From Bacteroidia bacterium (GTDB lineage Bacteria; Bacteroidota; Bacteroidia; JAIBAJ01): a stretch of 64,000 nt of DNA. This document shows positions 1 through 64,000 of the stretch, one piece after another. The translations under genes and the position numbers were made by a program. The notes beneath the pieces were generated by a model, which made no database searches, had not been told where the DNA came from, and saw nothing but the letters and a program-made list of their open reading frames with translations. The first letter of the stretch is position 1; each line of letters starts with the position of its first letter. The DNA is taken from assembly GCA_019695265.1 (NCBI GenBank), contig JAIBAJ010000001.1:34347-98346 (forward strand), in the 5' to 3' direction.

Positions 1-278
1 CCTAAACCTTGGGGTCCTTCGGATTGATTAGCAAAGCTTAGAATGGTTTTATCGGGGCCTTTACCTTTGATGGTAACGTTTGCCACACCTTCCATTGTAA
101 GACCTCGGGTGAAGTTAAACTTCCCTTCCGGCAATTCGATTACATCGCCTGGTTTAGCATTAATAAATTTCTCTTGAATTTCTTTGTATACGGCATCATC
201 GGTTGCGGAAGAGTTGCCACAGGAAGTAATTTGGAAAGCTAAAAATGCAGAGGCTGCCAGGTACAGGAGTTTTTTCAT
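1..278 (-). CDS. Lipoprotein, N-terminal part only; the gene continues beyond the window start
   Basis: ATG at 278 on the minus strand. The reverse-complement translation reads MKKLLYLAASAFLAFQITSCGNSS..., a signal peptide with a lipobox cysteine. No stop codon before position 1. Function unknown. Confidence 0.45.
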   Translation of the reverse strand, partial: MKKLLYLAASAFLAFQITSCGNSSATDDAVYKEIQEKFINAKPGDVIELPEGKFNFTRGLTMEGVANVTIKGKGPDKTILSFANQSEGPQGL

Positions 279-347
279 GAGGATAAATGAGTTGGGTGGA
301 CGAAAATAAGCATATTTCTTTAGAATATTATGGTGTTGAAAAATACC

Positions 348-1643
348 TTACCGGGCAGAGGCCATAAAATCTTCAATATGATCGGCTTCAATTGGAATTT
401 GCTCCATTAAATCGACCGGTTTTCCCAGTGTCACCAAAATATTATTTTCTATTCGAATTCCCAGGTTTTCCTCCTTGATATAGATTCCGGGTTCACAGGT
501 AAACACCATACCGGGTTGAATTGGGGCAAAACGATCACCTATATCATGCACATCCAAGCCAAGAAAATGACCGATACCGTGAGGGTAATATTTAAAAAAG
601 GCAGGTCGTTCGGGGCTGGCATTTTTCACATCGTTGGTGGTTATAAGCCCTAACGACAGCAGTTCATCCTGTATCATTAATCCGGCGGCCTTTCTCAAAT
701 CATCCAAGGCTTTACCGGGAACCATCAGATCTTTTATTTGGCGGTGCACTTTTAGCACCGAATTATACACCTCTTTTTGACGTTTTGTAAATTTCCCGTT
801 TACCGGAATACAACGAGTTAAATCGGCGTTGTAATTGGCGTAGTTTGCACCAAAATCCATCAGAATCACATCCCCATCCAGACAAGGCTTATTGTTTTCG
901 ATATAATGTAAAACACAAGCACTACCGCCGGAAGCAATAATTGGTTCATAAGCATGGCCGGTTGCCCGATTGCGGATAAATTCATGGATTATTTCGGCTT
1001 CAACTTCATATTCCATCACGCCAGGTTTCACAAACTTCATAACCCTTTGGAAGGCTTTATCAGTGATATCGATGGCTTTACGCAACAGATCCACTTCAAT
1101 TGAAGATTTGATAGCTCTGAGTTCGGCCATGATAGGGCCAGAGCGATGGTAATTATGTAGAGGAAATTTGGCTTTTAATTCATTGGCGAAACGTAAATCT
1201 TTGTAAGGAACCATCCAGCCGGAGCGATCATTTTCATTGAGATTCAGATACACATTTTCGGCATGATTCAGAACATAACTCAGAATGGATTCAAAACTTT
1301 CTACCCAAACCACTTTTCGGATACCAGAGGCCTGGGTTGCCTCGGCTTTTGAATATTTATGACCTTCCCAGGTTGCCAAATGCTCGTTGGTTTCAACTAC
1401 AAACAATACCTCCCTGTAATCGTGATTAGGGCAATCCGGTGCCAAAATAAGGATGGATTTTTCCTGATCAATTCCTGTTAGATAGAAAAAGTCGGAGTTT
1501 TGTCTAAATGGATAAACTGCATCACCATTCAAGGGCATTTGATCATTGGAATGAAAAATGGCCACCGAATTGGATTTCAATCGGTTTTTGTAGCGTTGAC
1601 GATTTTCAACAAATAAATCCGGAGATATGGAAGTATACTTCAT
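348..1643 (-). CDS. pepP: Xaa-Pro aminopeptidase (M24 family, PepP-like)
   Basis: 431 aa. Carries the M24 metal-binding motifs HGIGHFLGLDVHD and the pita-bread-fold C-terminus. The N-terminal AMP_N-like region matches aminopeptidase P architecture. Confidence 0.8.
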   Translation of the reverse strand: MKYTSISPDLFVENRQRYKNRLKSNSVAIFHSNDQMPLNGDAVYPFRQNSDFFYLTGIDQEKSILILAPDCPNHDYREVLFVVETNEHLATWEGHKYSKAEATQASGIRKVVWVESFESILSYVLNHAENVYLNLNENDRSGWMVPYKDLRFANELKAKFPLHNYHRSGPIMAELRAIKSSIEVDLLRKAIDITDKAFQRVMKFVKPGVMEYEVEAEIIHEFIRNRATGHAYEPIIASGGSACVLHYIENNKPCLDGDVILMDFGANYANYNADLTRCIPVNGKFTKRQKEVYNSVLKVHRQIKDLMVPGKALDDLRKAAGLMIQDELLSLGLITTNDVKNASPERPAFFKYYPHGIGHFLGLDVHDIGDRFAPIQPGMVFTCEPGIYIKEENLGIRIENNILVTLGKPVDLMEQIPIEADHIEDFMASAR

Positions 1644-1703
1644 GCTTAAGTTTGGTCAAAGGTAAAATTTTGACCTGGTTACCAATTAAAAATACAGAAT
1701 TTC

Positions 1704-3392
1704 CTATTTCACATGCACCACCTTTCTGCTAAGCATGTGGGTGGGAGAAGAAATCATGATGCCATACACGCCCGGAGTTAATCCCAATTCAGAGGCATTA
1801 AGACCAATGGAATGTTCACCCGGATTCAGTTCGGCTTGTAGCAAGAGTTTATTTTTCTCATCCATGCCGCACAGTTCAATTCGAATTTGTTGACGTTCAG
1901 CCAGGGTAAATTTCATTTCGGCATTCCGGCTAAATGGATTTGGGAAAATAGACACTTCGGAAATAGGGCCGGCTGAAACCGGTAATTTATGAATGGACGT
2001 ATTAGAGGTAGAATCGGCATCTTTGAATATGGTAAAATGATCGATAATTTCGCCATAAGCATTCAGGTGCCTACCATCGAGGCGATTATCGTTGATATCC
2101 ATTACAAAGGAACCAACGCAGGTATCACAGCCATAACCGACGTACATGGCGGGATGGTTTAAAGGAGCAGAATCGTCGCTGCTTCCGGAATTACCACAAA
2201 CCACATACACGGTACCCCGATTAGCATTAGAACCTAAGGTGTGCTTATGATAGGCCTGGTCTTGGTCTTCCCTTCCTGAACCGGCATCCAAAACCATAGT
2301 TTCCGGATTAAACGAAGGCAGATCTGAATAAAACCCTTGGAGCAAGTAAGAACGTTCATAAACATGACTATGCCCGCAGACAATCAAATCCACACCATAT
2401 TGTTCCAAAATAGGGGTAATATTTTCTCTCATGGCTTTCATGTAAACTTCCCAAAACGCATCGGCATCGTGACTGCCGGCTGTGTAGGGTGGTTGATGGA
2501 AATAAGCAATTACCCAAGGTTTGGTATTTGCCTGCAAATCGGCGTGCAGCCATTGCGTAAAGGGAGAAGAAGAAAAACCGGAAAGTAAATTAACACCAAT
2601 CCAGTCATCAGAAGGAACAAACAAAGAGCCAATTTCCGAATTAAGGGAGAGGAAGTGAGCATTTCCATAATCATACGAATAGTATAATTCATGGCCTGAA
2701 GCAACACCGCCGCTTTCTCCATTTCTAGGCACTTCGGCCAAATCAAAATAGGGGCCGCTATGTTCGAGGGGAGGTTGAGCATTAGTAACCGGTGAAACAG
2801 AATTGTAATCGTGGTTTCCGGGAGAAGGCATAAAAGGAAGGAAATTAAAAATGCTATCATACCCATTAACCGGATCAAAAACCTTGTTTTGAAATTCTTC
2901 GTCAGTGCCATCGTCATAAGCATTATCTCCCATCCAAATCCAAAGGTCTGTTTCTGCTGCTCCCGGATATTTCATGTAAGCCCGATGGCATTTACCTTGT
3001 TTATCGTTGCCCTTTCCAAAATCGCCGATTCCCCAAACTCTTATTGGTTCAACTGTACCTGGTGTTGGCCAGGTTTTAAACCGGTGCAAACTATCCCCAC
3101 CTTCAACAATGGCTCCGGCTGAATCAGCAATAGCATAAAAATAGGTTGTTGATGGCTGCAAACCCGATATTGTTACTATGTGATTGGTGGCAGTGCCGGG
3201 TACAGATGCAGAACTAGACAAATCGGCGGGACTTAACCCATATTTAACATTGGAAGAAGTGGCCGAATCGCTTCGCCACATCACTTTGATGCTATTCCAA
3301 TTCGGACTTTGCAGGTAAGGTCCGCGGATAATGGATTGAGAATAAAGAGTTGAGCTGGCAACCAAGGCCAAAAGGGTAAACAGTTTTTTCAT
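1704..3392 (-). CDS. Secreted calcineurin-like metallophosphoesterase (purple acid phosphatase-like) with T9SS C-terminal sorting domain
   Basis: Signal peptide MKKLFTLLALVASSTLYSQS. Phosphoesterase motifs GDxxY (GDFGKG, GDNAYDDG) and GNHD (SPGNHDY), plus GHSHVYER. The C-terminal ~80 aa (FPNPFS...MISSP..) resemble a Por/T9SS C-terminal domain. Confidence 0.7.
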   Translation of the reverse strand: MKKLFTLLALVASSTLYSQSIIRGPYLQSPNWNSIKVMWRSDSATSSNVKYGLSPADLSSSASVPGTATNHIVTISGLQPSTTYFYAIADSAGAIVEGGDSLHRFKTWPTPGTVEPIRVWGIGDFGKGNDKQGKCHRAYMKYPGAAETDLWIWMGDNAYDDGTDEEFQNKVFDPVNGYDSIFNFLPFMPSPGNHDYNSVSPVTNAQPPLEHSGPYFDLAEVPRNGESGGVASGHELYYSYDYGNAHFLSLNSEIGSLFVPSDDWIGVNLLSGFSSSPFTQWLHADLQANTKPWVIAYFHQPPYTAGSHDADAFWEVYMKAMRENITPILEQYGVDLIVCGHSHVYERSYLLQGFYSDLPSFNPETMVLDAGSGREDQDQAYHKHTLGSNANRGTVYVVCGNSGSSDDSAPLNHPAMYVGYGCDTCVGSFVMDINDNRLDGRHLNAYGEIIDHFTIFKDADSTSNTSIHKLPVSAGPISEVSIFPNPFSRNAEMKFTLAERQQIRIELCGMDEKNKLLLQAELNPGEHSIGLNASELGLTPGVYGIMISSPTHMLSRKVVHVK

Positions 3393-3556
3393 GCCACAGG
3401 AATGGTCAAATATAGAAAATGATCGGCAATTGAGTTAAAGAGAATATAAAGTTTTTGGTATAAATTTCAGTTGACATCCGTATAAAAATGCCGGATGAAG
3501 GGCCACCCGGTTGCGTGGAGACTAAAATATGCCTTACTTTGCACCAATCAGAAAAC

Positions 3557-4333
3557 ATGTCAAAAAGACCAACCATATTAGTTACCAATGATGATGGCAT
3601 AACTGCACCTGGAATTCGAGCTTTGGTTGAAGCCATGAAAGAAATTGGAGAGGTAGTGGTAGTTGCGCCGGATAGTCCACAAAGTGCTATGGGTCACGCC
3701 ATTACTATTAGCAAACCTCTTCGATTGTATAAAACCGAAATCCATGGTGAAGTTTTGGGTTACCAATGCAGCGGCACACCGGTCGACTGTGTTAAACTGG
3801 CTGTTAACCAAATTTTACACAAAGCACCCGATTTGTGCGTAAGCGGAATCAATCACGGAAGCAATTCTTCCATCAATATTATTTATTCCGGAACCATGAG
3901 TGCCGCCATGGAAGGAGGAATTGAAGGAATTCCAAGCATTGGCTTTTCTCTCCTGAATTATGCTCACGATGCCGATTTTTCCGCGTCCAAAGAAGTGGCC
4001 AAACGAGTGGTTCAACAGGTCCTAAAAAACGGTATGCCTAAAGACACCTTGCTCAATGTAAACATCCCAAATCTACCTTGGGAGCAAGTAAAAGGCATGA
4101 AAATTTGCAGACAAGCCCGGGCCAAATGGAAAGAAGAATTTGACGAACGAAAAGATCCCACCGGCCGACCTTATTTCTGGCTTACCGGTAAATTTATCAA
4201 TATGGACAAAGGGGAGGATACCGACGAATGGGCCCTCGAAAATGGCTATGTTTCCATTGTTCCAGTTCAGTTTGACCTGACTGCCCACCATGCAGTTTCA
4301 ACACTCAATCAATGGGATTTTGATGAAAAATAA
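3557..4333 (+). CDS. surE: 5'/3'-nucleotidase SurE
   Basis: N-terminus ILVTNDDGITAPGIRAL is the SurE signature. Start taken at ATG 3557 (MSKRPTIL) rather than the upstream ORF-track start. Confidence 0.85.
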   Translation: MSKRPTILVTNDDGITAPGIRALVEAMKEIGEVVVVAPDSPQSAMGHAITISKPLRLYKTEIHGEVLGYQCSGTPVDCVKLAVNQILHKAPDLCVSGINHGSNSSINIIYSGTMSAAMEGGIEGIPSIGFSLLNYAHDADFSASKEVAKRVVQQVLKNGMPKDTLLNVNIPNLPWEQVKGMKICRQARAKWKEEFDERKDPTGRPYFWLTGKFINMDKGEDTDEWALENGYVSIVPVQFDLTAHHAVSTLNQWDFDEK

Positions 4334-4640
4334 ATTCGAGTTTAAACGAGATTCAAAACTAACCGGCTTTATTCTAGGACTTCTGTTTCCGCCGGTTTTC
4401 ATGTTTCTGTATTGGTTGTTCCTTCTGCAAAACAAGGTTCCCGATTTGGTCATTTCCCGATTGTACTACGAAAACCAATTAGCTCCTTTCATTGGATTAG
4501 CCCAAATTGCCAACGCCGGATTGTTTTTCTATTTTATTAAAAAATGGGACGCCGATGAAAGTGGCAAAGGAGTCATTTTTGCCATGCTTTTTTATGGGGC
4601 TATTATTTTGTATTTAAAACTGGATACTATTGGATCTTAG
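4323..4640 (+). CDS. Small hypothetical membrane protein (3 predicted TM helices)
   Basis: ATG at 4323 overlaps the surE stop (4331-4333) and is co-oriented with it. The protein is hydrophobic (LGLLFPPVFMFLYWLFLL...). No recognisable family. Confidence 0.45.
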   Translation: MKNKFEFKRDSKLTGFILGLLFPPVFMFLYWLFLLQNKVPDLVISRLYYENQLAPFIGLAQIANAGLFFYFIKKWDADESGKGVIFAMLFYGAIILYLKLDTIGS

Positions 4641-4855
4641 GACTTTACACAAGGAAACGGGAATATTTGCAGGCTTCACCCGCCGAGGTTTTCGGCCCGA
4701 AATTGGCAACTGAATTAATTTCACCGAAGACAGGCTGCAAGCTCAATTCTACAAGCCTTTTTCTTGTCAATTCTGAATAATTCTCGACTACTTCCTGACA
4801 AGGAATCCTAGAATTTTGAATTATTATTGAATTCTTGGACGGATAAATAGTTTTT

Positions 4856-5010
4856 GGCGGGCCCCCTTCCGCCCAAAAGTTGGTTTCAAATCCGGGAATT
4901 CTGCAAGGGCGTTCGGGTCACGCTATCGGCTGTAGTCCTCGGCCCACTTGGCTAACGCCGCGTGCGCCTGTGGGCTACTTGCCTCTATCGTTGCCCGAGG
5001 TGCGAGTCCA
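4856..5010 (+). repeat. Family-1a dispersed intergenic structured repeat, copy A
   Basis: Begins with the GC hairpin GGCGGGCCCCCTTCCGCC. Core is GGCGTTCGGGTCACGCTATCGGCTGTAGTCC...CTGTGGGCTACTTGCCTCTATCGTTGCCCG. Near-identical cores at 15670-15827 (reverse complement), 23008-23160 and 49010-49170. Confidence 0.85.
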
Positions 5011-5045
5011 ACTTAAGGCAATTTTGAAAAGCTTTTCCTAGGTTT

Positions 5046-5090
5046 AACCCAAATTCCAAACGAAGTTAAACTTCTTTTGGAATTTGGGTT
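5046..5090. terminator. Near-perfect ~21-bp-stem hairpin downstream of the minus-strand giant gene; possible terminator
   Basis: AACCCAAATTCCAAACGAAGTT / AACTTCTTTTGGAATTTGGGTT pairs with one mismatch and almost no loop. It lies 43-87 bp 3' of the stop at 5133. No clear U-tract, so intrinsic-terminator status is uncertain. Confidence 0.4.
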
Positions 5091-5132
5091 AAAATGATCA
5101 TTGAAAGTTTGATTATGCAACCTTCAGGCAAA

Positions 5133-8100
5133 CTACCATTTTGTTTCGCGGTCAAAAACCTCCTTCGAAGCATTTTCACCATTTTTGAAATAGTAAATTC
5201 CACCCCAATTCCATTTCACCTTTTGGTATTCATTCACGTTGGTAGGACCTCTATTCACAATAACCCTAGTAATGGTTTTATTCGCTTCCTGAATAAGATC
5301 TTCCGAAACACCTTCCGGGTATTTTTTATACAACTCGGCCATATAATCGGCCTTGGTCTTTACTTCAGGCGCCGCCGAAACTTGTCCGTTCTTTGCTGAA
5401 TATTCAGCTTCCAATTTAGCTCTTAATTCCTTTTCGATTTGAGCTTGTTTATCCAAGGCGTCTTGCTTTGCCATTTCCTTGGCTTTTTTCTCAAATTCTT
5501 TCTTTGCCTGAAACTCTGATGCTGCCTGCCATTGTTCCTCATTGCGTTTCAAACGATCCTCGTTGCGTTGAGCCTTTTCTTTGGCATCTATTTCTTTATG
5601 CTCTGCAGCCAATCGTGCTGCTTCTTCTTTTCTCTGACGCTCCAGTTCCATTTGCCTTTCCTTCTCAGCCATTTGGGCATTTTTGGCTGAATCTCGTTTA
5701 CTTGTATCGAATGCTAGCTGATCTGCTCTTCGTTTTTGATTTGCTTCCCGTTCCGCAGTAGATTTTTCAATGAAAGTTTGTTTGGCTGCTGCATTTGCTT
5801 CCACTTGCGCATTTCTTGTCGAATCTTTATTTTCTTTTACTTCCTTCCTGTAATCCTGAGTCTTTTGATCAGCTTGAGCCTTAGCTTCCTGGTACTCTTT
5901 CAATTTCCTTTCCTTTTCGGCAGCATTGGCAGCCCTAACTGAATCTCTTATTCTAGCTTCATTAGCCAGTTGATTTTCCCTTTGTTGCTTTTCCATTGCC
6001 TTTTCAGCTTCTGAAATTTCTTTTGACAGTTGCTTTTGGCTATTAAAGGTTTGCAGGGCCGCATTTCTATTGGAATCCCTTTCTGCTTTTTGCTCCTGGC
6101 GGTATTGGTTGGTATTTTGTTTTAGGCTTTCCAATGCAACTTGGTGTTCTTCCTTCTGTCTGGCCTTTTCATTGGCTTGTGCAGTCCGAACGGAATCCTT
6201 TATTCTGGCTTCCCTTGCCAATTGTTCTTCCCTTTGTTGCTTTTCCAAAGCTTTTTCAGCTTCCGATTTCTCTTTAGATATTTGCTTTTGGTTGTTAAAT
6301 GTTTCTACTTGTGCTGTTCGGGTGGCATCCTTTTCACTTTTCTGTTGTTCCCTGTACTGATTGGTAGTTTGTTTTAGATTTTCAAGGTTTTTTTGATGCT
6401 CTAATTGTTGGCGATTCTTCTCATTTGCTTGTGCCGTACGCACCGAATCTTTAATTCTGGTTTCATTGGCCAATTGGTTTTCGCGTTTCAGTTGAAGCTC
6501 GGTTTTAGTTGCCAATGCCTTTTCTTGCGACAATTGCTTATCTGCCTCAAATTCAGTTTTTTGAGCGGTGCGGATGCTATCTTTTAAACTTCTCTGGGTT
6601 TCTCTGTAATTGGCTGTTGTGGCCAGTAATTCTTCCTTTTTACGCTGATATTCAGCCATTCTTGCATCCTTTTCCGATTGGGATTTTAGTTTAGCATTTT
6701 CCCTTTCTGCCATTTCTTCCTCTTTCAATTTGGCATTCTTCTCCTCCTGCATTTTGGTTTCCAATTCTTTACGAATTTTTCGTTCCAACTCAGCCCTTAA
6801 CGCTTCCTCAGCCTTTCTATTCTCTTCCGCGGTGGTACTTTCTACAAAAACCTCATTTTGCAAAGCCGTTCTTTCTTCGTTCGCCTCATCTGCTTTGGCT
6901 TTTTTTGCTTTCTGTTGTTCAAGGAATTGACGTTCCTTTTCCTGTTCTTCTTTTCTTCTGTTTTCTGCTTCTTCTCTGGCTTTTTGAAGAGCAGCCAATC
7001 TTGCTTCTTCTTCTTGTTTTCTTTTTTCTTCAGCTTTAATTTTCCTTGCCTGAGCCTCATCCCAAGCTTGCTGTTGGCGAATCTTCATTTCTTCAGCCGG
7101 GGTAAGTCCGGGGGATGGTTTAGAAATAACCGTTGGACTTGCTAACCTTGTATCACCTTCCTGACTTGCCTTTTGAGCAGCGGCTTCCTTGGCTTGTTGT
7201 TGAGCTTTTAATCTTTTTTCGGCTTCCAAAGCTTTTCGATCAGCTTCTTCCTGAGCAATTTGCCAAGCTTTATCGGCTTGTTCCTTTTCCAACCTTGCTT
7301 TATTCTCTGCGGCTAGTCTTTTATCCTCTTCTTCCTTGGCCTGTGCAGCAGCAATTGCTTTTTTCCGGGCTTCTTCCTGTCTTTTACTTTCCTCTGCTTG
7401 GGCTTGAGCGGCTATCAAAGCTTGTTTTTGGGCTTCTTCCTTAGCCAATTGCTCTGATTTAGCCTTTTCTTGCAACAAAAGTTCAGCTTTTTGAGCATTC
7501 TCTGCTGCCAGGCGCTTATCTTCTTCCTCTTTAGCTTTGGCAGCTTCTATTGCCCGCTTTTTGGCCTCTTCTTTCGCCTTTTGTTCAGCTTCTTTTTGAT
7601 TTTTTGCATCTGCTTCTTCTTTGGCTTTAGCTAGTTGAGCATTTTTTTTCTCCTGTTTAGCCTTTTGCAATGCCTCTTCTTTGGCAGCAGCCTCAAGTTC
7701 AGCTTTGGCTTTTGCCTCAGCAGCCAGTCGCTTTTCCTCTTCGGCTTTAGCTTTAGCAATTGCTTCTGATTTGGCCTTTTCTTCTGAGGCTTTTAAGGCT
7801 GCTTCTGCTTCAGCCTTAGCTTTGGCTTCGGCCGCTAGTCTTTTTACTTCTTCTGCTTGGGCTTTGGCGGCGGCTTCTGCCTTGGCCTTTTCCTCAGCAG
7901 CTTTTTTTGCAGCTTCTGCTTTTGCGGCAGCTTCTGCTTCCGCTTTGGCTTTGGCCTCAGCTTCGGTTTTTGCTTTGGCTTCGGCTGCTAGTCTTTTTTC
8001 TTCCTCTGCTTTGGCTTTGGCAGCGGCTTCTGCCTTGGCCTTTTCTTCCGCGGCTTTTTTTGCAGCTTCTGCTTTGGCAGCTGCTTCTGCATCCGCTTTG

Positions 8101-8906
8101 GCTTTGGCCTCTGCTTCGGCTTTTGCTTTGGCTTCGGCAACTAGTCTTTTTTCTTCATCTGCTTGGGCTTTGGCGGCGGCTTCTGCCTTGGCCTTTTCCT
8201 CAGCAGCTTTTTTTGCAGCTTCTGCTTTGGCAGCTGCTTCTGCCTCCGCTTTAGCTTTAGCCTCTGCATCGGCTTTGGCTTTGGCTTCTGCTGCTAGTCT
8301 TTTTTCTTCCTCTGCTTTTGCCTTTGCAGCTGCTGCTTCTTTTTTCTTTGCCTCTTCCAAAGCCTTTTTTTCGGCTTGAGCCTTGGCTGCAGCTTCGGCT
8401 TCCTTCTTATCTACCTCACTTTCAGCAGCTTTCTCTAGCTCTTCCTGCTTCTTTTGAAATTGCATGCTATAATCCAAGTCGTAGTTAAAATCCTGGGTTT
8501 TATTATCCCAACTAATTTTAGCAACAGGGTTGTTATAAATGGCTACACTTGTATTATCCTGTGGCTTAAACAATTCCACCACAAAAGAAAAGTCTGAAGT
8601 TCGAGCGGTACTATCATCGGGAATATTGGTTATGAATTGCAACTTTTTGGTTACATAACCCTCTTTGGAGAACTCAACAATATATTCAGTATTCAGAGCC
8701 AGCTTGTACAACAACTTCCCTGTTTCGGTGGTGGTAAATTCGTCTTCTACCTTGCCTTTTTCAATGTATTTAACTGTAACACCGGCAAGATTCTTTTTGC
8801 CATCCTTTACAACTCCCTTTATATCCAAACCTTGACCCCATGTTTGTAAGTAAAAGAACAAAAGGAACAAGGATGTTAAGAATTTCAGCCTACGTTTGTG
8901 CTGCAT
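5133..8906 (-). CDS. Giant secreted protein: signal peptide, carboxypeptidase-regulatory-like N-domain, TolA-like Ala/Glu/Lys-rich coiled-coil repeats, globular C-terminal domain
   Basis: 1257 aa. N-terminus MQHKRRLKFLTSLFLLFFYLQTWGQG then DIKGVVKDGKKNLAGVTVKY. About 260 aa of AEAKAKAEAEA..EEKRLAAEAKAK repeats with a 51-aa period, and three ~80-aa repeats (SKEISEAEKAMEKQQRENQLANEARIRDSVR). The C-terminal ~100 aa are non-repetitive. Confidence 0.7.
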   Translation of the reverse strand: MQHKRRLKFLTSLFLLFFYLQTWGQGLDIKGVVKDGKKNLAGVTVKYIEKGKVEDEFTTTETGKLLYKLALNTEYIVEFSKEGYVTKKLQFITNIPDDSTARTSDFSFVVELFKPQDNTSVAIYNNPVAKISWDNKTQDFNYDLDYSMQFQKKQEELEKAAESEVDKKEAEAAAKAQAEKKALEEAKKKEAAAAKAKAEEEKRLAAEAKAKADAEAKAKAEAEAAAKAEAAKKAAEEKAKAEAAAKAQADEEKRLVAEAKAKAEAEAKAKADAEAAAKAEAAKKAAEEKAKAEAAAKAKAEEEKRLAAEAKAKTEAEAKAKAEAEAAAKAEAAKKAAEEKAKAEAAAKAQAEEVKRLAAEAKAKAEAEAALKASEEKAKSEAIAKAKAEEEKRLAAEAKAKAELEAAAKEEALQKAKQEKKNAQLAKAKEEADAKNQKEAEQKAKEEAKKRAIEAAKAKEEEDKRLAAENAQKAELLLQEKAKSEQLAKEEAQKQALIAAQAQAEESKRQEEARKKAIAAAQAKEEEDKRLAAENKARLEKEQADKAWQIAQEEADRKALEAEKRLKAQQQAKEAAAQKASQEGDTRLASPTVISKPSPGLTPAEEMKIRQQQAWDEAQARKIKAEEKRKQEEEARLAALQKAREEAENRRKEEQEKERQFLEQQKAKKAKADEANEERTALQNEVFVESTTAEENRKAEEALRAELERKIRKELETKMQEEKNAKLKEEEMAERENAKLKSQSEKDARMAEYQRKKEELLATTANYRETQRSLKDSIRTAQKTEFEADKQLSQEKALATKTELQLKRENQLANETRIKDSVRTAQANEKNRQQLEHQKNLENLKQTTNQYREQQKSEKDATRTAQVETFNNQKQISKEKSEAEKALEKQQREEQLAREARIKDSVRTAQANEKARQKEEHQVALESLKQNTNQYRQEQKAERDSNRNAALQTFNSQKQLSKEISEAEKAMEKQQRENQLANEARIRDSVRAANAAEKERKLKEYQEAKAQADQKTQDYRKEVKENKDSTRNAQVEANAAAKQTFIEKSTAEREANQKRRADQLAFDTSKRDSAKNAQMAEKERQMELERQRKEEAARLAAEHKEIDAKEKAQRNEDRLKRNEEQWQAASEFQAKKEFEKKAKEMAKQDALDKQAQIEKELRAKLEAEYSAKNGQVSAAPEVKTKADYMAELYKKYPEGVSEDLIQEANKTITRVIVNRGPTNVNEYQKVKWNWGGIYYFKNGENASKEVFDRETKW
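5930..6650. repeat. Three tandem copies of a ~240-bp repeat inside the giant CDS (encode ~80-aa repeats)
   Basis: Nucleotide segments starting near 5941, 6181 and 6421 are highly similar, e.g. ...ttctggcttcccttgccaattgttcttccctttgttgcttttcca... recurs. Confidence 0.7.
7690..8340. repeat. About four near-identical tandem copies of a 153-bp repeat inside the giant CDS (encode 51-aa AEK repeats)
   Basis: gctttggcRgcggcttctgccttggccttttcYtcMgc... recurs at about 7861, 8011, 8161 and 8311 with very few substitutions. Confidence 0.8.
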
Positions 8907-8966
8907 CGATTTTCGATTTCAAATAAAAGTTTACAAATATCGTCCAATTCAAATTAGAAACCAAAA

Positions 8967-10121
8967 TTGGCCAGCCTTTTACAAAATATTCCCACTTTAA
9001 GTTACTGGGAAAGTCAAAATTTGCTCTTTAATCCGGACATTTTGGTGATTGGAGCAGGAATAGTCGGATTAAATGCCGCCTATCATGCCAGGTTAAGATT
9101 TCCAAAGGCAAAGATTCTGGTTTTAGAACGTGGGCTTTTACCTATGGGTGCTAGTACCAAAAATGCAGGATTTGCTTGTTTTGGAAGTGCCGGAGAACTT
9201 TTAGACGACCTTGAAAACCAGTCGGAAACCGAGGTATTTGAATTGGTAAAAAACAGGTATGAAGGACTACTTTTACTTCGAGAAACTTTGGGGGATCAAG
9301 CCATGGAATTTAGTCCTTGTGGCGGATATGAACTTTTTTTACCCGAAGAAGCTGAGCATTTTCGAAATTGCTATTCCAAATTAGAATACCTAAATAATCA
9401 ATTAGCTGGCATTCATGGTCAAGAAAACACCTATTCTGAACCCAGCTATAAAATTGATCAATTTGGATTCAAGCAAGTACAATCCATCCTCTTTAACCGT
9501 TTAGAAGGCTCTATTCATACAGGTAAAACCATGGTGGCCTTATGGAAAAAATGTATTGAATCCAACATTATGGTATTGAATGGATTTGAATGCTTAGAAC
9601 TCATTTCATCCAAGTCAGGATATGAAATAAAACTCCAACAAGGATTAAGCATTCATGCTGAACAGGTTGTGGTAGCAACAAATGCCTTTGGCAAACAATT
9701 AATTCCGGAATTAGAAATTCAACCCGGAAGAGCCCAGGTATTAATAACTTCACCAATTGAAAATTTGCCTTTTTCAGGCACCTTCCATTTTGACCGGGGC
9801 TATTATTATTTCCGAAATGTAGGAAACCGGGTGTTGTTTGGAGGAGGAAGGAATTTGGACTTTGAAGGAGAACAAAGCTATGACTTTCAGCTAAGCGCTA
9901 TTATTCAAAACCAATTAGAAGAATATTTGCACCAAGTTATCCTTCCCGGAAAAAACTTCGAAATCGAACAGCGATGGAGTGGAATAATGGGATTAGGTCC
10001 GAACAAAGGCACCATTTTGAAAAAGCTAGAAACGGGTTTAGTGGTTGCCGTTCGAATGGGAGGAATGGGTGTTGCCCTGGGAAGCCTGGTTGGTAAAAAA
10101 GCTTCTGAACTTTTGAATTAG
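8967..10121 (+). CDS. FAD-dependent oxidoreductase (DAO/glycine-oxidase-like family)
   Basis: Rossmann dinucleotide motif ILVIGAGIVGLNAAYH near the N-terminus, 384 aa. The ORF-track start is a TTG at 8967; the true start is uncertain. Confidence 0.65.
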   Translation: MASLLQNIPTLSYWESQNLLFNPDILVIGAGIVGLNAAYHARLRFPKAKILVLERGLLPMGASTKNAGFACFGSAGELLDDLENQSETEVFELVKNRYEGLLLLRETLGDQAMEFSPCGGYELFLPEEAEHFRNCYSKLEYLNNQLAGIHGQENTYSEPSYKIDQFGFKQVQSILFNRLEGSIHTGKTMVALWKKCIESNIMVLNGFECLELISSKSGYEIKLQQGLSIHAEQVVVATNAFGKQLIPELEIQPGRAQVLITSPIENLPFSGTFHFDRGYYYFRNVGNRVLFGGGRNLDFEGEQSYDFQLSAIIQNQLEEYLHQVILPGKNFEIEQRWSGIMGLGPNKGTILKKLETGLVVAVRMGGMGVALGSLVGKKASELLN

Positions 10122-12502
10122 TTTTCCTTCTTGATGTGTAATTTCTCCAAATCCACATCTTCTTCTTCATCGTAATACTGTAACCATGGATCTTCAAAGG
10201 TTTTCCGGGTATTGGCTTTGTCGATACTTAATAACATGGACGGAAGAATAAACAAATTGGAAAACATGGCCACAACCAAAGTGAAAGAAGTTAGAATACC
10301 CAAGGCCTTGGTTCCCCCAAAAGTGGAAAAACTAAAAATCCCAAAACCGCAAAACAAAACAACGGAGGTATAAATAATACCAATACTTGCTTCCTTCAAG
10401 GCTGCATTTACGGCCTTTTTAATATTCCAGTCGTGGTTTTTCAATTCTTGTCTGTATTTAGCTAAAAAGTGAATAGTATTATCAACTGCAATACCAAAAG
10501 CAATACTAAAAACCAAAATGGTAGAAGGTTTTATAGCGATATCCGCCATTCCCATAATTGCTGCGGTTAATACAAGCGGAATCAAATTGGGGACCAGGCA
10601 TACAAATACCATTTGAAAATTCGAGAACATTCCTGCCATCAGCAATGCAGTTAATACCAAGGCCCAAAACAAGCTTGAGTATAAATCATCAATTAAATAG
10701 TCAGTTCCTTTTAAAAAAACAATACTGGTACCTGTCATTGTAACCTCGTACTTTTTAGGATCAAAAATGCTATCGATTTTCGGCCTTAATTCCTTCTTTA
10801 TCCTATGCAATTCCAATGTTCCGATATCCTTCATATGAGCACTCACTCTTGTAACCTGCCTATTGCTATCGATAAAGCTTTTCAGCATGTTTTGCTTTTG
10901 TTTTCCAACCTGAACATATTGCAAAATAAACACTTGCTCCTGGCTTGAAGGCAAACTATACATCGTACTATCTCCATAGTAAAAGCCTTGTTTTGAAAAC
11001 TTCAATACTTCATTAATGGACAAAGGCCGGGCAAACTCTTTATACTTAGCTAACTCCTCTTGCAACTTCTCCAGTTTTCTAAAAACGGAGGCATTCATAA
11101 CTCCCCTTTTACGTTTGGTATCCACACTAATTTCAAAGGGCATCACTCCGTGATAATTCTCTTCAAAATAGTGCAAATCGGTTAATACCCGGTGATCTTG
11201 CGGTAAATCATCCACGATATTGCCCGTGGTTTTTATTTTTGAAATATAGTAACCACCTAGTCCAACCAAGATAAAAGAAGCAATGTAAATGAGGTTGCGA
11301 TGAAAATGGATGATATAACTGATCCATTCTACCAGGGTATTGGTGTATTTGCTTTCCAAATGATCGGTATCCTTGCTGGATGGAGCAGGCAAATAGCTTA
11401 GCACAATGGGCATCAACGTTATACTATGCACATATAAAATCATAATTGCAATCGTACTTATCACCCCAAATTCCATAATTACCTGACTTTCAGTAAAGGC
11501 AAATGTTACAAAGCCGGCTGCAGTGGTTGCATTGGTCAAAAAAGTTGAATTCCCTACTTTGTGAATAACTCGCATAAGGGCTTTAACCTTGTTACCATGT
11601 GATTTAAATTCAAAATGATACTTATTGAGAATGAAAACACAGTTTGGAACACCTAATACAATCAATAGCGTAGGAACAATAGCAGTGAGAACCGAAATTT
11701 TATATCCGAATAAAACATTAAGTCCCATGCACCAAATTACCCCAATGCCTACAGTAAGCATGGAATAAAAAACCACACTGAACGATCGGAAGAAGAAATA
11801 CATAATTAAGGCCAATGCCAAAGCAGCCAAAATCATGAAAACCCTTAATTCGCGCTGAACCAATACCGAAAGCACTGTTCGAATGTATGGCAAACCCGAA
11901 TAGTGTACTTCCATGCCTGAAGTTTGACCATAGCTATCTCCAATTTCTTGAACACGTTCTATAAAATCATTTCTTCCTTTACTATCCAATAATTTCCTAT
12001 TCATGGTTACCGCCATCATGTAACTATGAGTTTCAGGATTGTACAGAATATCGCGGTAAAATGGTAAAGACAAAACAAGGTTCTTAACCGAATCCAATTC
12101 CACCTGACTATCCGGACGTTTAGTAAAGATAGGCTTAAACTCAAACTTCTTCAATGAGTCGTTTCGAACCAGGTTATAAACACTGGCAACGCTCACCACC
12201 CCTTCCACACCATTCAAATTCTTTAATTCCTGGCTTAAATCATACCATTTCTGAAAATGATCCAATCGGAACATGTTGGAATCGGAAATACCAATAACAA
12301 ATACATTTCCATCTTCACCAAAGGTTTTCTTAAACCGTTCATATTCTATGTAAGTAGTATCGTCGGTTGGGAGCAATTTGGCAAAATCATACCGAATTTC
12401 ATTTTTTGAGGCAAGCCAACCAAACCAAACCGTGATGGCCATGGTTACCACCAAAATAACTAATCGTTTTCGCAATAGAAACCTTCCTATAACCTGCCAC
12501 AT
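10118..12502 (-). CDS. MMPL/RND-superfamily membrane transporter (HAE3-like exporter)
   Basis: 794 aa with two 5-6 TM bundles separated by periplasmic loops. Matches the SSD/MMPL family profile (GIGVDYSIH-like regions). Confidence 0.65.
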   Translation of the reverse strand: MWQVIGRFLLRKRLVILVVTMAITVWFGWLASKNEIRYDFAKLLPTDDTTYIEYERFKKTFGEDGNVFVIGISDSNMFRLDHFQKWYDLSQELKNLNGVEGVVSVASVYNLVRNDSLKKFEFKPIFTKRPDSQVELDSVKNLVLSLPFYRDILYNPETHSYMMAVTMNRKLLDSKGRNDFIERVQEIGDSYGQTSGMEVHYSGLPYIRTVLSVLVQRELRVFMILAALALALIMYFFFRSFSVVFYSMLTVGIGVIWCMGLNVLFGYKISVLTAIVPTLLIVLGVPNCVFILNKYHFEFKSHGNKVKALMRVIHKVGNSTFLTNATTAAGFVTFAFTESQVIMEFGVISTIAIMILYVHSITLMPIVLSYLPAPSSKDTDHLESKYTNTLVEWISYIIHFHRNLIYIASFILVGLGGYYISKIKTTGNIVDDLPQDHRVLTDLHYFEENYHGVMPFEISVDTKRKRGVMNASVFRKLEKLQEELAKYKEFARPLSINEVLKFSKQGFYYGDSTMYSLPSSQEQVFILQYVQVGKQKQNMLKSFIDSNRQVTRVSAHMKDIGTLELHRIKKELRPKIDSIFDPKKYEVTMTGTSIVFLKGTDYLIDDLYSSLFWALVLTALLMAGMFSNFQMVFVCLVPNLIPLVLTAAIMGMADIAIKPSTILVFSIAFGIAVDNTIHFLAKYRQELKNHDWNIKKAVNAALKEASIGIIYTSVVLFCGFGIFSFSTFGGTKALGILTSFTLVVAMFSNLFILPSMLLSIDKANTRKTFEDPWLQYYDEEEDVDLEKLHIKKEN

Positions 12503-12671
12503 GGTATCATAAATGGAGCGCGAAGGTAGTGGAATATATGTTCTAACCAGCTAACTTGGTTCCTATTCACCTTGGATTAACAAAACAGGCAGAAAGTTTA
12601 ATATACCTTTCACCTAATTTATACTTCCTTAACAGTCAATCCACTATACATTTTCATGCCGGTAAACAGAC

Positions 12672-13187
12672 TTATCCTTCCTTAGGATTAGCAGGACCAT
12701 CCAGGAGAAGCTGATAAAAAACCAAATCCAACCATTTCCCAAATTTGTATCCCACCTGTTTGAAATGTGCCACCGGTTCAAAACCAAACTTCCGATGTAA
12801 GGCTATGCTAACCAGATTTTCGGCATCAATTCCGGCCACTAAGGTATGTACTTCGTTTTTTTGAGCCTCCTGAATAAGTTTGGAATACAATTCAATCCCT
12901 ATTCCTTTTCCTTGATGAAGAGGATGCACATAAACCGAACTCTCCATAGTATATTGGTAGGCTGCCCAAGCTCTGAATGGGCCATACGAAGCAAAACCTA
13001 CTACCCTACCTTGTTCCAAAGCCACCAATACCGGATGCCCCAATCTACATTTCTCTTCCCACCATTGCCTTCGCATTTCCAGGCTATGTGCCTGATAGTT
13101 ATATACCGCAGTTGTATTTAAAATGGCATGGTTGTAAATCTCTAAAATACCTTCTAAATCCTGCCCTTGTGCAAATTGTATCTCCAT
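12672..13187 (-). CDS. GNAT family N-acetyltransferase (phosphinothricin-acetyltransferase-like)
   Basis: 171 aa. ILEIYNHAI..TAVY..Q and GKGIGIELYSKLIQEA fit the PAT/GNAT fold. Confidence 0.7.
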   Translation of the reverse strand: MEIQFAQGQDLEGILEIYNHAILNTTAVYNYQAHSLEMRRQWWEEKCRLGHPVLVALEQGRVVGFASYGPFRAWAAYQYTMESSVYVHPLHQGKGIGIELYSKLIQEAQKNEVHTLVAGIDAENLVSIALHRKFGFEPVAHFKQVGYKFGKWLDLVFYQLLLDGPANPKEG

Positions 13188-13487
13188 GACTTTTAATGCC
13201 CAAAACTAAACATATTTCTATGGAAATAGTATTCCTTACAACCTGAGTTTTAGCAACTTTTCCTTTTCCCAAAAACCCCAAAAAATTAATGTGTGTTAAA
13301 CTACCAATGTTATTTGAGAAATAGGCAAAAAACATTTGTTAAATAGCAATGGCAAATGCCGATGCAAATTTTTATAATAAACCTTCCTATTTTTGGAACA
13401 AGTGCTCATTTTATGGTGCTAAGGTTTCATAAAAATCCTGGCACCTCATGCATTTGGGTTTAAGAATGCCTTTACTTTGCTAACGAA

Positions 13488-15017
13488 ATGTCTACCCTCA
13501 AAAAACTATTTTCCGATACAGCTATTTATGGTGTTAGCAGCATTGTAGGGCGGATGTTGAGTTACCTGCTTACCCCGCTTTACACCTACAACCTGATACC
13601 TAAGGAATATGGGGTAGTAACCGAAATGTATGCCTACTCTTCATTTCTGAGCATTTTATTAACCTATGGCATGGAAACGGCCTTTTTCCGGTTTTACGCA
13701 GGTGAAGACAATAAGAAATCTGTTTTTGCTACGGCCATGTTTAGCTTGCTTTCCAGTTCCCTGGTTTTTCTGGTTCTGGCTTGGTTGTTCCGATGGCCAT
13801 TGGCTCATTTTCTGAATGGTTCCGGAGGAAGTGAAATGGCCGAAAACTATGCCGTTTACCTGGTTTGGTTTGCCTTGATTGTGGTAATCGACGCCATTAC
13901 CTCCATTCCGTTTGCCCGCCTCCGTGCAACCAACCGTCCGGTACGATTTGCATTAATTAAGTCCCTCAACATTCTCAGCTATGTATTCTTTAACCTCTTT
14001 TTCATCTTAGGTATTCCTTACCTGAAACAACAAGGCAGTCTTCCCTGGCTTACCTCCAACCTAGGTCAATATAAGCTGGTTAATTATATCTTCATATCCA
14101 ACTTGATTTCCAGTGGATTAACCCTTCTTTTACTCCTTCCAGAGCTTGGATTTTCCATTCGTGACATCGAAAAAAAAATGTGGAATCGGATGATACGCTA
14201 CGCACTTCCCATTCTCATAATGGGTTTGGCAGGAATGGTCAATGAAACCTTTGATCGAGTGCTACTCAAATACCTGCTACCCTTGCCCTACGATGAAAAA
14301 ATGCACCAAGTGGGTGTTTACGGCGCTTGTTACAAACTCTCCATTATCATGAGTATTTGCGTTCAAGCCTTCCGGTATGCAGCCGAGCCTTTCTTTTTTA
14401 ACCGACACAAAGAAGGAGGAGGACGAAAAATTTACGCCCAGGTAATGACCTATTTTGTATTTGGCTGTAGCCTGGTTTTCCTGGGAACCATGTTGTATAT
14501 GGATGCTATTCAATATTTTATTGGTCGAAATGGAAGTCAGTTTCTCGAAGGACTTCCCATTGTGCCCTACCTCCTCCTAGCCAACCTCTGTTTAGGTATT
14601 TATTACAATTTAGGTATTTGGTTTAAACTCACCGATAAAACCTTGTTTGGTTCCTATATTTCCATTTTTGGAGCCATCCTTACCTTGGTTCTAAACTTTA
14701 TCCTCATTCCTTGGCTGGGTTACATGGGCGCGGCATACACCACTTTAATCTGCTATTTCAGCATGATGGTTGTTTCCTATTTTTGGGGACAGAAGTACTT
14801 TCCAATCGAATACGATTTGGGCAAATTCTTAATCATTCCAGGTTTTGCACTTGGTCTATACGCCCTAAGCATTAGTTTGCAGCCGGTTTCCATGGTATTG
14901 CAAATGTCACTCAACACCGCTTACCTACTACTTTTCCTTGGGGTTTCTTACCTAATAATTTCTAAGGATTGGTTTAAATTTGTACCCAACTTCACTTCCA
15001 ACACTACCATTTCATGA
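13488..15017 (+). CDS. Polysaccharide biosynthesis protein / oligosaccharide flippase (MOP/Wzx-like)
   Basis: 509 aa with about 12-14 TM helices and a Wzx-like topology. The 3' end overlaps the dut start. Confidence 0.65.
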
Positions 15018-15445
15018 AAGTTCGCATCCTAAACCGCTCTCATCATCCATTGCCTTCGTATGAAACTGCTGCTGCAGCAGGCATGGATTTACGAGCCAAT
15101 TTAGATGAACCTATCGTACTTAAACCCTTAGAACGAGCCTTGGTGCCAACCGGTTTATATATGGAAATTCCGGTGGGATTTGAAGCTCAGGTGAGGCCCC
15201 GAAGCGGTTTAGCGGCCAAAAAAGGAATTACCGTTTTGAATTCTCCCGGTACCGTTGACGCCGATTACCGTGGCGAGGTGAAGGTGATTTTAGTGAATCT
15301 TTCGAACGAAAATTTCATCGTGAACGATGGGGAACGAATTGCGCAGTTGGTAATTGCGGCCCATGCTCAGGCCGAATGGGTTGAAGTAAATGAATTAAGC
15401 GAAACCGATCGGGGAGCAGGAGGATTTGGCAGTACAGGAAAATAA
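15014..15445 (+). CDS. dut: dUTP diphosphatase
   Basis: [21 protein letters not shown] and the [11 protein letters not shown] motifs are diagnostic of Dut. 143 aa. Confidence 0.92.
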
Positions 15446-15460
15446 TTTTTTGTTTCCTTT

Positions 15461-15610
15461 GGCGGGTCCCATTCGCAGAAATTTTGTGCCTTTTTCGAAG
15501 TATTTCCGGGCTCATGGTCGGGCTTTCGGCGTTACTCCTCGGCCCACTTGCTAGCGCCGCGTGGTCCTGTGGGGTAACTGCCTCTATCCCTACCCGACGG
15601 TACCCCTGAG
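15461..15610 (+). repeat. Family-1 (1b-like) intergenic structured repeat, copy B1
   Basis: GGCGGGTCCCATTCGC...ATGGTCGGGCTTTCGGCGTTACTCCTCGGCCCAC...CTGTGGGGTAACTGCCTCTATCCCTACCCG. It shares its 5' and 3' modules with the interrupted copy at 31530-31771. Confidence 0.8.
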
Positions 15611-15669
15611 CTTGGTAAACTTTAACCCACTTCAGGAACTTGAAATGTTCTATCCAAAATAGTCCTATT

Positions 15670-15827
15670 GGGGCTTGCACCCTCGGGCAACGATAGAGGC
15701 AAGTAGCCCACAGGACACCTACGGCTTTAGCCTAGGTGGACGAGGACTACAGCCGAAAGCGTGACCCGAACGCCAATGCATTTATGATGGGGATTTGCAA
15801 AAAGCCAGGATGGCGGAGGGGGCCCGC
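15670..15827 (-). repeat. Family-1a repeat, copy B2, in inverted orientation to B1
   Basis: Its reverse complement matches copies A, C and F almost base for base (GGCGTTCGGGTCACGCTTTCGGCTGTAGTCCTCGTCCACCTAGGCTAAAGCCGTAGG...CTACTTGCCTCTATCGTTGCCC). It ends with GGCGGAGGGGGCCCGC. Confidence 0.85.
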
Positions 15828-15863
15828 ATAAAAACCAACTTAATCTTCAAAAAACCAACCGAA

Positions 15864-17249
15864 TTAGTAGCCCAAATCGCCTCGTACATAAATAAGTTCC
15901 ATCACCCCTTTGATGAACTTGGCCCGGTACTCGGCCAGCTTTAATTCCGCATCCATCCAGCGGGTTTCGCGGGTGTTGAGCAAAAACAGACTGCTTTCGC
16001 CGGAGTCAAACTTCATTTTCTCGGCCGACAAAAGTTGCTTACTGAGGCGGGCATTTTGCTCTGCATTGGACAATTGCTGACTAAGGATGTTCAGGTTTTT
16101 TTGAATTACCTCCAACTTCAGGTCCAATTCATTCCGTTTGGTGGTTAAATCGAGGGCATTGTTTTGGAGATTCAACTTCGCAATTTTATAATCGTTTCGG
16201 GCCGAACGAAGCAGCAAAGGCATAGCAAACTGCACCCCCCACTTGTAATTGGAGGTATTAAAGAGGGCGTTGGAAGAAGGCGAATTACCAAGAAAATTGT
16301 ACTTCACGTCCAACTTGGGTTTAATCATTTCGGCTCTAAACTTTTTTTCCACCTCCAGAACTTGTTGATAGGCCTGGTACTTAGAAATTTCGGGATTCAC
16401 TTGAGGTCCGGCGGCCAACAATTGCAAATATTTGGTTTTCATCCAATTATAAGTTTGTTCCAAACTATCTTCCACGGCCAAAGTGCCACGCATGGAGAAT
16501 TCCTGATTGGGGGCCAACCAATTTTGAGCAAGCAGAAAATTCTCCACTTTATTCAAATCCATTTTTACGCTTTGCACTTGCAGGAGGCGGCTTTGCAGGA
16601 GAATAAAGGCTTCGACCGAATCGATTGCGGCATTTTCGCCAATTTCGGCCAAGGATTTTATGCCTTGAAAGCGTTTATCGGCCAGGTCGAGAAAGTAAGT
16701 AGAAAGACTAAGTTCCTTAAGAGTAAAAATCCAATCGAAATATGCTACAGAAGCCTGGTAGAGAAGTTCGTTCTGCAAACGGTTTTTCTCGGCATCGTAG
16801 TACTTTTCATAGCCTTTAGCTTTCAGCAATTCGGCTCGGCGCTTGTCAATGAACATTCCTTGTCCGAGGGCGGTTTCCACTCCAATAAATGGCAATCCGG
16901 CAGCGGGAGTTTTCTCTTCAGGATTGAGGTAAACCCCTTGTGAAAAGCCATAACCTGCTGAAAGGTATTGAGAAGCGAACAAAGGTTGTTTAACCTGGAG
17001 ATTAAGGACTGAATAGTAGTTTTTACCATCGAAGGTTTTGTTATCGAAATCGCCCGACAAGAATGGATCGAACCCGCCTTGGGCTGAGCGTTTAGCCAAA
17101 CGGCCCATTTCTCCAACATTATTGGCTTTTTGAAACAAAGGGTGATTGGACTTAACCCTTTCCAGGAATGCTTGAAAGCCGAGGTTTTCCTGAGCTTTTG
17201 TTTGAAGTGCCAGGAAGGAAAGCAGGAACAGAAGGAGTTTATTTTTCAT
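15864..17249 (-). CDS. TolC-family outer membrane efflux protein
   Basis: Signal peptide MKNKLLLFLLSFLALQTKAQE, about 460 aa of helical/barrel repeats typical of OEP/TolC. The start overlaps the upstream HlyD gene stop by 11 bp, which indicates an operon. Confidence 0.75.
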   Translation of the reverse strand: MKNKLLLFLLSFLALQTKAQENLGFQAFLERVKSNHPLFQKANNVGEMGRLAKRSAQGGFDPFLSGDFDNKTFDGKNYYSVLNLQVKQPLFASQYLSAGYGFSQGVYLNPEEKTPAAGLPFIGVETALGQGMFIDKRRAELLKAKGYEKYYDAEKNRLQNELLYQASVAYFDWIFTLKELSLSTYFLDLADKRFQGIKSLAEIGENAAIDSVEAFILLQSRLLQVQSVKMDLNKVENFLLAQNWLAPNQEFSMRGTLAVEDSLEQTYNWMKTKYLQLLAAGPQVNPEISKYQAYQQVLEVEKKFRAEMIKPKLDVKYNFLGNSPSSNALFNTSNYKWGVQFAMPLLLRSARNDYKIAKLNLQNNALDLTTKRNELDLKLEVIQKNLNILSQQLSNAEQNARLSKQLLSAEKMKFDSGESSLFLLNTRETRWMDAELKLAEYRAKFIKGVMELIYVRGDLGY

Positions 17250-19584
17250 TTTTACCCTCCTTCGAATCCAGGCTTTTGGTTTGTGGTTTATAGAATTCGG
17301 GCGGGAAACCATTGATTTTTCGCCAAATTTCGTACACTACCGGAACTTCTTTCAGTATTAATATTCCTTTTACCCCACTACCAACCTGAATAGAAACCGG
17401 CCAAGATTCACTATCCTTTTTAGCCAGCACTCGAAACTTACCATTGGGAGAAATTACCTTATCTACCGACACCACGGTAGCCTGGTAGGTACCAAAACTG
17501 ATACCGGGCCAACCGCTAAACACAAAGGCCGGCCAGCCATCGAACGTAAGCTGCATGGATTGTCCTTTTTCCACTAATGGAAGATCCATGGGTTCAATAT
17601 AAACCTCTACGGAATAATTACCCAGGTTAGGAACAAAGCTTACCAAGGCTTCACCTTCTTTGGTTAAATCACCAACACCTTGTTTAAAGGTACGGGTAAT
17701 AAATCCATCCTGGGGGCAAAGCACATAGTAATAAGAATTTCGAATGCTATAGTTTGACAATTGGTTTTGCATTTTTGTTAATCCCGCTTCGGCATCATAG
17801 AGCGTTGATAAAGTGGAGAACTTTTCAGATTCGGCCTTCATCAGCTTTTCGTTGTATTCCTGTTTAATGGCATTCAGTTCAATGTAAGCATTGGTAAGGT
17901 CATTTTTAGAAATCATAAATTTGTTTTCAGCCTCAATTACTTTGGCATGGCTATCTTGCAATTTAGCTTTACGGTTTTCAAAATCAGTTTTTGAAATTAC
18001 CCCTTTGCTCAGGAGGGATTCAAAACGTTGAAATTGTTCCGAAGTAATGGTGTAATTATTGGCGATGGAAGCATAGTTTGCACTATCGGATTTTACTTTA
18101 CCCTGCATTTGGGTTACTTTGTTTTTAACCTGCTGCATTTTAAGCGGATAAGCCTTGTTGATGGCATCTATTTGCGCATCGATGGAATTAATTTTACTTT
18201 CATAGGAATGGATGGAAGATTCTTTTGAATTGACCTGAGCCTGGGTTCTTTCCACCAATTTAGGATCCATATAATCCTCTTTAATTTCTGAAATCAAGGC
18301 AATGGTATCTCCTTTTTTAAGGAAATCACCTTCCTTAATAAACCAACGTTCGATACGACCCGAAATACGGGAGGTAATGTTTTGGGGGCGATCGGTAGGA
18401 TTCAAGGTGGTAACTGCACCTTCCGACTGAATGGTTTGGTTCCAAGGCAGAAAGAGGGTTATGATGGAAATTCCACCGATTGTATAAAGTATGGTTTTAA
18501 TTTTCTTTGAATAGGTGTGGTTATAAATTCTATCGAGAAAACGTTTGTAAAGTCCATCGTACTTCAGGTGGGTTTGATAATCTTCCTGTTGATCTAATTC
18601 CAGCACTTGGTATAGCTTTTCCGTAGCGGTTAGAACATCATAAATGGTACGAAGCTCCACAACAATTTTCTCGACACCATTAATAATGAGAACCACCAAA
18701 ATTTCAGAAGCCACAAATTGGCCGATATTAAGCAAACCCCATTGAACGAAAAGCACACCAACCAGAAGAATGAGTGAAGTAAACAATACCTTAAATAGGA
18801 GAATGCTTTTGAACTGCAATTCCAGAATTTGAAAATTTTTGGTTTTGGTTTCCAGGTAATGGCTCAATTTTTCTTCGGTTTCATGAAAAATAAAGGGAGC
18901 ATCCATGGTTTTATCCTGGTTCTTTAAACCAATAAAAACATTTTGCAACCAATCAACAAACTGGTATTTTCGTTTTGATTCATTCAAGCTAGCCTCCATA
19001 GAACGTTGTCCATAGTATCGAAGCAAAAAATAATACAACACCGAAACTACAAGGGTAAAAGACAAAAAAAGAGGGCTGTATGCCGATAGAATCAGTAAAC
19101 AAAAGGCGATACTTATAGCGGCAAATGAAATATCAATGAGAATTTTAGTAAGTCCTTTTTGAAGGGTTAATACATCGAAAAACTGGTTTATTTTACTTGG
19201 GATGTATTCATTGAGGTAAAGATCCGATTTAAGGTGGGCTACTTTTTCGGCAAATTTTACTCCAAAAAACACCAAAATACTTTGCTGAATGGTCTCATTT
19301 ATTCTCATTTGCCAAAGCTGGAATGCAGAAACAAAAACCAGACAAAGAATAGTGAGTGTGCAGAGTAAGAACAAGGACGACGATAACTTACCGGTCATGG
19401 TATAGGTTACAACGGCTTGAATTCCGAGAGGAACCGCTACATAAAAAAGGCTTTGCAGGGCCGAAAGGAGATAAATTCGACGAATATTTGCCCGAAGGGG
19501 TTGGAGCAATTGCAGGAGTCTGTTTAATTCAATCATGGTTTGCAAAAGTACACACGGATTTGAAAATGATAGTATTGCTATCAT
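17239..19584 (-). CDS. Fusion protein: N-terminal ABC-exporter transmembrane domain (no ATPase domain) + C-terminal HlyD-family membrane fusion protein
   Basis: The first ~330 aa are a 6-TM ABC_membrane-like domain ending in the canonical TMD-NBD linker ATEKLYQVLELDQQED. It runs directly into an HlyD N-terminal TM helix (ILYTIGGISIITLFL), the biotinyl/lipoyl-like hairpin motif (IKEGDFLKKGDTIALISE) and a long coiled coil. No Walker A/B or ABC signature motif is present. Confidence 0.6.
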   Translation of the reverse strand: MIAILSFSNPCVLLQTMIELNRLLQLLQPLRANIRRIYLLSALQSLFYVAVPLGIQAVVTYTMTGKLSSSLFLLCTLTILCLVFVSAFQLWQMRINETIQQSILVFFGVKFAEKVAHLKSDLYLNEYIPSKINQFFDVLTLQKGLTKILIDISFAAISIAFCLLILSAYSPLFLSFTLVVSVLYYFLLRYYGQRSMEASLNESKRKYQFVDWLQNVFIGLKNQDKTMDAPFIFHETEEKLSHYLETKTKNFQILELQFKSILLFKVLFTSLILLVGVLFVQWGLLNIGQFVASEILVVLIINGVEKIVVELRTIYDVLTATEKLYQVLELDQQEDYQTHLKYDGLYKRFLDRIYNHTYSKKIKTILYTIGGISIITLFLPWNQTIQSEGAVTTLNPTDRPQNITSRISGRIERWFIKEGDFLKKGDTIALISEIKEDYMDPKLVERTQAQVNSKESSIHSYESKINSIDAQIDAINKAYPLKMQQVKNKVTQMQGKVKSDSANYASIANNYTITSEQFQRFESLLSKGVISKTDFENRKAKLQDSHAKVIEAENKFMISKNDLTNAYIELNAIKQEYNEKLMKAESEKFSTLSTLYDAEAGLTKMQNQLSNYSIRNSYYYVLCPQDGFITRTFKQGVGDLTKEGEALVSFVPNLGNYSVEVYIEPMDLPLVEKGQSMQLTFDGWPAFVFSGWPGISFGTYQATVVSVDKVISPNGKFRVLAKKDSESWPVSIQVGSGVKGILILKEVPVVYEIWRKINGFPPEFYKPQTKSLDSKEGKNEK

Positions 19585-19617
19585 AAATAAATGTTAATAT
19601 ATCATCTTTTATATATT
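19567..19617. promoter_or_regulatory. Candidate TetR operator palindromes in the tetR / efflux-operon divergent intergenic region
   Basis: TGATAG-TATTG-CTATCA (19567-19583) overlaps the efflux gene start codon. AATATAT-N8-ATATATT lies at 19596-19617. Confidence 0.35.
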
Positions 19618-19657
19618 CACTACTATTTTCTTTTAATTTTGCTGCGTTTTCAGAACC

Positions 19658-20329
19658 ATGGAATTAGAATTGAAGGTTAGAATGAACGACAAGCTATTTG
19701 TTCGTGATCCGGAGTCTACCGAATTAGGCAGAAGGATTGTGCGCCAAGGTTTGCTTTTAATTCAGGAAATAGGTTTTGAGCAATTTACCTTTAAGAAACT
19801 GGCAACCATAATCAAAACTACGGAGGCCGGCATTTACAGGTATTTTGAAAACAAACATAAGCTTTTGGTGTATCTGGTGGATTGGTATTGGACAGTACTT
19901 CGGTATCAGATCAGGGTAAGACTAAACAACCTGGACAATGCGGAAAAGAAGTTGAAATTAGTCATTCAACTGCTGGTTGATTGGGGCACAGAACCGCTAA
20001 TGGAAGACCCTATACAAAGAGGCTTGTATCATATTGCAATTTCAGAAGGAAATAAAACATATTTAACCAAGGATGTTGGATTGGACAACGGCAATCAGTT
20101 TTTCAAACCCTATAAAGACTTGTGTAAGGACATTTCGGAGATCATGCTGGAGCTCAAACCCAACTTTCCATTTGCCTTATCCTTATCCAGCACCTTGGTT
20201 GAAACTTCTCACCTCCAGAATTACTTCATGGAGAACCTACCCTCCCTCACTGATTTTGGAAAACAAAGCGATAAAACACCATTGATCCGTTATTTGGAAC
20301 ATTTGGTGTTTTCTGCTTTATTGAATTAA
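19658..20329 (+). CDS. TetR/AcrR family transcriptional regulator
   Basis: N-terminal HTH RRIVRQGLLLIQEIGFEQFTFKKLATIIKTTEAGIYRYFENKHKLL is the TetR_N signature. It is divergent from the efflux operon. Confidence 0.8.
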   Translation: MELELKVRMNDKLFVRDPESTELGRRIVRQGLLLIQEIGFEQFTFKKLATIIKTTEAGIYRYFENKHKLLVYLVDWYWTVLRYQIRVRLNNLDNAEKKLKLVIQLLVDWGTEPLMEDPIQRGLYHIAISEGNKTYLTKDVGLDNGNQFFKPYKDLCKDISEIMLELKPNFPFALSLSSTLVETSHLQNYFMENLPSLTDFGKQSDKTPLIRYLEHLVFSALLN

Positions 20330-20373
20330 GTAAGTTTGAGGCAATAACTAGCCTTTTCTTGGGTTTGCCAACC

Positions 20374-21717
20374 ATGAAATTATCACTTCAACCTTTTATT
20401 ATATGCCTGGCCATTCAACTGTTGGCATGCATAACACCGAAAGCACAGACAATATCGGCAGAAGGGTTGAAATCTGATTTTCAGCATTTGAGACAACAAT
20501 TAGAGAAAACCCATCCCGGATTGTATTTGTACACCTCCAGGGAAAGATTGGATTTTGTTTTTGACAGCTTGATGAATTCCTTCAATCAGTCACTCACCGA
20601 TCAGCAGTTTTATTCCACTATTTGTGTTTTGCAGCAAGAAATAAAGGATGGTCACACCCTTTTTCTACCCGAAATAAAAGAAAGCAATGTATACCTTCCC
20701 TTTCATTTTGCATTTCAAAACAATCAACTTTATATCACCAGGAACGACAATAAGGCAATTACTATATCAACACCTGCTTTGGTCAAATCCATTAACGGAG
20801 TTCCCACCCAACAAATAATCCAGGAAATGCGAAAAAGATTAAGCAGAGATGGAAACAGTTTTGCTTATGCCGATTGGGTTATTCATACCTACTTTCGAAT
20901 GTATTATCAGTTCTTTTTTGGTTCTCAACCCCAGTTTGAAGTAGAACTTGAAACCAACAAGGTTCCATCCAAAATCCTTTGCCAGGGATTGAGCATGCAA
21001 CAAATCAGCACCATTCGGCAATGCGGACCGGAAAAACAACAAGAGAAAGGAATTGAAATGAACTTTTGGCCTAAGAAAGGGTATGCCTATTTAAAAATTA
21101 AGGATTTCCATTCCTCCAATTATCGCTCCACCTACCACCAACATTTTAAGAAAGAAGTCAAACAATTTTTCGATTCCGTCCGACTTCAAAGATTGGACAA
21201 TGTGATTTTGGATTTACGCGACAACCAAGGTGGAGATATAAAAAACGGGGTTGAATTACTCTCCTATCTGATGACCACACCCTTTGAAATGGTTTGTAGT
21301 TACCGGAAAAAGAACTGGGGAAAGACTATTGGCCCACAGATGGGATATCACCAACCCAAAAAAAACGCCTTTCGAGGACAAGTAATAGTTTTGATTAATG
21401 GCGGAAGCTTTTCCAATTCAGTAATTGTTTCAAAAGCTATGAAAAGAGCCAACCGCGCCACTTTTATTGGGTCCGAAAGCGGAGGAAATCCATACGTATT
21501 TTCAGGATTTGCAAAAACCATTGTTTTACCTCATTCCAAAATTCAGGTTGAAATCCCAACCACGGTATTGGTATTGGACCAAAAATCCATGGATCAAACC
21601 TCCTTTACAAACGACCTTTTGGACTATCCTTGCCTTCAGGATGTGCAAACGCCAGTTTCGGATTTAGATCCTTGCATGGAAAAAGCCATTCAATTGGCAA
21701 AAGAAAAAACCAAGTAG
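20374..21717 (+). CDS. Secreted S41-family (tail-specific/C-terminal processing) peptidase-like protein
   Basis: Signal peptide, LDLRDNQGGD motif and INGGSFSNS...SKAMK resemble the S41 core, although the usual catalytic Ser motif is diverged. Confidence 0.5.
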   Translation: MKLSLQPFIICLAIQLLACITPKAQTISAEGLKSDFQHLRQQLEKTHPGLYLYTSRERLDFVFDSLMNSFNQSLTDQQFYSTICVLQQEIKDGHTLFLPEIKESNVYLPFHFAFQNNQLYITRNDNKAITISTPALVKSINGVPTQQIIQEMRKRLSRDGNSFAYADWVIHTYFRMYYQFFFGSQPQFEVELETNKVPSKILCQGLSMQQISTIRQCGPEKQQEKGIEMNFWPKKGYAYLKIKDFHSSNYRSTYHQHFKKEVKQFFDSVRLQRLDNVILDLRDNQGGDIKNGVELLSYLMTTPFEMVCSYRKKNWGKTIGPQMGYHQPKKNAFRGQVIVLINGGSFSNSVIVSKAMKRANRATFIGSESGGNPYVFSGFAKTIVLPHSKIQVEIPTTVLVLDQKSMDQTSFTNDLLDYPCLQDVQTPVSDLDPCMEKAIQLAKEKTK

Positions 21718-21795
21718 ACCATTGGCGCTCAAAAGAGTATGCTTAAATTTTGCAGACAAACCTTAGAAAAGTAAAAACCTTAATTTTGGCCGGCA

Positions 21796-22944
21796 ATGGA
21801 ACCTGAATTTGATGTGGTAGTTGTGGGAGGCGGTCCGGCAGGATGTGCAACAGTTTTGGGTCTTCATGGGAAAGGCTTCAAAGTGGCCTTGGTTGACAAG
21901 TTCAGCTTCCCTCGTGACAAGGTTTGTGGCGACGCCATTCCCGGTCCAAGTTTCCAAGCCTTGGATTTAATCAACCCGGATTGGGGCAAAAAAGTAAGAG
22001 AATTAAGCAATAGCACAGCAGTTCAATCATCCAGTGCCGTTTTTCCATTTCAAACCACCTTCAGGTATGAATGGAAGTTGTTTGCCTACAATTGCAAACG
22101 ATTGGTCTTTGACGACTTTATTTTTCAGTTAGTTAAGAAGGAAACCCAAACCCAAATATTTGAAAACACCTCCATAAGTTCCATTGTTGAGGAAGAAAAT
22201 CATTTGGTTTTAACCGATAAAAATGGAAATCGAATTACCACTCGATGTGTGGTAGGAAGTGATGGGGCAAAATCGGTTGTTAAGCGCTGTTTACAAAAGG
22301 AGTTGAACGAAAAAGCCGGGGTATTTGCAGCAGTCAGAGCTTATTATACCGGGATTACAGGTTGCAAGGAAGGTGAAAATGAATTTCATTATATACCCGG
22401 TGTGGATGGGTATTTTTGGATATTTCCATTACCGCAAGGTTGGTATAATGTAGGCTTTGGATTATTAAATAAGAAAGGAAAATCAGCAGAAAGTCCAATC
22501 AATGTGAGGAAAAAACTGGAAGAAATTATTCAATTACCTACATTTAAAGAACGATTTGCAAAGGCGGAAATTCAAGGAGCAGTAAACGGACATGGTTTGC
22601 CCTTATGGACTAAGAAACAATCCATTTCAGGCAATCGCTTTCTGTTGACCGGTGATGCTGCCAATTTAATTGACCCCCTTCAAGGACATGGCATTGACAA
22701 AGCGATTTGGAGTGGATATTTTGCTTCCAAACATATTCAAAAGTGCATGGAATTGAATAGATTTGATAGTGCATTTATGCAGAATTATGACCATAAAATC
22801 AACCAAACTCTGGGTAAGGAACTCAGACGCAATTACTTTTTTTATTGGATTTTAATTCATTTCCCGGTTCTGTTCAAACTAATTTCATGGCTCAAACCAC
22901 CACAATGGGTAGTGAATTGGTTCATTAGGTTTTTCAAAATTTAA
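21796..22944 (+). CDS. FAD-dependent oxidoreductase, geranylgeranyl-reductase family
   Basis: FDVVVVGGGPAGCATVLGL (GxGxxG), CGDAIP and the C-terminal GDAANLIDPLQGHGIDKA motif are typical of the GG-reductase/FixC family. Confidence 0.7.
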   Translation: MEPEFDVVVVGGGPAGCATVLGLHGKGFKVALVDKFSFPRDKVCGDAIPGPSFQALDLINPDWGKKVRELSNSTAVQSSSAVFPFQTTFRYEWKLFAYNCKRLVFDDFIFQLVKKETQTQIFENTSISSIVEEENHLVLTDKNGNRITTRCVVGSDGAKSVVKRCLQKELNEKAGVFAAVRAYYTGITGCKEGENEFHYIPGVDGYFWIFPLPQGWYNVGFGLLNKKGKSAESPINVRKKLEEIIQLPTFKERFAKAEIQGAVNGHGLPLWTKKQSISGNRFLLTGDAANLIDPLQGHGIDKAIWSGYFASKHIQKCMELNRFDSAFMQNYDHKINQTLGKELRRNYFFYWILIHFPVLFKLISWLKPPQWVVNWFIRFFKI

Positions 22945-23007
22945 TTCTACCTAAAGATTGCCAAAAAGTCAAATGACGAATCGGCTAGATTTTAAAATAC
23001 GTTTTAT

Positions 23008-23160
23008 GCGGGCCCCCTCCGCCTTACCCTAACTTTGCTAAACCCCAAAATGCTTGCATGGGCGTTCGGGTCACGCTTTCGGCTGTAGTCCAAGCCCACT
23101 CCGCTAAACGCTGCGTTGGCTTGGAGCTACTTGCCTCTATCGTTGCCCGATGCGAAACCT
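23008..23160 (+). repeat. Family-1a repeat, copy C
   Basis: GCGGGCCCCCTCCGCC...GGCGTTCGGGTCACGCTTTCGGCTGTAGTCCAAGCCCACTCCGCTAAACGCTGCGTTGGCTTGGAGCTACTTGCCTCTATCGTTGCCCG. The central stem shows compensatory substitutions relative to the other copies. Confidence 0.85.
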
Positions 23161-23460
23161 CAACCGGTAGTTTCTAACCCAACTTGTCTTTGTAACACCA
23201 ATGTTATTTAAACCCAAAATTCTGCATTAGAAATCGTGATGAGGCTTTCAAATACAACAAAGACAGGGGCTTCAAGGTAATTTTTGGGTAAAGAAATAGT
23301 GAACTATTTTGAAAATCACAGTGGTAACTGCCGATGCAAACACTGTTTAGGCAATATATTTCAAAGTATCCATGCACTAATCCGGATTTACAAACAGTTC
23401 AAGTGCCTAAAAGAGCAAAGAGTCGCTAGGCTTAATTTAATCCCGGAAGCAAACTTCCCA

Positions 23461-23492
23461 AAAAAAGCCCCGGATTATCCGAGGCTTTTTTG
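23461..23492 (-). terminator. Rho-independent terminator downstream of the TonB-dependent receptor gene
   Basis: AAAAAAAGCCCCGGATTATCCGAGGCTTTTTTGG is a GC stem flanked by A-run and T-run, 62-93 bp 3' of the receptor stop at 23554. It could act bidirectionally. Confidence 0.65.
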
Positions 23493-23553
23493 GAGTACTT
23501 TCTTTCTAAAATCAATCCATTCATTTTTGGAATTCGATTGATGGAACAATCGG

Positions 23554-26367
23554 CTATAAATCCGGGATATCGAACGTCCATTGTGCGTAGAACATTCTTC
23601 CAATGTAAGGACCACCATAAATTTCTTTGTGAAGGTTGTTTAGGATATTGGAAGCGCCCAAACGAATGGTAGAAAAGTATTTTGGAAACTCATAATTCAC
23701 TTGAACATCAACTAAATTATAGGCGGCAACTTGTCCATCGCCAAATGAAGATTGCCACAAATAAGTATCAACCCATTGCCAATTCACGCCAAAGCCAAAG
23801 TTCTTAATCACCTTTCTTCCTTTAATTCCTGCATTTACTTTATGTTTAGCGGTATTAAAACCAGGCAAAATTGGATCGGTTAATTTGCTATCGTCCAAAC
23901 TTGCAAAGGTATAGTTGGCTGAAAACACATATTTATTAGTAAGGTAGTAAGCCAAACCAATAGAACCGCCGTAGGTCATCACATCTTGGTCGGCATTCAC
24001 AGCGATTTGGTATACCTGATAAGTTTTATTTGCTGAAGTATTGGTTAAAATGGCATCAACACCGCTTTCTTCTCCGGCAACTGCTCCATGCAAAGGCTCA
24101 ACCACTCGAATATTTCCGATAAATCCTCTGTATCGACTAACGTAACCGCTCAAATCAACATACAATCGTTTAAACCAAATTCCTCGGTATCCGGCTTCCA
24201 CTGTTTGAATTTGTTCAGGACGCAAAGGTTTCAACTGTATTGGTTGAAGCAAACTTGGCTGAATGGAGCCTATATAGTTTCCATTGGCATCGGTAGAATC
24301 GTATTGAGCTTGAAATGCTTTCACCGATTCAAGGGTATAGAGGTTGTTATATCCATTCAAATTCCCCGGCAAATAGATAGGACCCAAATCCAAACCTATG
24401 TATTGATTTTGGAGGGTTGGCATCCGGAAAGCTTGTTGTGCACTAACTCGGAAAACATGACCGGATTTGGTAGTCCACATAATGGCAAACCTTGGAGAAA
24501 ACTGCGGTTTAAAATTGGTATTTTTATCTACCCTTCCGGAAGCCATTAATTTCAATTTCTTATCAAAAAAGCTCTTACTTAATTGTAAAAATGCCCCATA
24601 TTCATAGTTATTTATCCGGGTAAATTTGGCTTTGGTATCCGGAGCTCCATCAGGTAAGGTATCGGCCGAATTAATTAAAGTATCAGTAAAAATGGTACCG
24701 TAGCTTTGGGGTCCATAGCGTCTGAAGGAACCGCCTACCATAGCTTCCATAAAATTAATTGGAAGGCTGTATTGCAAATCAAGGTGTTGGATGGAAGAAT
24801 TATCAATGAATTTGGAGCCTTTTTGCAAATTGCCGCTGCTAACAATGGAATTTCTTAAGGTTTCGAATTCGGAGGTTCCGGGTTGGTAGAAAGCTTCTTG
24901 GTAAGCAACTTGGGTGGCATAAGCAGTAGCTTTCTCTACATCTTCCACACTGGCATTATCATCGAAATCGTTGGTTAGAGGGCGCAAGGTATCAACATAA
25001 GCAGAGATATACTTAGACACCCAACGTTTGATTCCTTCTTTTGATAAATTTATTCCGGTAAAAACGATATCGTAGGAATCTCCTGCATTTTCGAAAGTGG
25101 TATAAGCTCTTACCAGTAAGCGTTTACTTTGAAATTCGATCTTATGTTGTTGGAAAAGAATGTTATTAATGCTGTAACGGTTTGTACCTTGATAAATCGC
25201 TGTTCCATTACCTAGCTTATAATCATAACTCAGTATCATATCAGGCTTAATTTTATAGGATAAATTCACTCCTACCTTAATACTGTTCACATTGGTTTTT
25301 GCCAGATCGGTTTCCATATAGCCAGGGGTTCGAATTTCTCGTTGATTTAGGCCTTGATAAGTAACCGGATTAAAATTCAGGTAATTGTTCAATGCAATAA
25401 AATCCTGAACTTCCTGTGGGGTGTTATTGATGGTGTCGTATTGTTGCTTTTCGAGAATGGAAGCCAGGTTTTGGGTAACATTTAGTTTACCATATTTATT
25501 GACAGTGGTATCGGTAGCTCTCCAGTCGTCTGCTCTCATGAAGGAACCGGTTACTTTAAATGCAAATTTTTTGTTTTTGCCAATAACCTTTGCATATCTG
25601 AATTGACCTTCAGCCATGTTTCTGCTTCCACCTTTTAGTTGTAGAGAAAGCCCTTGGTAATCGAATGGGCTTTTAGTTTTCATACTCACTACTCCTTGCA
25701 TTGCATTAGGGCCATATAGTGCTGATGCCGGACCTGTGATTACCTCTACACTTTGCAAATCGAGGTCATTAGCACCAACCAGGTTACCGATTGCGAAATT
25801 TAAGCCTGGAGCCTGGTTATCCATACCATCCACCATTTGAACCACCCTAACCGGTGCAGAAGTATTAAATCCGCGCATATTAATTGCCTTAAATCCCATG
25901 GATGATGTAGCTATATCAACTCCCTGAATATTGGAAAGTCCTTGGTAGAAATCGCCTGAAGTTACCTCCTTAATTTCCTTTTCGTTCATTTTATGAATCG
26001 ATACCGGAGCCTGAAGGATGGTTTCACTTAACCTGGAAGAAGTTACCACCACCTCTTTGCCTGGAATAATAGCCATTTCCATCTCAATGGTAAGTGCTTT
26101 ACCCGGTCCGGAAACCGGTACTTCAAGTTTCTCATATCCAATATAAGAAACTTGCAAAACCACAGGTTTGGAAAAATCCAATTCCAAAGCAAAAGAACCA
26201 TTAGCTTCGGTAGTGGTGCCTATTGCAGCACCTTTGACCAGGATAGTCGCTCCAATTAAGGGTTCTTTCGTTTTTTTATCGGTAACATAACCGGTAACCT
26301 TGCCTTTTTGTGCAAATGCAAAAAGGGTAATAAAGCCAAAAATAAGGCTAAGTAGAAGTTTTCTCAT
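23554..26367 (-). CDS. TonB-dependent receptor with N-terminal carboxypeptidase-regulatory-like domain
   Basis: 937 aa. Signal peptide, then a CarbopepD_reg-like region (KGKVTGYVTDKKTKEPLIGATILVKG), a plug domain and a long beta-barrel region. Confidence 0.8.
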   Translation of the reverse strand: MRKLLLSLIFGFITLFAFAQKGKVTGYVTDKKTKEPLIGATILVKGAAIGTTTEANGSFALELDFSKPVVLQVSYIGYEKLEVPVSGPGKALTIEMEMAIIPGKEVVVTSSRLSETILQAPVSIHKMNEKEIKEVTSGDFYQGLSNIQGVDIATSSMGFKAINMRGFNTSAPVRVVQMVDGMDNQAPGLNFAIGNLVGANDLDLQSVEVITGPASALYGPNAMQGVVSMKTKSPFDYQGLSLQLKGGSRNMAEGQFRYAKVIGKNKKFAFKVTGSFMRADDWRATDTTVNKYGKLNVTQNLASILEKQQYDTINNTPQEVQDFIALNNYLNFNPVTYQGLNQREIRTPGYMETDLAKTNVNSIKVGVNLSYKIKPDMILSYDYKLGNGTAIYQGTNRYSINNILFQQHKIEFQSKRLLVRAYTTFENAGDSYDIVFTGINLSKEGIKRWVSKYISAYVDTLRPLTNDFDDNASVEDVEKATAYATQVAYQEAFYQPGTSEFETLRNSIVSSGNLQKGSKFIDNSSIQHLDLQYSLPINFMEAMVGGSFRRYGPQSYGTIFTDTLINSADTLPDGAPDTKAKFTRINNYEYGAFLQLSKSFFDKKLKLMASGRVDKNTNFKPQFSPRFAIMWTTKSGHVFRVSAQQAFRMPTLQNQYIGLDLGPIYLPGNLNGYNNLYTLESVKAFQAQYDSTDANGNYIGSIQPSLLQPIQLKPLRPEQIQTVEAGYRGIWFKRLYVDLSGYVSRYRGFIGNIRVVEPLHGAVAGEESGVDAILTNTSANKTYQVYQIAVNADQDVMTYGGSIGLAYYLTNKYVFSANYTFASLDDSKLTDPILPGFNTAKHKVNAGIKGRKVIKNFGFGVNWQWVDTYLWQSSFGDGQVAAYNLVDVQVNYEFPKYFSTIRLGASNILNNLHKEIYGGPYIGRMFYAQWTFDIPDL

Positions 26368-26533
26368 TGGGCAGGTAAGCGATTTTTAGGTTTTTTTAAG
26401 ATAAACGCCGCTAAGCTATAAATTTTTTAATACGTTCTTACGAATTTGATAAAACGCAGTAAACATTCTTCATTTTAAAAAAAGACTTTCCAATACAAAT
26501 ACTTCCTTCCATCTTTGTACTCCAAATTTACAC

Positions 26534-27625
26534 ATGAATCCAACCAGAATCATACTAAGTGGAGGAGGAACAGGAGGACATATTTTTCCTGCGATTGCCA
26601 TCGCCAACGCATTAAAATCGATTGATCCAAAGTGTGAAATTCTATTTGTAGGTGCGAATGGCCGCATGGAAATGGAGAAGGTTCCGGCGGCAGGCTACCC
26701 GATTAAAGGCTTGAACATTGCCGGCCTTCAACGATCGTTAAGCCTTTCAAATCTTAGTTTTCCTTTCAAGGTGATTGGAAGTTTACTGGATGCGAGAAAA
26801 ATAATTCAGGAATTTAATCCGGATGTGGCGGTAGGAGTTGGAGGTTATGCCAGTGGACCTTTGTTATTTATGGCATCCATTATGGGAATACCTACCTTGA
26901 TTCAGGAACAAAATTCCTTTGCAGGCATAACCAACAAAATTTTAGGTAAAAAGGCCCACCGTATTTGTGTCGCATACGAAGGGATGGAAAAATTCTTTCC
27001 AAAAGACCGAATACTACTTACAGGAAATCCGGTAAGAAAGGACATATTGGATTTAACAGGAAAGCGAGAATTGGCAATTTCAAAATTTGGTTTGGATCCT
27101 AATAAACCCATTTTACTTTCCATTGGAGGTAGTTTAGGTGCCAGAACCATTAATGAAAGTTTATTTGCCGGGAGTAAACAGCTTGAAGAATCGGGAATTC
27201 AGGTTTTGTGGCAAACCGGAAAAACCTATTTTTCCAAGGCAAAAGAAAAACAAAGCGAATACATTCAGGTTTATGAATTTATTAAGGAAATGGATTTGGT
27301 TTATGCTGCAGCAGATGTTGTTATTTCCAGGGCAGGAGCCAGCAGTATCTCAGAGCTTTGCTTGGTTGCAAAGCCCTGCATTTTAGTCCCCTCGCCCAAT
27401 GTTTCAGAGGATCATCAAACCAAAAACGCCATGGCTTTGGTAAACAAACAGGCAGCCCTTTTGGTAAAAGATACCGAAGCGGGTGAAAAACTAACCAAGT
27501 TGGCTATTGATTTAATTTCTAACAAAGAAAAACAAAAACAATTGCAACTGGAAATAGCCAAATTGGGATTACCCGACAGTGCTAATCAAATTGCCAAAGA
27601 GGTTTTGAATTTAGTTGCAAAATAA
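26534..27625 (+). CDS. murG: MurG-type GT28 glycosyltransferase (UDP-GlcNAc:lipid I GlcNAc transferase)
   Basis: ILSGGGTGGHIFPAIAIANAL N-terminal G-loop, GGSLGARTIN, AADVVISRAGASSISEL. The full-length protein (363 aa) fits the GT28 fold. The gene is not in a dcw cluster here. Confidence 0.7.
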   Translation: MNPTRIILSGGGTGGHIFPAIAIANALKSIDPKCEILFVGANGRMEMEKVPAAGYPIKGLNIAGLQRSLSLSNLSFPFKVIGSLLDARKIIQEFNPDVAVGVGGYASGPLLFMASIMGIPTLIQEQNSFAGITNKILGKKAHRICVAYEGMEKFFPKDRILLTGNPVRKDILDLTGKRELAISKFGLDPNKPILLSIGGSLGARTINESLFAGSKQLEESGIQVLWQTGKTYFSKAKEKQSEYIQVYEFIKEMDLVYAAADVVISRAGASSISELCLVAKPCILVPSPNVSEDHQTKNAMALVNKQAALLVKDTEAGEKLTKLAIDLISNKEKQKQLQLEIAKLGLPDSANQIAKEVLNLVAK

Positions 27626-27626
27626 G

Positions 27627-28277
27627 CTATTGAAAGGCATTCTCCAGGTAGCTGACTTCTTCGTCTGTAACGGTATCGACAAATTCATTAAAAACATCTG
27701 CCTTTACAATTTTGGTAGCCCGGTAACCTTCTTCAACAAAATCATACAATGGTTGTACCCCAAAAATTACTGCAAATCCTTTTGCAGCCTTTAACAACAT
27801 ATCGTTAAACGGGCGATGCGCCAATTGATAGGAAACAATCATGCATTTAACCGACATACGAAGTTGTTGCCTTCTATCATCTTCCCGACCGAACTCTTTG
27901 TATAGTTCTTGAAAGGCCTCTTGGCTTATTTTTTCACCTTCTTTCCAACCTTTCTCTAACAATAGTTTTGCCATTCCCCGATCCAAATCATGGGTCATTT
28001 GATTAAGATCAATCAGATTTTCCAAATTCTCCTGAGTATCGGCGGCTAACTGATTCTTAACCTTGTCATAAGTATTGATGGCAATTTGGATAATGGTATC
28101 TTGCGCCTCCAAGTCATAAATTTTTTCGAAAAAGAATTTAACTAACTTCTCCGTATCTGTTCGGCCGAAATAGGTTTTATAGGTTTGATGGAAACGTTCT
28201 ACCTGACAACGAACAATTTCTTCCTGGGCTTTCCTTAATAAAGGATTCTCCGCATTATCTTCTTTCTTTTTAGCCAT
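27627..28277 (-). CDS. Hypothetical protein
   Basis: 216 aa with coding-like composition and no signal peptide. No recognisable motifs. Confidence 0.5.
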   Translation of the reverse strand: MAKKKEDNAENPLLRKAQEEIVRCQVERFHQTYKTYFGRTDTEKLVKFFFEKIYDLEAQDTIIQIAINTYDKVKNQLAADTQENLENLIDLNQMTHDLDRGMAKLLLEKGWKEGEKISQEAFQELYKEFGREDDRRQQLRMSVKCMIVSYQLAHRPFNDMLLKAAKGFAVIFGVQPLYDFVEEGYRATKIVKADVFNEFVDTVTDEEVSYLENAFQ

Positions 28278-28425
28278 GAATGGAGCTTATCAAAATTGAT
28301 GCGAATTTAGATGCAGAATCGAGCCGGAAATGGAATTTTGGAAAAGTAAGGCTCATTGTTAAAAAATACCATGTTTTTATGTCTTTTTGGCGTGTCGTTT
28401 CTGCCAAGTGCTACCTTCGCAGCCC

Positions 28426-29574
28426 ATGGAAACAAAATTCTACAACGGTTTACGTATCGGATTTTTAGGAGGAGGTCAACTTGGAAGGATGGCTATTCAA
28501 GAAGCTATTTCCTTAAACACCTGGATTGGTGTTCTCGACCCGGACCCTGATGCCCCATGTAAATATATAGCTCATGAATTTCACCAAGGCTCTCTCCAGG
28601 ACTACCAAACCGTGCTTGAATTTGGCAGAAAATTTAACCTGGTTACCATCGAAATAGAGCATGTTAACACCCAGGCCTTATTTGATTTAGAGAAGGAAGG
28701 CATACAGGTTTTTCCTCAGCCTTCTATTTTAGAGATGGTTAAGGACAAAGGCCTGCAAAAGCAGTTTTACCTTGAAAATGGCATTCCAACATCAAGGTTT
28801 AAACTCATAGATGCAGATAAATCAATACATCAATATAATTGGAGTTATCCCTTTATTCAAAAATTAAGAAAAGGCGGATACGATGGCAAAGGTGTAACCA
28901 AAATTGAATCTGCAAAAGATTTAGGGTTTTCTGAAGCCAGTTTAATCGAAGAATGTATTGATTTTAAAAAGGAAATTGCAGTAATAGTGGCACGCAACCT
29001 CCAAGGTGAAATCAAGACCTTTCCGATGGTTGAAATGGAATTTGACCCAAAAGCCAATTTAGTTGAATTTTTGTATTGGCCCAGCGACGAAACACAAGAG
29101 ATTCAAAATAAAGCTGCGGAAATTGCCATTAACCTGGCTGCCAAAACCGGCATTGTTGGCTTACTTGCCGTAGAAATGTTTCTTACACGGGACGGGCAAA
29201 TCCTGGTTAACGAAATTGCACCCAGAACGCATAACAGCGGCCACCACACGATAGAAGCTGCCCGAACATCGCAATTTATGCAACACCTTAGAGCCTTGTT
29301 AAACCTGCCTTTGGGTAGTACCGATTTGGTTTATCCCGCAGCCATGATTAACCTCCTTGGCGAAGAAGGTCATACCGGATTGGTGGAATACCAAGGCCTG
29401 GAACAAGCACTTGCAATGCCCGGGGTGTATGTACATTTATACGGTAAAAACACCACCAAGCCTTTTCGGAAAATGGGTCATATCACCATTACCGGAACCA
29501 ATTTATCTGATGTAAAGGAAAAGGCCAAACTGGTAAAATCCATGGTAAAAGTAAGAAGCGTTAATAAAACATAA
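28426..29574 (+). CDS. purK: N5-carboxyaminoimidazole ribonucleotide synthase
   Basis: RIGFLGGGQLGRM N-terminus, ATP-grasp core (IQKLRKGGYDGKG, LAVEMF) and C-terminal PFRKMGHITITG are all PurK hallmarks. Start taken at ATG 28426. Confidence 0.88.
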   Translation: METKFYNGLRIGFLGGGQLGRMAIQEAISLNTWIGVLDPDPDAPCKYIAHEFHQGSLQDYQTVLEFGRKFNLVTIEIEHVNTQALFDLEKEGIQVFPQPSILEMVKDKGLQKQFYLENGIPTSRFKLIDADKSIHQYNWSYPFIQKLRKGGYDGKGVTKIESAKDLGFSEASLIEECIDFKKEIAVIVARNLQGEIKTFPMVEMEFDPKANLVEFLYWPSDETQEIQNKAAEIAINLAAKTGIVGLLAVEMFLTRDGQILVNEIAPRTHNSGHHTIEAARTSQFMQHLRALLNLPLGSTDLVYPAAMINLLGEEGHTGLVEYQGLEQALAMPGVYVHLYGKNTTKPFRKMGHITITGTNLSDVKEKAKLVKSMVKVRSVNKT

Positions 29575-29638
29575 TTTCGTCCAACTACCTTATCAGCCAA
29601 GGCTTTAACATCGGTCTGTTTTCTACTTTTGCGCCCCC

Positions 29639-31501
29639 ATGTTTAGGCAGTTCCTGTTACTTTTATTTTTTGGATTATTGTTCGGTTTAAATACCATTGC
29701 CCAAAATCCCCTTAGCCCCGGTGATAGCAGGCCAGGCAATTACGAATATCAAAAGACAAACCGGCAATACAAGCATTTTTCGAAAAAGAGCTTTTACCTC
29801 AGCATGCGCGATGGGGTTAAGTTAGCGGTGGATGTGTACATTCCCAAGGGATTGAAAAAAGGACAAAAAATTCCGGCAATACTTTACCAAACCAGGTATT
29901 TTCGATCCATTCAACTTCGCGGTCCATTGTTGGGAAATGTGTTTAAAATGATTCCAAGTACCCCCAATTTCGAAATGAAGGAGTTCATTAGAAATGGTTA
30001 TGCCCTCATTTGTGTGGATGTTAGAGGTACAGGTTCTTCGTTTGGCAAACGAACCCTTTCCTTACCGGATTCCAATGAAATTAAGGATGGCGCTGAAGTG
30101 TGTGATTGGATTATCAAACAAAAATGGAGCGATGGAAAAATTGGCGCAACCGGCATTTCATACATTGGAATAACGGCCCAATTTCTAATGATGAACAGGC
30201 ATCCTGCAGTTAAAGCTGTTGCCCCTTTGTTTACACCGTTTGATTTTTACGACGATGTTGGTATGCCGGGTGGGATTTTTGCAGAAAAGTTCATTACCGG
30301 ATGGAATAAAGTGTGTGAACGAATGGATCAAGGAATCATTCCAAGGCATTTAGATTTTGTAAAGAAAATGTTGGTGAGTGGAGTTGGAAAAGCTGACCCC
30401 TGGAGAGGCTGGATTTTACGAAAAAAGGCATTTAATGACCATAAAGACAACTTTTATCAAAACCATCCTGGAACCGTTTTAGAATTTATGGATGACAGTT
30501 GCTCCCTGGATGGTTGTATACCTAGAAAAGCCTTTAAAAGCCCCCATTTGGTCTACCAGGAATTAAATCAAGATCAAGTTCCGGTTTATTCTTACACCGG
30601 TTGGTGGGACTTAGGCTTTACCAAAGGAGGAGTTAGGCAGTTTTTAAACTATTCAAATCCTCAAAACAAACTTATGCTGGGACCATGGAGCCATGGAGGA
30701 GTTACCAACATAAGTCATTACAGCTTAGGCAAAACCCAATTTGACCACATTGGTGAAGTGATGAAATTTTTCGATTACCACCTCAAAGGAATTTCAACCG
30801 GTATAGAGAAAGAACCCAAGGTTTCATACTATACCATCGGTGCCGAAAAATGGAACAGTTCCAACACCTGGCCTCCAGCTAATTCCATTCCGAATAAGGT
30901 TAGCGTTGGTAAAGATTGGCAGGCATCTGCCAAGGTTAATGATGGCTTTGTTTTGAAAGCAGATTCAAGTTTTGGAACCGGAATTTACTCCCGCTGGAAT
31001 TTAGGCTTTAGTCTTCCTCAAGCCGGTTTCCCTGATTTAAAAGACTGGGATCAAAAAACCTTGTACTTCCTTTCCAATCCCTTGGACCAAAATACCGAGG
31101 TGACAGGACATCCTGTCATTTCGTTGAAATTAAAATCGAACAAAACAGATGGTGCCCTGTTTGCCTACCTATTGGATGTAGATACAACCGGTAAGGTGCA
31201 TTATGTTTCGGAAGGACATTTGCGCCTTGCTCATTCAAAAACCTATGACAAACCGGTTAACTACCAAGATGTTGTACCTTACCACAGTTACTACCGAAAA
31301 GATGCCATTCAACTTTCTTCTGACGAATACACCCAAGTGGTTTTTGATTTTTTTCCGGTTTCTTATGAGTTTAGAAAAGGGCATCGAATGAAACTTGCCC
31401 TGGCAACAGGCGACAAAGATTATTTTCATGCCATAACCGAAGCTGATACCTATTACGAAATCAGTCAGGATTTGGAATTGACCTTACCGATACTTCATTA
31501 A
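29639..31501 (+). CDS. CocE/NonD-family alpha/beta hydrolase (X-Pro dipeptidyl-peptidase S15-like), secreted
   Basis: Signal peptide. DGVKLAVDVYIP and the nucleophile elbow GISYIGITA fit the CocE/NonD N-domain, followed by a large C-terminal beta-sandwich. Confidence 0.7.
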   Translation: MFRQFLLLLFFGLLFGLNTIAQNPLSPGDSRPGNYEYQKTNRQYKHFSKKSFYLSMRDGVKLAVDVYIPKGLKKGQKIPAILYQTRYFRSIQLRGPLLGNVFKMIPSTPNFEMKEFIRNGYALICVDVRGTGSSFGKRTLSLPDSNEIKDGAEVCDWIIKQKWSDGKIGATGISYIGITAQFLMMNRHPAVKAVAPLFTPFDFYDDVGMPGGIFAEKFITGWNKVCERMDQGIIPRHLDFVKKMLVSGVGKADPWRGWILRKKAFNDHKDNFYQNHPGTVLEFMDDSCSLDGCIPRKAFKSPHLVYQELNQDQVPVYSYTGWWDLGFTKGGVRQFLNYSNPQNKLMLGPWSHGGVTNISHYSLGKTQFDHIGEVMKFFDYHLKGISTGIEKEPKVSYYTIGAEKWNSSNTWPPANSIPNKVSVGKDWQASAKVNDGFVLKADSSFGTGIYSRWNLGFSLPQAGFPDLKDWDQKTLYFLSNPLDQNTEVTGHPVISLKLKSNKTDGALFAYLLDVDTTGKVHYVSEGHLRLAHSKTYDKPVNYQDVVPYHSYYRKDAIQLSSDEYTQVVFDFFPVSYEFRKGHRMKLALATGDKDYFHAITEADTYYEISQDLELTLPILH

Positions 31502-31529
31502 TCCAAATCGGAAAAGAACCAACTTTTCG

Positions 31530-31771
31530 GGGTTTAGCCGGGTAGGGATAGTGGCAGTTATACCGAATGGACATTATGTTTAGTCCAATTTTAGGTATTA
31601 ATTCCTATTGAAAAATAGGCCTAACATACTGTATACTCGGCATTTACCAATTTTAATTTATAAAAGCCTTCGGACTATTTATAAATTAAAATTGGTATAA
31701 CGCCGAAAGCCCGACCATTCGCCTTCCTTGGTTTGGATTAGGCACTGCTTTTGGTGCGAATGGGACCCGCC
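31530..31771 (-). repeat. Family-1b repeat, copy E, interrupted by a family-2 element
   Basis: The reverse complement reads GGCGGGTCCCATTCGC...ATGGTCGGGCTTTCGGCGTTA, then the family-2 insert, then TAACTGCCACTATCCCTACCCGG. The flanks align with copy B1 (15461-15610). Confidence 0.8.
31561..31697 (-). repeat. Family-2 repeat (about 137 bp), nested inside family-1 copy E
   Basis: Near-identical to 39965-40102. It carries a perfect 20-bp inverted repeat TACCAATTTTAATTTATAAA / TTTATAAATTAAAATTGGTA with a 13-nt loop. Confidence 0.85.
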
Positions 31772-31788
31772 AAATAAAAAACAAAAAA

Positions 31789-34700
31789 TTACACCCTAAC
31801 AACTTCCGAATTGGCGGTGTAATAAAGAAGCAACTCACTGACTTTCAAACCCATATCACTCAATGATTCTCCATACTCTTTTAATTGCTTTTGATGCTTT
31901 GGAGAAGGCAAGCCGGTTTTAAAATCGATAATCACTGCCTTTCCATCGGCGACAAGCACCCGATCGGGACGCAAGGTTTTGCCATTGGGTAAAAGAATTT
32001 CCTGTTCATTGAGCACTTCCCACTCGGGGCTGAAATACTTTTGAAGGTCGGAATGAGCAACCAACTGCTGAAGATAATGGATAAATTCGGCCAGGTCGCT
32101 ATCGGCAAGTCGCTGATTTTGAACAAGTTTCATGGATGCCGATTCAACATCCTCCTTGGTTTTTATATATGACATGGCTTCGTGAACCAACACTCCATAT
32201 TGAATAGCCCGGCGAGAAGGAGAGGACTGATTTTTATTCAAATCGGCTTTCACCAGGAGGTTTTGCCTCCAATTTGCCGAAGTGGTTAACTTGGTTTGAT
32301 AAACCGGATTTTCTGAAAGTGTTTCGCGTGAAGGCTTGCTTGGTTGAACCGGTTGCCCCCAGCGGTAAAGACCTTCAGCGATTTGGGCTCCGGAGCTGAT
32401 GGCAAAATCGGACAACTGCAGAAAAGGGTTATCGTTGGCTTTGGGATGGAGCTTTTGAAAAAGGTATAAACGTTCGCGAGGGCGGGTAGTTGCTACATAG
32501 AGCAGGTTGGCTTTATCGAGAATTGCCTTATCTTTTTGGAGATCATACAGCATTCCGGCATCGGTTCCGGCAAGGTGTGAACTTGAAGTAAGCAATACAT
32601 TGGGTATGGGCAAATTGGGCGAATCGTACCAAAAGAGAAAGCCTTTACTTGATTCAAATTGGATAAACGGAATAATAACCACCGGGAATTCCAGACCTTT
32701 GGATTTATGAATAGACATAACGGTAATGGAATTGGAGGCCTGAGCTGATTTTACCTTTAGGTTGTTCTTATTTTCTTCGAAATAGGATAAAAAAGCCATT
32801 AAGTTATCGCCATACCTTTTGCTATAATTGAGGGCTTCATCGAGTAAGAACTGGGTATTGATATCCATTTGAGTAAGCCAAAAATTAGCCAGTTCCAGGA
32901 ATAAATCATGCAAGGGTAAACCAAGCAGATAAGAGCGAGAGGGAGGGTTGGATTTAAGGTCCAACAATGGCTGCAAACCCTGCTTTTTCACTTTTGACAA
33001 CAGAGAATCAAGGTCGAGGTTTAGTTGGGCGCTCAGGTATTTAGACGCGGTTGCCAAGGACAAGGTATCGGAAGGATAGGCAATAGCGCCGGCCAAGGCG
33101 ATTAACAGTTTCACATTGGGGGAAGAAACAATCAGCAAGGACTCGGCAGACAGCACCTGGATTCCTTCTTTCAGCAATTGCTCGGCCAGGTAGGCACCAA
33201 ATCTGTTTTTGGTAGTAAGGATGGTTATATCGGAATAGGAATAACCATCTTGAACTGCTTGTTGAATGGTTTGCAAAGTCCAGTCCCAATTTACCTGATA
33301 CCCATCAACTTCGTCCTCTTTGGAAGTTTGCCAGGTTTGCAATTGCACCATTCCACCGGTATTGGATGGTTCAAACCCTTGTTCGTAGTCGGTAAAAATA
33401 GACTGGTTGCGCGGTGAAAGATGTTGACAAAGAAAGGAGTAGAAGGCATTGTTAAATTCAATAATTTCTCTTTTGCTTCGGCGATTGACGCTGAGGTTAA
33501 ACAATTCGAAGTTATCGTTTAGTCGGGCTTCGCGAATGGCTTTAAGTTGAAAAAATCGTTTGTTTTCATCGGTCGAAAGTTGCCGTGCCAGTAGTCCCGG
33601 AGAAAGGTAGATAGCTGGTAATTTGGCAAATTGTTCAACCTCACCGCCTCTGAACCGATAAATAGCTTGTTTGGCATCACCCACCAAAAGGTTATAGTTT
33701 CCATTGGAAAGAGATTCATCGATGAGGGGCAACAGGTTAAGCCATTGCATCACTGAGGTATCTTGAAACTCGTCGATGAGGAAACTACGGTAACGTTGGC
33801 CAATTTTTTCATACACAAAAGGGGCGGGCTCAGTAGAAACAATGGCACTGATTTTCAGATTAAACTCACTAATCAGCACCACATTCAACGTTTCCTTTAT
33901 TTCCTGAAATGCTTTTTCAATTTCATTGATAACTACCAGAGAATTAAAGGTTTTTAGGATATTTTTATAGAGAATAAGAGTGGGGTAATCTGTTTCAATA
34001 AAATCCAGGTAGCGTTTATATACCAAGGTAATATCGTTTAGATATGGATCGAGTTGGCTTTGCAAATGGCTCTTGTCTTTGGCAAACCATTCCCCATTTT
34101 CAACAGCTTTTTCTACATGTGAATTAGGTTTTTTAAACTCCCCATTAACCAACTTTTTCCAATGGACACCAAATCCACTATTACCATTTTTAAAATCAAT
34201 CAATAATACTCCCGATTTATCAAGAATGGCCAGCATATCAACGCCTATATTCTTACCCTTATTTTCTAATTCAACCACTTTCTGTTTAAACTCCACCTTC
34301 TTATCGAGCAGGGCAGAAATGGAATAGTCGCGGTAATTGTCGAGTTGTAAATAGCTTTCTTCTTTTAATTGTTCCTTTGCAAAAGAAAACAGATTATCAA
34401 AAATTTTATAGGACGATTCCCCCTCTAGTTTATCTAAGGCGAACTCGGTTAGGGCAATTTTAAGAACTTCATTATTGGCAACCTCATCCAACACCTTGGT
34501 AATGGCTTGGGTTAAGACTTTTTCCGAATCCAATTCCACCTCAAAATCCTGGCTTAAGCCCAAATCGCGTGCAAAGCTGCGAATAACCTTGGAGGTAAAT
34601 TTATCGATGGTTTGAATAGAAAAATCCTCGTATTGGTGTAGAATGGTTCGAAAAATGCGTAAGCTCCGTTCGGTGATAATACTTGGAGACAATTGAAGTT

Positions 34701-34950
34701 CGGCCGACAGAACCTCCCCCATGGCTTGCACTTTCGAATTCCAGGGCCAGGATGAAAGACCTTCCAAACTGGAAATGACACGGTTCTTCATTTCTGCGGT
34801 GGCCTTATTGGTAAAAGTTATTGCCAATATGCCACGGAAGGTAGAAGCATCGCCTTGCTCCATTCCGCGCAGACATAATTTAAGGTATTCCTTGACCAGG
34901 GTAAAGGTTTTTCCTGATCCGGCTGAGGACCTGTAAACTGAAAATGCCAT
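31789..34950 (-). CDS. UvrD/Rep-family helicase with C-terminal PD-(D/E)XK nuclease domain (AddA/RecB-like helicase-nuclease)
   Basis: Walker A SSAGSGKTFTL at the N-terminus with UvrD-like motifs through the first ~700 aa. The C-terminal DRVLVADGKAVIIDFKTG matches the RecB-type nuclease motif. Start taken at ATG 34950 (MAFSVYR). Confidence 0.75.
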   Translation of the reverse strand: MAFSVYRSSAGSGKTFTLVKEYLKLCLRGMEQGDASTFRGILAITFTNKATAEMKNRVISSLEGLSSWPWNSKVQAMGEVLSAELQLSPSIITERSLRIFRTILHQYEDFSIQTIDKFTSKVIRSFARDLGLSQDFEVELDSEKVLTQAITKVLDEVANNEVLKIALTEFALDKLEGESSYKIFDNLFSFAKEQLKEESYLQLDNYRDYSISALLDKKVEFKQKVVELENKGKNIGVDMLAILDKSGVLLIDFKNGNSGFGVHWKKLVNGEFKKPNSHVEKAVENGEWFAKDKSHLQSQLDPYLNDITLVYKRYLDFIETDYPTLILYKNILKTFNSLVVINEIEKAFQEIKETLNVVLISEFNLKISAIVSTEPAPFVYEKIGQRYRSFLIDEFQDTSVMQWLNLLPLIDESLSNGNYNLLVGDAKQAIYRFRGGEVEQFAKLPAIYLSPGLLARQLSTDENKRFFQLKAIREARLNDNFELFNLSVNRRSKREIIEFNNAFYSFLCQHLSPRNQSIFTDYEQGFEPSNTGGMVQLQTWQTSKEDEVDGYQVNWDWTLQTIQQAVQDGYSYSDITILTTKNRFGAYLAEQLLKEGIQVLSAESLLIVSSPNVKLLIALAGAIAYPSDTLSLATASKYLSAQLNLDLDSLLSKVKKQGLQPLLDLKSNPPSRSYLLGLPLHDLFLELANFWLTQMDINTQFLLDEALNYSKRYGDNLMAFLSYFEENKNNLKVKSAQASNSITVMSIHKSKGLEFPVVIIPFIQFESSKGFLFWYDSPNLPIPNVLLTSSSHLAGTDAGMLYDLQKDKAILDKANLLYVATTRPRERLYLFQKLHPKANDNPFLQLSDFAISSGAQIAEGLYRWGQPVQPSKPSRETLSENPVYQTKLTTSANWRQNLLVKADLNKNQSSPSRRAIQYGVLVHEAMSYIKTKEDVESASMKLVQNQRLADSDLAEFIHYLQQLVAHSDLQKYFSPEWEVLNEQEILLPNGKTLRPDRVLVADGKAVIIDFKTGLPSPKHQKQLKEYGESLSDMGLKVSELLLYYTANSEVVRV

Positions 34951-35141
34951 TTCTGAGGTTTTGCCGACTAAAGTAACTAAAGCCTGTGTAACCAACCGGA
35001 AAAAGCAAGTTGAAATCGATATACTTTTTATGAACAATTGAAAATTTCTCGGGCAAACTCCTTAATTTTGTATTCGTCATGGGGAAAGTACCTTGGCAAT
35101 TTCAGTAGTCAATTAAGTTTAATCCTTTCAATATCAAACCA

Positions 35142-35549
35142 ATGCCAAACGAAATTATCGGACGCATTTTCAAATTTGCCGGAGAAACCACCGGACAAGG
35201 AGCCAATGGTCCTTGGGTAAAATCAACCGTTATTTTAGAAACCACTACAGACCGCTATCCAAAAAAGATCGCTTGTCAATTTTGGACCGACAAAGCCAAT
35301 GAGATTAAAAATTATAAAGTTGGTGACGAGGTAAGGGTTTCGTTTGATGTGGAAAGCCGCGAATACAACGATCGCTGGTACACCGATCTTAGAGCATGGA
35401 AAGTAGAACGTATGGGAGCTACTGCAGCACCTGGAGCATCCTACACTCAGGCTCAACCTACTTCAGCCTATGCAGCAACTTCTGAACCAAATGGAGCGGA
35501 TGCCTTTAATCCGAGTTTGGCTGCTGCCGATGATGATTTGCCGTTCTAA
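35142..35549 (+). CDS. DUF3127-family protein (OB-fold-like)
   Basis: MPNEIIGRIFKFAGETT...WVKSTVILETTTDRYPKKIACQFWTDKANEI matches the conserved N-terminus of the Bacteroidota DUF3127 family. The low-complexity Ala/Ser tail ends in DDDLPF. Confidence 0.6.
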   Translation: MPNEIIGRIFKFAGETTGQGANGPWVKSTVILETTTDRYPKKIACQFWTDKANEIKNYKVGDEVRVSFDVESREYNDRWYTDLRAWKVERMGATAAPGASYTQAQPTSAYAATSEPNGADAFNPSLAAADDDLPF

Positions 35550-35567
35550 TTTAAACCCCCTATCTTT

Positions 35568-35603
35568 AAAAGCCGATTCCTTGCCGAATCGGCTTTTTTT
35601 TTA
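35568..35603 (+). terminator. Rho-independent terminator after the DUF3127 gene
   Basis: AGCCGATTC-CTTGCC-GAATCGGCT followed by a T-run of nine. It lies 19 bp after the stop. Confidence 0.8.
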
Positions 35604-35687
35604 CCCTTAAAGAACTTCCTTATGTAACATTAGTATCTGTTTATACCAAAAAAAGGGTATACTTTTGCCTTCCCAATTGAAGAGAAA

Positions 35688-37106
35688 ATGAAAATTGAAC
35701 AAATTTATACCGGCTGCCTGGCCCAAGGTGCTTATTATATTGTTTCCGAAGGTGAAGCAGCCATTATTGACCCATTACGCGAAACCCAACCTTACATAGA
35801 CAGATTGGAACGCGATGGTGTGAAATTAAAATATATACTCGAAACTCACTTCCATGCCGATTTTGTTTCCGGACACCTCGACCTCAGCAAAAAAACCGGT
35901 GCTCCCATCGTTTATGGACCTCTAGCTAAACCCGAATTCGATGCCATCATTGCCGAAGACGGTCAACTTTTGCCATTGGGTAAGCTAAACCTTCAAGTGC
36001 TTCATACCCCCGGACATACCTTAGAAAGCACCACCTATCTATTGAAAGATGAAAATGGAAAAGATTATTGCATTTTCTCAGGCGATACCCTGTTTTTGGG
36101 CGATGTAGGAAGACCCGACCTAGCTCAAAAAGCAGCCAATATGACCCAGGATGAATTGGCCGGCTTGCTTTACGAAAGCCTGTATAACAAGATTTTACCT
36201 TTAGCCGATGATGTTATTGTGTATCCGGCACACGGCGCAGGGAGTGCTTGTGGTAAAAACATGATGAAAGAAACTGTGGACACCCTGGGAAATCAAAAAC
36301 GCATGAATTATGCCCTTAACCAGGCTTCGAAACAAGATTTTATTGTCGCTGTTACCGATGGCTTATTGCCTCCTCCCGCCTATTTTGGAATGAATGTAGC
36401 CATGAATAAAAAGGGTTACCAAAGCTTTGAAACCGTTTTAAACAATGGCATGAGAGCTCTCAACGCCAATGAATTTGAAGTGGCTGCCGAAACCGCCGGT
36501 GGGGCGCTATTGCTTGATACCCGGGATAGTAAAAACTTCTGCAAAGGATTTATACCGCAATCAATAAACATTGGCATTAATGGAGATTTTGCCCCTTGGG
36601 TGGGTGCCCTGATCGGCGATGTAAATCAGCCCATTTTGCTTATTACAGAGCCCGGAAAAGAGCAGGAAACCGTTACCCGCCTTACCCGCGTTGGTTTCGA
36701 CAACATCTTGGGTCATTTGGCAGGCGGTTTCGAAACCTGGGTAAACGCCGGTAAAGAAGTAGACCGCGTAAACCGAATTTCGGCCACCCAATTTGCCCGG
36801 GATTTTGATGTTAAAACCGATATGGTCATCGATATTCGCAAAGAAACAGAATATGCTGCAGAGCACGTGGAAGAAGCCTTTAACAAGCCTTTGTCCGACA
36901 TAAATGAATGGATAAAGGACATTAACCAAAACCAACATTTCTTTTTGCATTGCGCCGGTGGTTACCGCAGCATGATTGCAGCTAGCATTCTTCAGGCCAG
37001 AGGTTTCCGCAATTTTTCCGAAGTGGAAGGTGGATTTAAATCCATTGCCGAAACAGAAGTGCCAAGAACCAATTTTATTTGCCAAAGCAAGCTGATTGCC
37101 AAATAG
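35688..37106 (+). CDS. MBL-fold metallo-hydrolase fused to tandem rhodanese domains (persulfide dioxygenase-sulfurtransferase, CstB/ETHE1-like)
   Basis: ETHFHADFVSGH metal-binding motif, HTPGHT and AHGAGS. The C-terminal half has two rhodanese-like domains, with the active-site Cys region in HCAGGYRS. Confidence 0.7.
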   Translation: MKIEQIYTGCLAQGAYYIVSEGEAAIIDPLRETQPYIDRLERDGVKLKYILETHFHADFVSGHLDLSKKTGAPIVYGPLAKPEFDAIIAEDGQLLPLGKLNLQVLHTPGHTLESTTYLLKDENGKDYCIFSGDTLFLGDVGRPDLAQKAANMTQDELAGLLYESLYNKILPLADDVIVYPAHGAGSACGKNMMKETVDTLGNQKRMNYALNQASKQDFIVAVTDGLLPPPAYFGMNVAMNKKGYQSFETVLNNGMRALNANEFEVAAETAGGALLLDTRDSKNFCKGFIPQSINIGINGDFAPWVGALIGDVNQPILLITEPGKEQETVTRLTRVGFDNILGHLAGGFETWVNAGKEVDRVNRISATQFARDFDVKTDMVIDIRKETEYAAEHVEEAFNKPLSDINEWIKDINQNQHFFLHCAGGYRSMIAASILQARGFRNFSEVEGGFKSIAETEVPRTNFICQSKLIAK

Positions 37107-37148
37107 TTAAACATTTATTTTTAGAAGAATTTTTTATTTTTTTTGGAT

Positions 37149-37295
37149 GCGGGTACCTTCGCATGGGCTTTGCACAGTGAACAAAGTTGAGTAAGGCTCA
37201 GGTCCGGGCTATTCGTTCCAAGTCCTCGCTGCCTAGGCTATCGCCGTAGGCAGCTGTGGGCTTTCCACTGCTATCCCTACCCGGGGTGCAAAGCC
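37149..37295 (+). repeat. Family-1b repeat, copy D
   Basis: GCGGGTACCTTCGCAT...GGCTCAGGTCCGGGCTATTCGTTCCAAGTCCTCGC...CTGTGGGCTTTCCACTGCTATCCCTACCCGG. The reverse complement of 58944-59084 aligns along its whole length. Confidence 0.8.
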
Positions 37296-37683
37296 TAAAT
37301 GTAGTGCTTTGAATCGAGGTATAAGGGTTGCCGAACCAAACTTATACCTTGCAAACAACCAAACCCCAGATGGCTTGGAAGCCTACAGCCCCTAAGCTAA
37401 ACCCGGTAGAGCCAAATAGCTTTGCCACCCCGAAAAGCCCGTGAAAAGGCATGAACTTGGATGGCAAACTATGGGCGATAACGGGGATGAAGATTTTTCG
37501 GGCAGCTAACCCTCGTTTTCAAAAAAAACAAACAACTTCTTATTATTCTAAGCCTTATGTAACTTTTGTAGCTAAGCAACGGGGACCAAGCAACTACATT
37601 TGCCGATATTAATCAATTTAGGTTTTACCTTTACTTGGCTTCCGGAATGAAAAATCCAAGTACATTGGCGGCCTGAGTTAAAG

Positions 37684-38493
37684 GTGGAGCAAATGGAAAT
37701 TGCAGGATTTTTGGCATCGATTTTTATTGGAATAACCCTAGGACTCATTGGCGGAGGGGGAAGCATTTTGACCGTTCCGGTATTGGTATACCTTTTTGGC
37801 GTGGAACCGGTGCTGGCAACTGCTTATTCTTTGTTTATTGTTGGACTTACCAGTGCGGTGGGTTCGCTGAGTTATTTTAGGAAAAATTTAGTGAACGTGA
37901 AAACGGCTTTGGTTTTTGGAATGCCATCGATTGCAGCCGTATTTGCAACCCGAGCCTACCTCGTTCCGGCCATACCCAAAGAGGTGATGGAAATTGATGG
38001 TTGGGTATTAAGCAAAAATTTACTGTTGATGTTGCTTTTTGCTGTTTTAATGATTGCAGCCTCGTATAGCATGATTAAAAAAGATCCACCATCGTCCGGA
38101 AAAAAATCGGAAGGAGATCAGGTTTTTAATTATCCACTTATTTTGATTGAAGGAATGATTGTGGGCATTTTAACCGGTTTGGTTGGTGCCGGTGGAGGAT
38201 TTTTGATTATTCCGGCACTTGTTATTTTGAGTAAATTACCCATGAAGGAGGCTGTAGGAACCTCGTTGGTGATAATTGCGGCAAAATCATTGATTGGCTT
38301 TTTGGGTGAAGGTTCAGAAACAGTTATTGATTGGGTATTTTTGGCCAAAGTTTCAAGCTTTGCTATTGTAGGAATTGTTATTGGATCCTATTTATCGAAA
38401 AACATAGACGGTTCCAAATTAAAACCAGCGTTTGGATGGTTTGTGTTGGTGATGGGAATTTATATTATTGCCAAGGAAACCCTTCTAAAATAG
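37684..38493 (+). CDS. TauE/SafE-family sulfite/sulfur-anion exporter
   Basis: 269 aa with 7-8 TM helices. The duplicated GGGGSILTVPVL / GAGGGFLIIPAL motifs are typical of TauE. Confidence 0.75.
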   Translation: MEQMEIAGFLASIFIGITLGLIGGGGSILTVPVLVYLFGVEPVLATAYSLFIVGLTSAVGSLSYFRKNLVNVKTALVFGMPSIAAVFATRAYLVPAIPKEVMEIDGWVLSKNLLLMLLFAVLMIAASYSMIKKDPPSSGKKSEGDQVFNYPLILIEGMIVGILTGLVGAGGGFLIIPALVILSKLPMKEAVGTSLVIIAAKSLIGFLGEGSETVIDWVFLAKVSSFAIVGIVIGSYLSKNIDGSKLKPAFGWFVLVMGIYIIAKETLLK

Positions 38494-38504
38494 GATAATA
38501 TAAG

Positions 38505-39914
38505 TTGAAACGAATGGCAAACCCAATTAAAAAAGCCTTTCTTACCATGTTAGGTTTGATAGGACTTGTTATGGTTGTCCAATCTCAAAAACCTGAACCG
38601 GTCCGTTCCGACTCTTCCAAATTATGGAATGCCTTCAAGGGTGGAAAAGTAAGCGGATTAATTAGGTATTATTTTAGTGCTACCGACAACCACTCACCCT
38701 ACACCGACTATTTTGCCAATGCCTTGGGCGGTGCAATAAAATACGAAACAGGAAATTTTCATGGCTTTAGAGCGGGTATAGAAGTTTATTCCAACTTCAA
38801 TTTGGGTTCCTCTGATTTATCAAAACCCGATTCCATTTCAAGGCAATTAGACCGATACGAATTGGGATTATTTGATGTAGAAAATCCGGCCAACAAGCGG
38901 GATATTACCCGACTAACCGAGTTATACCTTTCCTATACTATTAGTAAAACCACCCTTAAATTGGGACGACAAGCCTTACAAACCCCATTTTTGAATGTTC
39001 AGGATGGGCGAATGCAACCCAGCGTGGCACAAGGTATCGTTTTTGAAACCCAAAACCTGGGAAAAATGAAAATAGAGGGAGGCTGGATAATAGGAATTTC
39101 GCCTCGAAGCAGCTCCAGGTGGTTTTCAACGGCAGGCTCGGTTGGAGTTTATTCCATGGGAGTTACCACCTCCGGTAAAAAAGCCAATTATTACGGGGCC
39201 ATTTCGAGCAAAGGTGTTTTTTTTCTGGGAACTCAATGTTCGCCAATTCCCTGGTTTAAATGGACTGTTCATGATTTATTTTTTGAAAATGTAATGAATA
39301 CGGTTTTGGTTCAAATCGATTTAAACTGGGCCATTAAACCGAACTGGAAAATTATTGGCGGAGCACAATCTATTAGGCAGGATGCGGTGGGAAATGGAGG
39401 GAATCCAAATCCGGAAAACACCTATATCAATCCCAAGGCTTCAGCAATTACTTTGGGTGGACGGCTAGGATTTGAATGGAAAGGATTGGAGTTTACCACC
39501 AACTATAACCGAATTTTCAATAATGGAAGGTTCTTAATGCCAAGGGAATGGGGAAGAGAACCCTTTTATACCTTTATTCCCAGGGAACGAAATGAAGGGG
39601 CAGGAAATGTTCATGCCTGGGTAGCAAAACTTCAATATGGATGGGAAAAAACCGGAATAAAGATTGGATTGGCAGGAGGTTATTATCAATTCCCGGATGC
39701 TAAAGACTTTCGCCTCAATAAATACGGAATGCCCTCTTATGCTCAACTCAACCTTGATATCAAATACCGGTTTACAAAATGGTTAAAAGGCCTAGATGCC
39801 CAATTACTAGTGGCGGGAAAAATAAACCGGGCCAATATGTATGGAGAAGCAAAGTATGAAATAAACAAAGTTAACCTGGTTTTGTACAATTTTATTCTAA
39901 ACTACCTCTTTTAG
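38505..39914 (+). CDS. Hypothetical outer-membrane beta-barrel (porin-like) protein
   Basis: Signal peptide, alternating amphipathic strands and a C-terminal aromatic residue (..NYLF). Co-oriented and tightly linked to the TauE gene. Confidence 0.5.
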   Translation: MKRMANPIKKAFLTMLGLIGLVMVVQSQKPEPVRSDSSKLWNAFKGGKVSGLIRYYFSATDNHSPYTDYFANALGGAIKYETGNFHGFRAGIEVYSNFNLGSSDLSKPDSISRQLDRYELGLFDVENPANKRDITRLTELYLSYTISKTTLKLGRQALQTPFLNVQDGRMQPSVAQGIVFETQNLGKMKIEGGWIIGISPRSSSRWFSTAGSVGVYSMGVTTSGKKANYYGAISSKGVFFLGTQCSPIPWFKWTVHDLFFENVMNTVLVQIDLNWAIKPNWKIIGGAQSIRQDAVGNGGNPNPENTYINPKASAITLGGRLGFEWKGLEFTTNYNRIFNNGRFLMPREWGREPFYTFIPRERNEGAGNVHAWVAKLQYGWEKTGIKIGLAGGYYQFPDAKDFRLNKYGMPSYAQLNLDIKYRFTKWLKGLDAQLLVAGKINRANMYGEAKYEINKVNLVLYNFILNYLF

Positions 39915-39964
39915 AATAGCATCGAAAATAAAAACTACAGGCACGCTGAAAAACACGGCAAGTA

Positions 39965-40102
39965 ATACCAATTTTAATTTATAAATAGTCCGAAGGCTTT
40001 TATAAATTTAGATTGGTAAATGCCGAGTATACAGTATGTTAGGCCTATTTTTCAATAGGAATTAATACCTAAAATTGGACTAAACATAATGTACATTCGG
40101 TG
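39965..40102 (+). repeat. Family-2 repeat, copy 2
   Basis: Near-identical to the reverse complement of 31561-31697. It ends 3 bp before the stop codon (40106-40108) of the convergent gene. Confidence 0.85.
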
Positions 40103-40105
40103 TAA

Positions 40106-40675
40106 CTACTCAGACTCCAGACATAAAAAAGGAAAACGACTTTTCAAACGAGGCAAATCTCGCTCTTCAACCGGTAAAAACTTCCAACTTTCGCCGTTGC
40201 CCGAAATTGCAATTAAAAAACGATCGGTAAGAACCTCTTCCCCTCCGGGAGATTTTATAAAAGAAGTTCTTTGTTTGAGTAAACATTGATATTCCTTATT
40301 GCAAAAGAAAATTTTACCTTTTCCTAACACTTCAAAACCACGCAATTGAAGATGAAGCGAATCCAAGTCTTGCTTATAGTTTTTGTGTTCCGATTCAAAC
40401 TCTTCAAAAACCTGAGTACCCAAGGCAAAAGGATGGAAATAAAAATAAACCGTTTTTAAATCATTCTCTTGAATGGCCTTGTTTCGCAGGTTTAACTCCC
40501 TTTCAATCCTATTTCGCAACCACTCATTGTGCTGAATCAGTGCATTGGCATTGGTAACCGAATCTGTTTGAGCATGTGCAACCGACCACCCTATAAAAAA
40601 CAACACCATTGACGGAAAAAATCGACGCAACAAAAGCAAGTAACTCATACTTTTTTTATTCAACTTAGATAACAA
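40106..40675 (-). CDS. Hypothetical secreted protein
   Basis: 189 aa with a signal peptide (MSYLLLLRRFFPSMVLFFIGWSVAHAQ). No recognisable family. Confidence 0.5.
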   Translation of the reverse strand: MLSKLNKKSMSYLLLLRRFFPSMVLFFIGWSVAHAQTDSVTNANALIQHNEWLRNRIERELNLRNKAIQENDLKTVYFYFHPFALGTQVFEEFESEHKNYKQDLDSLHLQLRGFEVLGKGKIFFCNKEYQCLLKQRTSFIKSPGGEEVLTDRFLIAISGNGESWKFLPVEERDLPRLKSRFPFLCLESE

Positions 40676-40791
40676 GCTCCGAACGAAAAATGGAAAACAA
40701 CATCATCCATTCACCTGATTCTGTTGAACTTAGCCCTCCAACGCAATTATTACCTGAAGGTTCTTCCTTGAGTAATTCAACAATCAAAAAA

Positions 40792-42345
40792 CTAATCTTG
40801 CAATAAAATACGACCTTGGGACAGTAAGGAATTATTATTCATGATTCGGTAGGAATACATACCGGCAGGTAATTCCTTTTTTGCAAACAAATAAGTGCTT
40901 CCTTGAATATCAGTGATATGCTTAACAAGTTGTCCATTGGTATTGTAAATCAGCAATTCTCCATTTTGACATGGGTTATTAAATTGAAAATGAACCTGGT
41001 TATTGCTTGGATTAGGGAAGGATTGAACGGAGGAATTAGTTGTAGTTTCTGCTAAACCGACCGGTGAACCAATGGTATTATGGTATCGGGCAATAGCAAA
41101 ATAATTTTGAGAATTATAAGCTGCACCAGCCAACAGAATTTTACCATCCTGTTGCAAGGCAAGGGAATAACCAACGGCATCCCCTATTCCTTCAAAATCA
41201 GTGGTAACTTTTCCGTCTGCATCAAACGTTGTATCCAAACTTCCGTCCATTTGGTACTTCGCTAAAGCAAAATAGATATCGCTTCCGATGCTATGGTATC
41301 CACCGACCAAAACTTTGCCATCTATCTGAACAATTAAATCCACCGGGGCACCATAATCATTTACTGTACCCCAATCGGTATAAACCACACCACTGTTTCC
41401 CCAGCTTAAATCCAGGTTTCCGTCCGAATTTATTCGAATAATGATAAAATCATAATAGCTATTGTCTATGTATCCTGCCAATAGAATTTTCCCATCCGGC
41501 TGAACATCCAATGCATAACCATATTCATTGAAAGAACCAAATATTCCGGCAGTTACAATACCGTCGCCATCAAAGGTATTGTCAAGACTGCCATCAGTAT
41601 TGTATCTGGCAATTAAAAAATTAGCATTCGTATTATCAAAGCTAAAACCGCCTACCAGTATTTTCCCGTCAGACTGCAATTTAACCGAATAACCATAATC
41701 GTCTAAGTTTGCCGACACCGGAGTAACAACAATTCCATCGGTACTAAAGGTATTGTCTAAACTTCCATCTGCATTTAAACGAACCATAATTAAATCATTG
41801 TTTCCTGAGCCGGAACTTCCACCTGTTAGTACGATTTTTCCATCGCCTTGTAATACCAAAGATTCAACCCTTTGGTTAGGATTACCGGGCACAATGGCAG
41901 CCGCATTTGTTCCAAAACTTAGATCTGGTTCACCTGTTGGAAGCAACCTAACAACCATCATCAAATCTCCAAGTCCATCGTTGGTGAATCCGCCGACCAA
42001 AATTTTTCCATCCGGTTGAACGGCTAAACAATTGGCTCTGTCTTCATTGGTGTTAATTCCAAAGGTGGTATAACCATAAACACTGAATGAAGAATCAATA
42101 CTACCATCCTCCAAAAACTGCATTACAGCAAAATCATACGAATTCGCAGTATAGGAATGTCCGGCAATAAGGATTTTGCCATTGTCAAGGGCAACAATTC
42201 CTTTGGCTGCATCATCAAAGGTTCCAATGGATGCCATTACTTTTCCATCGGTATCAAAACTCAAATCCAGGGAACCATCCTGAGCAAAACAGGGCAAACT
42301 GAAACCCATTCCAATAGCGATTAGTGCTGAATAAATTTTTTCCAT
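40792..42345 (-). CDS. Delta-60-repeat beta-propeller protein with T9SS C-terminal sorting domain
   Basis: Signal peptide. About 8 repeats of the DGSLDxTF..DGKV/I..G motif. The C-terminal ~80 aa (SFPNPSNNQVHF...AGMYSY..) resemble the T9SS C-terminal domain. Confidence 0.7.
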   Translation of the reverse strand: MEKIYSALIAIGMGFSLPCFAQDGSLDLSFDTDGKVMASIGTFDDAAKGIVALDNGKILIAGHSYTANSYDFAVMQFLEDGSIDSSFSVYGYTTFGINTNEDRANCLAVQPDGKILVGGFTNDGLGDLMMVVRLLPTGEPDLSFGTNAAAIVPGNPNQRVESLVLQGDGKIVLTGGSSGSGNNDLIMVRLNADGSLDNTFSTDGIVVTPVSANLDDYGYSVKLQSDGKILVGGFSFDNTNANFLIARYNTDGSLDNTFDGDGIVTAGIFGSFNEYGYALDVQPDGKILLAGYIDNSYYDFIIIRINSDGNLDLSWGNSGVVYTDWGTVNDYGAPVDLIVQIDGKVLVGGYHSIGSDIYFALAKYQMDGSLDTTFDADGKVTTDFEGIGDAVGYSLALQQDGKILLAGAAYNSQNYFAIARYHNTIGSPVGLAETTTNSSVQSFPNPSNNQVHFQFNNPCQNGELLIYNTNGQLVKHITDIQGSTYLFAKKELPAGMYSYRIMNNNSLLSQGRILLQD

Positions 42346-42472
42346 TGATTAATTTTTGCTGTTGATTAATTTGAAAAATCCTCACAAAGTAATAAAATCT
42401 ACATTCCTAGAAAAAAGGAAAGAAAATCATCTTCTTATTTACAAACTTATGCCAAATAGATTAAGGAAAATC

Positions 42473-43591
42473 CTATGATTTGGTATTCATTAAATTTATT
42501 CCTAACTCATTGGACCTTCCGACGATTAAAGGGTCAATTTTACCAATGGCCATTTCATCTTTGTTCGAGAAAGGAACTTTATGTAAAATGTAACGCATCG
42601 CATTCAACCTGGCCCTTTTCTTACAATTGGATTTTACAATTATCCATGGAGCATCGGAGGTGTCGGTATGAAAAAACATTTGCTGCTTGGCCACGGTATA
42701 TTCTTTCCATTTACCCAGGGATGCCTTGTCAATTGGCGACAACTTCCATTGTTTAAGTGGATGATTTTCTCTTTCTTTAAACCTTCTCTTTTGCTCTTCG
42801 CGGGTAACGCTAAACCAAAATTTAAACAATAAAATTCCGCTTTGCACTATGTTCTTTTCAAATTCAGGAGCTTGTTGCATAAACTCATGGTATTCTTTAT
42901 CCGAGCAAAATCCCATTACTTTTTCAACGCCGGCACGGTTATACCATGAACGGTCAAAAAGTACAATTTCGCCCTTGGTAGGTAAATGTTTGATATACCT
43001 TTGAAAATACCATTGTCCACGTTCCTCTTCCGTAGGTTTTTCTAAGGCCACCACTCTGGCTCCCCTAGGATTCAGGTGTTCCATAAACCGTTTGATGGTT
43101 CCTCCTTTTCCGGCCGCATCTCTTCCTTCAAATAAAATAACCACTCTACTTCCGGTCTCCTTCACCCAGTTTTGCAACTTCAATAACTCAACCTGTAAAT
43201 CGTATTTATTTCGTTCATAGTTTTTCCTCGACATCAGGTTCTTGTAAGGATATTCAGCTTCCCTCCAATTGCCTAATAATTCCTCATCAGGATGAACCTT
43301 GATAGGCTGTTCATTTAAATTAGTTTGTAAGGTTTGGAGCACCTCTTTTTGCTCCTCCATGCTAAAATCTTTCAGGTAATCCAACAACTCGGTTTTACTT
43401 TTTGGCCCCTTTTTTAAAATTCCTTCTGCTACTGCAGCTTCGTGCTGTAGCTTAGCCTGGGTTCTAACCTGAACGGTTTTAGACTTCACTTGTTGAGGCG
43501 ACTTCCCTCCAATGACATCTCCGCTTGAAACCTTCTTTACTGCTGTTTTTACTGTGATTTGTTTTTCTTCCATTGCTTCTTTCTTGACCAT
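42473..43591 (-). CDS. Polyphosphate kinase 2 (PPK2) family protein with ~100-aa N-terminal extension
   Basis: Walker A-like FEGRDAAGKGGTI, then FDRSWYNRAGVE and lid-region motifs typical of PPK2. The N-terminal K/Q-rich extension is not part of the core fold. Confidence 0.75.
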   Translation of the reverse strand: MVKKEAMEEKQITVKTAVKKVSSGDVIGGKSPQQVKSKTVQVRTQAKLQHEAAVAEGILKKGPKSKTELLDYLKDFSMEEQKEVLQTLQTNLNEQPIKVHPDEELLGNWREAEYPYKNLMSRKNYERNKYDLQVELLKLQNWVKETGSRVVILFEGRDAAGKGGTIKRFMEHLNPRGARVVALEKPTEEERGQWYFQRYIKHLPTKGEIVLFDRSWYNRAGVEKVMGFCSDKEYHEFMQQAPEFEKNIVQSGILLFKFWFSVTREEQKRRFKERENHPLKQWKLSPIDKASLGKWKEYTVAKQQMFFHTDTSDAPWIIVKSNCKKRARLNAMRYILHKVPFSNKDEMAIGKIDPLIVGRSNELGINLMNTKS

Positions 43592-43708
43592 TATTATTAT
43601 TTTATTAAGGCAAGGTTAATTGCCTATACAAAGTAAGGCAGAGCCCATAAAGTGCGCAAGAAAAACCACCTGAGATTGGTCAGTTTTCCTCCTGACAATT
43701 GGCAGGAA

Positions 43709-44278
43709 TTAGTGGCCGGTTTGTTTGGCCCATTCCGTCGAGTTAATCCGAAAAACATCCACCGGAAATTGATGAAACAGGGTCGTTTTTTCCGGTTTCA
43801 TCCCGTTGGAATACGCGACCCGCTTGGAATCCAGGTTCTCTACATGAATAATGGAAATTAAGGTATCACTGATTGAATTTTCAAAGCAAACATCACGACA
43901 TTTTCGAGCAGCCTCTGTGGCAAAACCCTTGCCCCGAAAGGCAGGCATTAAAGAATATCCAATTTCCAATTCCTCTTTCTCGTCCACCTTTTGCACCAGC
44001 AAGCCACATTGCCCTACTAACTTACCCGATCCCTTTTCCACCAATACATTCATACCTCCCAAATCATTTTCATACCTGTTATAAACGCGGTTAAACCATT
44101 CCCTGCATTTTTCCTCTGCGCTCCTCCTATCATTTGGGAAAATATAATTCAACGATAGCGGATCAGTGCAAAACCTTAACCAATCCTGAAAGTCTGCTTC
44201 TTCCAACTTCCTAAAATGAAGTCTTTCGGTTTCTTGCCCAAACAAAAGCAAGACTTGATTATCTTTTCTAAATGGCAT
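43709..44278 (-). CDS. GNAT family N-acetyltransferase (RimJ/RimL-like)
   Basis: 189 aa. LVGQCGL..., ..FRGKGFATEAARK match the GNAT motif A region. Confidence 0.65.
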   Translation of the reverse strand: MPFRKDNQVLLLFGQETERLHFRKLEEADFQDWLRFCTDPLSLNYIFPNDRRSAEEKCREWFNRVYNRYENDLGGMNVLVEKGSGKLVGQCGLLVQKVDEKEELEIGYSLMPAFRGKGFATEAARKCRDVCFENSISDTLISIIHVENLDSKRVAYSNGMKPEKTTLFHQFPVDVFRINSTEWAKQTGH

Positions 44279-44358
44279 TTCAAAAGGAAATTAATTTCAG
44301 ATTTATGCTCATTCACTTTCCGACCCTGCCTTATGAAAAACCTTAAATTCCGTTTGGC

Positions 44359-46011
44359 CTATTCCAGGATTACTCGCTGATGATACAGCTTTTCGCCCAT
44401 TTGAATTTTCACCATGTAGCAACCGGGCGATGAGGAATTAAGGGTAAGCGGCAGGGCAAGCTGTCCATACGCTTTTTCTAGCTGAGCGACCTTCTTCCCT
44501 TGCAAATCATAAACCTCGACACTTGCTTCGGAACGGGACTTAAAATCAATTTGATAATAACCGTTGCCGGGATTGGGGTAAACAATAAACGGGGTGGCGT
44601 CGATTATAGGAGAATTGATACCATTATACAAAATACATGTATCTGACAACGAATTCCTATTTTCAATAATTCCTTGCGAAACCAAGGCATGTCCGGCAAA
44701 ACCCGGAAAATCGGAAGGGTACAAAATGGAACTAAACAATTGGTTAAGCGTGGGGGTAGAATCTTGTTCCAGTATTCCGATTTTAGCATCGGGATTTACA
44801 TAAGCCCAGTACTGATTTCCGAGGGTATCAATTTCAAAAAAACGACCGGCAGCACCATCCGTAACAAACACATGGCCATTGGGCAACATTTGGGCACTTC
44901 CAACATTAATCGAATACCAATTTTTTTCATTGTTCCGGTTGTAAACCCAACTTTGATTGGCCGGCAAATAGGGCAATGTTTGATCATAATTATAACCTAA
45001 AACCGGAGGATTGATAATCTCAACCGTGGAAAAGGGCGTACCCGGATGCCCCAAGCCATTGTTAAAAACCATGATTTGATTTTCAAATGGCAAACCCGGC
45101 TTTATCCAATGTGCATTGTGTTGCCCATAAAATACTGAACTGGTTCCATGCCCATAAGAAGCCGGATTTCCCCAACGGTATAGCAAGTCTCCCCCCTTGC
45201 CTGAATTTCCTCCAACATGTCCGGCGGCTTCTTCGGTGGTTGTACTTTTGTCTATTATCCAAATCTCATTAAAAGCATGCACACTAACCATTATTTGATT
45301 CAAAACCGGATTGTAATCAATGGAATTTAAATGGATCCAATCCGAATTAGAAGCAAATGCCTTAAAATTGATATCCACCAAGTGAGGATTGTCTGCCACA
45401 ACCCCAAAATTGGGCTTAGTATTATCAAAATCCTGTATTAAATGATCCCACAGCTTCCATTCCCATACAATATTTGCCTCATTGGTGCCAACCGGCTGTA
45501 TCTCCATAATTTTCTCGCTAAATAAGGTTTGAGCACATTGCGATGGATTTCTTCCTCGCGCCATTGCTTGTGGTTTGGTTTTCAAATCCCAGGCAAACAA
45601 TAAAATATTTCCATTCTCCAAAGGCAAAATATCATGGTGCTGGCATTGCAACGAATCCGAAATTGTGTAGGACCACAAAACATTTCCATTCCAATCCTGC
45701 TTATGAATCACTCCTCCTCTGCCTCCGGCCACAAAATTGGTATTGGTCAATGAACCGGTAACATAAAGAAATCCATCCTGACCTAAATATCCCGACAATC
45801 CGGGATTATTAGGAATATCCCATGATTTACCCACACTTCCACAATGATCAACCAAATAAGTTTTGTGTGAAGCAACCGGACTAAAGATAAAATATCCATC
45901 CTGAAAACTTCCCGGATCATTCTGAATCAAACCCACAGTATTTTGTGATTGACCCCTGAAGTCTATACCAAAAACAAACAGCAGAATGGCTACTAAAGTT
46001 AAATTACGCAT
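44359..46011 (-). CDS. Arylsulfotransferase-like beta-propeller protein with T9SS C-terminal sorting domain
   Basis: Signal peptide. The HHDILPLENGNILLF and EIWIIDKSTTTEEAAGHVGG...LLYRWGNPASY segments resemble the ASST family. The C-terminal ~90 aa are T9SS-like (VYPNPGNGYYQI...CYMVKI). Confidence 0.5.
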   Translation of the reverse strand: MRNLTLVAILLFVFGIDFRGQSQNTVGLIQNDPGSFQDGYFIFSPVASHKTYLVDHCGSVGKSWDIPNNPGLSGYLGQDGFLYVTGSLTNTNFVAGGRGGVIHKQDWNGNVLWSYTISDSLQCQHHDILPLENGNILLFAWDLKTKPQAMARGRNPSQCAQTLFSEKIMEIQPVGTNEANIVWEWKLWDHLIQDFDNTKPNFGVVADNPHLVDINFKAFASNSDWIHLNSIDYNPVLNQIMVSVHAFNEIWIIDKSTTTEEAAGHVGGNSGKGGDLLYRWGNPASYGHGTSSVFYGQHNAHWIKPGLPFENQIMVFNNGLGHPGTPFSTVEIINPPVLGYNYDQTLPYLPANQSWVYNRNNEKNWYSINVGSAQMLPNGHVFVTDGAAGRFFEIDTLGNQYWAYVNPDAKIGILEQDSTPTLNQLFSSILYPSDFPGFAGHALVSQGIIENRNSLSDTCILYNGINSPIIDATPFIVYPNPGNGYYQIDFKSRSEASVEVYDLQGKKVAQLEKAYGQLALPLTLNSSSPGCYMVKIQMGEKLYHQRVILE

Positions 46012-46202
46012 ACTATTTTCAAATTTTAAACCTCCCGAAGAAGGTATGGCAAAAGGCAAAAATAGAAAACACCTAGTAATATGCTCTACTTCAAAGCTTT
46101 ATTTTAACTCGCATCACCTTCCCATACGGAAACCTTCCGAAAAAAAGACAACTTCCTGCACTCCACTTTCAATCAAGCGATGGAAGATTTACCTACTCAA
46201 AA

Positions 46203-46601
46203 TTAAAACACCGTAGAATCGTTTGGCTTGGTATCGGCACTTCCGGGATGGTAATGGCTATGATGATCTACCGGCCTGGTTAACACTTTAATATCATCTG
46301 CAACTACCTCTGTTGAATAGCGCTTATGCCCCTCCTTATCCTCCCAGCTTCGAGTATGTAAATGGCCTTCAATATAAACCTGAGTCCCTTTTTTAAGCAA
46401 TTTCTCAGCTATTTCCGCCAAACCTCGCCAAGCTACTACATTATGCCATTCCGTTTGATCCTGTCTATTTCCATTTTTATCCTTAAAGTGCTCGGTGGTT
46501 GCAAGGGGAAAACTAGCTATGGTAGCTCCGTTCTCTAAATACCTAAGTTCAGGATCCTTACCCAAATTGCCTATCAATAGAACTTTGTTTAATCCGGCCA
46601 T
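46203..46601 (-). CDS. ssb: Single-stranded DNA-binding protein
   Basis: MAGLNKVLLIGNLGKDPELRY...TEWHNVVAWRGLAE...GTQVYIEGHLHTRSWEDKEGHKRYSTEVVADDI has an OB-fold with the canonical SSB motifs. 132 aa. Confidence 0.85.
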   Translation of the reverse strand: MAGLNKVLLIGNLGKDPELRYLENGATIASFPLATTEHFKDKNGNRQDQTEWHNVVAWRGLAEIAEKLLKKGTQVYIEGHLHTRSWEDKEGHKRYSTEVVADDIKVLTRPVDHHSHYHPGSADTKPNDSTVF

Positions 46602-46703
46602 GAAAAAAAATTAAAATATGTTTCCAAAGAAATACAATTTTTTGGACATAAAAAAATTATTATTAATTTTTTATTCTTGTAAAAACCTATAAAAATAATA
46701 CAA

Positions 46704-47714
46704 TTATTCAAGCGGATAAACCACCAAAGTCTCCAACTTTGCGGTATCTTTCACCACATCAGGGTCAGTGAGGTAAATTTCCCAAGCAGGTGCCTTTTGC
46801 CGCTTGTTTTGCTCCTTCATCCAAATCGCAATTCGGGCGTGTGCAGCGGAAGTTTTAGCAAAATCACCCCGATACAAACATTGAGCAGAACGAACCTTTT
46901 CAAATCTTTTATAAAAAATTCGTTTATGCCCCAACACAGGCCTATCAATCGGTATACCGGCATCAACCTGAATTTGAGCTGCACTAAAACGATGGTAAAT
47001 GGCAAAAGTAGGACCTTCCATCCTTATATGTTCTTGCTTCATATAAGCTAAAATATCCCTATAAGCCGCACTAAGCTTTTCCCCAATTTCTTTTTCCGTA
47101 CACTTAATCGAAATCAGAAGAGCCTGTTTCGGACTAAAATCTTTCTCCTCTACAACCATGGCCGGCTTTTCTTCCTCCTTTTTCACCTTAGGTTGCCCCT
47201 CCACCAATTGTTTGATTTGAACTAATCCTTTCTCATAATCCGGTCCCATCATCCCATCCATAAACAAACCAAACGGCCTTTCCCAAAACGCCAACTTGCC
47301 TACATTGGTCCATACAATCTTAGTAGCAGAACCTTGAGGAATTAATTCAAACTTCCCAACCGACTTAGCGCCGAAATCCAACATATGCATCGAATATCCC
47401 ACACTATCCTCGGTGGAATAAAGCACCTTCAACTCTCCCTCTCCACTCTCTTTCCCTTTCCAATGCATAAATGCACCGGCTCCACGCTCCGGACCATCAT
47501 ACCTGATACTCATTCCGGGATCCATCTTCACCCATGGTGACCAATGCTCATTCCAATGATGAAAATTATCTAACTCTGCCTGAATGTACCCTGCATCCCC
47601 TTCCACAACTATTTCCCTGCTTACCTCAAAATGGTCGGGTAAAAAGTAAAACCCGACAAATAGCACAAAAGCAGCTATTCCCAAGCCTATTCCAATCCGT
47701 TTTATCATCTTCAT
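46704..47714 (-). CDS. SRPBCC (Bet v1/polyketide-cyclase-like) + GyrI-like small-molecule-binding domain protein
   Basis: N-terminal TM/signal segment, then an SRPBCC-like region. The C-terminal ~150 aa (..IRMEGPTFAIYHRF...WEIYLTDP..) resemble the GyrI-like effector-binding fold. Confidence 0.45.
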   Translation of the reverse strand: MKMIKRIGIGLGIAAFVLFVGFYFLPDHFEVSREIVVEGDAGYIQAELDNFHHWNEHWSPWVKMDPGMSIRYDGPERGAGAFMHWKGKESGEGELKVLYSTEDSVGYSMHMLDFGAKSVGKFELIPQGSATKIVWTNVGKLAFWERPFGLFMDGMMGPDYEKGLVQIKQLVEGQPKVKKEEEKPAMVVEEKDFSPKQALLISIKCTEKEIGEKLSAAYRDILAYMKQEHIRMEGPTFAIYHRFSAAQIQVDAGIPIDRPVLGHKRIFYKRFEKVRSAQCLYRGDFAKTSAAHARIAIWMKEQNKRQKAPAWEIYLTDPDVVKDTAKLETLVVYPLE

Positions 47715-47810
47715 TTAAATAATAGATAGGCTCAAATATAGCAAAAGAATTTCTCTCCTCCGTTTCCGAAAGCATGTTTTTATGCAAAATGAACCCTAAG
47801 AATTACTCCC

Positions 47811-48437
47811 CTAAGAATGTAAATCGGCCGATATCAGTCGTATAAATTCACTCCTGGTTTTGCCTTCCAAAAATTCACCTGTAAAAGCCGATGTGGTAGT
47901 AACTGAATTCTGCTTTTGAACTCCCCGCATCTGCATACACAAATGCGCACATTCAATCACTACTGCAACCCCTTTCGGATGCAAGGTTTCCTGAATACAA
48001 TCCCTGATTTCATTAGTCAATCGCTCCTGAACCTGCAAGCGACGAGCAAAGGCATCTACTACCCTCGGAATTTTACTCAAACCCACTATCTTCCCATCCG
48101 GAATATAGGCAATATGAGCCTTGCCAAAAAAAGGCAATAAATGATGTTCGCATAAAGAATACAATTCAATATCCTTCACCAACACCATTTGACTATAATC
48201 CTCGTTAAACATGGCTGAGCGCATAATTTCACCCGGATCAATGTCGTAACCCGAAGTAAGAAACTGCATCGCTTTAGCAGCCCTCTCCGGCGTTTTTAAT
48301 AGGCCTTCCCGGTCAATGTTCTCGCCCAGGTCTTTTAAAATCGAACCGTAACTAAATGACAAATCTTTTGTTGTTTTCTCGTCATACCGGTCAATTTTTT
48401 CGTAGCCCTTGTCTTGTTTGTTCTTTCTGTATGTCAT
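47811..48437 (-). CDS. folE: GTP cyclohydrolase I
   Basis: [18 protein letters not shown]...[10 protein letters not shown]...RLQVQERLT is the FolE signature. Start taken at ATG 48437 so that it does not overlap the upstream queD-like gene. Confidence 0.88.
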
Positions 48438-48456
48438 AAAAATGGTAACAAGTTTC

Positions 48457-48876
48457 TTATTCTCCCCGGTACTCCACAGAGTTGTTCTCCGTTTCAAATA
48501 TCCGCACCGAATAGAGTTTTGCATGGTGCTCCTGAATCAATGGATCCAAAATCTTCCATATCGCAATTGCCATATTTTCCGTACTCGGCAAAATCCCCGC
48601 CATAAACGGAACATCCACATTCAAATTCTTATGATCCAACTTAACAATTACTTCCCTTTGAATCAAAACAGCCAGGTCTTTCAAATTAATGATAAAACCT
48701 GTTTCCGGATTTGGTCTACCTTTTACCGTTACCAATAACGTAAAATTATGTCCATGCCAATTGGCATTCGAACAACGTCCAAAAACTCTTTGATTTTCTT
48801 CTTCACTCCAATCAGAACGATGCAAACGATGGGCTGCATTAAAATTTTCCTTCCTGGTTAAATATACTTCTGGCAT
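48457..48876 (-). CDS. queD: 6-carboxytetrahydropterin synthase / 6-pyruvoyl-tetrahydropterin synthase family (QueD/PTPS)
   Basis: [17 protein letters not shown] and the zinc-ligand and catalytic motifs of the PTPS fold. 139 aa, directly upstream of folE. Confidence 0.75.
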
Positions 48877-49009
48877 ATTTCACAAAAGTAGCTAGAACTA
48901 ACTTTGAAACACTAATTCATCGCAATTCTTTTGGTTTTTTAAGGTTTCCTCCCCACCATTTCCGCACTTGCTGTCTTATTTTGTCAAAATTTTTTAGGTT
49001 TTTTATTTA

Positions 49010-49170
49010 GGCGGGCCCCCTTCCGCCAACCACCCTTCTTGCCAAATTTTCAAGGCTAAGCACATGGCGTTCGGGTCACGCTATCGGCTGTAGTCCTCGT
49101 CCCCCTAGGCTAAAGCCGTAGTGGGCCTGTGGGCTACTTGCCTCTATCGTTGCCCGGGCACTCCGAACCT
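49010..49170 (+). repeat. Family-1a repeat, copy F
   Basis: GGCGGGCCCCCTTCCGCC...GGCGTTCGGGTCACGCTATCGGCTGTAGTCCTCGTCCCCCTAGGCTAAAGCCGTAGTGGGCCTGTGGGCTACTTGCCTCTATCGTTGCCCG. Confidence 0.85.
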
Positions 49171-49242
49171 GGCTCCTGCAAGCCTCTAAGCTTTTACCTC
49201 TTCCACTAACTACCAACCGTTGAAATCTTTACCCAACCCGGC

Positions 49243-50709
49243 TTGGCCACAATGAAAACAAAACTACTTTCGTTAGAACCTAAGCTCATTTGTATGCAAC
49301 CGACAGGCAAACTTCCCATATGGATTTTCAACCATCTTAAACCTGTTGGGCTTTCCCTGCTTTTTTCCGGTCTACTCCTCTCTTCCTTCGCTCAACAAAA
49401 AAAGGAAGTCCAACCTCCTTTAACACGTATTCTATTTGTTTTCGACGCCTCACAAAGCATGTACGGTCGCTGGCAAACCGGCGTTAAAATGGAAGTAGCT
49501 AAAAAACTCCTTTCCAACCTTTTGGATAGCCTTGCACGAGTAGACAATCTGCAACTGGCATTGCGTTGCTACGGACACCAAAGCAAATTCCCACCCCAGG
49601 ATTGCAAAGACACCAAATTGGAAGTCCCCTTTGGACCCAATACTGCACCTAAAATAAAAAACAGAATCATGCAATTGGTTCCTTCCGGCACAACACCAAT
49701 TGCCTACAGTCTCGAAAAGGCCGCCAATGACTTTACCCCTTGTGGAAATTGCCGGAATATTATTATTCTTATAACCGACGGTATCGAAGAATGCAACGGT
49801 GATCCTTGTGCCGTTTCCGCAGCTTTGCAAAAAAACGGAATCATCCTCAAACCTTTTGTAATCGGCGTAGGATTGGGAGTCGACATTAAAAAACAATTTG
49901 AATGTGTCGGAAATTTTTACGATGCTTCCAACGAAGAACAATTCCGGACGGTTTTGAATGTGGTCATTTCCCAAGCATTGAATAGCACCACCATGCAGGT
50001 TAACTTGTTAGATATCGCAGGCAAACCAACCGAAACCAATGTGGATATGACCTTTTATGACGAATTTTCCGGACGAATCCGCTACAACTTTGTACATACG
50101 CTCAACCACAAAGGCAATCCAGATACCCTGCAAGTGGACCCTTTAGGTTCTTACAAAATAGTTGTCCATACTATTCCTCCGGTCGAAAAAGACAGCATTA
50201 TCTTAATTCCCGGAAAGCATACCGTGGTTGGAATTGATGCGCCTCAAGGTTTCTTGGTACTCAAAACAAGCGGCCACAGCGAATACAAAAACCTCCAGGC
50301 CATTGTTCGAAAAAAAGGGGATACCAAAACCTTATTAGTCATGCCTTTCGATGAGGTAGAAAAGCTTATCGTAGGCGAATACGACCTGGAGATATTAACC
50401 TTGCCCCGCTTGTATATCAATGATGTTCAAATAACCCAAAGCCATACTACAACCGTTTCTATCCCACAAGCCGGAATTGCCAATATACTTAAAAAAGGAC
50501 CAGGCTACGGAAACATTTGTTTAGAAGAAAACAATGAGTTGAAAAATATTTACAACTTAAAAGAGAATAACATCCAAGAAAATGTTGTTTTGCAACCTGG
50601 AAGGTACCGCATATTTTTCCGTCCAAAAGGCTCAAAAGAATCAATTTACACCCTTGAAAAACAGGTTAAAATTGAATCGGGCAGTTCGGTCAATGTGCAA
50701 TTGTACTAA
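49243..50709 (+). CDS. von Willebrand factor type A (vWA) domain protein with C-terminal domain of unknown function
   Basis: MIDAS motifs DASQS ... SGTTPI ... ITDG within ILFVFDASQSMYG...IIILITDGIEECNGDPC. The ~250 C-terminal residues are uncharacterised. Confidence 0.65.
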   Translation: MATMKTKLLSLEPKLICMQPTGKLPIWIFNHLKPVGLSLLFSGLLLSSFAQQKKEVQPPLTRILFVFDASQSMYGRWQTGVKMEVAKKLLSNLLDSLARVDNLQLALRCYGHQSKFPPQDCKDTKLEVPFGPNTAPKIKNRIMQLVPSGTTPIAYSLEKAANDFTPCGNCRNIIILITDGIEECNGDPCAVSAALQKNGIILKPFVIGVGLGVDIKKQFECVGNFYDASNEEQFRTVLNVVISQALNSTTMQVNLLDIAGKPTETNVDMTFYDEFSGRIRYNFVHTLNHKGNPDTLQVDPLGSYKIVVHTIPPVEKDSIILIPGKHTVVGIDAPQGFLVLKTSGHSEYKNLQAIVRKKGDTKTLLVMPFDEVEKLIVGEYDLEILTLPRLYINDVQITQSHTTTVSIPQAGIANILKKGPGYGNICLEENNELKNIYNLKENNIQENVVLQPGRYRIFFRPKGSKESIYTLEKQVKIESGSSVNVQLY

Positions 50710-50730
50710 AACTCCTAAAACCCGGTTTGC

Positions 50731-51684
50731 ATGAACATAACAAAATACTCCGAAGATAAAGACACCCGCAGTGGGTTTGGTGAAGGACTCTTAGAATTGG
50801 GAAGAACCAATCCCAATGTAGTTGCCCTTTGCGCCGATTTAACAGGCTCCCTTAAAATGGATGCTTTTGAAAAAGAATTTCCTGACCGCTTTTTTCAGGT
50901 AGGAATTGCAGAAGCCAATATGATTGGAATTGCTGCCGGAATGACCATTGGTGGTAAAATTCCATTTACAGGAACATTTGCTAATTTTAGCACCGGCAGG
51001 GTATATGACCAAATACGTCAATCGGTTGCATACAGCGGAAAAAATGTGAAAATTTGCGCCTCACATGCAGGCTTAACCCTTGGAGAAGATGGTGCAACCC
51101 ACCAAATTTTGGAAGATATCGGCTTAATGAAAATGCTGCCCGGCATGGCCGTTATTAACCCTTGCGACTTCAACCAAACCAAAGCGGCTACTATTGCCAT
51201 CGCTGAATACGATGGCCCTGTTTACCTCCGATTTGGCCGACCTAAAATCGCCAACATTACCCCTCCTGACCAAAAATTTGAAATAGGTAAAGCAGTCCTG
51301 CTTAAAGAAGGTAAGGATGTTTCCATTTTCTGCACAGGACACCTCGTAATTAAGGCTGTAATGGCCGAAGAAATTCTCGCAGCAAAAGGTATTAATGCCG
51401 AAATTATTAATATTCATACCATCAAACCGCTGGATGAAGATGCCATTCTAAAAAGTATTGCCAAAACCGGTTGTGCCGTTAGCTGCGAAGAACATCAAAT
51501 GGCCGGTGGTTTAGGCGATAGCATTGCCCAGGTTTTGGCTAAAAACAACCCTAAACCATTGGAATATGTAGCGGTAAATGATTCATTCGGTGAAAGTGGC
51601 ACTCCGGATGAACTAATGGCTAAATATGGTTTGGAAGTTAAAAACATTGTGGAGGCCGTAGAAAAAGCCTTGGCTCGTAAATAA
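50731..51684 (+). CDS. Transketolase, C-terminal subunit (pyrimidine-binding + C-terminal domains)
   Basis: GFGEGLLELG...NVVALCADLTGS...FFQVGIAEANMIGIAAGM is the Transket_pyr signature. 317 aa is the typical length for the split-transketolase B subunit. Confidence 0.8.
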   Translation: MNITKYSEDKDTRSGFGEGLLELGRTNPNVVALCADLTGSLKMDAFEKEFPDRFFQVGIAEANMIGIAAGMTIGGKIPFTGTFANFSTGRVYDQIRQSVAYSGKNVKICASHAGLTLGEDGATHQILEDIGLMKMLPGMAVINPCDFNQTKAATIAIAEYDGPVYLRFGRPKIANITPPDQKFEIGKAVLLKEGKDVSIFCTGHLVIKAVMAEEILAAKGINAEIINIHTIKPLDEDAILKSIAKTGCAVSCEEHQMAGGLGDSIAQVLAKNNPKPLEYVAVNDSFGESGTPDELMAKYGLEVKNIVEAVEKALARK

Positions 51685-51704
51685 GTTCAATACCTCTTCC
51701 GGTT

Positions 51705-52724
51705 ATGAATGAAATCTCCCGAAAAAAGCCGGCATTCCCAATTCATCCTTCCTTTAGGAATTACCTGGAACAATACGGCAGGGAAAACGATTTGCCTGTA
51801 AATTACCACCACCTCGAAGATTGGGAACTTTCGGTGCCCCTTTTAGATAAAATAGGTAATGACACGCTTTGGGAAACGGTTTTCTTTAACCCGGAAAAAA
51901 CAAAATGGCTAAATGCCGGACTTACCAGCATTTATGCCCTTTTAAAGACCGAAGGCGATGTAGATGTTATGGAACATCTGCAAGTGGAACGTATCGACTA
52001 TTGCACGTTCGGAAATAGCAATCCTTTCCGTATCCGCATCATCAACCGATTAAACGACAATTACGATTACTTCTATGTAAAAAAGGCCGATGCCTCCCGC
52101 GTCTATGGTTTGGAATTAGAACACCTATTGTCGCCCAACCGAATGAGCTACATCACCGACGATAACACCTTAATCGAAGAACATGTAGCAGGAATTCCCG
52201 GCGATAGCTTTATGCGGGATTATATGCACCAACGACCTACCAACCGGGTTAGATTGGCTAAGGAGTTTGTTAAATTCAACGAACGTTGCTTTGTCCGATT
52301 GCTTGGCGATATGCGAGCTTACAACTATGTTATCGATATCACCCCCGATTTCGATGATTTGCAATACCGAATTCGTGCCATCGATTTTGACCAACAAAGT
52401 TATGAGGGCCGAAAAAACCTCTATTTGCCTCAATTCTTCAAAGAAAACAAACCCATTGTCGATCTATGCATCGAACTCCTAACCTTTGAAAGCTTTCAAC
52501 AATACCAAAAAGAAGAGCGAAGCGCTATTGCTCGAAGGTTTAAGGCCGAAAAAGAAAAGTTGGAACAATTACTATTAGTCATGTCAAAGGACGAAATTAG
52601 TACCGAGGAAAAGGTGAAATCACTAGCTTCGGAATTGGGTGAATATTACCAATCTTCTGCTTTTGCTCAAGCCAAAACCATGGGGGATTTACTCTTGTTG
52701 AGTTTAACCCAAAACCAACATTAA
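51705..52724 (+). CDS. Hypothetical protein with protein-kinase-like catalytic motifs
   Basis: 339 aa. LLGDMRAYNYVIDI has the D-x4-N spacing of a kinase catalytic loop. RIRAIDFDQ is DFG-like. Confidence 0.45.
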   Translation: MNEISRKKPAFPIHPSFRNYLEQYGRENDLPVNYHHLEDWELSVPLLDKIGNDTLWETVFFNPEKTKWLNAGLTSIYALLKTEGDVDVMEHLQVERIDYCTFGNSNPFRIRIINRLNDNYDYFYVKKADASRVYGLELEHLLSPNRMSYITDDNTLIEEHVAGIPGDSFMRDYMHQRPTNRVRLAKEFVKFNERCFVRLLGDMRAYNYVIDITPDFDDLQYRIRAIDFDQQSYEGRKNLYLPQFFKENKPIVDLCIELLTFESFQQYQKEERSAIARRFKAEKEKLEQLLLVMSKDEISTEEKVKSLASELGEYYQSSAFAQAKTMGDLLLLSLTQNQH

Positions 52725-52727
52725 TTC

Positions 52728-53261
52728 CTACCTTTCAAAAAAACTAAAGTTCACCTTTCCGTAATTTCTATGCTCCCGAAAATTGGGATGTTTAGAAAAA
52801 TCAACCCGGCCGGGATGCTCCAATAGCAGGATTCCTCCTTCTGATAACAAGTTTGTAGAAAATAGTGCATCCGGTATACTATCCAACTTTTCCAAATCAT
52901 ATGGAGGATCACAAAAAATCAAATCAAAACTACCCGAATACGTTTTAATAAAACCAAACACATCTGCTTTGTTGGCCGACAAACCTTGTATTGCCAATTT
53001 CTCCGCGGTTTCTTTGATGAATCGTATGCAACCAAAATCTTTATCTACCGCCACCACTTTTGGGCAACCCCTGCTGCTGAATTCAAACGATATGCTACCG
53101 GTACCGGCAAACAAATCCAAAACCTTACACTCTTCAAAATCTATGCGATTGCTCAGGATATTGAACAATGCTGTTTTGGCAAAATCGGTGGTAGGCCTAA
53201 CAGGCAAACCCTTTGGTGGATGAAGAATCCTACCCTTCAATTGTCCGGCTATGATGCGCAA
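52728..53261 (-). CDS. rsmD: 16S rRNA (guanine966-N2)-methyltransferase
   Basis: MRIIAGQLKGRIL..P...RPTTDFAKTALFNIL, LDLFAGTGSISFE and DPPY are RsmD signatures. Confidence 0.85.
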   Translation of the reverse strand: MRIIAGQLKGRILHPPKGLPVRPTTDFAKTALFNILSNRIDFEECKVLDLFAGTGSISFEFSSRGCPKVVAVDKDFGCIRFIKETAEKLAIQGLSANKADVFGFIKTYSGSFDLIFCDPPYDLEKLDSIPDALFSTNLLSEGGILLLEHPGRVDFSKHPNFREHRNYGKVNFSFFER

Positions 53262-54100
53262 TGATATAAGGAATAAAGAGTTGAATAACGGTATTGGGCC
53301 GACCCACTTAAGGCTTGTGCTAAGGAATAACCTTGGTACTTTTCTTGGATTTCGACCTGGAATATATACTTCCTCATTAGTGTTAATAGTTCACCGCCAG
53401 GCTCAATTTCACCAGACACTAATGCGTGAACCTTTAGCGGATCCAACTGGTTTTGCTGTATCGCAAATAATATAAAATAAACAGCCTCCTCTATCGAACG
53501 AAATGGGAATATATTGTAAAAAACCAAGGAAGAAGAATCAAAGATGGCTAAAAAAACATAGGCATCCAACACTGCCATCCGAATGCTGCATCCATCCAAT
53601 CGTGCTTGTTGCAAAAACACTTGAGAAACGGAAAACTTATTAGGCGACTTTTGGGCTGCCCACTTAACCAATTCATTCGGAATGGCTTGAATAATTTCGG
53701 CATCCATTCCCGGCACCGGAAACTTTTGCAAACCTTCGTCGGGTTTGGCAGAAAAATGATGCTTTGTTAAACTCAAGGCATCTATTTCACGAGCAAAAAC
53801 GGATGGGACCAGCAAGGACTTTTCTGAACAAAAGGCAATTTTGATAGAATCATAGGACAAGCCTAACCAAGCCTCTTCCTTTTCCAAAACCCTCAGCAAT
53901 TCAGGAAAATCATAAAATTGATGAATTCCGGAACTATACTCCTTTACACCCAGGTAACAAAGTCTGGATTTATCCAATACGGCCAATTGCACCCGACTTG
54001 GGCATATTAATACCGACAAGTGGTAAGCACTTGCAGCCGCAGCAGTATAAGATTGATCTACGGCCTCATATAACAGATTACATGCAATTCTGGATTCCAA
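53249..54100 (-). CDS. DUF3822-family protein
   Basis: 283 aa. It is the conserved partner gene upstream of rsmD in Bacteroidota and overlaps the rsmD start by 13 bp. Confidence 0.5.
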   Translation of the reverse strand: MESRIACNLLYEAVDQSYTAAAASAYHLSVLICPSRVQLAVLDKSRLCYLGVKEYSSGIHQFYDFPELLRVLEKEEAWLGLSYDSIKIAFCSEKSLLVPSVFAREIDALSLTKHHFSAKPDEGLQKFPVPGMDAEIIQAIPNELVKWAAQKSPNKFSVSQVFLQQARLDGCSIRMAVLDAYVFLAIFDSSSLVFYNIFPFRSIEEAVYFILFAIQQNQLDPLKVHALVSGEIEPGGELLTLMRKYIFQVEIQEKYQGYSLAQALSGSAQYRYSTLYSLYHCAS

Positions 54101-54269
54101 GGTCTCACAAAGGTAATACCGATTGATTATGTAGTATCGACCAAAAATTTAAGCTAGTCAAAAACAATGGAAGCCATATTGGATTAGCCAATAGGGCAGT
54201 TACTTAATGAACATGGGTATAACAGAAAAAACCAACAAGCCAAGCTAAACCATTACCAGCCAGCTTAGA

Positions 54270-54803
54270 TTAGAAGCTAATGGTAATAAATCCGCTGGTT
54301 TGCAAAGGCGCAGTTGGAACATTATCGAACTTCACACTCTCAGCGGCTTGCTTGGCTTTGGTATACAAGTAGTTACTGGTGGTAGTAGAACCGGCTGCTC
54401 CAGGTTCTGCTTTCATTACATTACCATACTTATCTATAGTAATTGCAACCACCACAACCCCTGTTTCTTGCGTGCCGTTGGTAATCTTTGGAGGCGTTTT
54501 GATAGTTCTGCCTGCCATCACATATTTTACAGAATACGTACCGGCCTGTACCGTTTTTTCTTCAGCGTTTCCGGAAGAAGTAGATACAGTATTGCTTGAA
54601 ACAGGTTCATCTAAATTAATTAATTTGATACTACCCAATGGCCAGGAATTGATGGTACCATTGATCATAAACTTGGCCTCATCGTTGGCAACTGATACCA
54701 ATCGACCTTTTTTTACTTCTCCTGATTTAAGAGTTACCGAATGCTGGGCTATTGCAAATACCGGGGCAAACAGGGAAACAAGTACACTTAACTTTCTCAT
54801 CAT
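54270..54803 (-). CDS. Secreted protein with TonB C-terminal-like domain
   Basis: Signal peptide. The C-terminal ~80 aa (GVVVVAITIDKYGNVMKAEP...YLYTKAKQAAESVKFDNVP...SGFITISF) resemble the TonB_C fold. Confidence 0.4.
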   Translation of the reverse strand: MMRKLSVLVSLFAPVFAIAQHSVTLKSGEVKKGRLVSVANDEAKFMINGTINSWPLGSIKLINLDEPVSSNTVSTSSGNAEEKTVQAGTYSVKYVMAGRTIKTPPKITNGTQETGVVVVAITIDKYGNVMKAEPGAAGSTTTSNYLYTKAKQAAESVKFDNVPTAPLQTSGFITISF

Positions 54804-54901
54804 TTTATTTTCTCAAAAATAGGCTTTGAACCAGATAAAAATAAAACAGTCCGGTGAAGAAGTATCAACCGGACTGTGTTTATTTAGCTTTTACGCTGGA
54901 A

Positions 54902-56719
54902 CTATCCATTCATGGAAATTAAGAATTCTTCGTTGGAACGAGAATCTTTTATCCGATCCCTTACAAATTCCATTGCTTCCAATGGTGTCATATCTGACAA
55001 ATGGTTTCGCAATACCCAAATTTTTTGCAGCATTTCCTTACCCACTAATAAATCATCGCGGCGTGTGCTAGACGATACAATATCAATTGCAGGGTAAATA
55101 CGTTTGTTGGAGATTCGACGATCCAATTGTAATTCCATGTTACCGGTACCTTTAAACTCTTCAAAAATTACCTCATCCATTTTAGAACCGGTATCAATCA
55201 AGGCGGTAGCGATGATGGTTAAGGAACCACCGTTTTCAATTTTTCGGGCCGACCCAAAAAAACGTTTAGGCTTTTGAAGTGCATTAGCCTCCACCCCACC
55301 CGATAATACTTTTCCGGAAGCCGGAGCTACGGTGTTGTATGCACGAGCCAATCGAGTGATACTGTCGAGCAAAATCACCACATCGTGGCCCACTTCCACC
55401 AAGCGTTTGGCCTTTTCTAATACGATATTGGCAATTTTTACATGCCTATCAGCCGGTTCATCGAAAGTAGAAGATATTACTTCGGCATTCACACTTCTAG
55501 CCATATCGGTAACCTCCTCCGGCCTTTCATCAATCAGCAGAATAATTAAATATACTTCCGGATGATTAGCTGCTATAGCATTGGCTACATCCTTCAACAA
55601 AACTGTTTTACCGGTTTTTGGCTGAGCCACAATAAGACCTCTTTGGCCTTTTCCAATTGGGGCAAACAAATCCATGATACGGGTACTGATATTTCCCGCA
55701 GGTCCGGTTAAATTCAGTTTTTCATCCGGGAACAAAGGAGTTAAAAAATCGAAAGGAACACGATCCCGTACATTTTGTGGTTCGCGTCCATTGATAAATT
55801 CTACCTTTATTAACGGGAAGTACTTTTCTCCTTCACGCGGAGGACGCACTGTACCTTGCACGGTGTCCCCAGTTTTTAAGCCAAATAATTTAATCTGGCT
55901 TTGACTAACATACACATCATCCGGAGAACTTAAATAATTATAGTCAGAAGAGCGAAGGAAACCATAACCATCCGGCATAATTTCTAAAACCCCTTCAGTT
56001 GATACAATACCATCAAAATTATAAAGCAACTCATCAATTTGCTGCTTGCGATCTTTTTGAGGGAAAGCTTGCTGATACGCTGCATTTCTGCCTCCTGCAA
56101 TAGCTTGAGGATTACCCGAATTTTGTGCAACAGGTTGAGCTTGGCTTGTTGCTCCCTGATTTTGACCTTGATTTTGACCTTGATTATCGTTTCTGTCGTA
56201 CCGTTGACGAGGATACCTTTCTCTGCGTTGATACCCTTGACCCTCTGCAGATGCCGGAACTTCCGGAGCAACTGCCGGTTTCTCTTCAACACCTTCAGCG
56301 CTTGGAGAAACAGCATTTTCAACCGGAGTTTTTACCTCTTGCACGGGCTCAACCACCTCTGCCACCGGAGCTTCGGAAACAGGTATAATTTCCACCTCTT
56401 CCAATACAGGTTTAGTTGGTTCTTCAGCAAACAAATCCTTAGGCACAACAGGTTCCGGAGTTGATACTGCCGGTTCTGATTTGCGGGGACGTTTTGCCTT
56501 TGACTTTGCAACTTCTTCGGCTACCGGAGTCGCAGCCTTTTCCGCTTTTACCGGTTCTGCTTCTGCCTTATGCTTTTTAGGCTGTTTTTTCCATTCATGT
56601 ATGGCATCGATTAATTCTTGCTTACGCATAATTTCGAAACCTTCTATACCTGATTCTTTGGCAATTTTCTTTAAATCGGCCACCATCATGTTGGCCATAG
56701 CATCCAAACTAAAATCCAT
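54902..56719 (-). CDS. rho: Transcription termination factor Rho (with Bacteroidota-type N-terminal insertion)
   Basis: Rho_N region, then a low-complexity insertion of about 200 aa. The ATPase core has the Walker A motif QPKTGKT and the RecA-like Q- and R-loop motifs. 605 aa. Confidence 0.92.
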
Positions 56720-57247
56720 CCAGAAAAAATATTTTGATTAAAGACACAAAAACTGTGTGGGTAGTGATAAACTAAAGGAATAAGTGAAAAAATTGATTTA
56801 GCGACGTGCTAACTGATTCAGCGAATCGGCCGCAATATTACAACAAAATTCTAAACCACAAAATTTCTTTTGGAATATCCACCAAATGCCAAAACATACT
56901 ACTACCTTTTCTGCATAAGTTCAAATGAAATGGAATGTTAAAGGACTGTTTACAACTTGTCTATTCGCTTTTGAATTCCTTTTCAGAAAGAATAACCGGG
57001 CAATTACCCATACTGCCATTTTCAACCTGGTACTAATTCTAACCGTCAGGCTCTTTTTGAACTAAACCAAAATTAGAAGGGCGGTAACCCACATTCACCG
57101 GAAAAACATAGACACCATCAACCCGAAAAATCATTTTCATACTATTTAAATTGCTAAAATTCAACAACTTAATCTCAAAAATCCGCCAATTACTTCTTGC
57201 TGAGTCGAATCAGTTTTCAATTCCCAGGATTTCTCTAATTTCGCTGC

Positions 57248-57700
57248 ATGATTCAAAGGATTCAAAGCATCTTTTTAGGCATTGCCGCCCTTTTCTTACT
57301 TTCTACCGTTTTTTTACCTGTTGCTGATATGATTCGAGATGGTCAAACCATGGGTATTATGTTGTCGGGGTTGGTTGACGAAGAAACCGGCCTCTTTGAA
57401 CAAAACCTTTGGCAACCAACCCTCTGCTTTCTGTCTGCATTTTTGGCCATAGCAACCATTTTTATGTATACGGATCGCGATCGTCAAATGCGAATTACCA
57501 AACTAAACCTGGTTCTGGCTTTCATTTTATCAATTACTACCCCCCTGATGGCCAGAATGGAAATTTTAAAAGATACTGATTTAGTCGTATTTAAATTTCC
57601 GGTGGTTTTCCCGGCAGTGGCAGTCATTTTATTGTATTTAGCTTTAAGAGCTATAAAAAAGGATGATGATCTAGTTAAATCAGCCGATCGCTTGAGATAA
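57248..57700 (+). CDS. DUF4293-family membrane protein
   Basis: 150 aa with 4 TM helices. It is the conserved neighbour divergent from rho in Bacteroidota. Confidence 0.55.
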   Translation: MIQRIQSIFLGIAALFLLSTVFLPVADMIRDGQTMGIMLSGLVDEETGLFEQNLWQPTLCFLSAFLAIATIFMYTDRDRQMRITKLNLVLAFILSITTPLMARMEILKDTDLVVFKFPVVFPAVAVILLYLALRAIKKDDDLVKSADRLR

Positions 57701-57709
57701 TTATTACCC

Positions 57710-58912
57710 GTGCGTATTCTCCAAATTTGTTCCAAACCACCTTATCCGGCAGTTGATGGTGGTTGTGTTACTTCCATCTCCCTTGCAAATTCCCTTTTAG
57801 GCAATGGACATTCGCTTAAACTGTTTTGCCTATCAACCTTTAAACACCCTTACCTGCCTGAACAATTTCCACCTCAGTTTTTAACTGAAACAGATTTAGA
57901 ATGTGTTCCGGTTGAAATTGAGGTAAAAATTTTCCCGGCTCTGCTAAGTCTATTTGATAGCGGAAGTTACAATGTTGACCGTTTCTTTTCACCACTGGCC
58001 GACCAAACACTGATTCGGATTATTACTGAAGAAAATTTTGATTGCATAATTCTGGATGGACTTTATTCATCGGTTTACCTGCAAGGTTTGCAATATTATT
58101 CCAAGGCAAAAATTATTCTGCGTCAGCACAACATCGAATTTATGGTGTGGAAGACCCTTGCAGAAAAAGAAAAAAACCCAGTTAAAAAGTACTTTTTCCA
58201 GCACTTGTCTCAAAAGCTTGAAAAATACGAACATTCCATCCTCAAGGAGGTAGATGCCGTTATAGGAATCTCAAAGGAAGAAACGGATGTTTTCCATTCT
58301 TTAACCGAAAAACCTTGTTATTGGATTCCTACCGGCATGAAAACCGGAAAACATTTGCCCAACTACAACCAAGTAGCTTGCCAATTTGTTGGAAGCATGG
58401 ATTGGACACCCAATAGCGAAGGCGTGTTGTGGTTTTTAAACGAAATATGGCCATTGCTCTTGGCAAAACTACCTCAAGCTCAGTTTTTTTTGGCGGGAAG
58501 AAGCATGCCCTCAGCCATTCAAAACATCGACTTACCCGGATTTGAAAAACTGGGTTACGTTGAAAACCTGGATGAATTTTGGAGAAAATCGGGAGTTTTA
58601 GTTGCGCCTTTGTTATCGGGGGGAGGTTTAAAAATTAAGATTATCGAAGCCATGATGCATGGCTTGGCAGTTGTTACAACACCACACGGGGCTGAAGGAT
58701 TGCCCGGTTTACCCGGAAAAGATTACTTAGTTGCTGAAAATGCAAAGGATTTTGTGGAAATTTTGTCAAGGCTTTTGCCCGATGTTACTCAAAAAGAAAC
58801 ACTTGGAAAAAATGCTCGATGTTTGGCCCAACAGCATTTTGGAGAAAAAGAAATAGGCGACAAATGGAACCGAGTGGTACTCGAAACTTGTTACAACACC
58901 CCCACCGGTTAA
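57710..58912 (+). CDS. Glycosyltransferase family 4 (GT-B fold)
   Basis: The C-terminal region (GGGLKIKIIEAMMHGLAVVTTPHGAEG, E-x7-E-like) is typical of GT4/GT1. Confidence 0.7.
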   Translation: MRILQICSKPPYPAVDGGCVTSISLANSLLGNGHSLKLFCLSTFKHPYLPEQFPPQFLTETDLECVPVEIEVKIFPALLSLFDSGSYNVDRFFSPLADQTLIRIITEENFDCIILDGLYSSVYLQGLQYYSKAKIILRQHNIEFMVWKTLAEKEKNPVKKYFFQHLSQKLEKYEHSILKEVDAVIGISKEETDVFHSLTEKPCYWIPTGMKTGKHLPNYNQVACQFVGSMDWTPNSEGVLWFLNEIWPLLLAKLPQAQFFLAGRSMPSAIQNIDLPGFEKLGYVENLDEFWRKSGVLVAPLLSGGGLKIKIIEAMMHGLAVVTTPHGAEGLPGLPGKDYLVAENAKDFVEILSRLLPDVTQKETLGKNARCLAQQHFGEKEIGDKWNRVVLETCYNTPTG

Positions 58913-58943
58913 CAACCCAAGATTGCTTTCTTGCAGGATTTTT

Positions 58944-59084
58944 GGGGCTTGTCCGGGTAGGGATAGGAGTGGATAGCCCACAGCCCCAAACACTTTTGGG
59001 GCGAGGACTAGGAACGGATAGCCCGGGCCTGAGCCAATAAAAACTAGTAACCATCTGTTAACCCTATGCGAAGGCACCCGCATA
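58944..59084 (-). repeat. Family-1b repeat, copy G
   Basis: The reverse complement (TATGCGGGTGCCTTCGCAT...GGCTCAGGCCCGGGCTATCCGTTCCTAGTCCTCGCCCC...CTGTGGGCTATCCACTCCTATCCCTACCCGG) aligns with copy D. Confidence 0.8.
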
Positions 59085-59186
59085 AAAACTTGAACTGAAA
59101 TTTTACTCCTGCTTTGTACAAATCCTTTCACGAAAGCGAAACCAAACTATTCCCTGTTTCCTTCATTATTTCTATCTTTGCCCCTA

Positions 59187-62100
59187 ATGGAAACTACCGT
59201 TTACCAACCCCAACATAAAATCCGTATTGTTACTGCGGCATCTTTGTTTGATGGCCACGATGCAGCAATTAACATTATGCGCAGAATTATCCAAAGTAGT
59301 GGAGCTGAAGTGATACACCTGGGCCACGATCGTTCGGTGAAAGAAATTGTTGATTGCGCTATTCAGGAAGATGTGCAGGCGATTGCTATTACCAGTTATC
59401 AAGGCGGACACGTTGAATTTTTCAAATACATGTACGACCTCTTGCAAGAACGAGGTGCCGGACAAATTAAAATCTTTGGAGGTGGTGGTGGCACCATACT
59501 TCCAACCGAAATTGAAGAACTGCATCGTTACGGAATTACCCGAATTTACTCACCCGACGACGGACGTTCGCTAGGCTTGCAGGGAATGATTAACGATTTG
59601 CTTAAAACCTGCGATTTCCCAACCGGTTTTAACCTAAACGGGGAAGTAAAACACCTGGCAGAAAAGGATATTAAATCCATCGCTAAACTTATTTCAGCAG
59701 CCGAAAACAACCACAATGAATTTGACCAAGTTTTCAAAGCCGGAACCGATAAAAAAGTTGCCGTATTAGGAATTACTGGTACCGGTGGAGCCGGAAAATC
59801 TTCATTGGTAGATGAATTGGTAAGACGTTATTTGCTCGATTTCAAGGATAAAACCATTGCCATTATTTCGGTGGATCCCTCGAAACGAAAAACAGGTGGA
59901 GCACTACTGGGAGACCGAATCCGGATGAATGCCATTAACAACGACCGGGTTTATATGCGTTCCCTGGCAACCCGTCAAAGTAATCTGGCCCTTTCAAAAT
60001 ATGTAAAAGATGCCGTTGAAATTGTGAAGGCCGCCGGTTTTGACTTGGTGGTACTTGAAACATCAGGAATTGGTCAAAGTGATACTGAAATTCTAGAACA
60101 TAGCGACGTGTCATTGTACGTTATGACTCCCGAATATGGTGCTGCTACCCAACTTGAAAAGATTGATATGTTGGACTTTGCCGATGTAATTGCTTTAAAC
60201 AAATTCGACAAACGCGGCGCCCTGGATGCCCTGCGCGACGTGAAAAAGCAATATAAACGTAACCACCAGCTCTGGGAAACCCCCGACGACGATTTGCCGG
60301 TTTTTGGAACCATTGCTTCCCAATTTAACGACCCGGGAATGAATCGTTTGTATGTGGCTATTATGCAAACCATTGCGAAAAAAACCGGTCTTAATTTCCC
60401 TTCCAACTTCCACATCACCAACGAGATGTCGGAAAAAGTGTATATCATCCCCCCCAGCAGAACCCGTTACCTCAGCGAAATTTCAGAAACAAATCGAAAC
60501 TACGACCAATGGGTAAAGGATCAAGTAGAAATTCAACACCAGCTTGAAGGTTTGGAAACCGCCCAAAAATTAGTACATTCTGCTGAAGCCAAACTAGCCC
60601 TCGATCAAGCTTTTGAAGCACTTTCCCGACAATTCGACCCCCAAAATAAACACCTCATTGACGAACTGCCTAAAAAGATTGAAAACTACCGCAATGAATT
60701 TTTTGTCTTTAAGGTTAGAGACAAAGAATTAAAGGTAAAAACCCATTCAGAAAGTTTATCTCACCTTCAAATACCAAAGGTTGCTACACCAAAATTCCGC
60801 TCCAAAGCCGATCAATTGAATTGGGTTTTGCAAGAGAATTTCCCTGGCGAATTTCCTTATACTGCCGGGGTTTTCCCCTTTAAACGTGAAGGAGAAGACC
60901 CTACCCGAATGTTTGCCGGTGAAGGTGGACCAGAACGAACCAATAAACGTTTCCATTATGTTTCCAAAGGTCTTCCTGCCAAACGACTTTCAACGGCTTT
61001 TGATTCGGTTACTTTGTATGGGCAAGATCCGGACTACCGCCCGGACATCTACGGAAAAATAGGCAATTCCGGGGTTTCCATTTGCTGCCTCGATGATGCA
61101 AAAAAACTTTACTCCGGCTTCAACCTGGCCGACCCCCGAACCTCTGTTTCCATGACCATCAATGGTCCGGCTGCCATTCTTACTGCCTATTTTATGAATG
61201 CTGCCATTGACCAACAATGCGAAATTTATATCAGGCAAAATGGATTAGAGCAAGAAGTTGAAGCTACCATACAAGCCATTTACCAAGGCAAACCCAGACC
61301 AAAATACCAAGGCGAAATTCCGGATGGCAATGATGGACTAGGTTTGATGTTACTAGGTGTTACCGGCGACCAGGTTTTACCAAAAGAAGTTTATGAAAAA
61401 ATAAAAATCGATACCCTGGCCGCTGTTCGGGGCACCGTTCAAGCTGACATTCTAAAAGAAGATCAGGCACAAAATACCTGCATTTTCAGTACTGAATTTT
61501 CGCTTCGGGTAATGGGTGACGTACAGGATTATTTTATCCGAAACAACGTTAGAAACTTCTATTCCGTTAGTATTTCAGGTTACCACATTGCCGAAGCCGG
61601 AGCCAACCCTATTTCCCAATTGGCCTTTACCTTGGCCAATGGATTTACCTACGTTGAATACTACCTCAGCCGAGGTATGGATGTAAACAAATTCGCTCCC
61701 AACCTTTCCTTCTTTTTCAGCAATGGAATCGATCCTGAATACTCCGTTATCGGAAGGGTAGCACGCCGTATTTGGGCAAAAGCTATGAAATTGAAATACA
61801 AGGCAAACGAGCGCAGCCAAATGTTGAAATACCACATCCAAACCAGCGGCCGCAGTCTGCATGCTCAAGAAATCGATTTTAACGACATCCGAACCACCTT
61901 GCAAGCCTTGTATGCCATTTACGACAACTGTAACTCCTTGCATACCAATGCCTACGATGAAGCCATTACCACCCCTACCGAAGCTTCCGTTCGTCGCGCC
62001 ATGGCCATTCAGTTGATTATAAACCGGGAATTGGGATTGGCAAAAAATGAAAATCCGTTGCAGGGTTCCTTTATTATTGAAGAGTTAACCGATCTAGTAG

Positions 62101-62528
62101 AAGAGGCAGTGTTAGCCGAATTCGATCGGATTACCGAACGCGGTGGTGTACTCGGCGCTATGGAAACCATGTACCAGCGCGGCAAAATTCAGGAGGAATC
62201 CTTGTACTATGAAACCCTGAAACATACAGGAGAATTTCCCATCATCGGAGTAAACACGTTTTTATCTTCTCAAGGTTCGCCAACCATCATTCCAAACGAG
62301 GTTATCCGTGCCACCGAAGAGGAGAAAAAATACCAAATTTCAATGCTGGAAAATCTTCACCAAATGCAGGCTATTCAAGCAAAACAAGGATTGGAAAGTT
62401 TGCAAAAAACAGCCGTTCAAAACCAAAATATTTTCGAAAACCTCATGGAAACCGCTAAATATTGTTCCCTTGGACAAATTACACAGAGCCTATTTCAGGT
62501 TGGTGGACAATACCGTCGAAATATGTAA
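59187..62528 (+). CDS. icmF: Fused isobutyryl-CoA mutase (B12-binding domain + MeaB-like GTPase + acyl-CoA mutase catalytic domain)
   Basis: The N-terminus has the B12 DxHxxG motif ([12 protein letters not shown]), the middle has the MeaB P-loop [17 protein letters not shown], and the C-terminal ~550 aa are a methylmalonyl-CoA-mutase-like TIM barrel. The ~1100-aa length matches IcmF. Start taken at ATG 59187. Confidence 0.85.
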
Positions 62529-62729
62529 TTTTAAAGTTGAAGGATATTTTTAGGAAACAAACGTATGCTGCCCGAACTATCACCTGCCCCGCTATTCACT
62601 GCAATGCCAGCCTGCCCTTTAAGCCATGGCTTTGGCATTTCCGTTGCTATCGGGTTTAGTTTAGCAGGTTCATCTTTTAATCAATCTTGGGTTGGCGGGG
62701 TATCCATCTAACGCTCAAAAACATCTTCC

Positions 62730-63641
62730 ATGTCGATTCTAACACAGAACATTACCAAAGTTTATGGAACCCAAAAAGCCTTAAACAATGTCAGTTTTGA
62801 AGTTCCTGCAGGACAAATTGTTGGTTTCCTAGGCCCCAATGGTGCCGGAAAATCAACTATGATGAAAATCCTGACCTGCTACATCCCACAAACAGAAGGC
62901 AAGGCAGAAGTATGCGGATTTGATGTTGCCGAAAATCCGCTCGAAGTCAAAAAACAGGTCGGATACCTTCCCGAACACAATCCGCTATACCTGGAAATGT
63001 ATGTAAAGGAATACCTGGCTTTTTGCGCTTCTATTCATGGCTTGGGTAAACAGTCCGACAAACTTGCCAAGGAAATGATTGAAAAAACCGGCCTTGGTCC
63101 TGAACAACATAAAATAATTGGCACACTATCCAAGGGTTATCGCCAACGGGTTGGCTTGGCTCAAGCTATGATTCACAACCCCAAAGTTCTTATACTCGAC
63201 GAACCCACCTCCGGCTTAGACCCCAATCAGTTGGTTGATATACGTAATCTCATCCTTCAATTAGGGAAAGAAAAAACCGTTTTACTTTCAACCCATATTA
63301 TGCAAGAGGTTGAAGCTGTTTGCGACCGGGTAATTATCATCAACAAGGGTAGCATTGTTGCCGACAAACCTATTGGTGAAATTCAACATCAAGGAGGGAA
63401 AACAATCGTTTCAGTTGAGTTCGACAAGCCGGTTGCCGATCATGTATTAAAAGGAATAAGTGGTGTAATTCAAGTTAAAAACATAGGTAAAAACACGTGG
63501 ATTCTAGAGGGCAAATCCAACCTGGATCTTCGTCCCGCCATTTTCCAATTTGCAGTTGAAAAAGGACTCGCAGTTTTAACCATGCAAAAGGAAGAACAAA
63601 GTTTAGAAGAAACCTTCCAAAAACTTACTAAAGGTTCCTAA
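62730..63641 (+). CDS. gldA: ABC transporter ATP-binding protein, GldA-like (gliding-motility-associated ABC ATPase)
   Basis: Walker A GPNGAGKST, signature LSKGYRQRVGLA, Walker B ILILDEPTSGLD. The N-terminus MSILTQNITKVYGTQKALNNVSFEV closely resembles flavobacterial GldA. Confidence 0.6.
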   Translation: MSILTQNITKVYGTQKALNNVSFEVPAGQIVGFLGPNGAGKSTMMKILTCYIPQTEGKAEVCGFDVAENPLEVKKQVGYLPEHNPLYLEMYVKEYLAFCASIHGLGKQSDKLAKEMIEKTGLGPEQHKIIGTLSKGYRQRVGLAQAMIHNPKVLILDEPTSGLDPNQLVDIRNLILQLGKEKTVLLSTHIMQEVEAVCDRVIIINKGSIVADKPIGEIQHQGGKTIVSVEFDKPVADHVLKGISGVIQVKNIGKNTWILEGKSNLDLRPAIFQFAVEKGLAVLTMQKEEQSLEETFQKLTKGS

Positions 63642-63694
63642 TTTCAACTTTCCATAAGCAAATAGGAAGTGAATCGGATAAGTGATTCAACTTC

Positions 63695-64000
63695 CTATTT
63701 CTTTTTGCGTTGCTTCATATAATTTTGAACCGCAGCTTTGCTGGTAAGCCAATTTCTGCCTTCTTTGTAAGCATCAATTTTTCCGGTTCGGGCCAACAAA
63801 CTGATATATTCCGAACTGTATGGTAATTTTTCTTCTTTAACCAAATTAGTTATTTCAAGGTATTCCTGATCATAACCTTCGGTAGGAAAAGAATTCAAGT
63901 ATATGTTTAACGATCGCTCTTGAGCCTGAAGTACCAACAACAACAACTTGGAATAATTACCCTGATTAGCCTGATTTAGCGCCTCGTAATATTTCTTTCG
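63695..64000 (-). CDS. Hypothetical protein (TPR-like), 5'-truncated by window end
   Basis: Stop at 63695. The reading frame stays open to position 64000 (...RKKYYEALNQANQGNYSKLLLLVLQAQERSL...). The ORF-track start is a TTG internal to this frame. Confidence 0.35.
   Translation of the reverse strand, partial: RKKYYEALNQANQGNYSKLLLLVLQAQERSLNIYLNSFPTEGYDQEYLEITNLVKEEKLPYSSEYISLLARTGKIDAYKEGRNWLTSKAAVQNYMKQRKKK

Follow-up and report, generated by a model that had tools for sequence, protein, structure and literature searches.

A conserved fusion of an ABC-exporter membrane domain and a HlyD-type adaptor, apparently formed by loss of the ATPase domain and probably working without it

In the HlyB-HlyD complex, three HlyB dimers associate with six HlyD chains, a 1:1 ratio (PDB entry 8dck holds 6 + 6 chains). 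EmrAB-TolC is an example of a tripartite pump that does not run on ATP. Natural exporters (TM287/288, TmrAB, BmrCD, MsRv1273c/72c) can be functional with substitutions at the catalytic Glu, the H-loop His and the signature motif of the nucleotide-binding domain (NBD). The RLS motif of adaptors has been defined, and its function described, in MacA, AcrA and HlyD (PMC3391258). An NBD-less, proton-driven ABC-type transmembrane domain (TMD) has a precedent in SbmA and the SLiPTs, which have been proposed to be full-length ABC transporters after loss of NBDs and coupling helices (PMC13316013). Here we describe, in a 64-kb window (the whole stretch of DNA analysed), a gene in which an ABC-exporter TMD continues in frame into a HlyD-type adaptor. 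We found no earlier description of this fusion in the literature, and no characterisation of the split-type tetR-abc-hlyD-tolC module to which it is related. Our overall reading, to which we give a probability of about 0.6, is that the gene encodes a subunit of a TetR-regulated tripartite exporter that functions without an ATPase of its own. The architecture of the fusion, its evolutionary origin and its functional maintenance we regard as highly probable.

An earlier note on this DNA had reported a 781-aa ORF in which a HlyD adaptor follows an ABC-exporter TMD where the NBD should begin. The ORF list contained this ORF, its translation contained both quoted motifs (ATEKLYQVLELDQQED and KEGDFLKKGD), and HMM scans together with alignment to split-type relatives confirmed the in-frame junction of the two domains. 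The neighbours were also as described, a TolC-family gene coming next with an 11-nt overlap and a TetR gene being divergent (Pfam OEP and TetR_N; Table 1). The true start of the fusion gene is probably M17, and codons 1-16 of the ORF are probably untranslated, since more distant homologs (below 80% identity) begin at the position corresponding to M17, omega is ~0.4-1.6 in these codons (few sites) vs 0.01-0.03 in the gene body, and the upstream ATG falls within a 44-nt block conserved as DNA. This block is identical between genomes whose CDS synonymous sites are saturated, and contains an inverted repeat (AAGATGATA..(28 nt)..TATCATTTT). We infer that it is probably an operator/promoter common to tetR and the pump genes. 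Upstream of the M17 ATG, alignment with relatives revealed conserved T/A/C/TTTG columns at TACTTTTG. The Bacteroidetes -7 promoter consensus is TAnnTTTG, which we take this candidate element to match.

Table 1. Features of the fusion locus (positions in the window, except for the last row)
Feature	Position	Strand	Details	Evidence
Outer-membrane factor (OMF), TolC/OEP family	15864..17249	-	461 aa with signal peptide	Pfam OEP 76 bits, two stretches
Fusion gene, ORF	17239..19584	-	781 aa	ORF list
Fusion gene, likely real CDS	17239-19536	-	765 aa, start = M17	
Periplasmic adaptor, HlyD/EmrA type	17242..18453	-	Lipoyl, alpha-hairpin, beta-barrel	Profiles and fold matches
Alpha-helical hairpin	17740..18258	-	Two ~84-residue helices (427-510, 516-599)	AF2, pLDDT 82-93
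RLS-type TolC-docking motif RxxxLxxxxxxS	17992..18027	-	Hairpin tip, RFESLLSKGVIS	Translation
Seventh TM helix, N-terminal anchor of HlyD-type adaptor	18454..18513	-		AF2 helix 342-361
Cytoplasmic linker with deletion scar	18514..18600	-		Fused vs split-type alignment, translation
Type IV ABC-exporter TMD	18601..19536	-	Six long helices, residues 1-312 (M17 numbering)	Profiles, AF2, Foldseek
TM6 intramembrane Glu codon	18703..18705	-	Motif GQFVASE; E278 (M17 numbering) = E294 (781-aa ORF)	
-7 promoter candidate	19545..19552	-	TACTTTTG, 8 nt upstream of M17 ATG	
Intergenic block	19563..19606	.	44 nt, identical in window and two relatives	DNA alignment
TetR-family regulator	19658..20329	+	223 aa, divergent	Pfam TetR_N
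DrrA-type ABC ATPase	62730-63641			
Split-type locus L079 (own coordinates)	TetR 9312-9983; ABC 9986-11650; HlyD 11656-13002; OMF 13116-14504			

The OMF gene begins inside the end of the fusion gene, at 17249, with the signal-peptide start MKNKLLLF (MKNKLLLFLLSFLALQTKAQ), and its translation is coupled to that of the fusion gene. In the closest relative the OMF gene is likewise 461 aa long with an 11-nt overlap, and an OMF gene directly follows the fusion gene at 26 of the 28 fused-type loci that could be assessed. A homologous TetR gene adjoins the module, divergent in 18/25 fused-type loci and co-directional in 40/51 split-type loci. The fusion gene (transporter and adaptor) and the overlapping OEP-family gene together encode a tripartite set.

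Profile and structure searches assigned the membrane domain to a lineage. Over ORF residues ~21-343, NCBIfam ABC models of the bacteriocin/T1SS kind matched with their TMD segment alone, the TIGR03796 match covering model positions 143-460 of 710. Pfam ABC_membrane aligned end to end (profile 6-268 of 274) at a sub-cut-off score (15 bits vs 28) and was the only family reported at E up to 1, with no match to Pfam SbmA_BacA. Peptidase_C39 had no match in the fusion protein, whose TMD begins at residue ~20; some relatives carry an unannotated N-terminal extension of ~150-190 aa. A family profile matched the TMDs of ComA, PCAT1 and HlyB in the PDB (E 1e-6 to 6e-5). In the AF2 model six helices (residues 2-48, 51-101, 112-153, 155-205, 213-266 and 271-311) precede the adaptor anchor, and the top 50 Foldseek matches of a TMD-only model (pLDDT 72.7) in the PDB were type IV ABC exporters only, PCAT1 being found at E 1.6e-7 and query-normalised TM-scores being 0.6-0.74; the AlphaFold models are monomeric and of moderate confidence (pLDDT 73-76). 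The TMD of the fusion belongs to the PCAT/ComA/HlyB lineage. Its intramembrane E278 does not vary among 118 fused proteins, and its conservation in split-type relatives is 95% or more; at the aligned position ComA and PCAT1 have Asn. E289, at the membrane boundary, is also invariant.

The C-terminal half matched Pfam HlyD_3, Biotin_lipoyl_2 and HlyD_D23 as well as TIGR01843 (type_I_hlyD). Profile matches in the PDB were EmrA (4tko, E 1.4e-10) and HlyD (8dck_C), and Foldseek returned EmrA (4tko, E 1e-17), EmrAB-TolC (8zal/8zar), HlyD and MacA. The anchor helix aligned with the TM anchor ahead of the conserved LPWTQ motif in stand-alone HlyD genes, and R504, L508 and S515 of the RLS motif were invariant in 118 sequences.

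The nearest relatives of the fusion form a Bacteroidota-wide four-gene module, tetR-abc-hlyD-tolC. The fused ~750-aa type was matched at 31 loci, 29 of them with an ORF containing both halves, and 52 split-type loci encode an ABC protein (545-602 aa), a HlyD (~450 aa) and an OMF, an example being that of Flavobacterium aquatile LMG 4008 (L079; ABC 554 aa, HlyD 448 aa). When the two types were aligned, the largest gap spanned 309 columns after residue 322, with 199-218 aa and flanks absent. Split-type relatives align on either side of this gap of ~230-250 residues, which corresponds to the entire NBD and the first ~10-15 HlyD residues. The junction lies between nt 18571 and 18570, where the TMD-to-NBD linker helix ..EKLYQVLELDQQEDYQT runs straight into the HlyD cytoplasmic tail HLKYDGLYKRF... 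These alignments indicate that the window's clade lost exactly the NBD, joining the flanking genes in frame, and they uphold the clean loss proposed in the earlier note. The fusion originated by a deletion that took the NBD and the first ~10-15 hlyD codons and joined the two reading frames; this polarity, from an ancestor with an NBD, follows from homology to NBD-bearing ABC exporters. In neighbour-joining trees (midpoint-rooted, no outgroup), the main fused clade was recovered in 100/100 bootstrap replicates and monophyly of all fused proteins in 0/100. L027_F, L029_F and L078_S grouped together at 100/100, the ABC protein of L078 having a relic NBD without a Pfam match. NBD loss and fusion thus arose independently in two lineages, the second standing beside a relative with a relic NBD.

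The NBD is the least conserved domain of the split-type module, with a pairwise identity of 0.34 vs 0.57 for the TMD and 0.60 for the adaptor, and with 5% of columns at least 90% conserved vs 29% and 31%, respectively. An SGG signature was present in 0/52 split-type NBDs, a Walker B DE in 1/52 and an H-loop His in 2/52. Alignment to P-gp/ABCB4 revealed LSSSN in place of LSGGQ, LFYEDP in place of LLLDEA and VASR in place of VAHR, and the same pattern of degeneracy was found in 143 cluster representatives. The L079 NBD is recognisable by Pfam ABC_tran (72 bits). These data indicate that the NBD of the parent clade was catalytically degenerate before fusion. As the split-type module has one ABC gene, both sites would be degenerate if its product is a homodimer. 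Since the Walker A Lys is kept in 44 of the 52 NBDs, binding of nucleotide may retain a role in the parent systems, one that the fused clade might have come to fill by other means.

More than 100 full-length homologs, many from Bacteroidota, share the fused architecture. The best 120 of >1118 matches, taken as the homolog set, were all 696-781 aa long, with 50-94% identity and 89-100% coverage, and dozens of residues are invariant in each half. Comparison with the closest relative (94% identical) gave 149 synonymous and 25 nonsynonymous differences in the TMD, and 161 and 34 in the adaptor; in other pairs, omega was 0.06-0.09 for the TMD and 0.02-0.04 for the adaptor. Judged from these coding sequences, purifying selection is strong on both halves. 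Its conservation and the strong selection on it lead us to regard the fusion as a working pump part.

The earlier note had considered a decaying system or an assembly deletion, and had suggested a look at the reads for frameshifts, which the comparative data make unnecessary; nor is the NBD loss recent. The unusual absence of an NBD, and nothing beyond it, would suggest a decaying pseudogene or an assembly or sequencing deletion, and the exact protein is without record elsewhere. Such explanations are exceedingly improbable, and were rejected, because the same junction occurs in >100 proteins from independent assemblies, differing in samples and assemblers and including 1.87 Mb contigs, with the reading frame intact throughout, strong purifying selection either side of the junction (149 vs 25 changes in the TMD), an invariant RLS motif and a conserved operon with its overlap-coupled OMF. 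A different objection is that the fused TMD is still driven by ATP, via a separately encoded NBD or an NBD-bearing half-transporter paralog elsewhere in the genome. The fusion itself offers no ATPase: Pfam/NCBIfam scans of the ORF gave no ABC_tran match, Walker A and LSGGQ motifs were absent from the ORF, as previously noted, and from the 120 homologs, and alignment with split-type relatives revealed an NBD-sized segment missing. It has no RND or MFS domain either. The earlier note had envisaged orthologues sharing the fusion with a partner ATPase in the operon; the fusion proved widespread and conserved, but no partner NBD gene was found in the operon, and no conserved partner ATPase within 10 kb of the module at 29 fused-type loci. 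An ABC-type NBD ORF does lie within 10 kb in 4/29 of these loci, the search covered neighbourhoods of the module, so that a distant orphan NBD would fall outside its scope, and the models retain long helical cytoplasmic extensions of TM2-TM5, which could offer a surface for docking. However, the ORFs at the four loci differ in type and position, and no ATPase is kept in either respect across the 29 loci and three further neighbourhoods. The window has a single ABC ATPase gene, 43 kb off, whose product is unrelated and carries a DrrA C-terminal domain; DrrA-type ATPases pair with ABC-2 permeases. Moreover, the coupling loop ICL1 is the least conserved TMD segment within the fused clade (0.33 vs 0.57 in the split type) and has indels, the NBD was lost twice, and parent NBDs lack catalytic residues, leaving no ATP-hydrolysis function to replace. 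We therefore hold an ATP-driven fusion to be quite unlikely.

It is also unlikely, in our view, that the six-helix domain no longer transports anything and serves the adaptor only as a scaffold in the membrane or for oligomerisation, the adaptor and OMF forming a passive or gated conduit or receiving substrate that comes from the periplasm or a different inner-membrane pump. In favour of this reading, adaptors can work with several transporters, constraint is a little tighter on the adaptor half than on the TMD by the omega values given above, and the periplasmic loop ECL1 is better conserved in the fused clade (0.90 vs 0.67 in the split type), as expected if it touches the adaptor. Against this, the domain has ~60 invariant residues, more than a mere anchor needs, among them polar and charged residues in TM1, TM5 and TM6 (Q40, Q273, E278, N286, E289 and K290) that NBD-bearing relatives share. 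One helix anchors stand-alone HlyD, and the fusion retains that helix, while TMD omega values of 0.01-0.09 are typical of functional transporters.

We favour the view that the fusion protein would unite the inner-membrane and the periplasmic part of a tripartite exporter of the TolC type under TetR control, and that it probably works without any ATPase. By analogy with HlyBD, six fusion chains would assemble into an adaptor hexamer and three TMD dimers, the hexamer docking tip to tip onto the trimeric outer-membrane factor. Regulation by TetR and the resemblance of the adaptor to EmrA suggest that the substrate is a small molecule and not a protein. The likeliest energy source would be the proton-motive force, driving the ABC-type TMD much as it does in SbmA/SLiPT, with the clade-specific invariant E278 as candidate protonation site. 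That the fusion is specifically proton-driven is a tentative proposal suggested by this Glu and the SbmA precedent, and the six-residue glutamate ladder of SbmA, compared with a single conserved intramembrane Glu in the fusion, counts against it. The "unusual energy-independent adaptor architecture" of the earlier note comes closer to the truth than decay, with the prior degeneracy of the parent NBDs now added as context; its observation was confirmed and its interpretation as a whole partly supported. If our reading is true, a conserved pump part is energised by something other than an ATPase of its own.

Among known systems, SbmA/BacA shares the ABC type IV TMD fold without an NBD, and the relaxed ICL1 of the fusion parallels the loss of coupling helices in SLiPTs. 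The fusion lineage, however, is PCAT/HlyB-like rather than YddA-like, without TM0 or a demonstrated glutamate ladder, and the nearest solved relatives of its TMD are PCAT1, ComA and HlyB, not Rv1819c or SbmA; SbmA is a stand-alone peptide importer, neither fused to an adaptor nor part of a tripartite exporter. The TMD also matches in structure several heterodimeric exporters in which one site is degenerate, but these keep one fully competent site whereas the fusion has none. EmrA is the best adaptor match by profile and fold, although EmrAB-TolC has, in place of an ABC-type TMD, an inner-membrane MFS protein with 14 TM helices that is unfused to the adaptor. HlyB-HlyD-TolC and PCAT/ComA are closest in TMD sequence and fold and share the order ABC then adaptor; the adaptor resembles HlyD and bears an RLS/RLT motif at its tip, and the 1:1 ratio of transporter to adaptor in HlyBD is the one a fusion enforces. 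Unlike those systems, the fusion lacks an NBD and any C39 or C39-like N-terminal domain, is not accompanied by a recognisable secreted-substrate gene, is under TetR regulation, typical of small-molecule efflux, and cannot be energised by the transporter's own ATP hydrolysis. The split-type tetR-abc-hlyD-tolC module has four homologous components (TMD ~35% and adaptor ~50% identical to the fused clade), shares the conserved TMD residues, E278 among them, likewise has an OMF directly downstream, and differs from the fusion in its separate ABC protein and adaptor, its retained though degenerate NBD and its co-directional TetR.

The ORF that the earlier note described as an ABC-exporter transmembrane domain (TMD) joined to a HlyD-type adaptor is indeed present, at 781 aa and with the sequence features attributed to it, and a motif search bore out the reported absence of Walker A and LSGGQ motifs. 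Its N-terminal ~340 residues form the ABC-exporter membrane domain. The C-terminal half is the adaptor, matched by Pfam HlyD_3 and Biotin_lipoyl_2 and by TIGR01843 (type_I_hlyD). Identification of the TMD rests on NCBIfam, profile and fold evidence, since Pfam ABC_membrane gave no match in the full ORF at E<0.1 and a sub-threshold alignment to the isolated N-terminal half (positions 6-268 of 274; 15 bits, cut-off 28). NCBIfam bacteriocin and type I secretion ABC models matched the protein via their own TMD segment only (e.g., TIGR03796, model positions 143-460 of 710). A profile of 118 family sequences matched the TMDs of ComA, PCAT1 and HlyB (E 1.4e-6 to 6e-5); in PDB searches with the TMD, a 14-sequence profile (A3) was less sensitive and the single sequence was uninformative (best E 0.36). 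Because the top 50 fold matches of the full-length model were adaptor structures only, we used a TMD-only AlphaFold model (pLDDT 72.7). Its best 50 PDB fold matches were type IV ABC exporters only, including PCAT1 (E 1.6e-7), ComA and TmrAB (query-normalised TM-score 0.71 for both).

The adaptor half found its best PDB match, by sequence and by fold, in EmrA. In the AlphaFold model its alpha-hairpin measures ~84 residues per arm, and the HlyD membrane anchor is a single helix (342-361). The hairpin tip carries RxxxLxxxxxxS, reading RFESLLSKGVIS, with R, L and S invariant in the family alignment. This motif is the TolC-docking element of MacA, AcrA and HlyD (PMC3391258).

Coordinates of the fusion gene, its neighbours and other features in the window
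Feature	Position	Strand	Remarks
Outer-membrane factor (OMF) gene	15864-17249	-	OEP/TolC family, signal peptide
Fusion ORF	17239-19584	-	TMD plus adaptor
Codon of E278	18703-18705		mid-TM6
M17	19536	-	proposed start
Upstream codons	19537-19584	-	16 codons, MIAILSFSNPCVLLQT
TACTTTTG motif	19545-19552		8 nt before M17 ATG
Conserved block	19563-19606		44 nt, tetR/pump intergenic
tetR	19658-20329	+	divergent from fusion gene
S41 peptidase	20359-21717	+	
FAD-dependent oxidoreductase	21796-22944	+	geranylgeranyl-reductase/halogenase-like matches
Three-domain mutase ORF	59178-62528	+	1116 aa
DrrA-type ATPase	62730-63641	+	303 aa

The flanking genes are also as the earlier note had them: tetR reads divergently, and the OMF and fusion genes share 11 nt, an overlap suggestive of translational coupling. 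Relatives 94%, 83%, 62% and 51% identical have this three-gene module too, the longest of their contigs, JAXLTK010000001.1 of assembly GCA_046330105.1, reaching 1.87 Mb. Fusion and OMF genes overlap in all of these except the 83% relative (L086), where the OMF gene begins 32 nt downstream. The conserved block between tetR and the pump gene contains an inverted repeat, AAGATGATA/TATCATTTT, and is identical in the window, the 94% relative (L085) and L086 despite saturation of synonymous sites in the adjoining coding sequence, which gives it an operator- or promoter-like character. Together with the TACTTTTG motif, it likely represents a TetR operator and a Bacteroidetes-type promoter; scans for sigma-70 promoters and terminators gave results at or below shuffled expectation. 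Translation most likely starts at M17 and not at 19584, because homologs of <80% identity begin there and the codons ahead of it, which overlap with the conserved block, are close to neutral in their evolution. Those 16 codons are missing from more distant homologs and are probably not translated.

The S41 peptidase and oxidoreductase genes that follow tetR are paired in L085 as well and are absent beside the module in more distant relatives; they probably lie outside the pump module. Elsewhere in the window, one ORF joins B12-binding, MeaB GTPase and methylmalonyl-CoA-mutase domains into a single chain, the architecture of fused isobutyryl-CoA mutase (IcmF). Across the 64 kb, no Rfam match reached the gathering score of its family.

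A search of 5.8 billion proteins returned >1118 matches to the fusion. The best 120 were all 696-781 aa long, with 50-94% identity and 89-100% query coverage, and none (0/120) contained Walker A or LSGGQ. Dozens of residues were invariant in the TMD half and in the adaptor half of the homolog alignments. Between the window and L085 we counted 149 synonymous and 25 nonsynonymous differences in the TMD, and 161 and 34 in the adaptor; raw counts are given since TMD dS (3.06) is near saturation and any omega would be an upper-bound style estimate. Synonymous sites were saturated in 274 of 276 fused-type pairs, and two other, unsaturated pairs yielded omega values of 0.06-0.09 for the TMD and 0.02-0.04 for the adaptor. 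The homologs, the purifying selection and the recurrent module refute the notion that the fusion is a pseudogene or artefact, and with it the decaying gene or assembly deletion raised in the earlier note; a recent frameshift was rejected on the same grounds. The best species-level genome match showed 54-59% identity and the exact fusion protein had no record in the assembly index; the source of the window is a poorly sampled Bacteroidota lineage.

The origin of the fusion became apparent when one genome of each species was scanned. This located 557 related loci, of which 80 were fetched. Twenty-eight (L004-L031) were of the fused type, with a match of ~2.2 kb (shorter where a contig ended); with three further loci (L001-L003) the fused type totals 31, and 29 of these contained an ORF with both halves. 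The other 52 fetched loci spanned ~3.0 kb over the same query residues and were of the split type, in which an ABC gene (545-602 aa, with a nucleotide-binding domain, NBD) is followed by hlyD (~450 aa) and then the OMF gene. The locus of Flavobacterium aquatile, for example, encodes TetR (223 aa), ABC (554 aa), HlyD (448 aa) and OMF (462 aa). A triple TMD-NBD-HlyD fusion in these relatives was considered and rejected, ABC and HlyD being two genes. Alignment of fused and split proteins revealed the deletion scar: the TMD-to-NBD linker helix (..EKLYQVLELDQQEDYQT) runs directly into the HlyD cytoplasmic tail (HLKYDG..), and the whole NBD and the first ~10-15 HlyD residues are absent. The predicted topology is consistent with this junction, as TM6 would end in the cytoplasm, where HlyD starts before crossing the membrane once. 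Split-type loci are usually preceded by a TetR gene homologous to that of the window, co-directional with and abutting the ABC gene in 40/51, whereas the fused type has a divergent tetR in 18 of 25 assessable loci (OMF directly downstream in 26/28). The regulator gene was therefore inverted or re-inserted along with the fusion or after it.

The NBD of the split-type proteins is itself degenerate. Of the 52 proteins, 44 retain the Walker A lysine, but the signature SGG occurs in none, the Walker B 'DE' in one (most read 'ED') and the H-loop histidine in two. Aligned to the solved NBDs of P-gp and ABCB4, the F. aquatile NBD shows LSSSN for LSGGQ, LFYEDP for LLLDEA and VASR for VAHR. The NBD is the most conserved part of ordinary ABC transporters; this clade shows the reverse, with pairwise identity of 0.34 in the NBD against 0.57 in the TMD and 0.60 in the adaptor, and with 5%, 29% and 31% of columns, respectively, conserved at >=90%. 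Each split-type module has one ABC gene; in a homodimer of its product, degeneracy would affect both ATP sites.

Degeneracy extends beyond the split-type loci. An exhaustive search with the TMD alone gave 1317 cluster representatives at E<=1e-10 and 321 at E<=1e-30. The best 150 comprised one fused representative, many TMD-NBD proteins of 540-580 aa and one class of 690-760 aa, and among the 143 long enough to judge, SGG was found in 2, DE in 12 and the H-loop histidine in 9. The 690-760-aa class (P0125, P0135, P0154 and ~35 other representatives), whose TMD is 34-38% identical to that of the fusion, carries an extra ~150-190 N-terminal residues before the TMD and a degenerate NBD. This extension had no Pfam match; it may be a diverged C39 or C39-like domain, since it occupies the position of the C39 peptidase or C39-like domain in PCATs and HlyB.

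In neighbour-joining trees of TMD and adaptor columns, the main fused clade, including the window, was recovered in 100/100 bootstrap replicates; none (0/100) united all fused proteins in a single clade. L027 and L029, two divergent fusions, grouped with the split-type L078 in 100/100, and did so again in TMD-only and adaptor-only trees. L078, from an uncultured Chryseobacterium sp. MAG, has an ABC gene (9935-11503 of that locus) shortened to 522 aa. Its post-TMD segment is NBD-like by eye (..ISGNSIKCKKF.., ..LLEMARAIAAKPDLLILRN..) and Pfam ABC_tran found no match in the protein. Because this unscorable remnant persists beside L027 and L029, the sequences form a graded series from degenerate NBD through relic NBD to loss of the NBD with fusion, an end state that, on these trees, two lineages reached independently.

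A fused TMD could still be powered by an NBD encoded in trans, and our search for an ATPase covered gene neighbourhoods. Within 10 kb on each side of 29 fused-type loci there was no conserved NBD partner; four neighbourhoods held an ABC-type NBD ORF, differing in size and position, and those of four further fusion relatives held no ABC NBD gene. As the earlier note stated, no ABC ATPase adjoins the fusion gene. The only one in the window, 43 kb away, has ABC_tran and DrrA1-3 C-terminal domains; proteins of this class usually partner ABC-2 permeases. The contact surface also speaks against a partner in trans. Intracellular loop 1 of type IV exporters forms an NBD-coupling helix; in the fused clade this loop is the least conserved TMD segment (0.33 vs 0.57 in the split type) and has acquired indels, while transmembrane helices and periplasmic loops stay highly conserved. 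As the ancestral NBD was already degenerate and has been lost repeatedly, we consider a trans-encoded NBD possible but disfavoured. Also disfavoured is a purely structural TMD that transports nothing, given omega values of 0.01-0.09 and many invariant intramembrane polar residues common to NBD-bearing relatives.

We therefore favour a working pump whose transport is probably not ATP-driven, given that the fusion has no ATPase and its ancestor's already lacked catalytic residues. The HlyB-HlyD complex consists of three HlyB dimers and six HlyD (PMC11026475), and PDB entry 8DCK contains 6 + 6 chains. A covalent 1:1 fusion fits this architecture exactly, so six chains could provide an adaptor hexamer and three TMD dimers under one OMF trimer. 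The best precedent for its energy source would be SbmA/SLiPT, whose type IV ABC-fold TMDs, now devoid of NBD and coupling helices through loss, run on protons via conserved glutamates (PMC13316013). E278 (GQFVASE; numbered from M17) is an invariant glutamate in mid-TM6, where the ATP-driven relatives ComA and PCAT1 have Asn, and a conserved E289/K290 pair lies at the inner end of TM6. By analogy, we hypothesize that E278 is a candidate proton-coupling site. Regulation by TetR and the resemblance of the adaptor to EmrA point to a small molecule, rather than a protein, as substrate, as do the missing C39 domain and the lack of a conserved cargo gene.

A bolder reading, to which we give a probability of about 35%, is tentative: a second, independent conversion of an ATP-driven type IV ABC exporter to a secondary, proton-driven transporter, inside a TolC-type pump, which left living intermediates. 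These would lead from canonical PCAT/HlyB through a large Bacteroidota clade whose two ATP sites would both be degenerate and a relic NBD (L078) to NBD loss and fusion, twice. If true, an ATPase-less ABC-type TMD would be a fourth energised inner-membrane component of tripartite pumps, besides ABC, RND and MFS.

The architecture and evolutionary series themselves stand on firm ground and would come as a surprise to specialists in ABC transporters. Alternating access powered by ATP is what defines ABC exporters, and to our knowledge the SbmA/BacA family is the only established exception; in the fusion, another ABC lineage has done away with its ATPase and yet stays under strong selection. The degenerate, relic and NBD-less relatives allow a test of what an ABC-type TMD needs to cycle without ATP. 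The natural 1:1 fusion independently supports the unexpected three-dimers-to-six stoichiometry of HlyB-HlyD, and with its OMF would reduce structural studies of tripartite assemblies to two proteins. The open-access literature, including a comprehensive review of tripartite systems, yielded no account of a transporter and adaptor fused in nature, of a tripartite pump with an NBD-less ABC domain or of the Bacteroidota degenerate-NBD clade, which is suggestive, not conclusive. Nor did we find a curated NCBIfam or Pfam family for the architecture. Database names of fused genes ('HlyD family efflux transporter periplasmic adaptor subunit' or 'multidrug resistance efflux pump') hide the transporter domain, so that inventories of Bacteroidota efflux may miss both the fused module and the split-type one with its degenerate ATPase.

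The likeness to SbmA is one of principle, the fusion being of a different lineage with no SbmA_BacA match and no TM0. It has the type IV TMD fold of an ABC transporter but lacks the defining NBD, and should thus not be filed functionally as one. The adaptor half is a member of the HlyD/EmrA family in every feature tested, and the fusion as a whole corresponds to the inner part of a HlyBD/EmrAB-type tripartite pump.

Follow-up and report, generated by a model that had tools for sequence, protein, structure and literature searches.

A 137-nt intergenic repeat of a Bacteroidia bacterium as a very probable miniature transposon mobilised in trans at TWA targets

Non-coding miniature transposons (MITEs) of prokaryotes have been described and reviewed (PMC10969869; PMC9769881; PMC4596501), those of Bacteroidota among them (PMC9769881, PMC4596501), and the insertion of small repeats into one another has been documented for BOX, RUP, and SPRITE (PMC10969869). 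PIF/Harbinger elements, which are relatives of bacterial IS5, are known to make TWA (TTA or TAA) duplications (PMC4482050). The repeat analysed in this study resembles the Correia/NEMIS elements of Neisseria, RUP of S. pneumoniae, ERIC, MITECca01 of Cardinium, and the MITEs of P. gingivalis in its size, inverted repeats, and AT-rich duplication, and also in having tens of near-identical intergenic copies with a strong hairpin potential. It differs from them in forming two side-by-side hairpins, not one long end-to-end hairpin, and from the Correia/RUP/IS630 type in duplicating the 3 bp of TWA, where that type duplicates TA. The 3-bp duplication restricted to TTA/TAA, a hallmark of the PIF/Harbinger elements (PMC4482050), is what it has in common with the group made up of these transposons of eukaryotes, the Tourist-type MITEs, and the related IS5 family. 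No description of this MITE family was found in the literature. The repeat has all the structural features of a MITE (a size below 300 bp, a non-coding sequence, terminal inverted repeats, a target duplication, and dispersed copies) except a demonstrated parent IS, and we consider it very likely that it is a non-coding miniature transposon mobilised in trans, which inserts at TWA between genes.

The window, which is the whole stretch of 64,000 nucleotides that was analysed, contains two full copies of the repeat, both of 137 nt and on opposite strands, as an earlier note on this DNA had described. Copy A is located at 31561–31697 on the minus strand, with hairpin 1 at 31645–31697 and hairpin 2 at 31561–31641, and copy B at 39966–40102 on the plus strand, with hairpin 1 at 39966–40018 and hairpin 2 at 40022–40102; these refined limits leave out the duplicated trinucleotides. 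The perfect 20-bp inverted repeat that had been ascribed to each copy is present in copy A, whereas in copy B the 3' arm reads TTTATAAATTTAGATTGGTA and has two mismatches. The element ends given earlier, ...CATAATGT(C/A)CATTCGGT(A/G) followed by TAACT, were correct by alignment. The two copies are inverted repeats 8.3 kb apart and differ at only 4 of the 137 positions (44, 46, 128, and 137). A repeat search of the window returned them as inverted arms of 146 nt (31556–31701 and 39962–40107; 97% complementary), the length in excess of 137 nt being due to the TWA trinucleotides at the flanks and to a few bases that match by chance. Pairwise alignment indicated that the identity drops sharply just beyond the element and that the flanks are unrelated; the copies neither flank nor belong to a larger duplication, an arrangement that would have spoken against insertion. 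For a 24-mer and a 20-mer of the element, about 0 chance matches each were expected in the window. Both copies are positioned between convergent genes, copy A between those for an S15 peptidase and a UvrD-like helicase and copy B between those for an OprD-like porin and a hypothetical protein of 189 amino acids.

The element is 137–138 nt long (127 nt in one subfamily) and has a G+C content of 28%, compared with 41% for the window and 59% for the family-1 repeat that hosts copy A, and it contains no ORF. Its fold consists of two adjacent hairpins (about 53 and 81 nt) and has a z-score of about −6 as RNA or DNA. Over their outer 26 nt, the two ends are imperfect inverted repeats of each other, TACCAATTTTAATTTATAAATAGTCC and TACCGAATGGACAT(A/T)ATGT(A/T)TAGTCC, with matches at 17 of 26 positions in all three subfamilies, a level that no more than 5 of 20000 shuffles attained. 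This terminal inverted repeat is weak, and pairing occurs mainly within each half and not between the ends: each end pairs locally with an internal inverted copy of itself to give hairpins 1 and 2. The two-hairpin fold is kept in the three subfamilies, the hairpin-2 sequences of which differ (z −5.2 to −8.3), and it is lost in an old copy (L028b; z −2.1). Thus, the structure is maintained in the transposing lineage and not at individual sites. Old copies decay neutrally, as represented by L028b.

To follow the family beyond the window, where the earlier note had proposed a search, contigs of other genomes and metagenomes were scanned. An exact 22-mer from hairpin 2 had no match in representative-genome contigs, indicating that the source species is not among them. 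A degenerate 24-mer, varied at the positions that differ between the window and a metagenome copy (L013), matched 28 loci, of which 23 were in OZ260106.1, the 4.43-Mb chromosome of the metagenome-assembled genome (MAG) CRY1-m2-bin03 ("Bacteroidia bacterium"), three were in a "Sediminibacterium" contig, and two were chance matches. The copies were numerous: OZ260106.1 holds at least 24 that match the pattern and five more that are diverged or partial, the metagenome contig L013 holds another, and the flanks differ from copy to copy. BLAST within the matched loci revealed extra copies of diverged, partial, and tandem-recombinant form. Three subfamilies were distinguished: that of the window, a main one of 138 nt, and one of 127 nt in which hairpin 2 has another sequence but the same fold. 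With a 20-mer of the 5' end, 24 of 25 loci in metagenome contigs were chance AT-rich matches without the second arm, a TWA flank, or the partner end; scans of viral contigs with both element ends gave only chance matches, and a plasmid collection gave no match to the element.

Two decayed relics of the family were also detected on the plus strand of the window. One (13302–13401) has a hairpin-1-like part, TACCAATGTTATTTGAGAAATAGGC..., followed by AATGCCGA, and scored 64 against 32.5 ± 6 for shuffles; the other (23279–23398), containing ...GGTAACTGCCGATGCAAACACTGTTTAGGCAA..., is nearest to the 127-nt subfamily and scored 78 against 27.4 ± 5.3. Their presence indicates that the family has long been resident in this lineage. 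Window and MAG copies of the element are 85–88% identical, as against only 71–74% at the DNA level for orthologous genes; the difference is compatible with constraint acting on the lineage that transposes or with horizontal spread. The orthologue pairs compared were window 13539–15442 with L053 1–1903 and window 57240–58753 with L046 7024–5511; the intergenic regions downstream of both pairs contain different repeats in the two genomes. The "Sediminibacterium sp. CRY1-m2-bin07" contig (CBDIPL010000005.1) is 99.8–100% identical to OZ260106.1 over 2.6–7.7 kb (L028=L049, L034=L040, and L035=L029), being one sequence deposited in two MAGs of one sample. Among the variant copies, that at L027 3694–3908 is a partial tandem duplication recombined at an internal 8-nt repeat, CCAATTTT, and that at L050 546–643 has hairpin 1 collapsed to TACCAATTTAGATTGGTA.

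Target-site duplications of TA or TAA, which had been suggested as a mark of insertion, were evaluated by scoring the flanks with the element defined as TACC...GGTA. TTA was present on both sides of 11 copies and TAA on both sides of eight, copy B being one of these; two copies had one mismatch between the sides, and three events (window copy A, L031, and the L013/L042/L047 group) fitted a 2-bp TA duplication. A perfect 3-bp duplication was accordingly present in 19 of about 24 full copies and absent in five, including copy A. Because TWA occurs at 4.2% of positions, a matching pair would arise by chance with a probability of about 9e-4 (about 0.09%) per copy. No target consensus was found beyond TWA. 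The TAACT that follows both window copies, previously thought to represent a target preference or a short shared terminal sequence, is indeed present but is not a terminal sequence; it is the TAA duplication plus a coincidence, and the preference extends only to TWA. The duplicated TAA of copy B occupies 39963–39965 and 40103–40105, the latter abutting the stop codon (40106–40108, minus strand) of the ORF 40106–40675, which agrees with the earlier remark that the copy ends 3 bp from the stop of this gene. It was also observed that copy B directly adjoins a TAG stop.

Empty sites, for which the earlier note had called as well, were identified in several forms, and the uninterrupted targets hold a single TTA. 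As paralogous empty sites, TTTACAACTGGTTAATCG occurs uninterrupted 12 times in the loci, compared with ...CTGGTTA-element-TTAATCG in L027, and L046 has GCTTTCGCTAGTACTCCTCGG, compared with GCTAGTT-element-TACTCC in L042 and L047. In L051, the element lies in the tip helix of a family-1 copy, and when it is taken out together with one TTA, this helix, in which nine paralogues show compensatory changes, is again perfectly paired. An orthologous empty site was found at L055, in a more distant relative (67% protein identity), where both flanking genes are kept and the element is missing; the spacer is 55 nt there and 191 nt in the window, or 51 nt when the element and one duplicated trinucleotide (TAA) are subtracted. 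Presence/absence polymorphism between close strains was not found, the nearest relatives being only 67–76% identical at the protein level. Taken together, the TWA duplications, the unrelated flanks, and the empty sites indicate insertion by transposition, and the claim of MITE-like mobility, with a small non-coding repeat mobilised in trans, is supported by them and by the number of copies.

All of the 28 copies examined were located outside ORFs of at least 130 amino acids, i.e., they were intergenic, and 14 of 24 were between convergent ORFs. In four MAG copies (L028a, L034, L039, and L046), the neighbouring ORF ends in the duplicated TAA, so that its stop codon is regenerated by the insertion (L028 1858–1860, L034 6669–6671, L039 3127–3129, and L046 4548–4550).

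With respect to the mechanism, a transposase encoded elsewhere would bind the element ends and cut TWA (TTA or TAA) with a 3-nt stagger, or occasionally with a 2-nt stagger at TA, whereupon the element would be joined in and gap repair would duplicate the trinucleotide. Surviving copies are confined to intergenic DNA, in many cases where two 3' ends converge, and sometimes a TAA stop codon is the target, with the duplication regenerating the stop. Copy B is an ordinary insertion with a TAA duplication. From the TWA duplication alone, we infer that the trans-acting enzyme would be a DDE transposase of the IS5/PIF-Harbinger type. The IS5-family subgroups IS1031, ISL2, and IS427 make 2–4-bp duplications according to the ISfinder family tables, a range that would accommodate both the 3-bp and the 2-bp events of this family. 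Their termini typically start with GG or GA, whereas those of the MITE start with TACC, and neither an IS5-like transposase nor an IS with matching ends was found.

The autonomous IS that had been expected from its terminal inverted repeats was not detected in the window or in 462 kb of related loci. A Pfam analysis of 17 window ORFs, including all candidates of 250–450 amino acids, returned housekeeping proteins and no transposase, and no TnpA(Y1), TnpB, or RAYT-like gene was present among the window ORFs tested. A fuzzy search of the loci, covering about 200 kb around the MAG copies, found no solo ends; a 12-mer-seeded search found no IS-like inverted-repeat pairs spaced 0.6–3.5 kb apart in all loci; and an all-against-all megablast of the loci for repeats longer than 250 nt returned other short repeats only and no IS. 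A tblastn search with an approximate IS5 InsH query sequence gave no match in the 462 kb.

Several other classes were compared and rejected. A MITE of the IS630/Tc1-mariner kind (Correia or RUP type, TA only) does not agree with a right flank that begins with TTA in 11 copies and a left flank that ends with TAA in eight, neither of which could arise from duplicating TA alone unless variable bases were added, and a TA-only duplication fits just three events (window copy A, L031, and L042/L047). REPs are usually G+C-rich imperfect palindromes of 20–40 nt that make no duplications and are associated with RAYT. The present element is 137 nt long, has 28% G+C and duplications, and is accompanied by no RAYT-like gene among the window ORFs tested; what it has in common with REP/BIME and with palindrome-associated elements of the IS200/IS605 type (PATEs) is the hairpins at the ends, the intergenic location, and the high copy number, while the target duplication is absent there. 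Readings as an attC-like or IS110-like element are ruled out by the duplicated, variable TWA and the unrelated flanks, and that as a known Rfam RNA family by the lack of a match at the gathering threshold.

Copy A was reported earlier to be nested in a repeat of family 1. Alignment with the intact family-1b copy B1 (15461–15610, plus strand; aligned over 15455–15612), which serves as the paralogous reference for the copy A site, confirmed that the family-1 sequence is identical up to ...GGGCTTTCGGCGTTA and again from TAACTGCC... and that the centre of B1 is absent around copy A. The family-1b repeat is split into a 3' (right) part at 31530–31557 (minus strand; ...ACTGCCACTATCCCTACCCGGCTAAACCCC) and a 5' (left) part at 31701–31771 (minus strand; GGCGGGTCCCATTCGC...GGTCGGGCTTTCGGCG), and about 40 nt of the centre of B1 are missing between them. 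In B1, GTTAC of the left arm pairs with GTAAC of the right arm at corresponding stem positions, and copy A is joined to the TTA of the former and the TAA of the latter. On the plus strand, its flanks are TTA at 31558–31560, which reads TAA at the 3' side of the element and has no direct-repeat match to the other flank, and TAA at 31698–31700, which reads TTA at the 5' side. Thus, copy A does lie within a family-1b repeat, but the nesting is not clean: with about 40 nt of the centre missing, it is an insertion plus a deletion and not simple nesting.

Copy A entered the family-1 stem at the paired GTTAC/GTAAC, and the tip of about 40 nt was lost at or after insertion, most likely by one of two routes. 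Since its left junction is that of an insertion at the left site and its right junction that of an insertion at the right site, the simplest history would be that each site received an insertion in the same orientation and that the two insertions then recombined; a single insertion with a later deletion would be equally possible. As copy A has no perfect 3-bp duplication, its own insertion event is not cleanly reconstructible. A family-1 copy that was already tip-less (GGCGTTAACTGCC) before insertion is unsupported, all 36 of 36 uninterrupted family-1 copies having kept the centre. An inversion between copies A and B as the cause of the mismatched flanks was also rejected, because swapping the inner flanks repairs A but breaks B and because the halves of one family-1 copy still flank copy A. 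Integration into an extruded hairpin is not favoured as the cause of the tip loss, as the tip would then lie between two inverted copies, which were not seen. At the loci orthologous to that of copy A, L058 (76% amino acid identity) carries a family-1 copy that is oppositely oriented, and its synteny is lost, and L063 (56%) shows no synteny with the copy A locus. Clean insertions into family 1 occur elsewhere (L051 and L042/L047), so that the general point about nesting stands. Insertions in family 1 account for 3–4 of about 24 events, which is no higher than the share of family 1 in intergenic DNA; no special affinity beyond TWA is needed.

It could be supposed that an uncharacterised enzyme recognises hairpin DNA and integrates into the stem or cruciform, or that gene-end copies, including those that regenerate TAA stops, have been recruited as 3'-end modules. 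These readings are motivated by the lack of a partner in 462 kb, by the internal pairing of the ends, by the identity of 85–88% against 71–74% for genes between two genera, and by the replacement of a hairpin tip at GTTAC/GTAAC by copy A with its inverted TTA and TAA flanks. We regard them as unlikely and retain the trans-mobilised MITE as the preferred reading.

It is still less likely that the element is a structured RNA or DNA module maintained by the host (a 3'-UTR stabiliser, a terminator, or a small RNA gene, for example) and was copied to gene ends for its usefulness, not as a selfish transposon. The location of both window copies and 14 of 24 MAG copies between convergent gene ends would suit such a module, as would the very stable fold (z −5.9) and the conservation of the element between genomes (85–88%, with orthologues at 71–74%). 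However, a consensus scan found no hairpin-plus-T-run terminator on either strand of the element, and the earlier proposal that copy B may supply the terminator of the gene at 40106–40675 thereby received no support. Rfam gave no match in the whole window, and its local E-value search returned only chance miRNA-hairpin matches (E > 0.1; 16–19 bits against thresholds of at least 90). Furthermore, old copies, such as L028b and the window relics, decay and lose the fold, the element faces the TTA/TAA target in both orientations (11 to 8), and the duplicated trinucleotides and unrelated flanks require transposition for the spread. A secondary use of individual copies by the host is possible.

A PATE of the IS200/IS605 type, which would move as a single strand by an HUH transposase recognising subterminal hairpins and insert 3' of a fixed short sequence (one tetra- or pentanucleotide), is highly improbable. 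Two strong hairpins are placed at the element ends and the left flank always ends with TTA or TAA, as would be expected of it, but IS200/IS605 elements make no duplication and use one fixed left flank and an arbitrary right flank, whereas here the two flanks agree in 19 copies, with TTA as the target in some and TAA in others, uninterrupted targets hold a single TTA, and no TnpA(Y1) or TnpB was found among the window ORFs tested. The idea that the repeat is the variable central module of family 1, the two families being one conserved composite element without empty sites or other copies, draws on the location of window copy A, L013, L042, L047, and L051 inside family-1 copies and on the junction GCTAGTT/TACC common to L013, L042, and L047 (a duplicated composite, or one locus in related strains), but it is refuted for the family as a whole, to the point of being hardly credible, by about 20 copies, including window copy B, without family-1 sequence at either flank, by insertions into family 1 at three different positions, by the 36 uninterrupted family-1 copies that carry a centre of their own (51–65 nt, 130 nt in one), and by a share of 3–4 of about 24 events in family 1, roughly as the intergenic share predicts.

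Few MITEs have been characterised in Bacteroidota, and the repeat provides this phylum with a further family, which is apparently undescribed and has a TWA duplication of the Tourist-like kind. In annotation, both window loci should be labelled as mobile-element insertions and not as regulatory RNAs or terminators. The copies mark sites where recombination can rearrange the genome, the window pair being inverted and 8.3 kb apart. No general principle is changed by these findings, as nested small repeats and MITEs mobilised in trans are already well known.

The family also explains breaks or mis-joins of short-read assemblies at its copies (L001, L057, and L013). The element and its duplications amount to 143 nt, which exceeds the k of 141. 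A short-read contig of the source population (L001) ends inside copy A, and another (L057) joins copy B to another flank, thereby giving a third junction in the source population, which indicates at least one more locus or a rearrangement. Contigs that break or switch partner in the element (L001 and L057) are as expected for a dispersed repeat. L057 791–1422 compared with the window from 39963, and L013 1021–1996 compared with L047, are identical up to the MITE end and then continue in different sequence; these switches could reflect either recombination between copies or a chimeric short-read assembly.

Family 1, the host of copy A, is a G+C-rich repeat of about 150 nt and is extremely abundant, with 39 copies returned by a motif search over about 260 kb. 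In the window, it occurs, apart from B1 (15461–15610), at 4902–5000, 15681–15840, 23002–23149, 37180–37284, 49065–49156, and 58953–59080, and further copies are present in L027–L058. Its centre, which is 51–65 nt long in each of the 36 MITE-free copies but for one of 130 nt, forms a variable hairpin bordered by the conserved motifs TCCTC and TGTGGG. The scaffold of the family is conserved and its tip hairpin hypervariable; one subtype shows changes on both sides of 6 of its 14 tip pairs, 99.2% of the cells being paired, and a covariation score that none of 500 shuffles reached. Family 1 has no Rfam match, and it may be more interesting than the MITE.

Other repeats were also observed. A third family (...ATTGATTTACAACTGGTTAATCGTTTATGCATTTCTAATGC...) occurs 12 times in the loci L029, L031, L033, L038, L048, L050, L051, L052, and L058 (for example, at L058 6330–6420); the MITE is inserted into this repeat at L027 and lies directly beside a copy of it at L052. 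Further non-coding repeats of 250–430 nt are common to L042, L046, and L039 and to L052 and L053. Finally, a long, low-complexity ORF on the minus strand of the window (5133–8906; 1257 amino acids) contains coding repeats within 5890–8354: a pair spaced by 252 nt is present at 5890–6383, and tandem repeats with a 153-nt period, in the form of five in-register copies of a 248-nt unit, are present at 7648–8354, the three best copies being 88–90% identical to each other.
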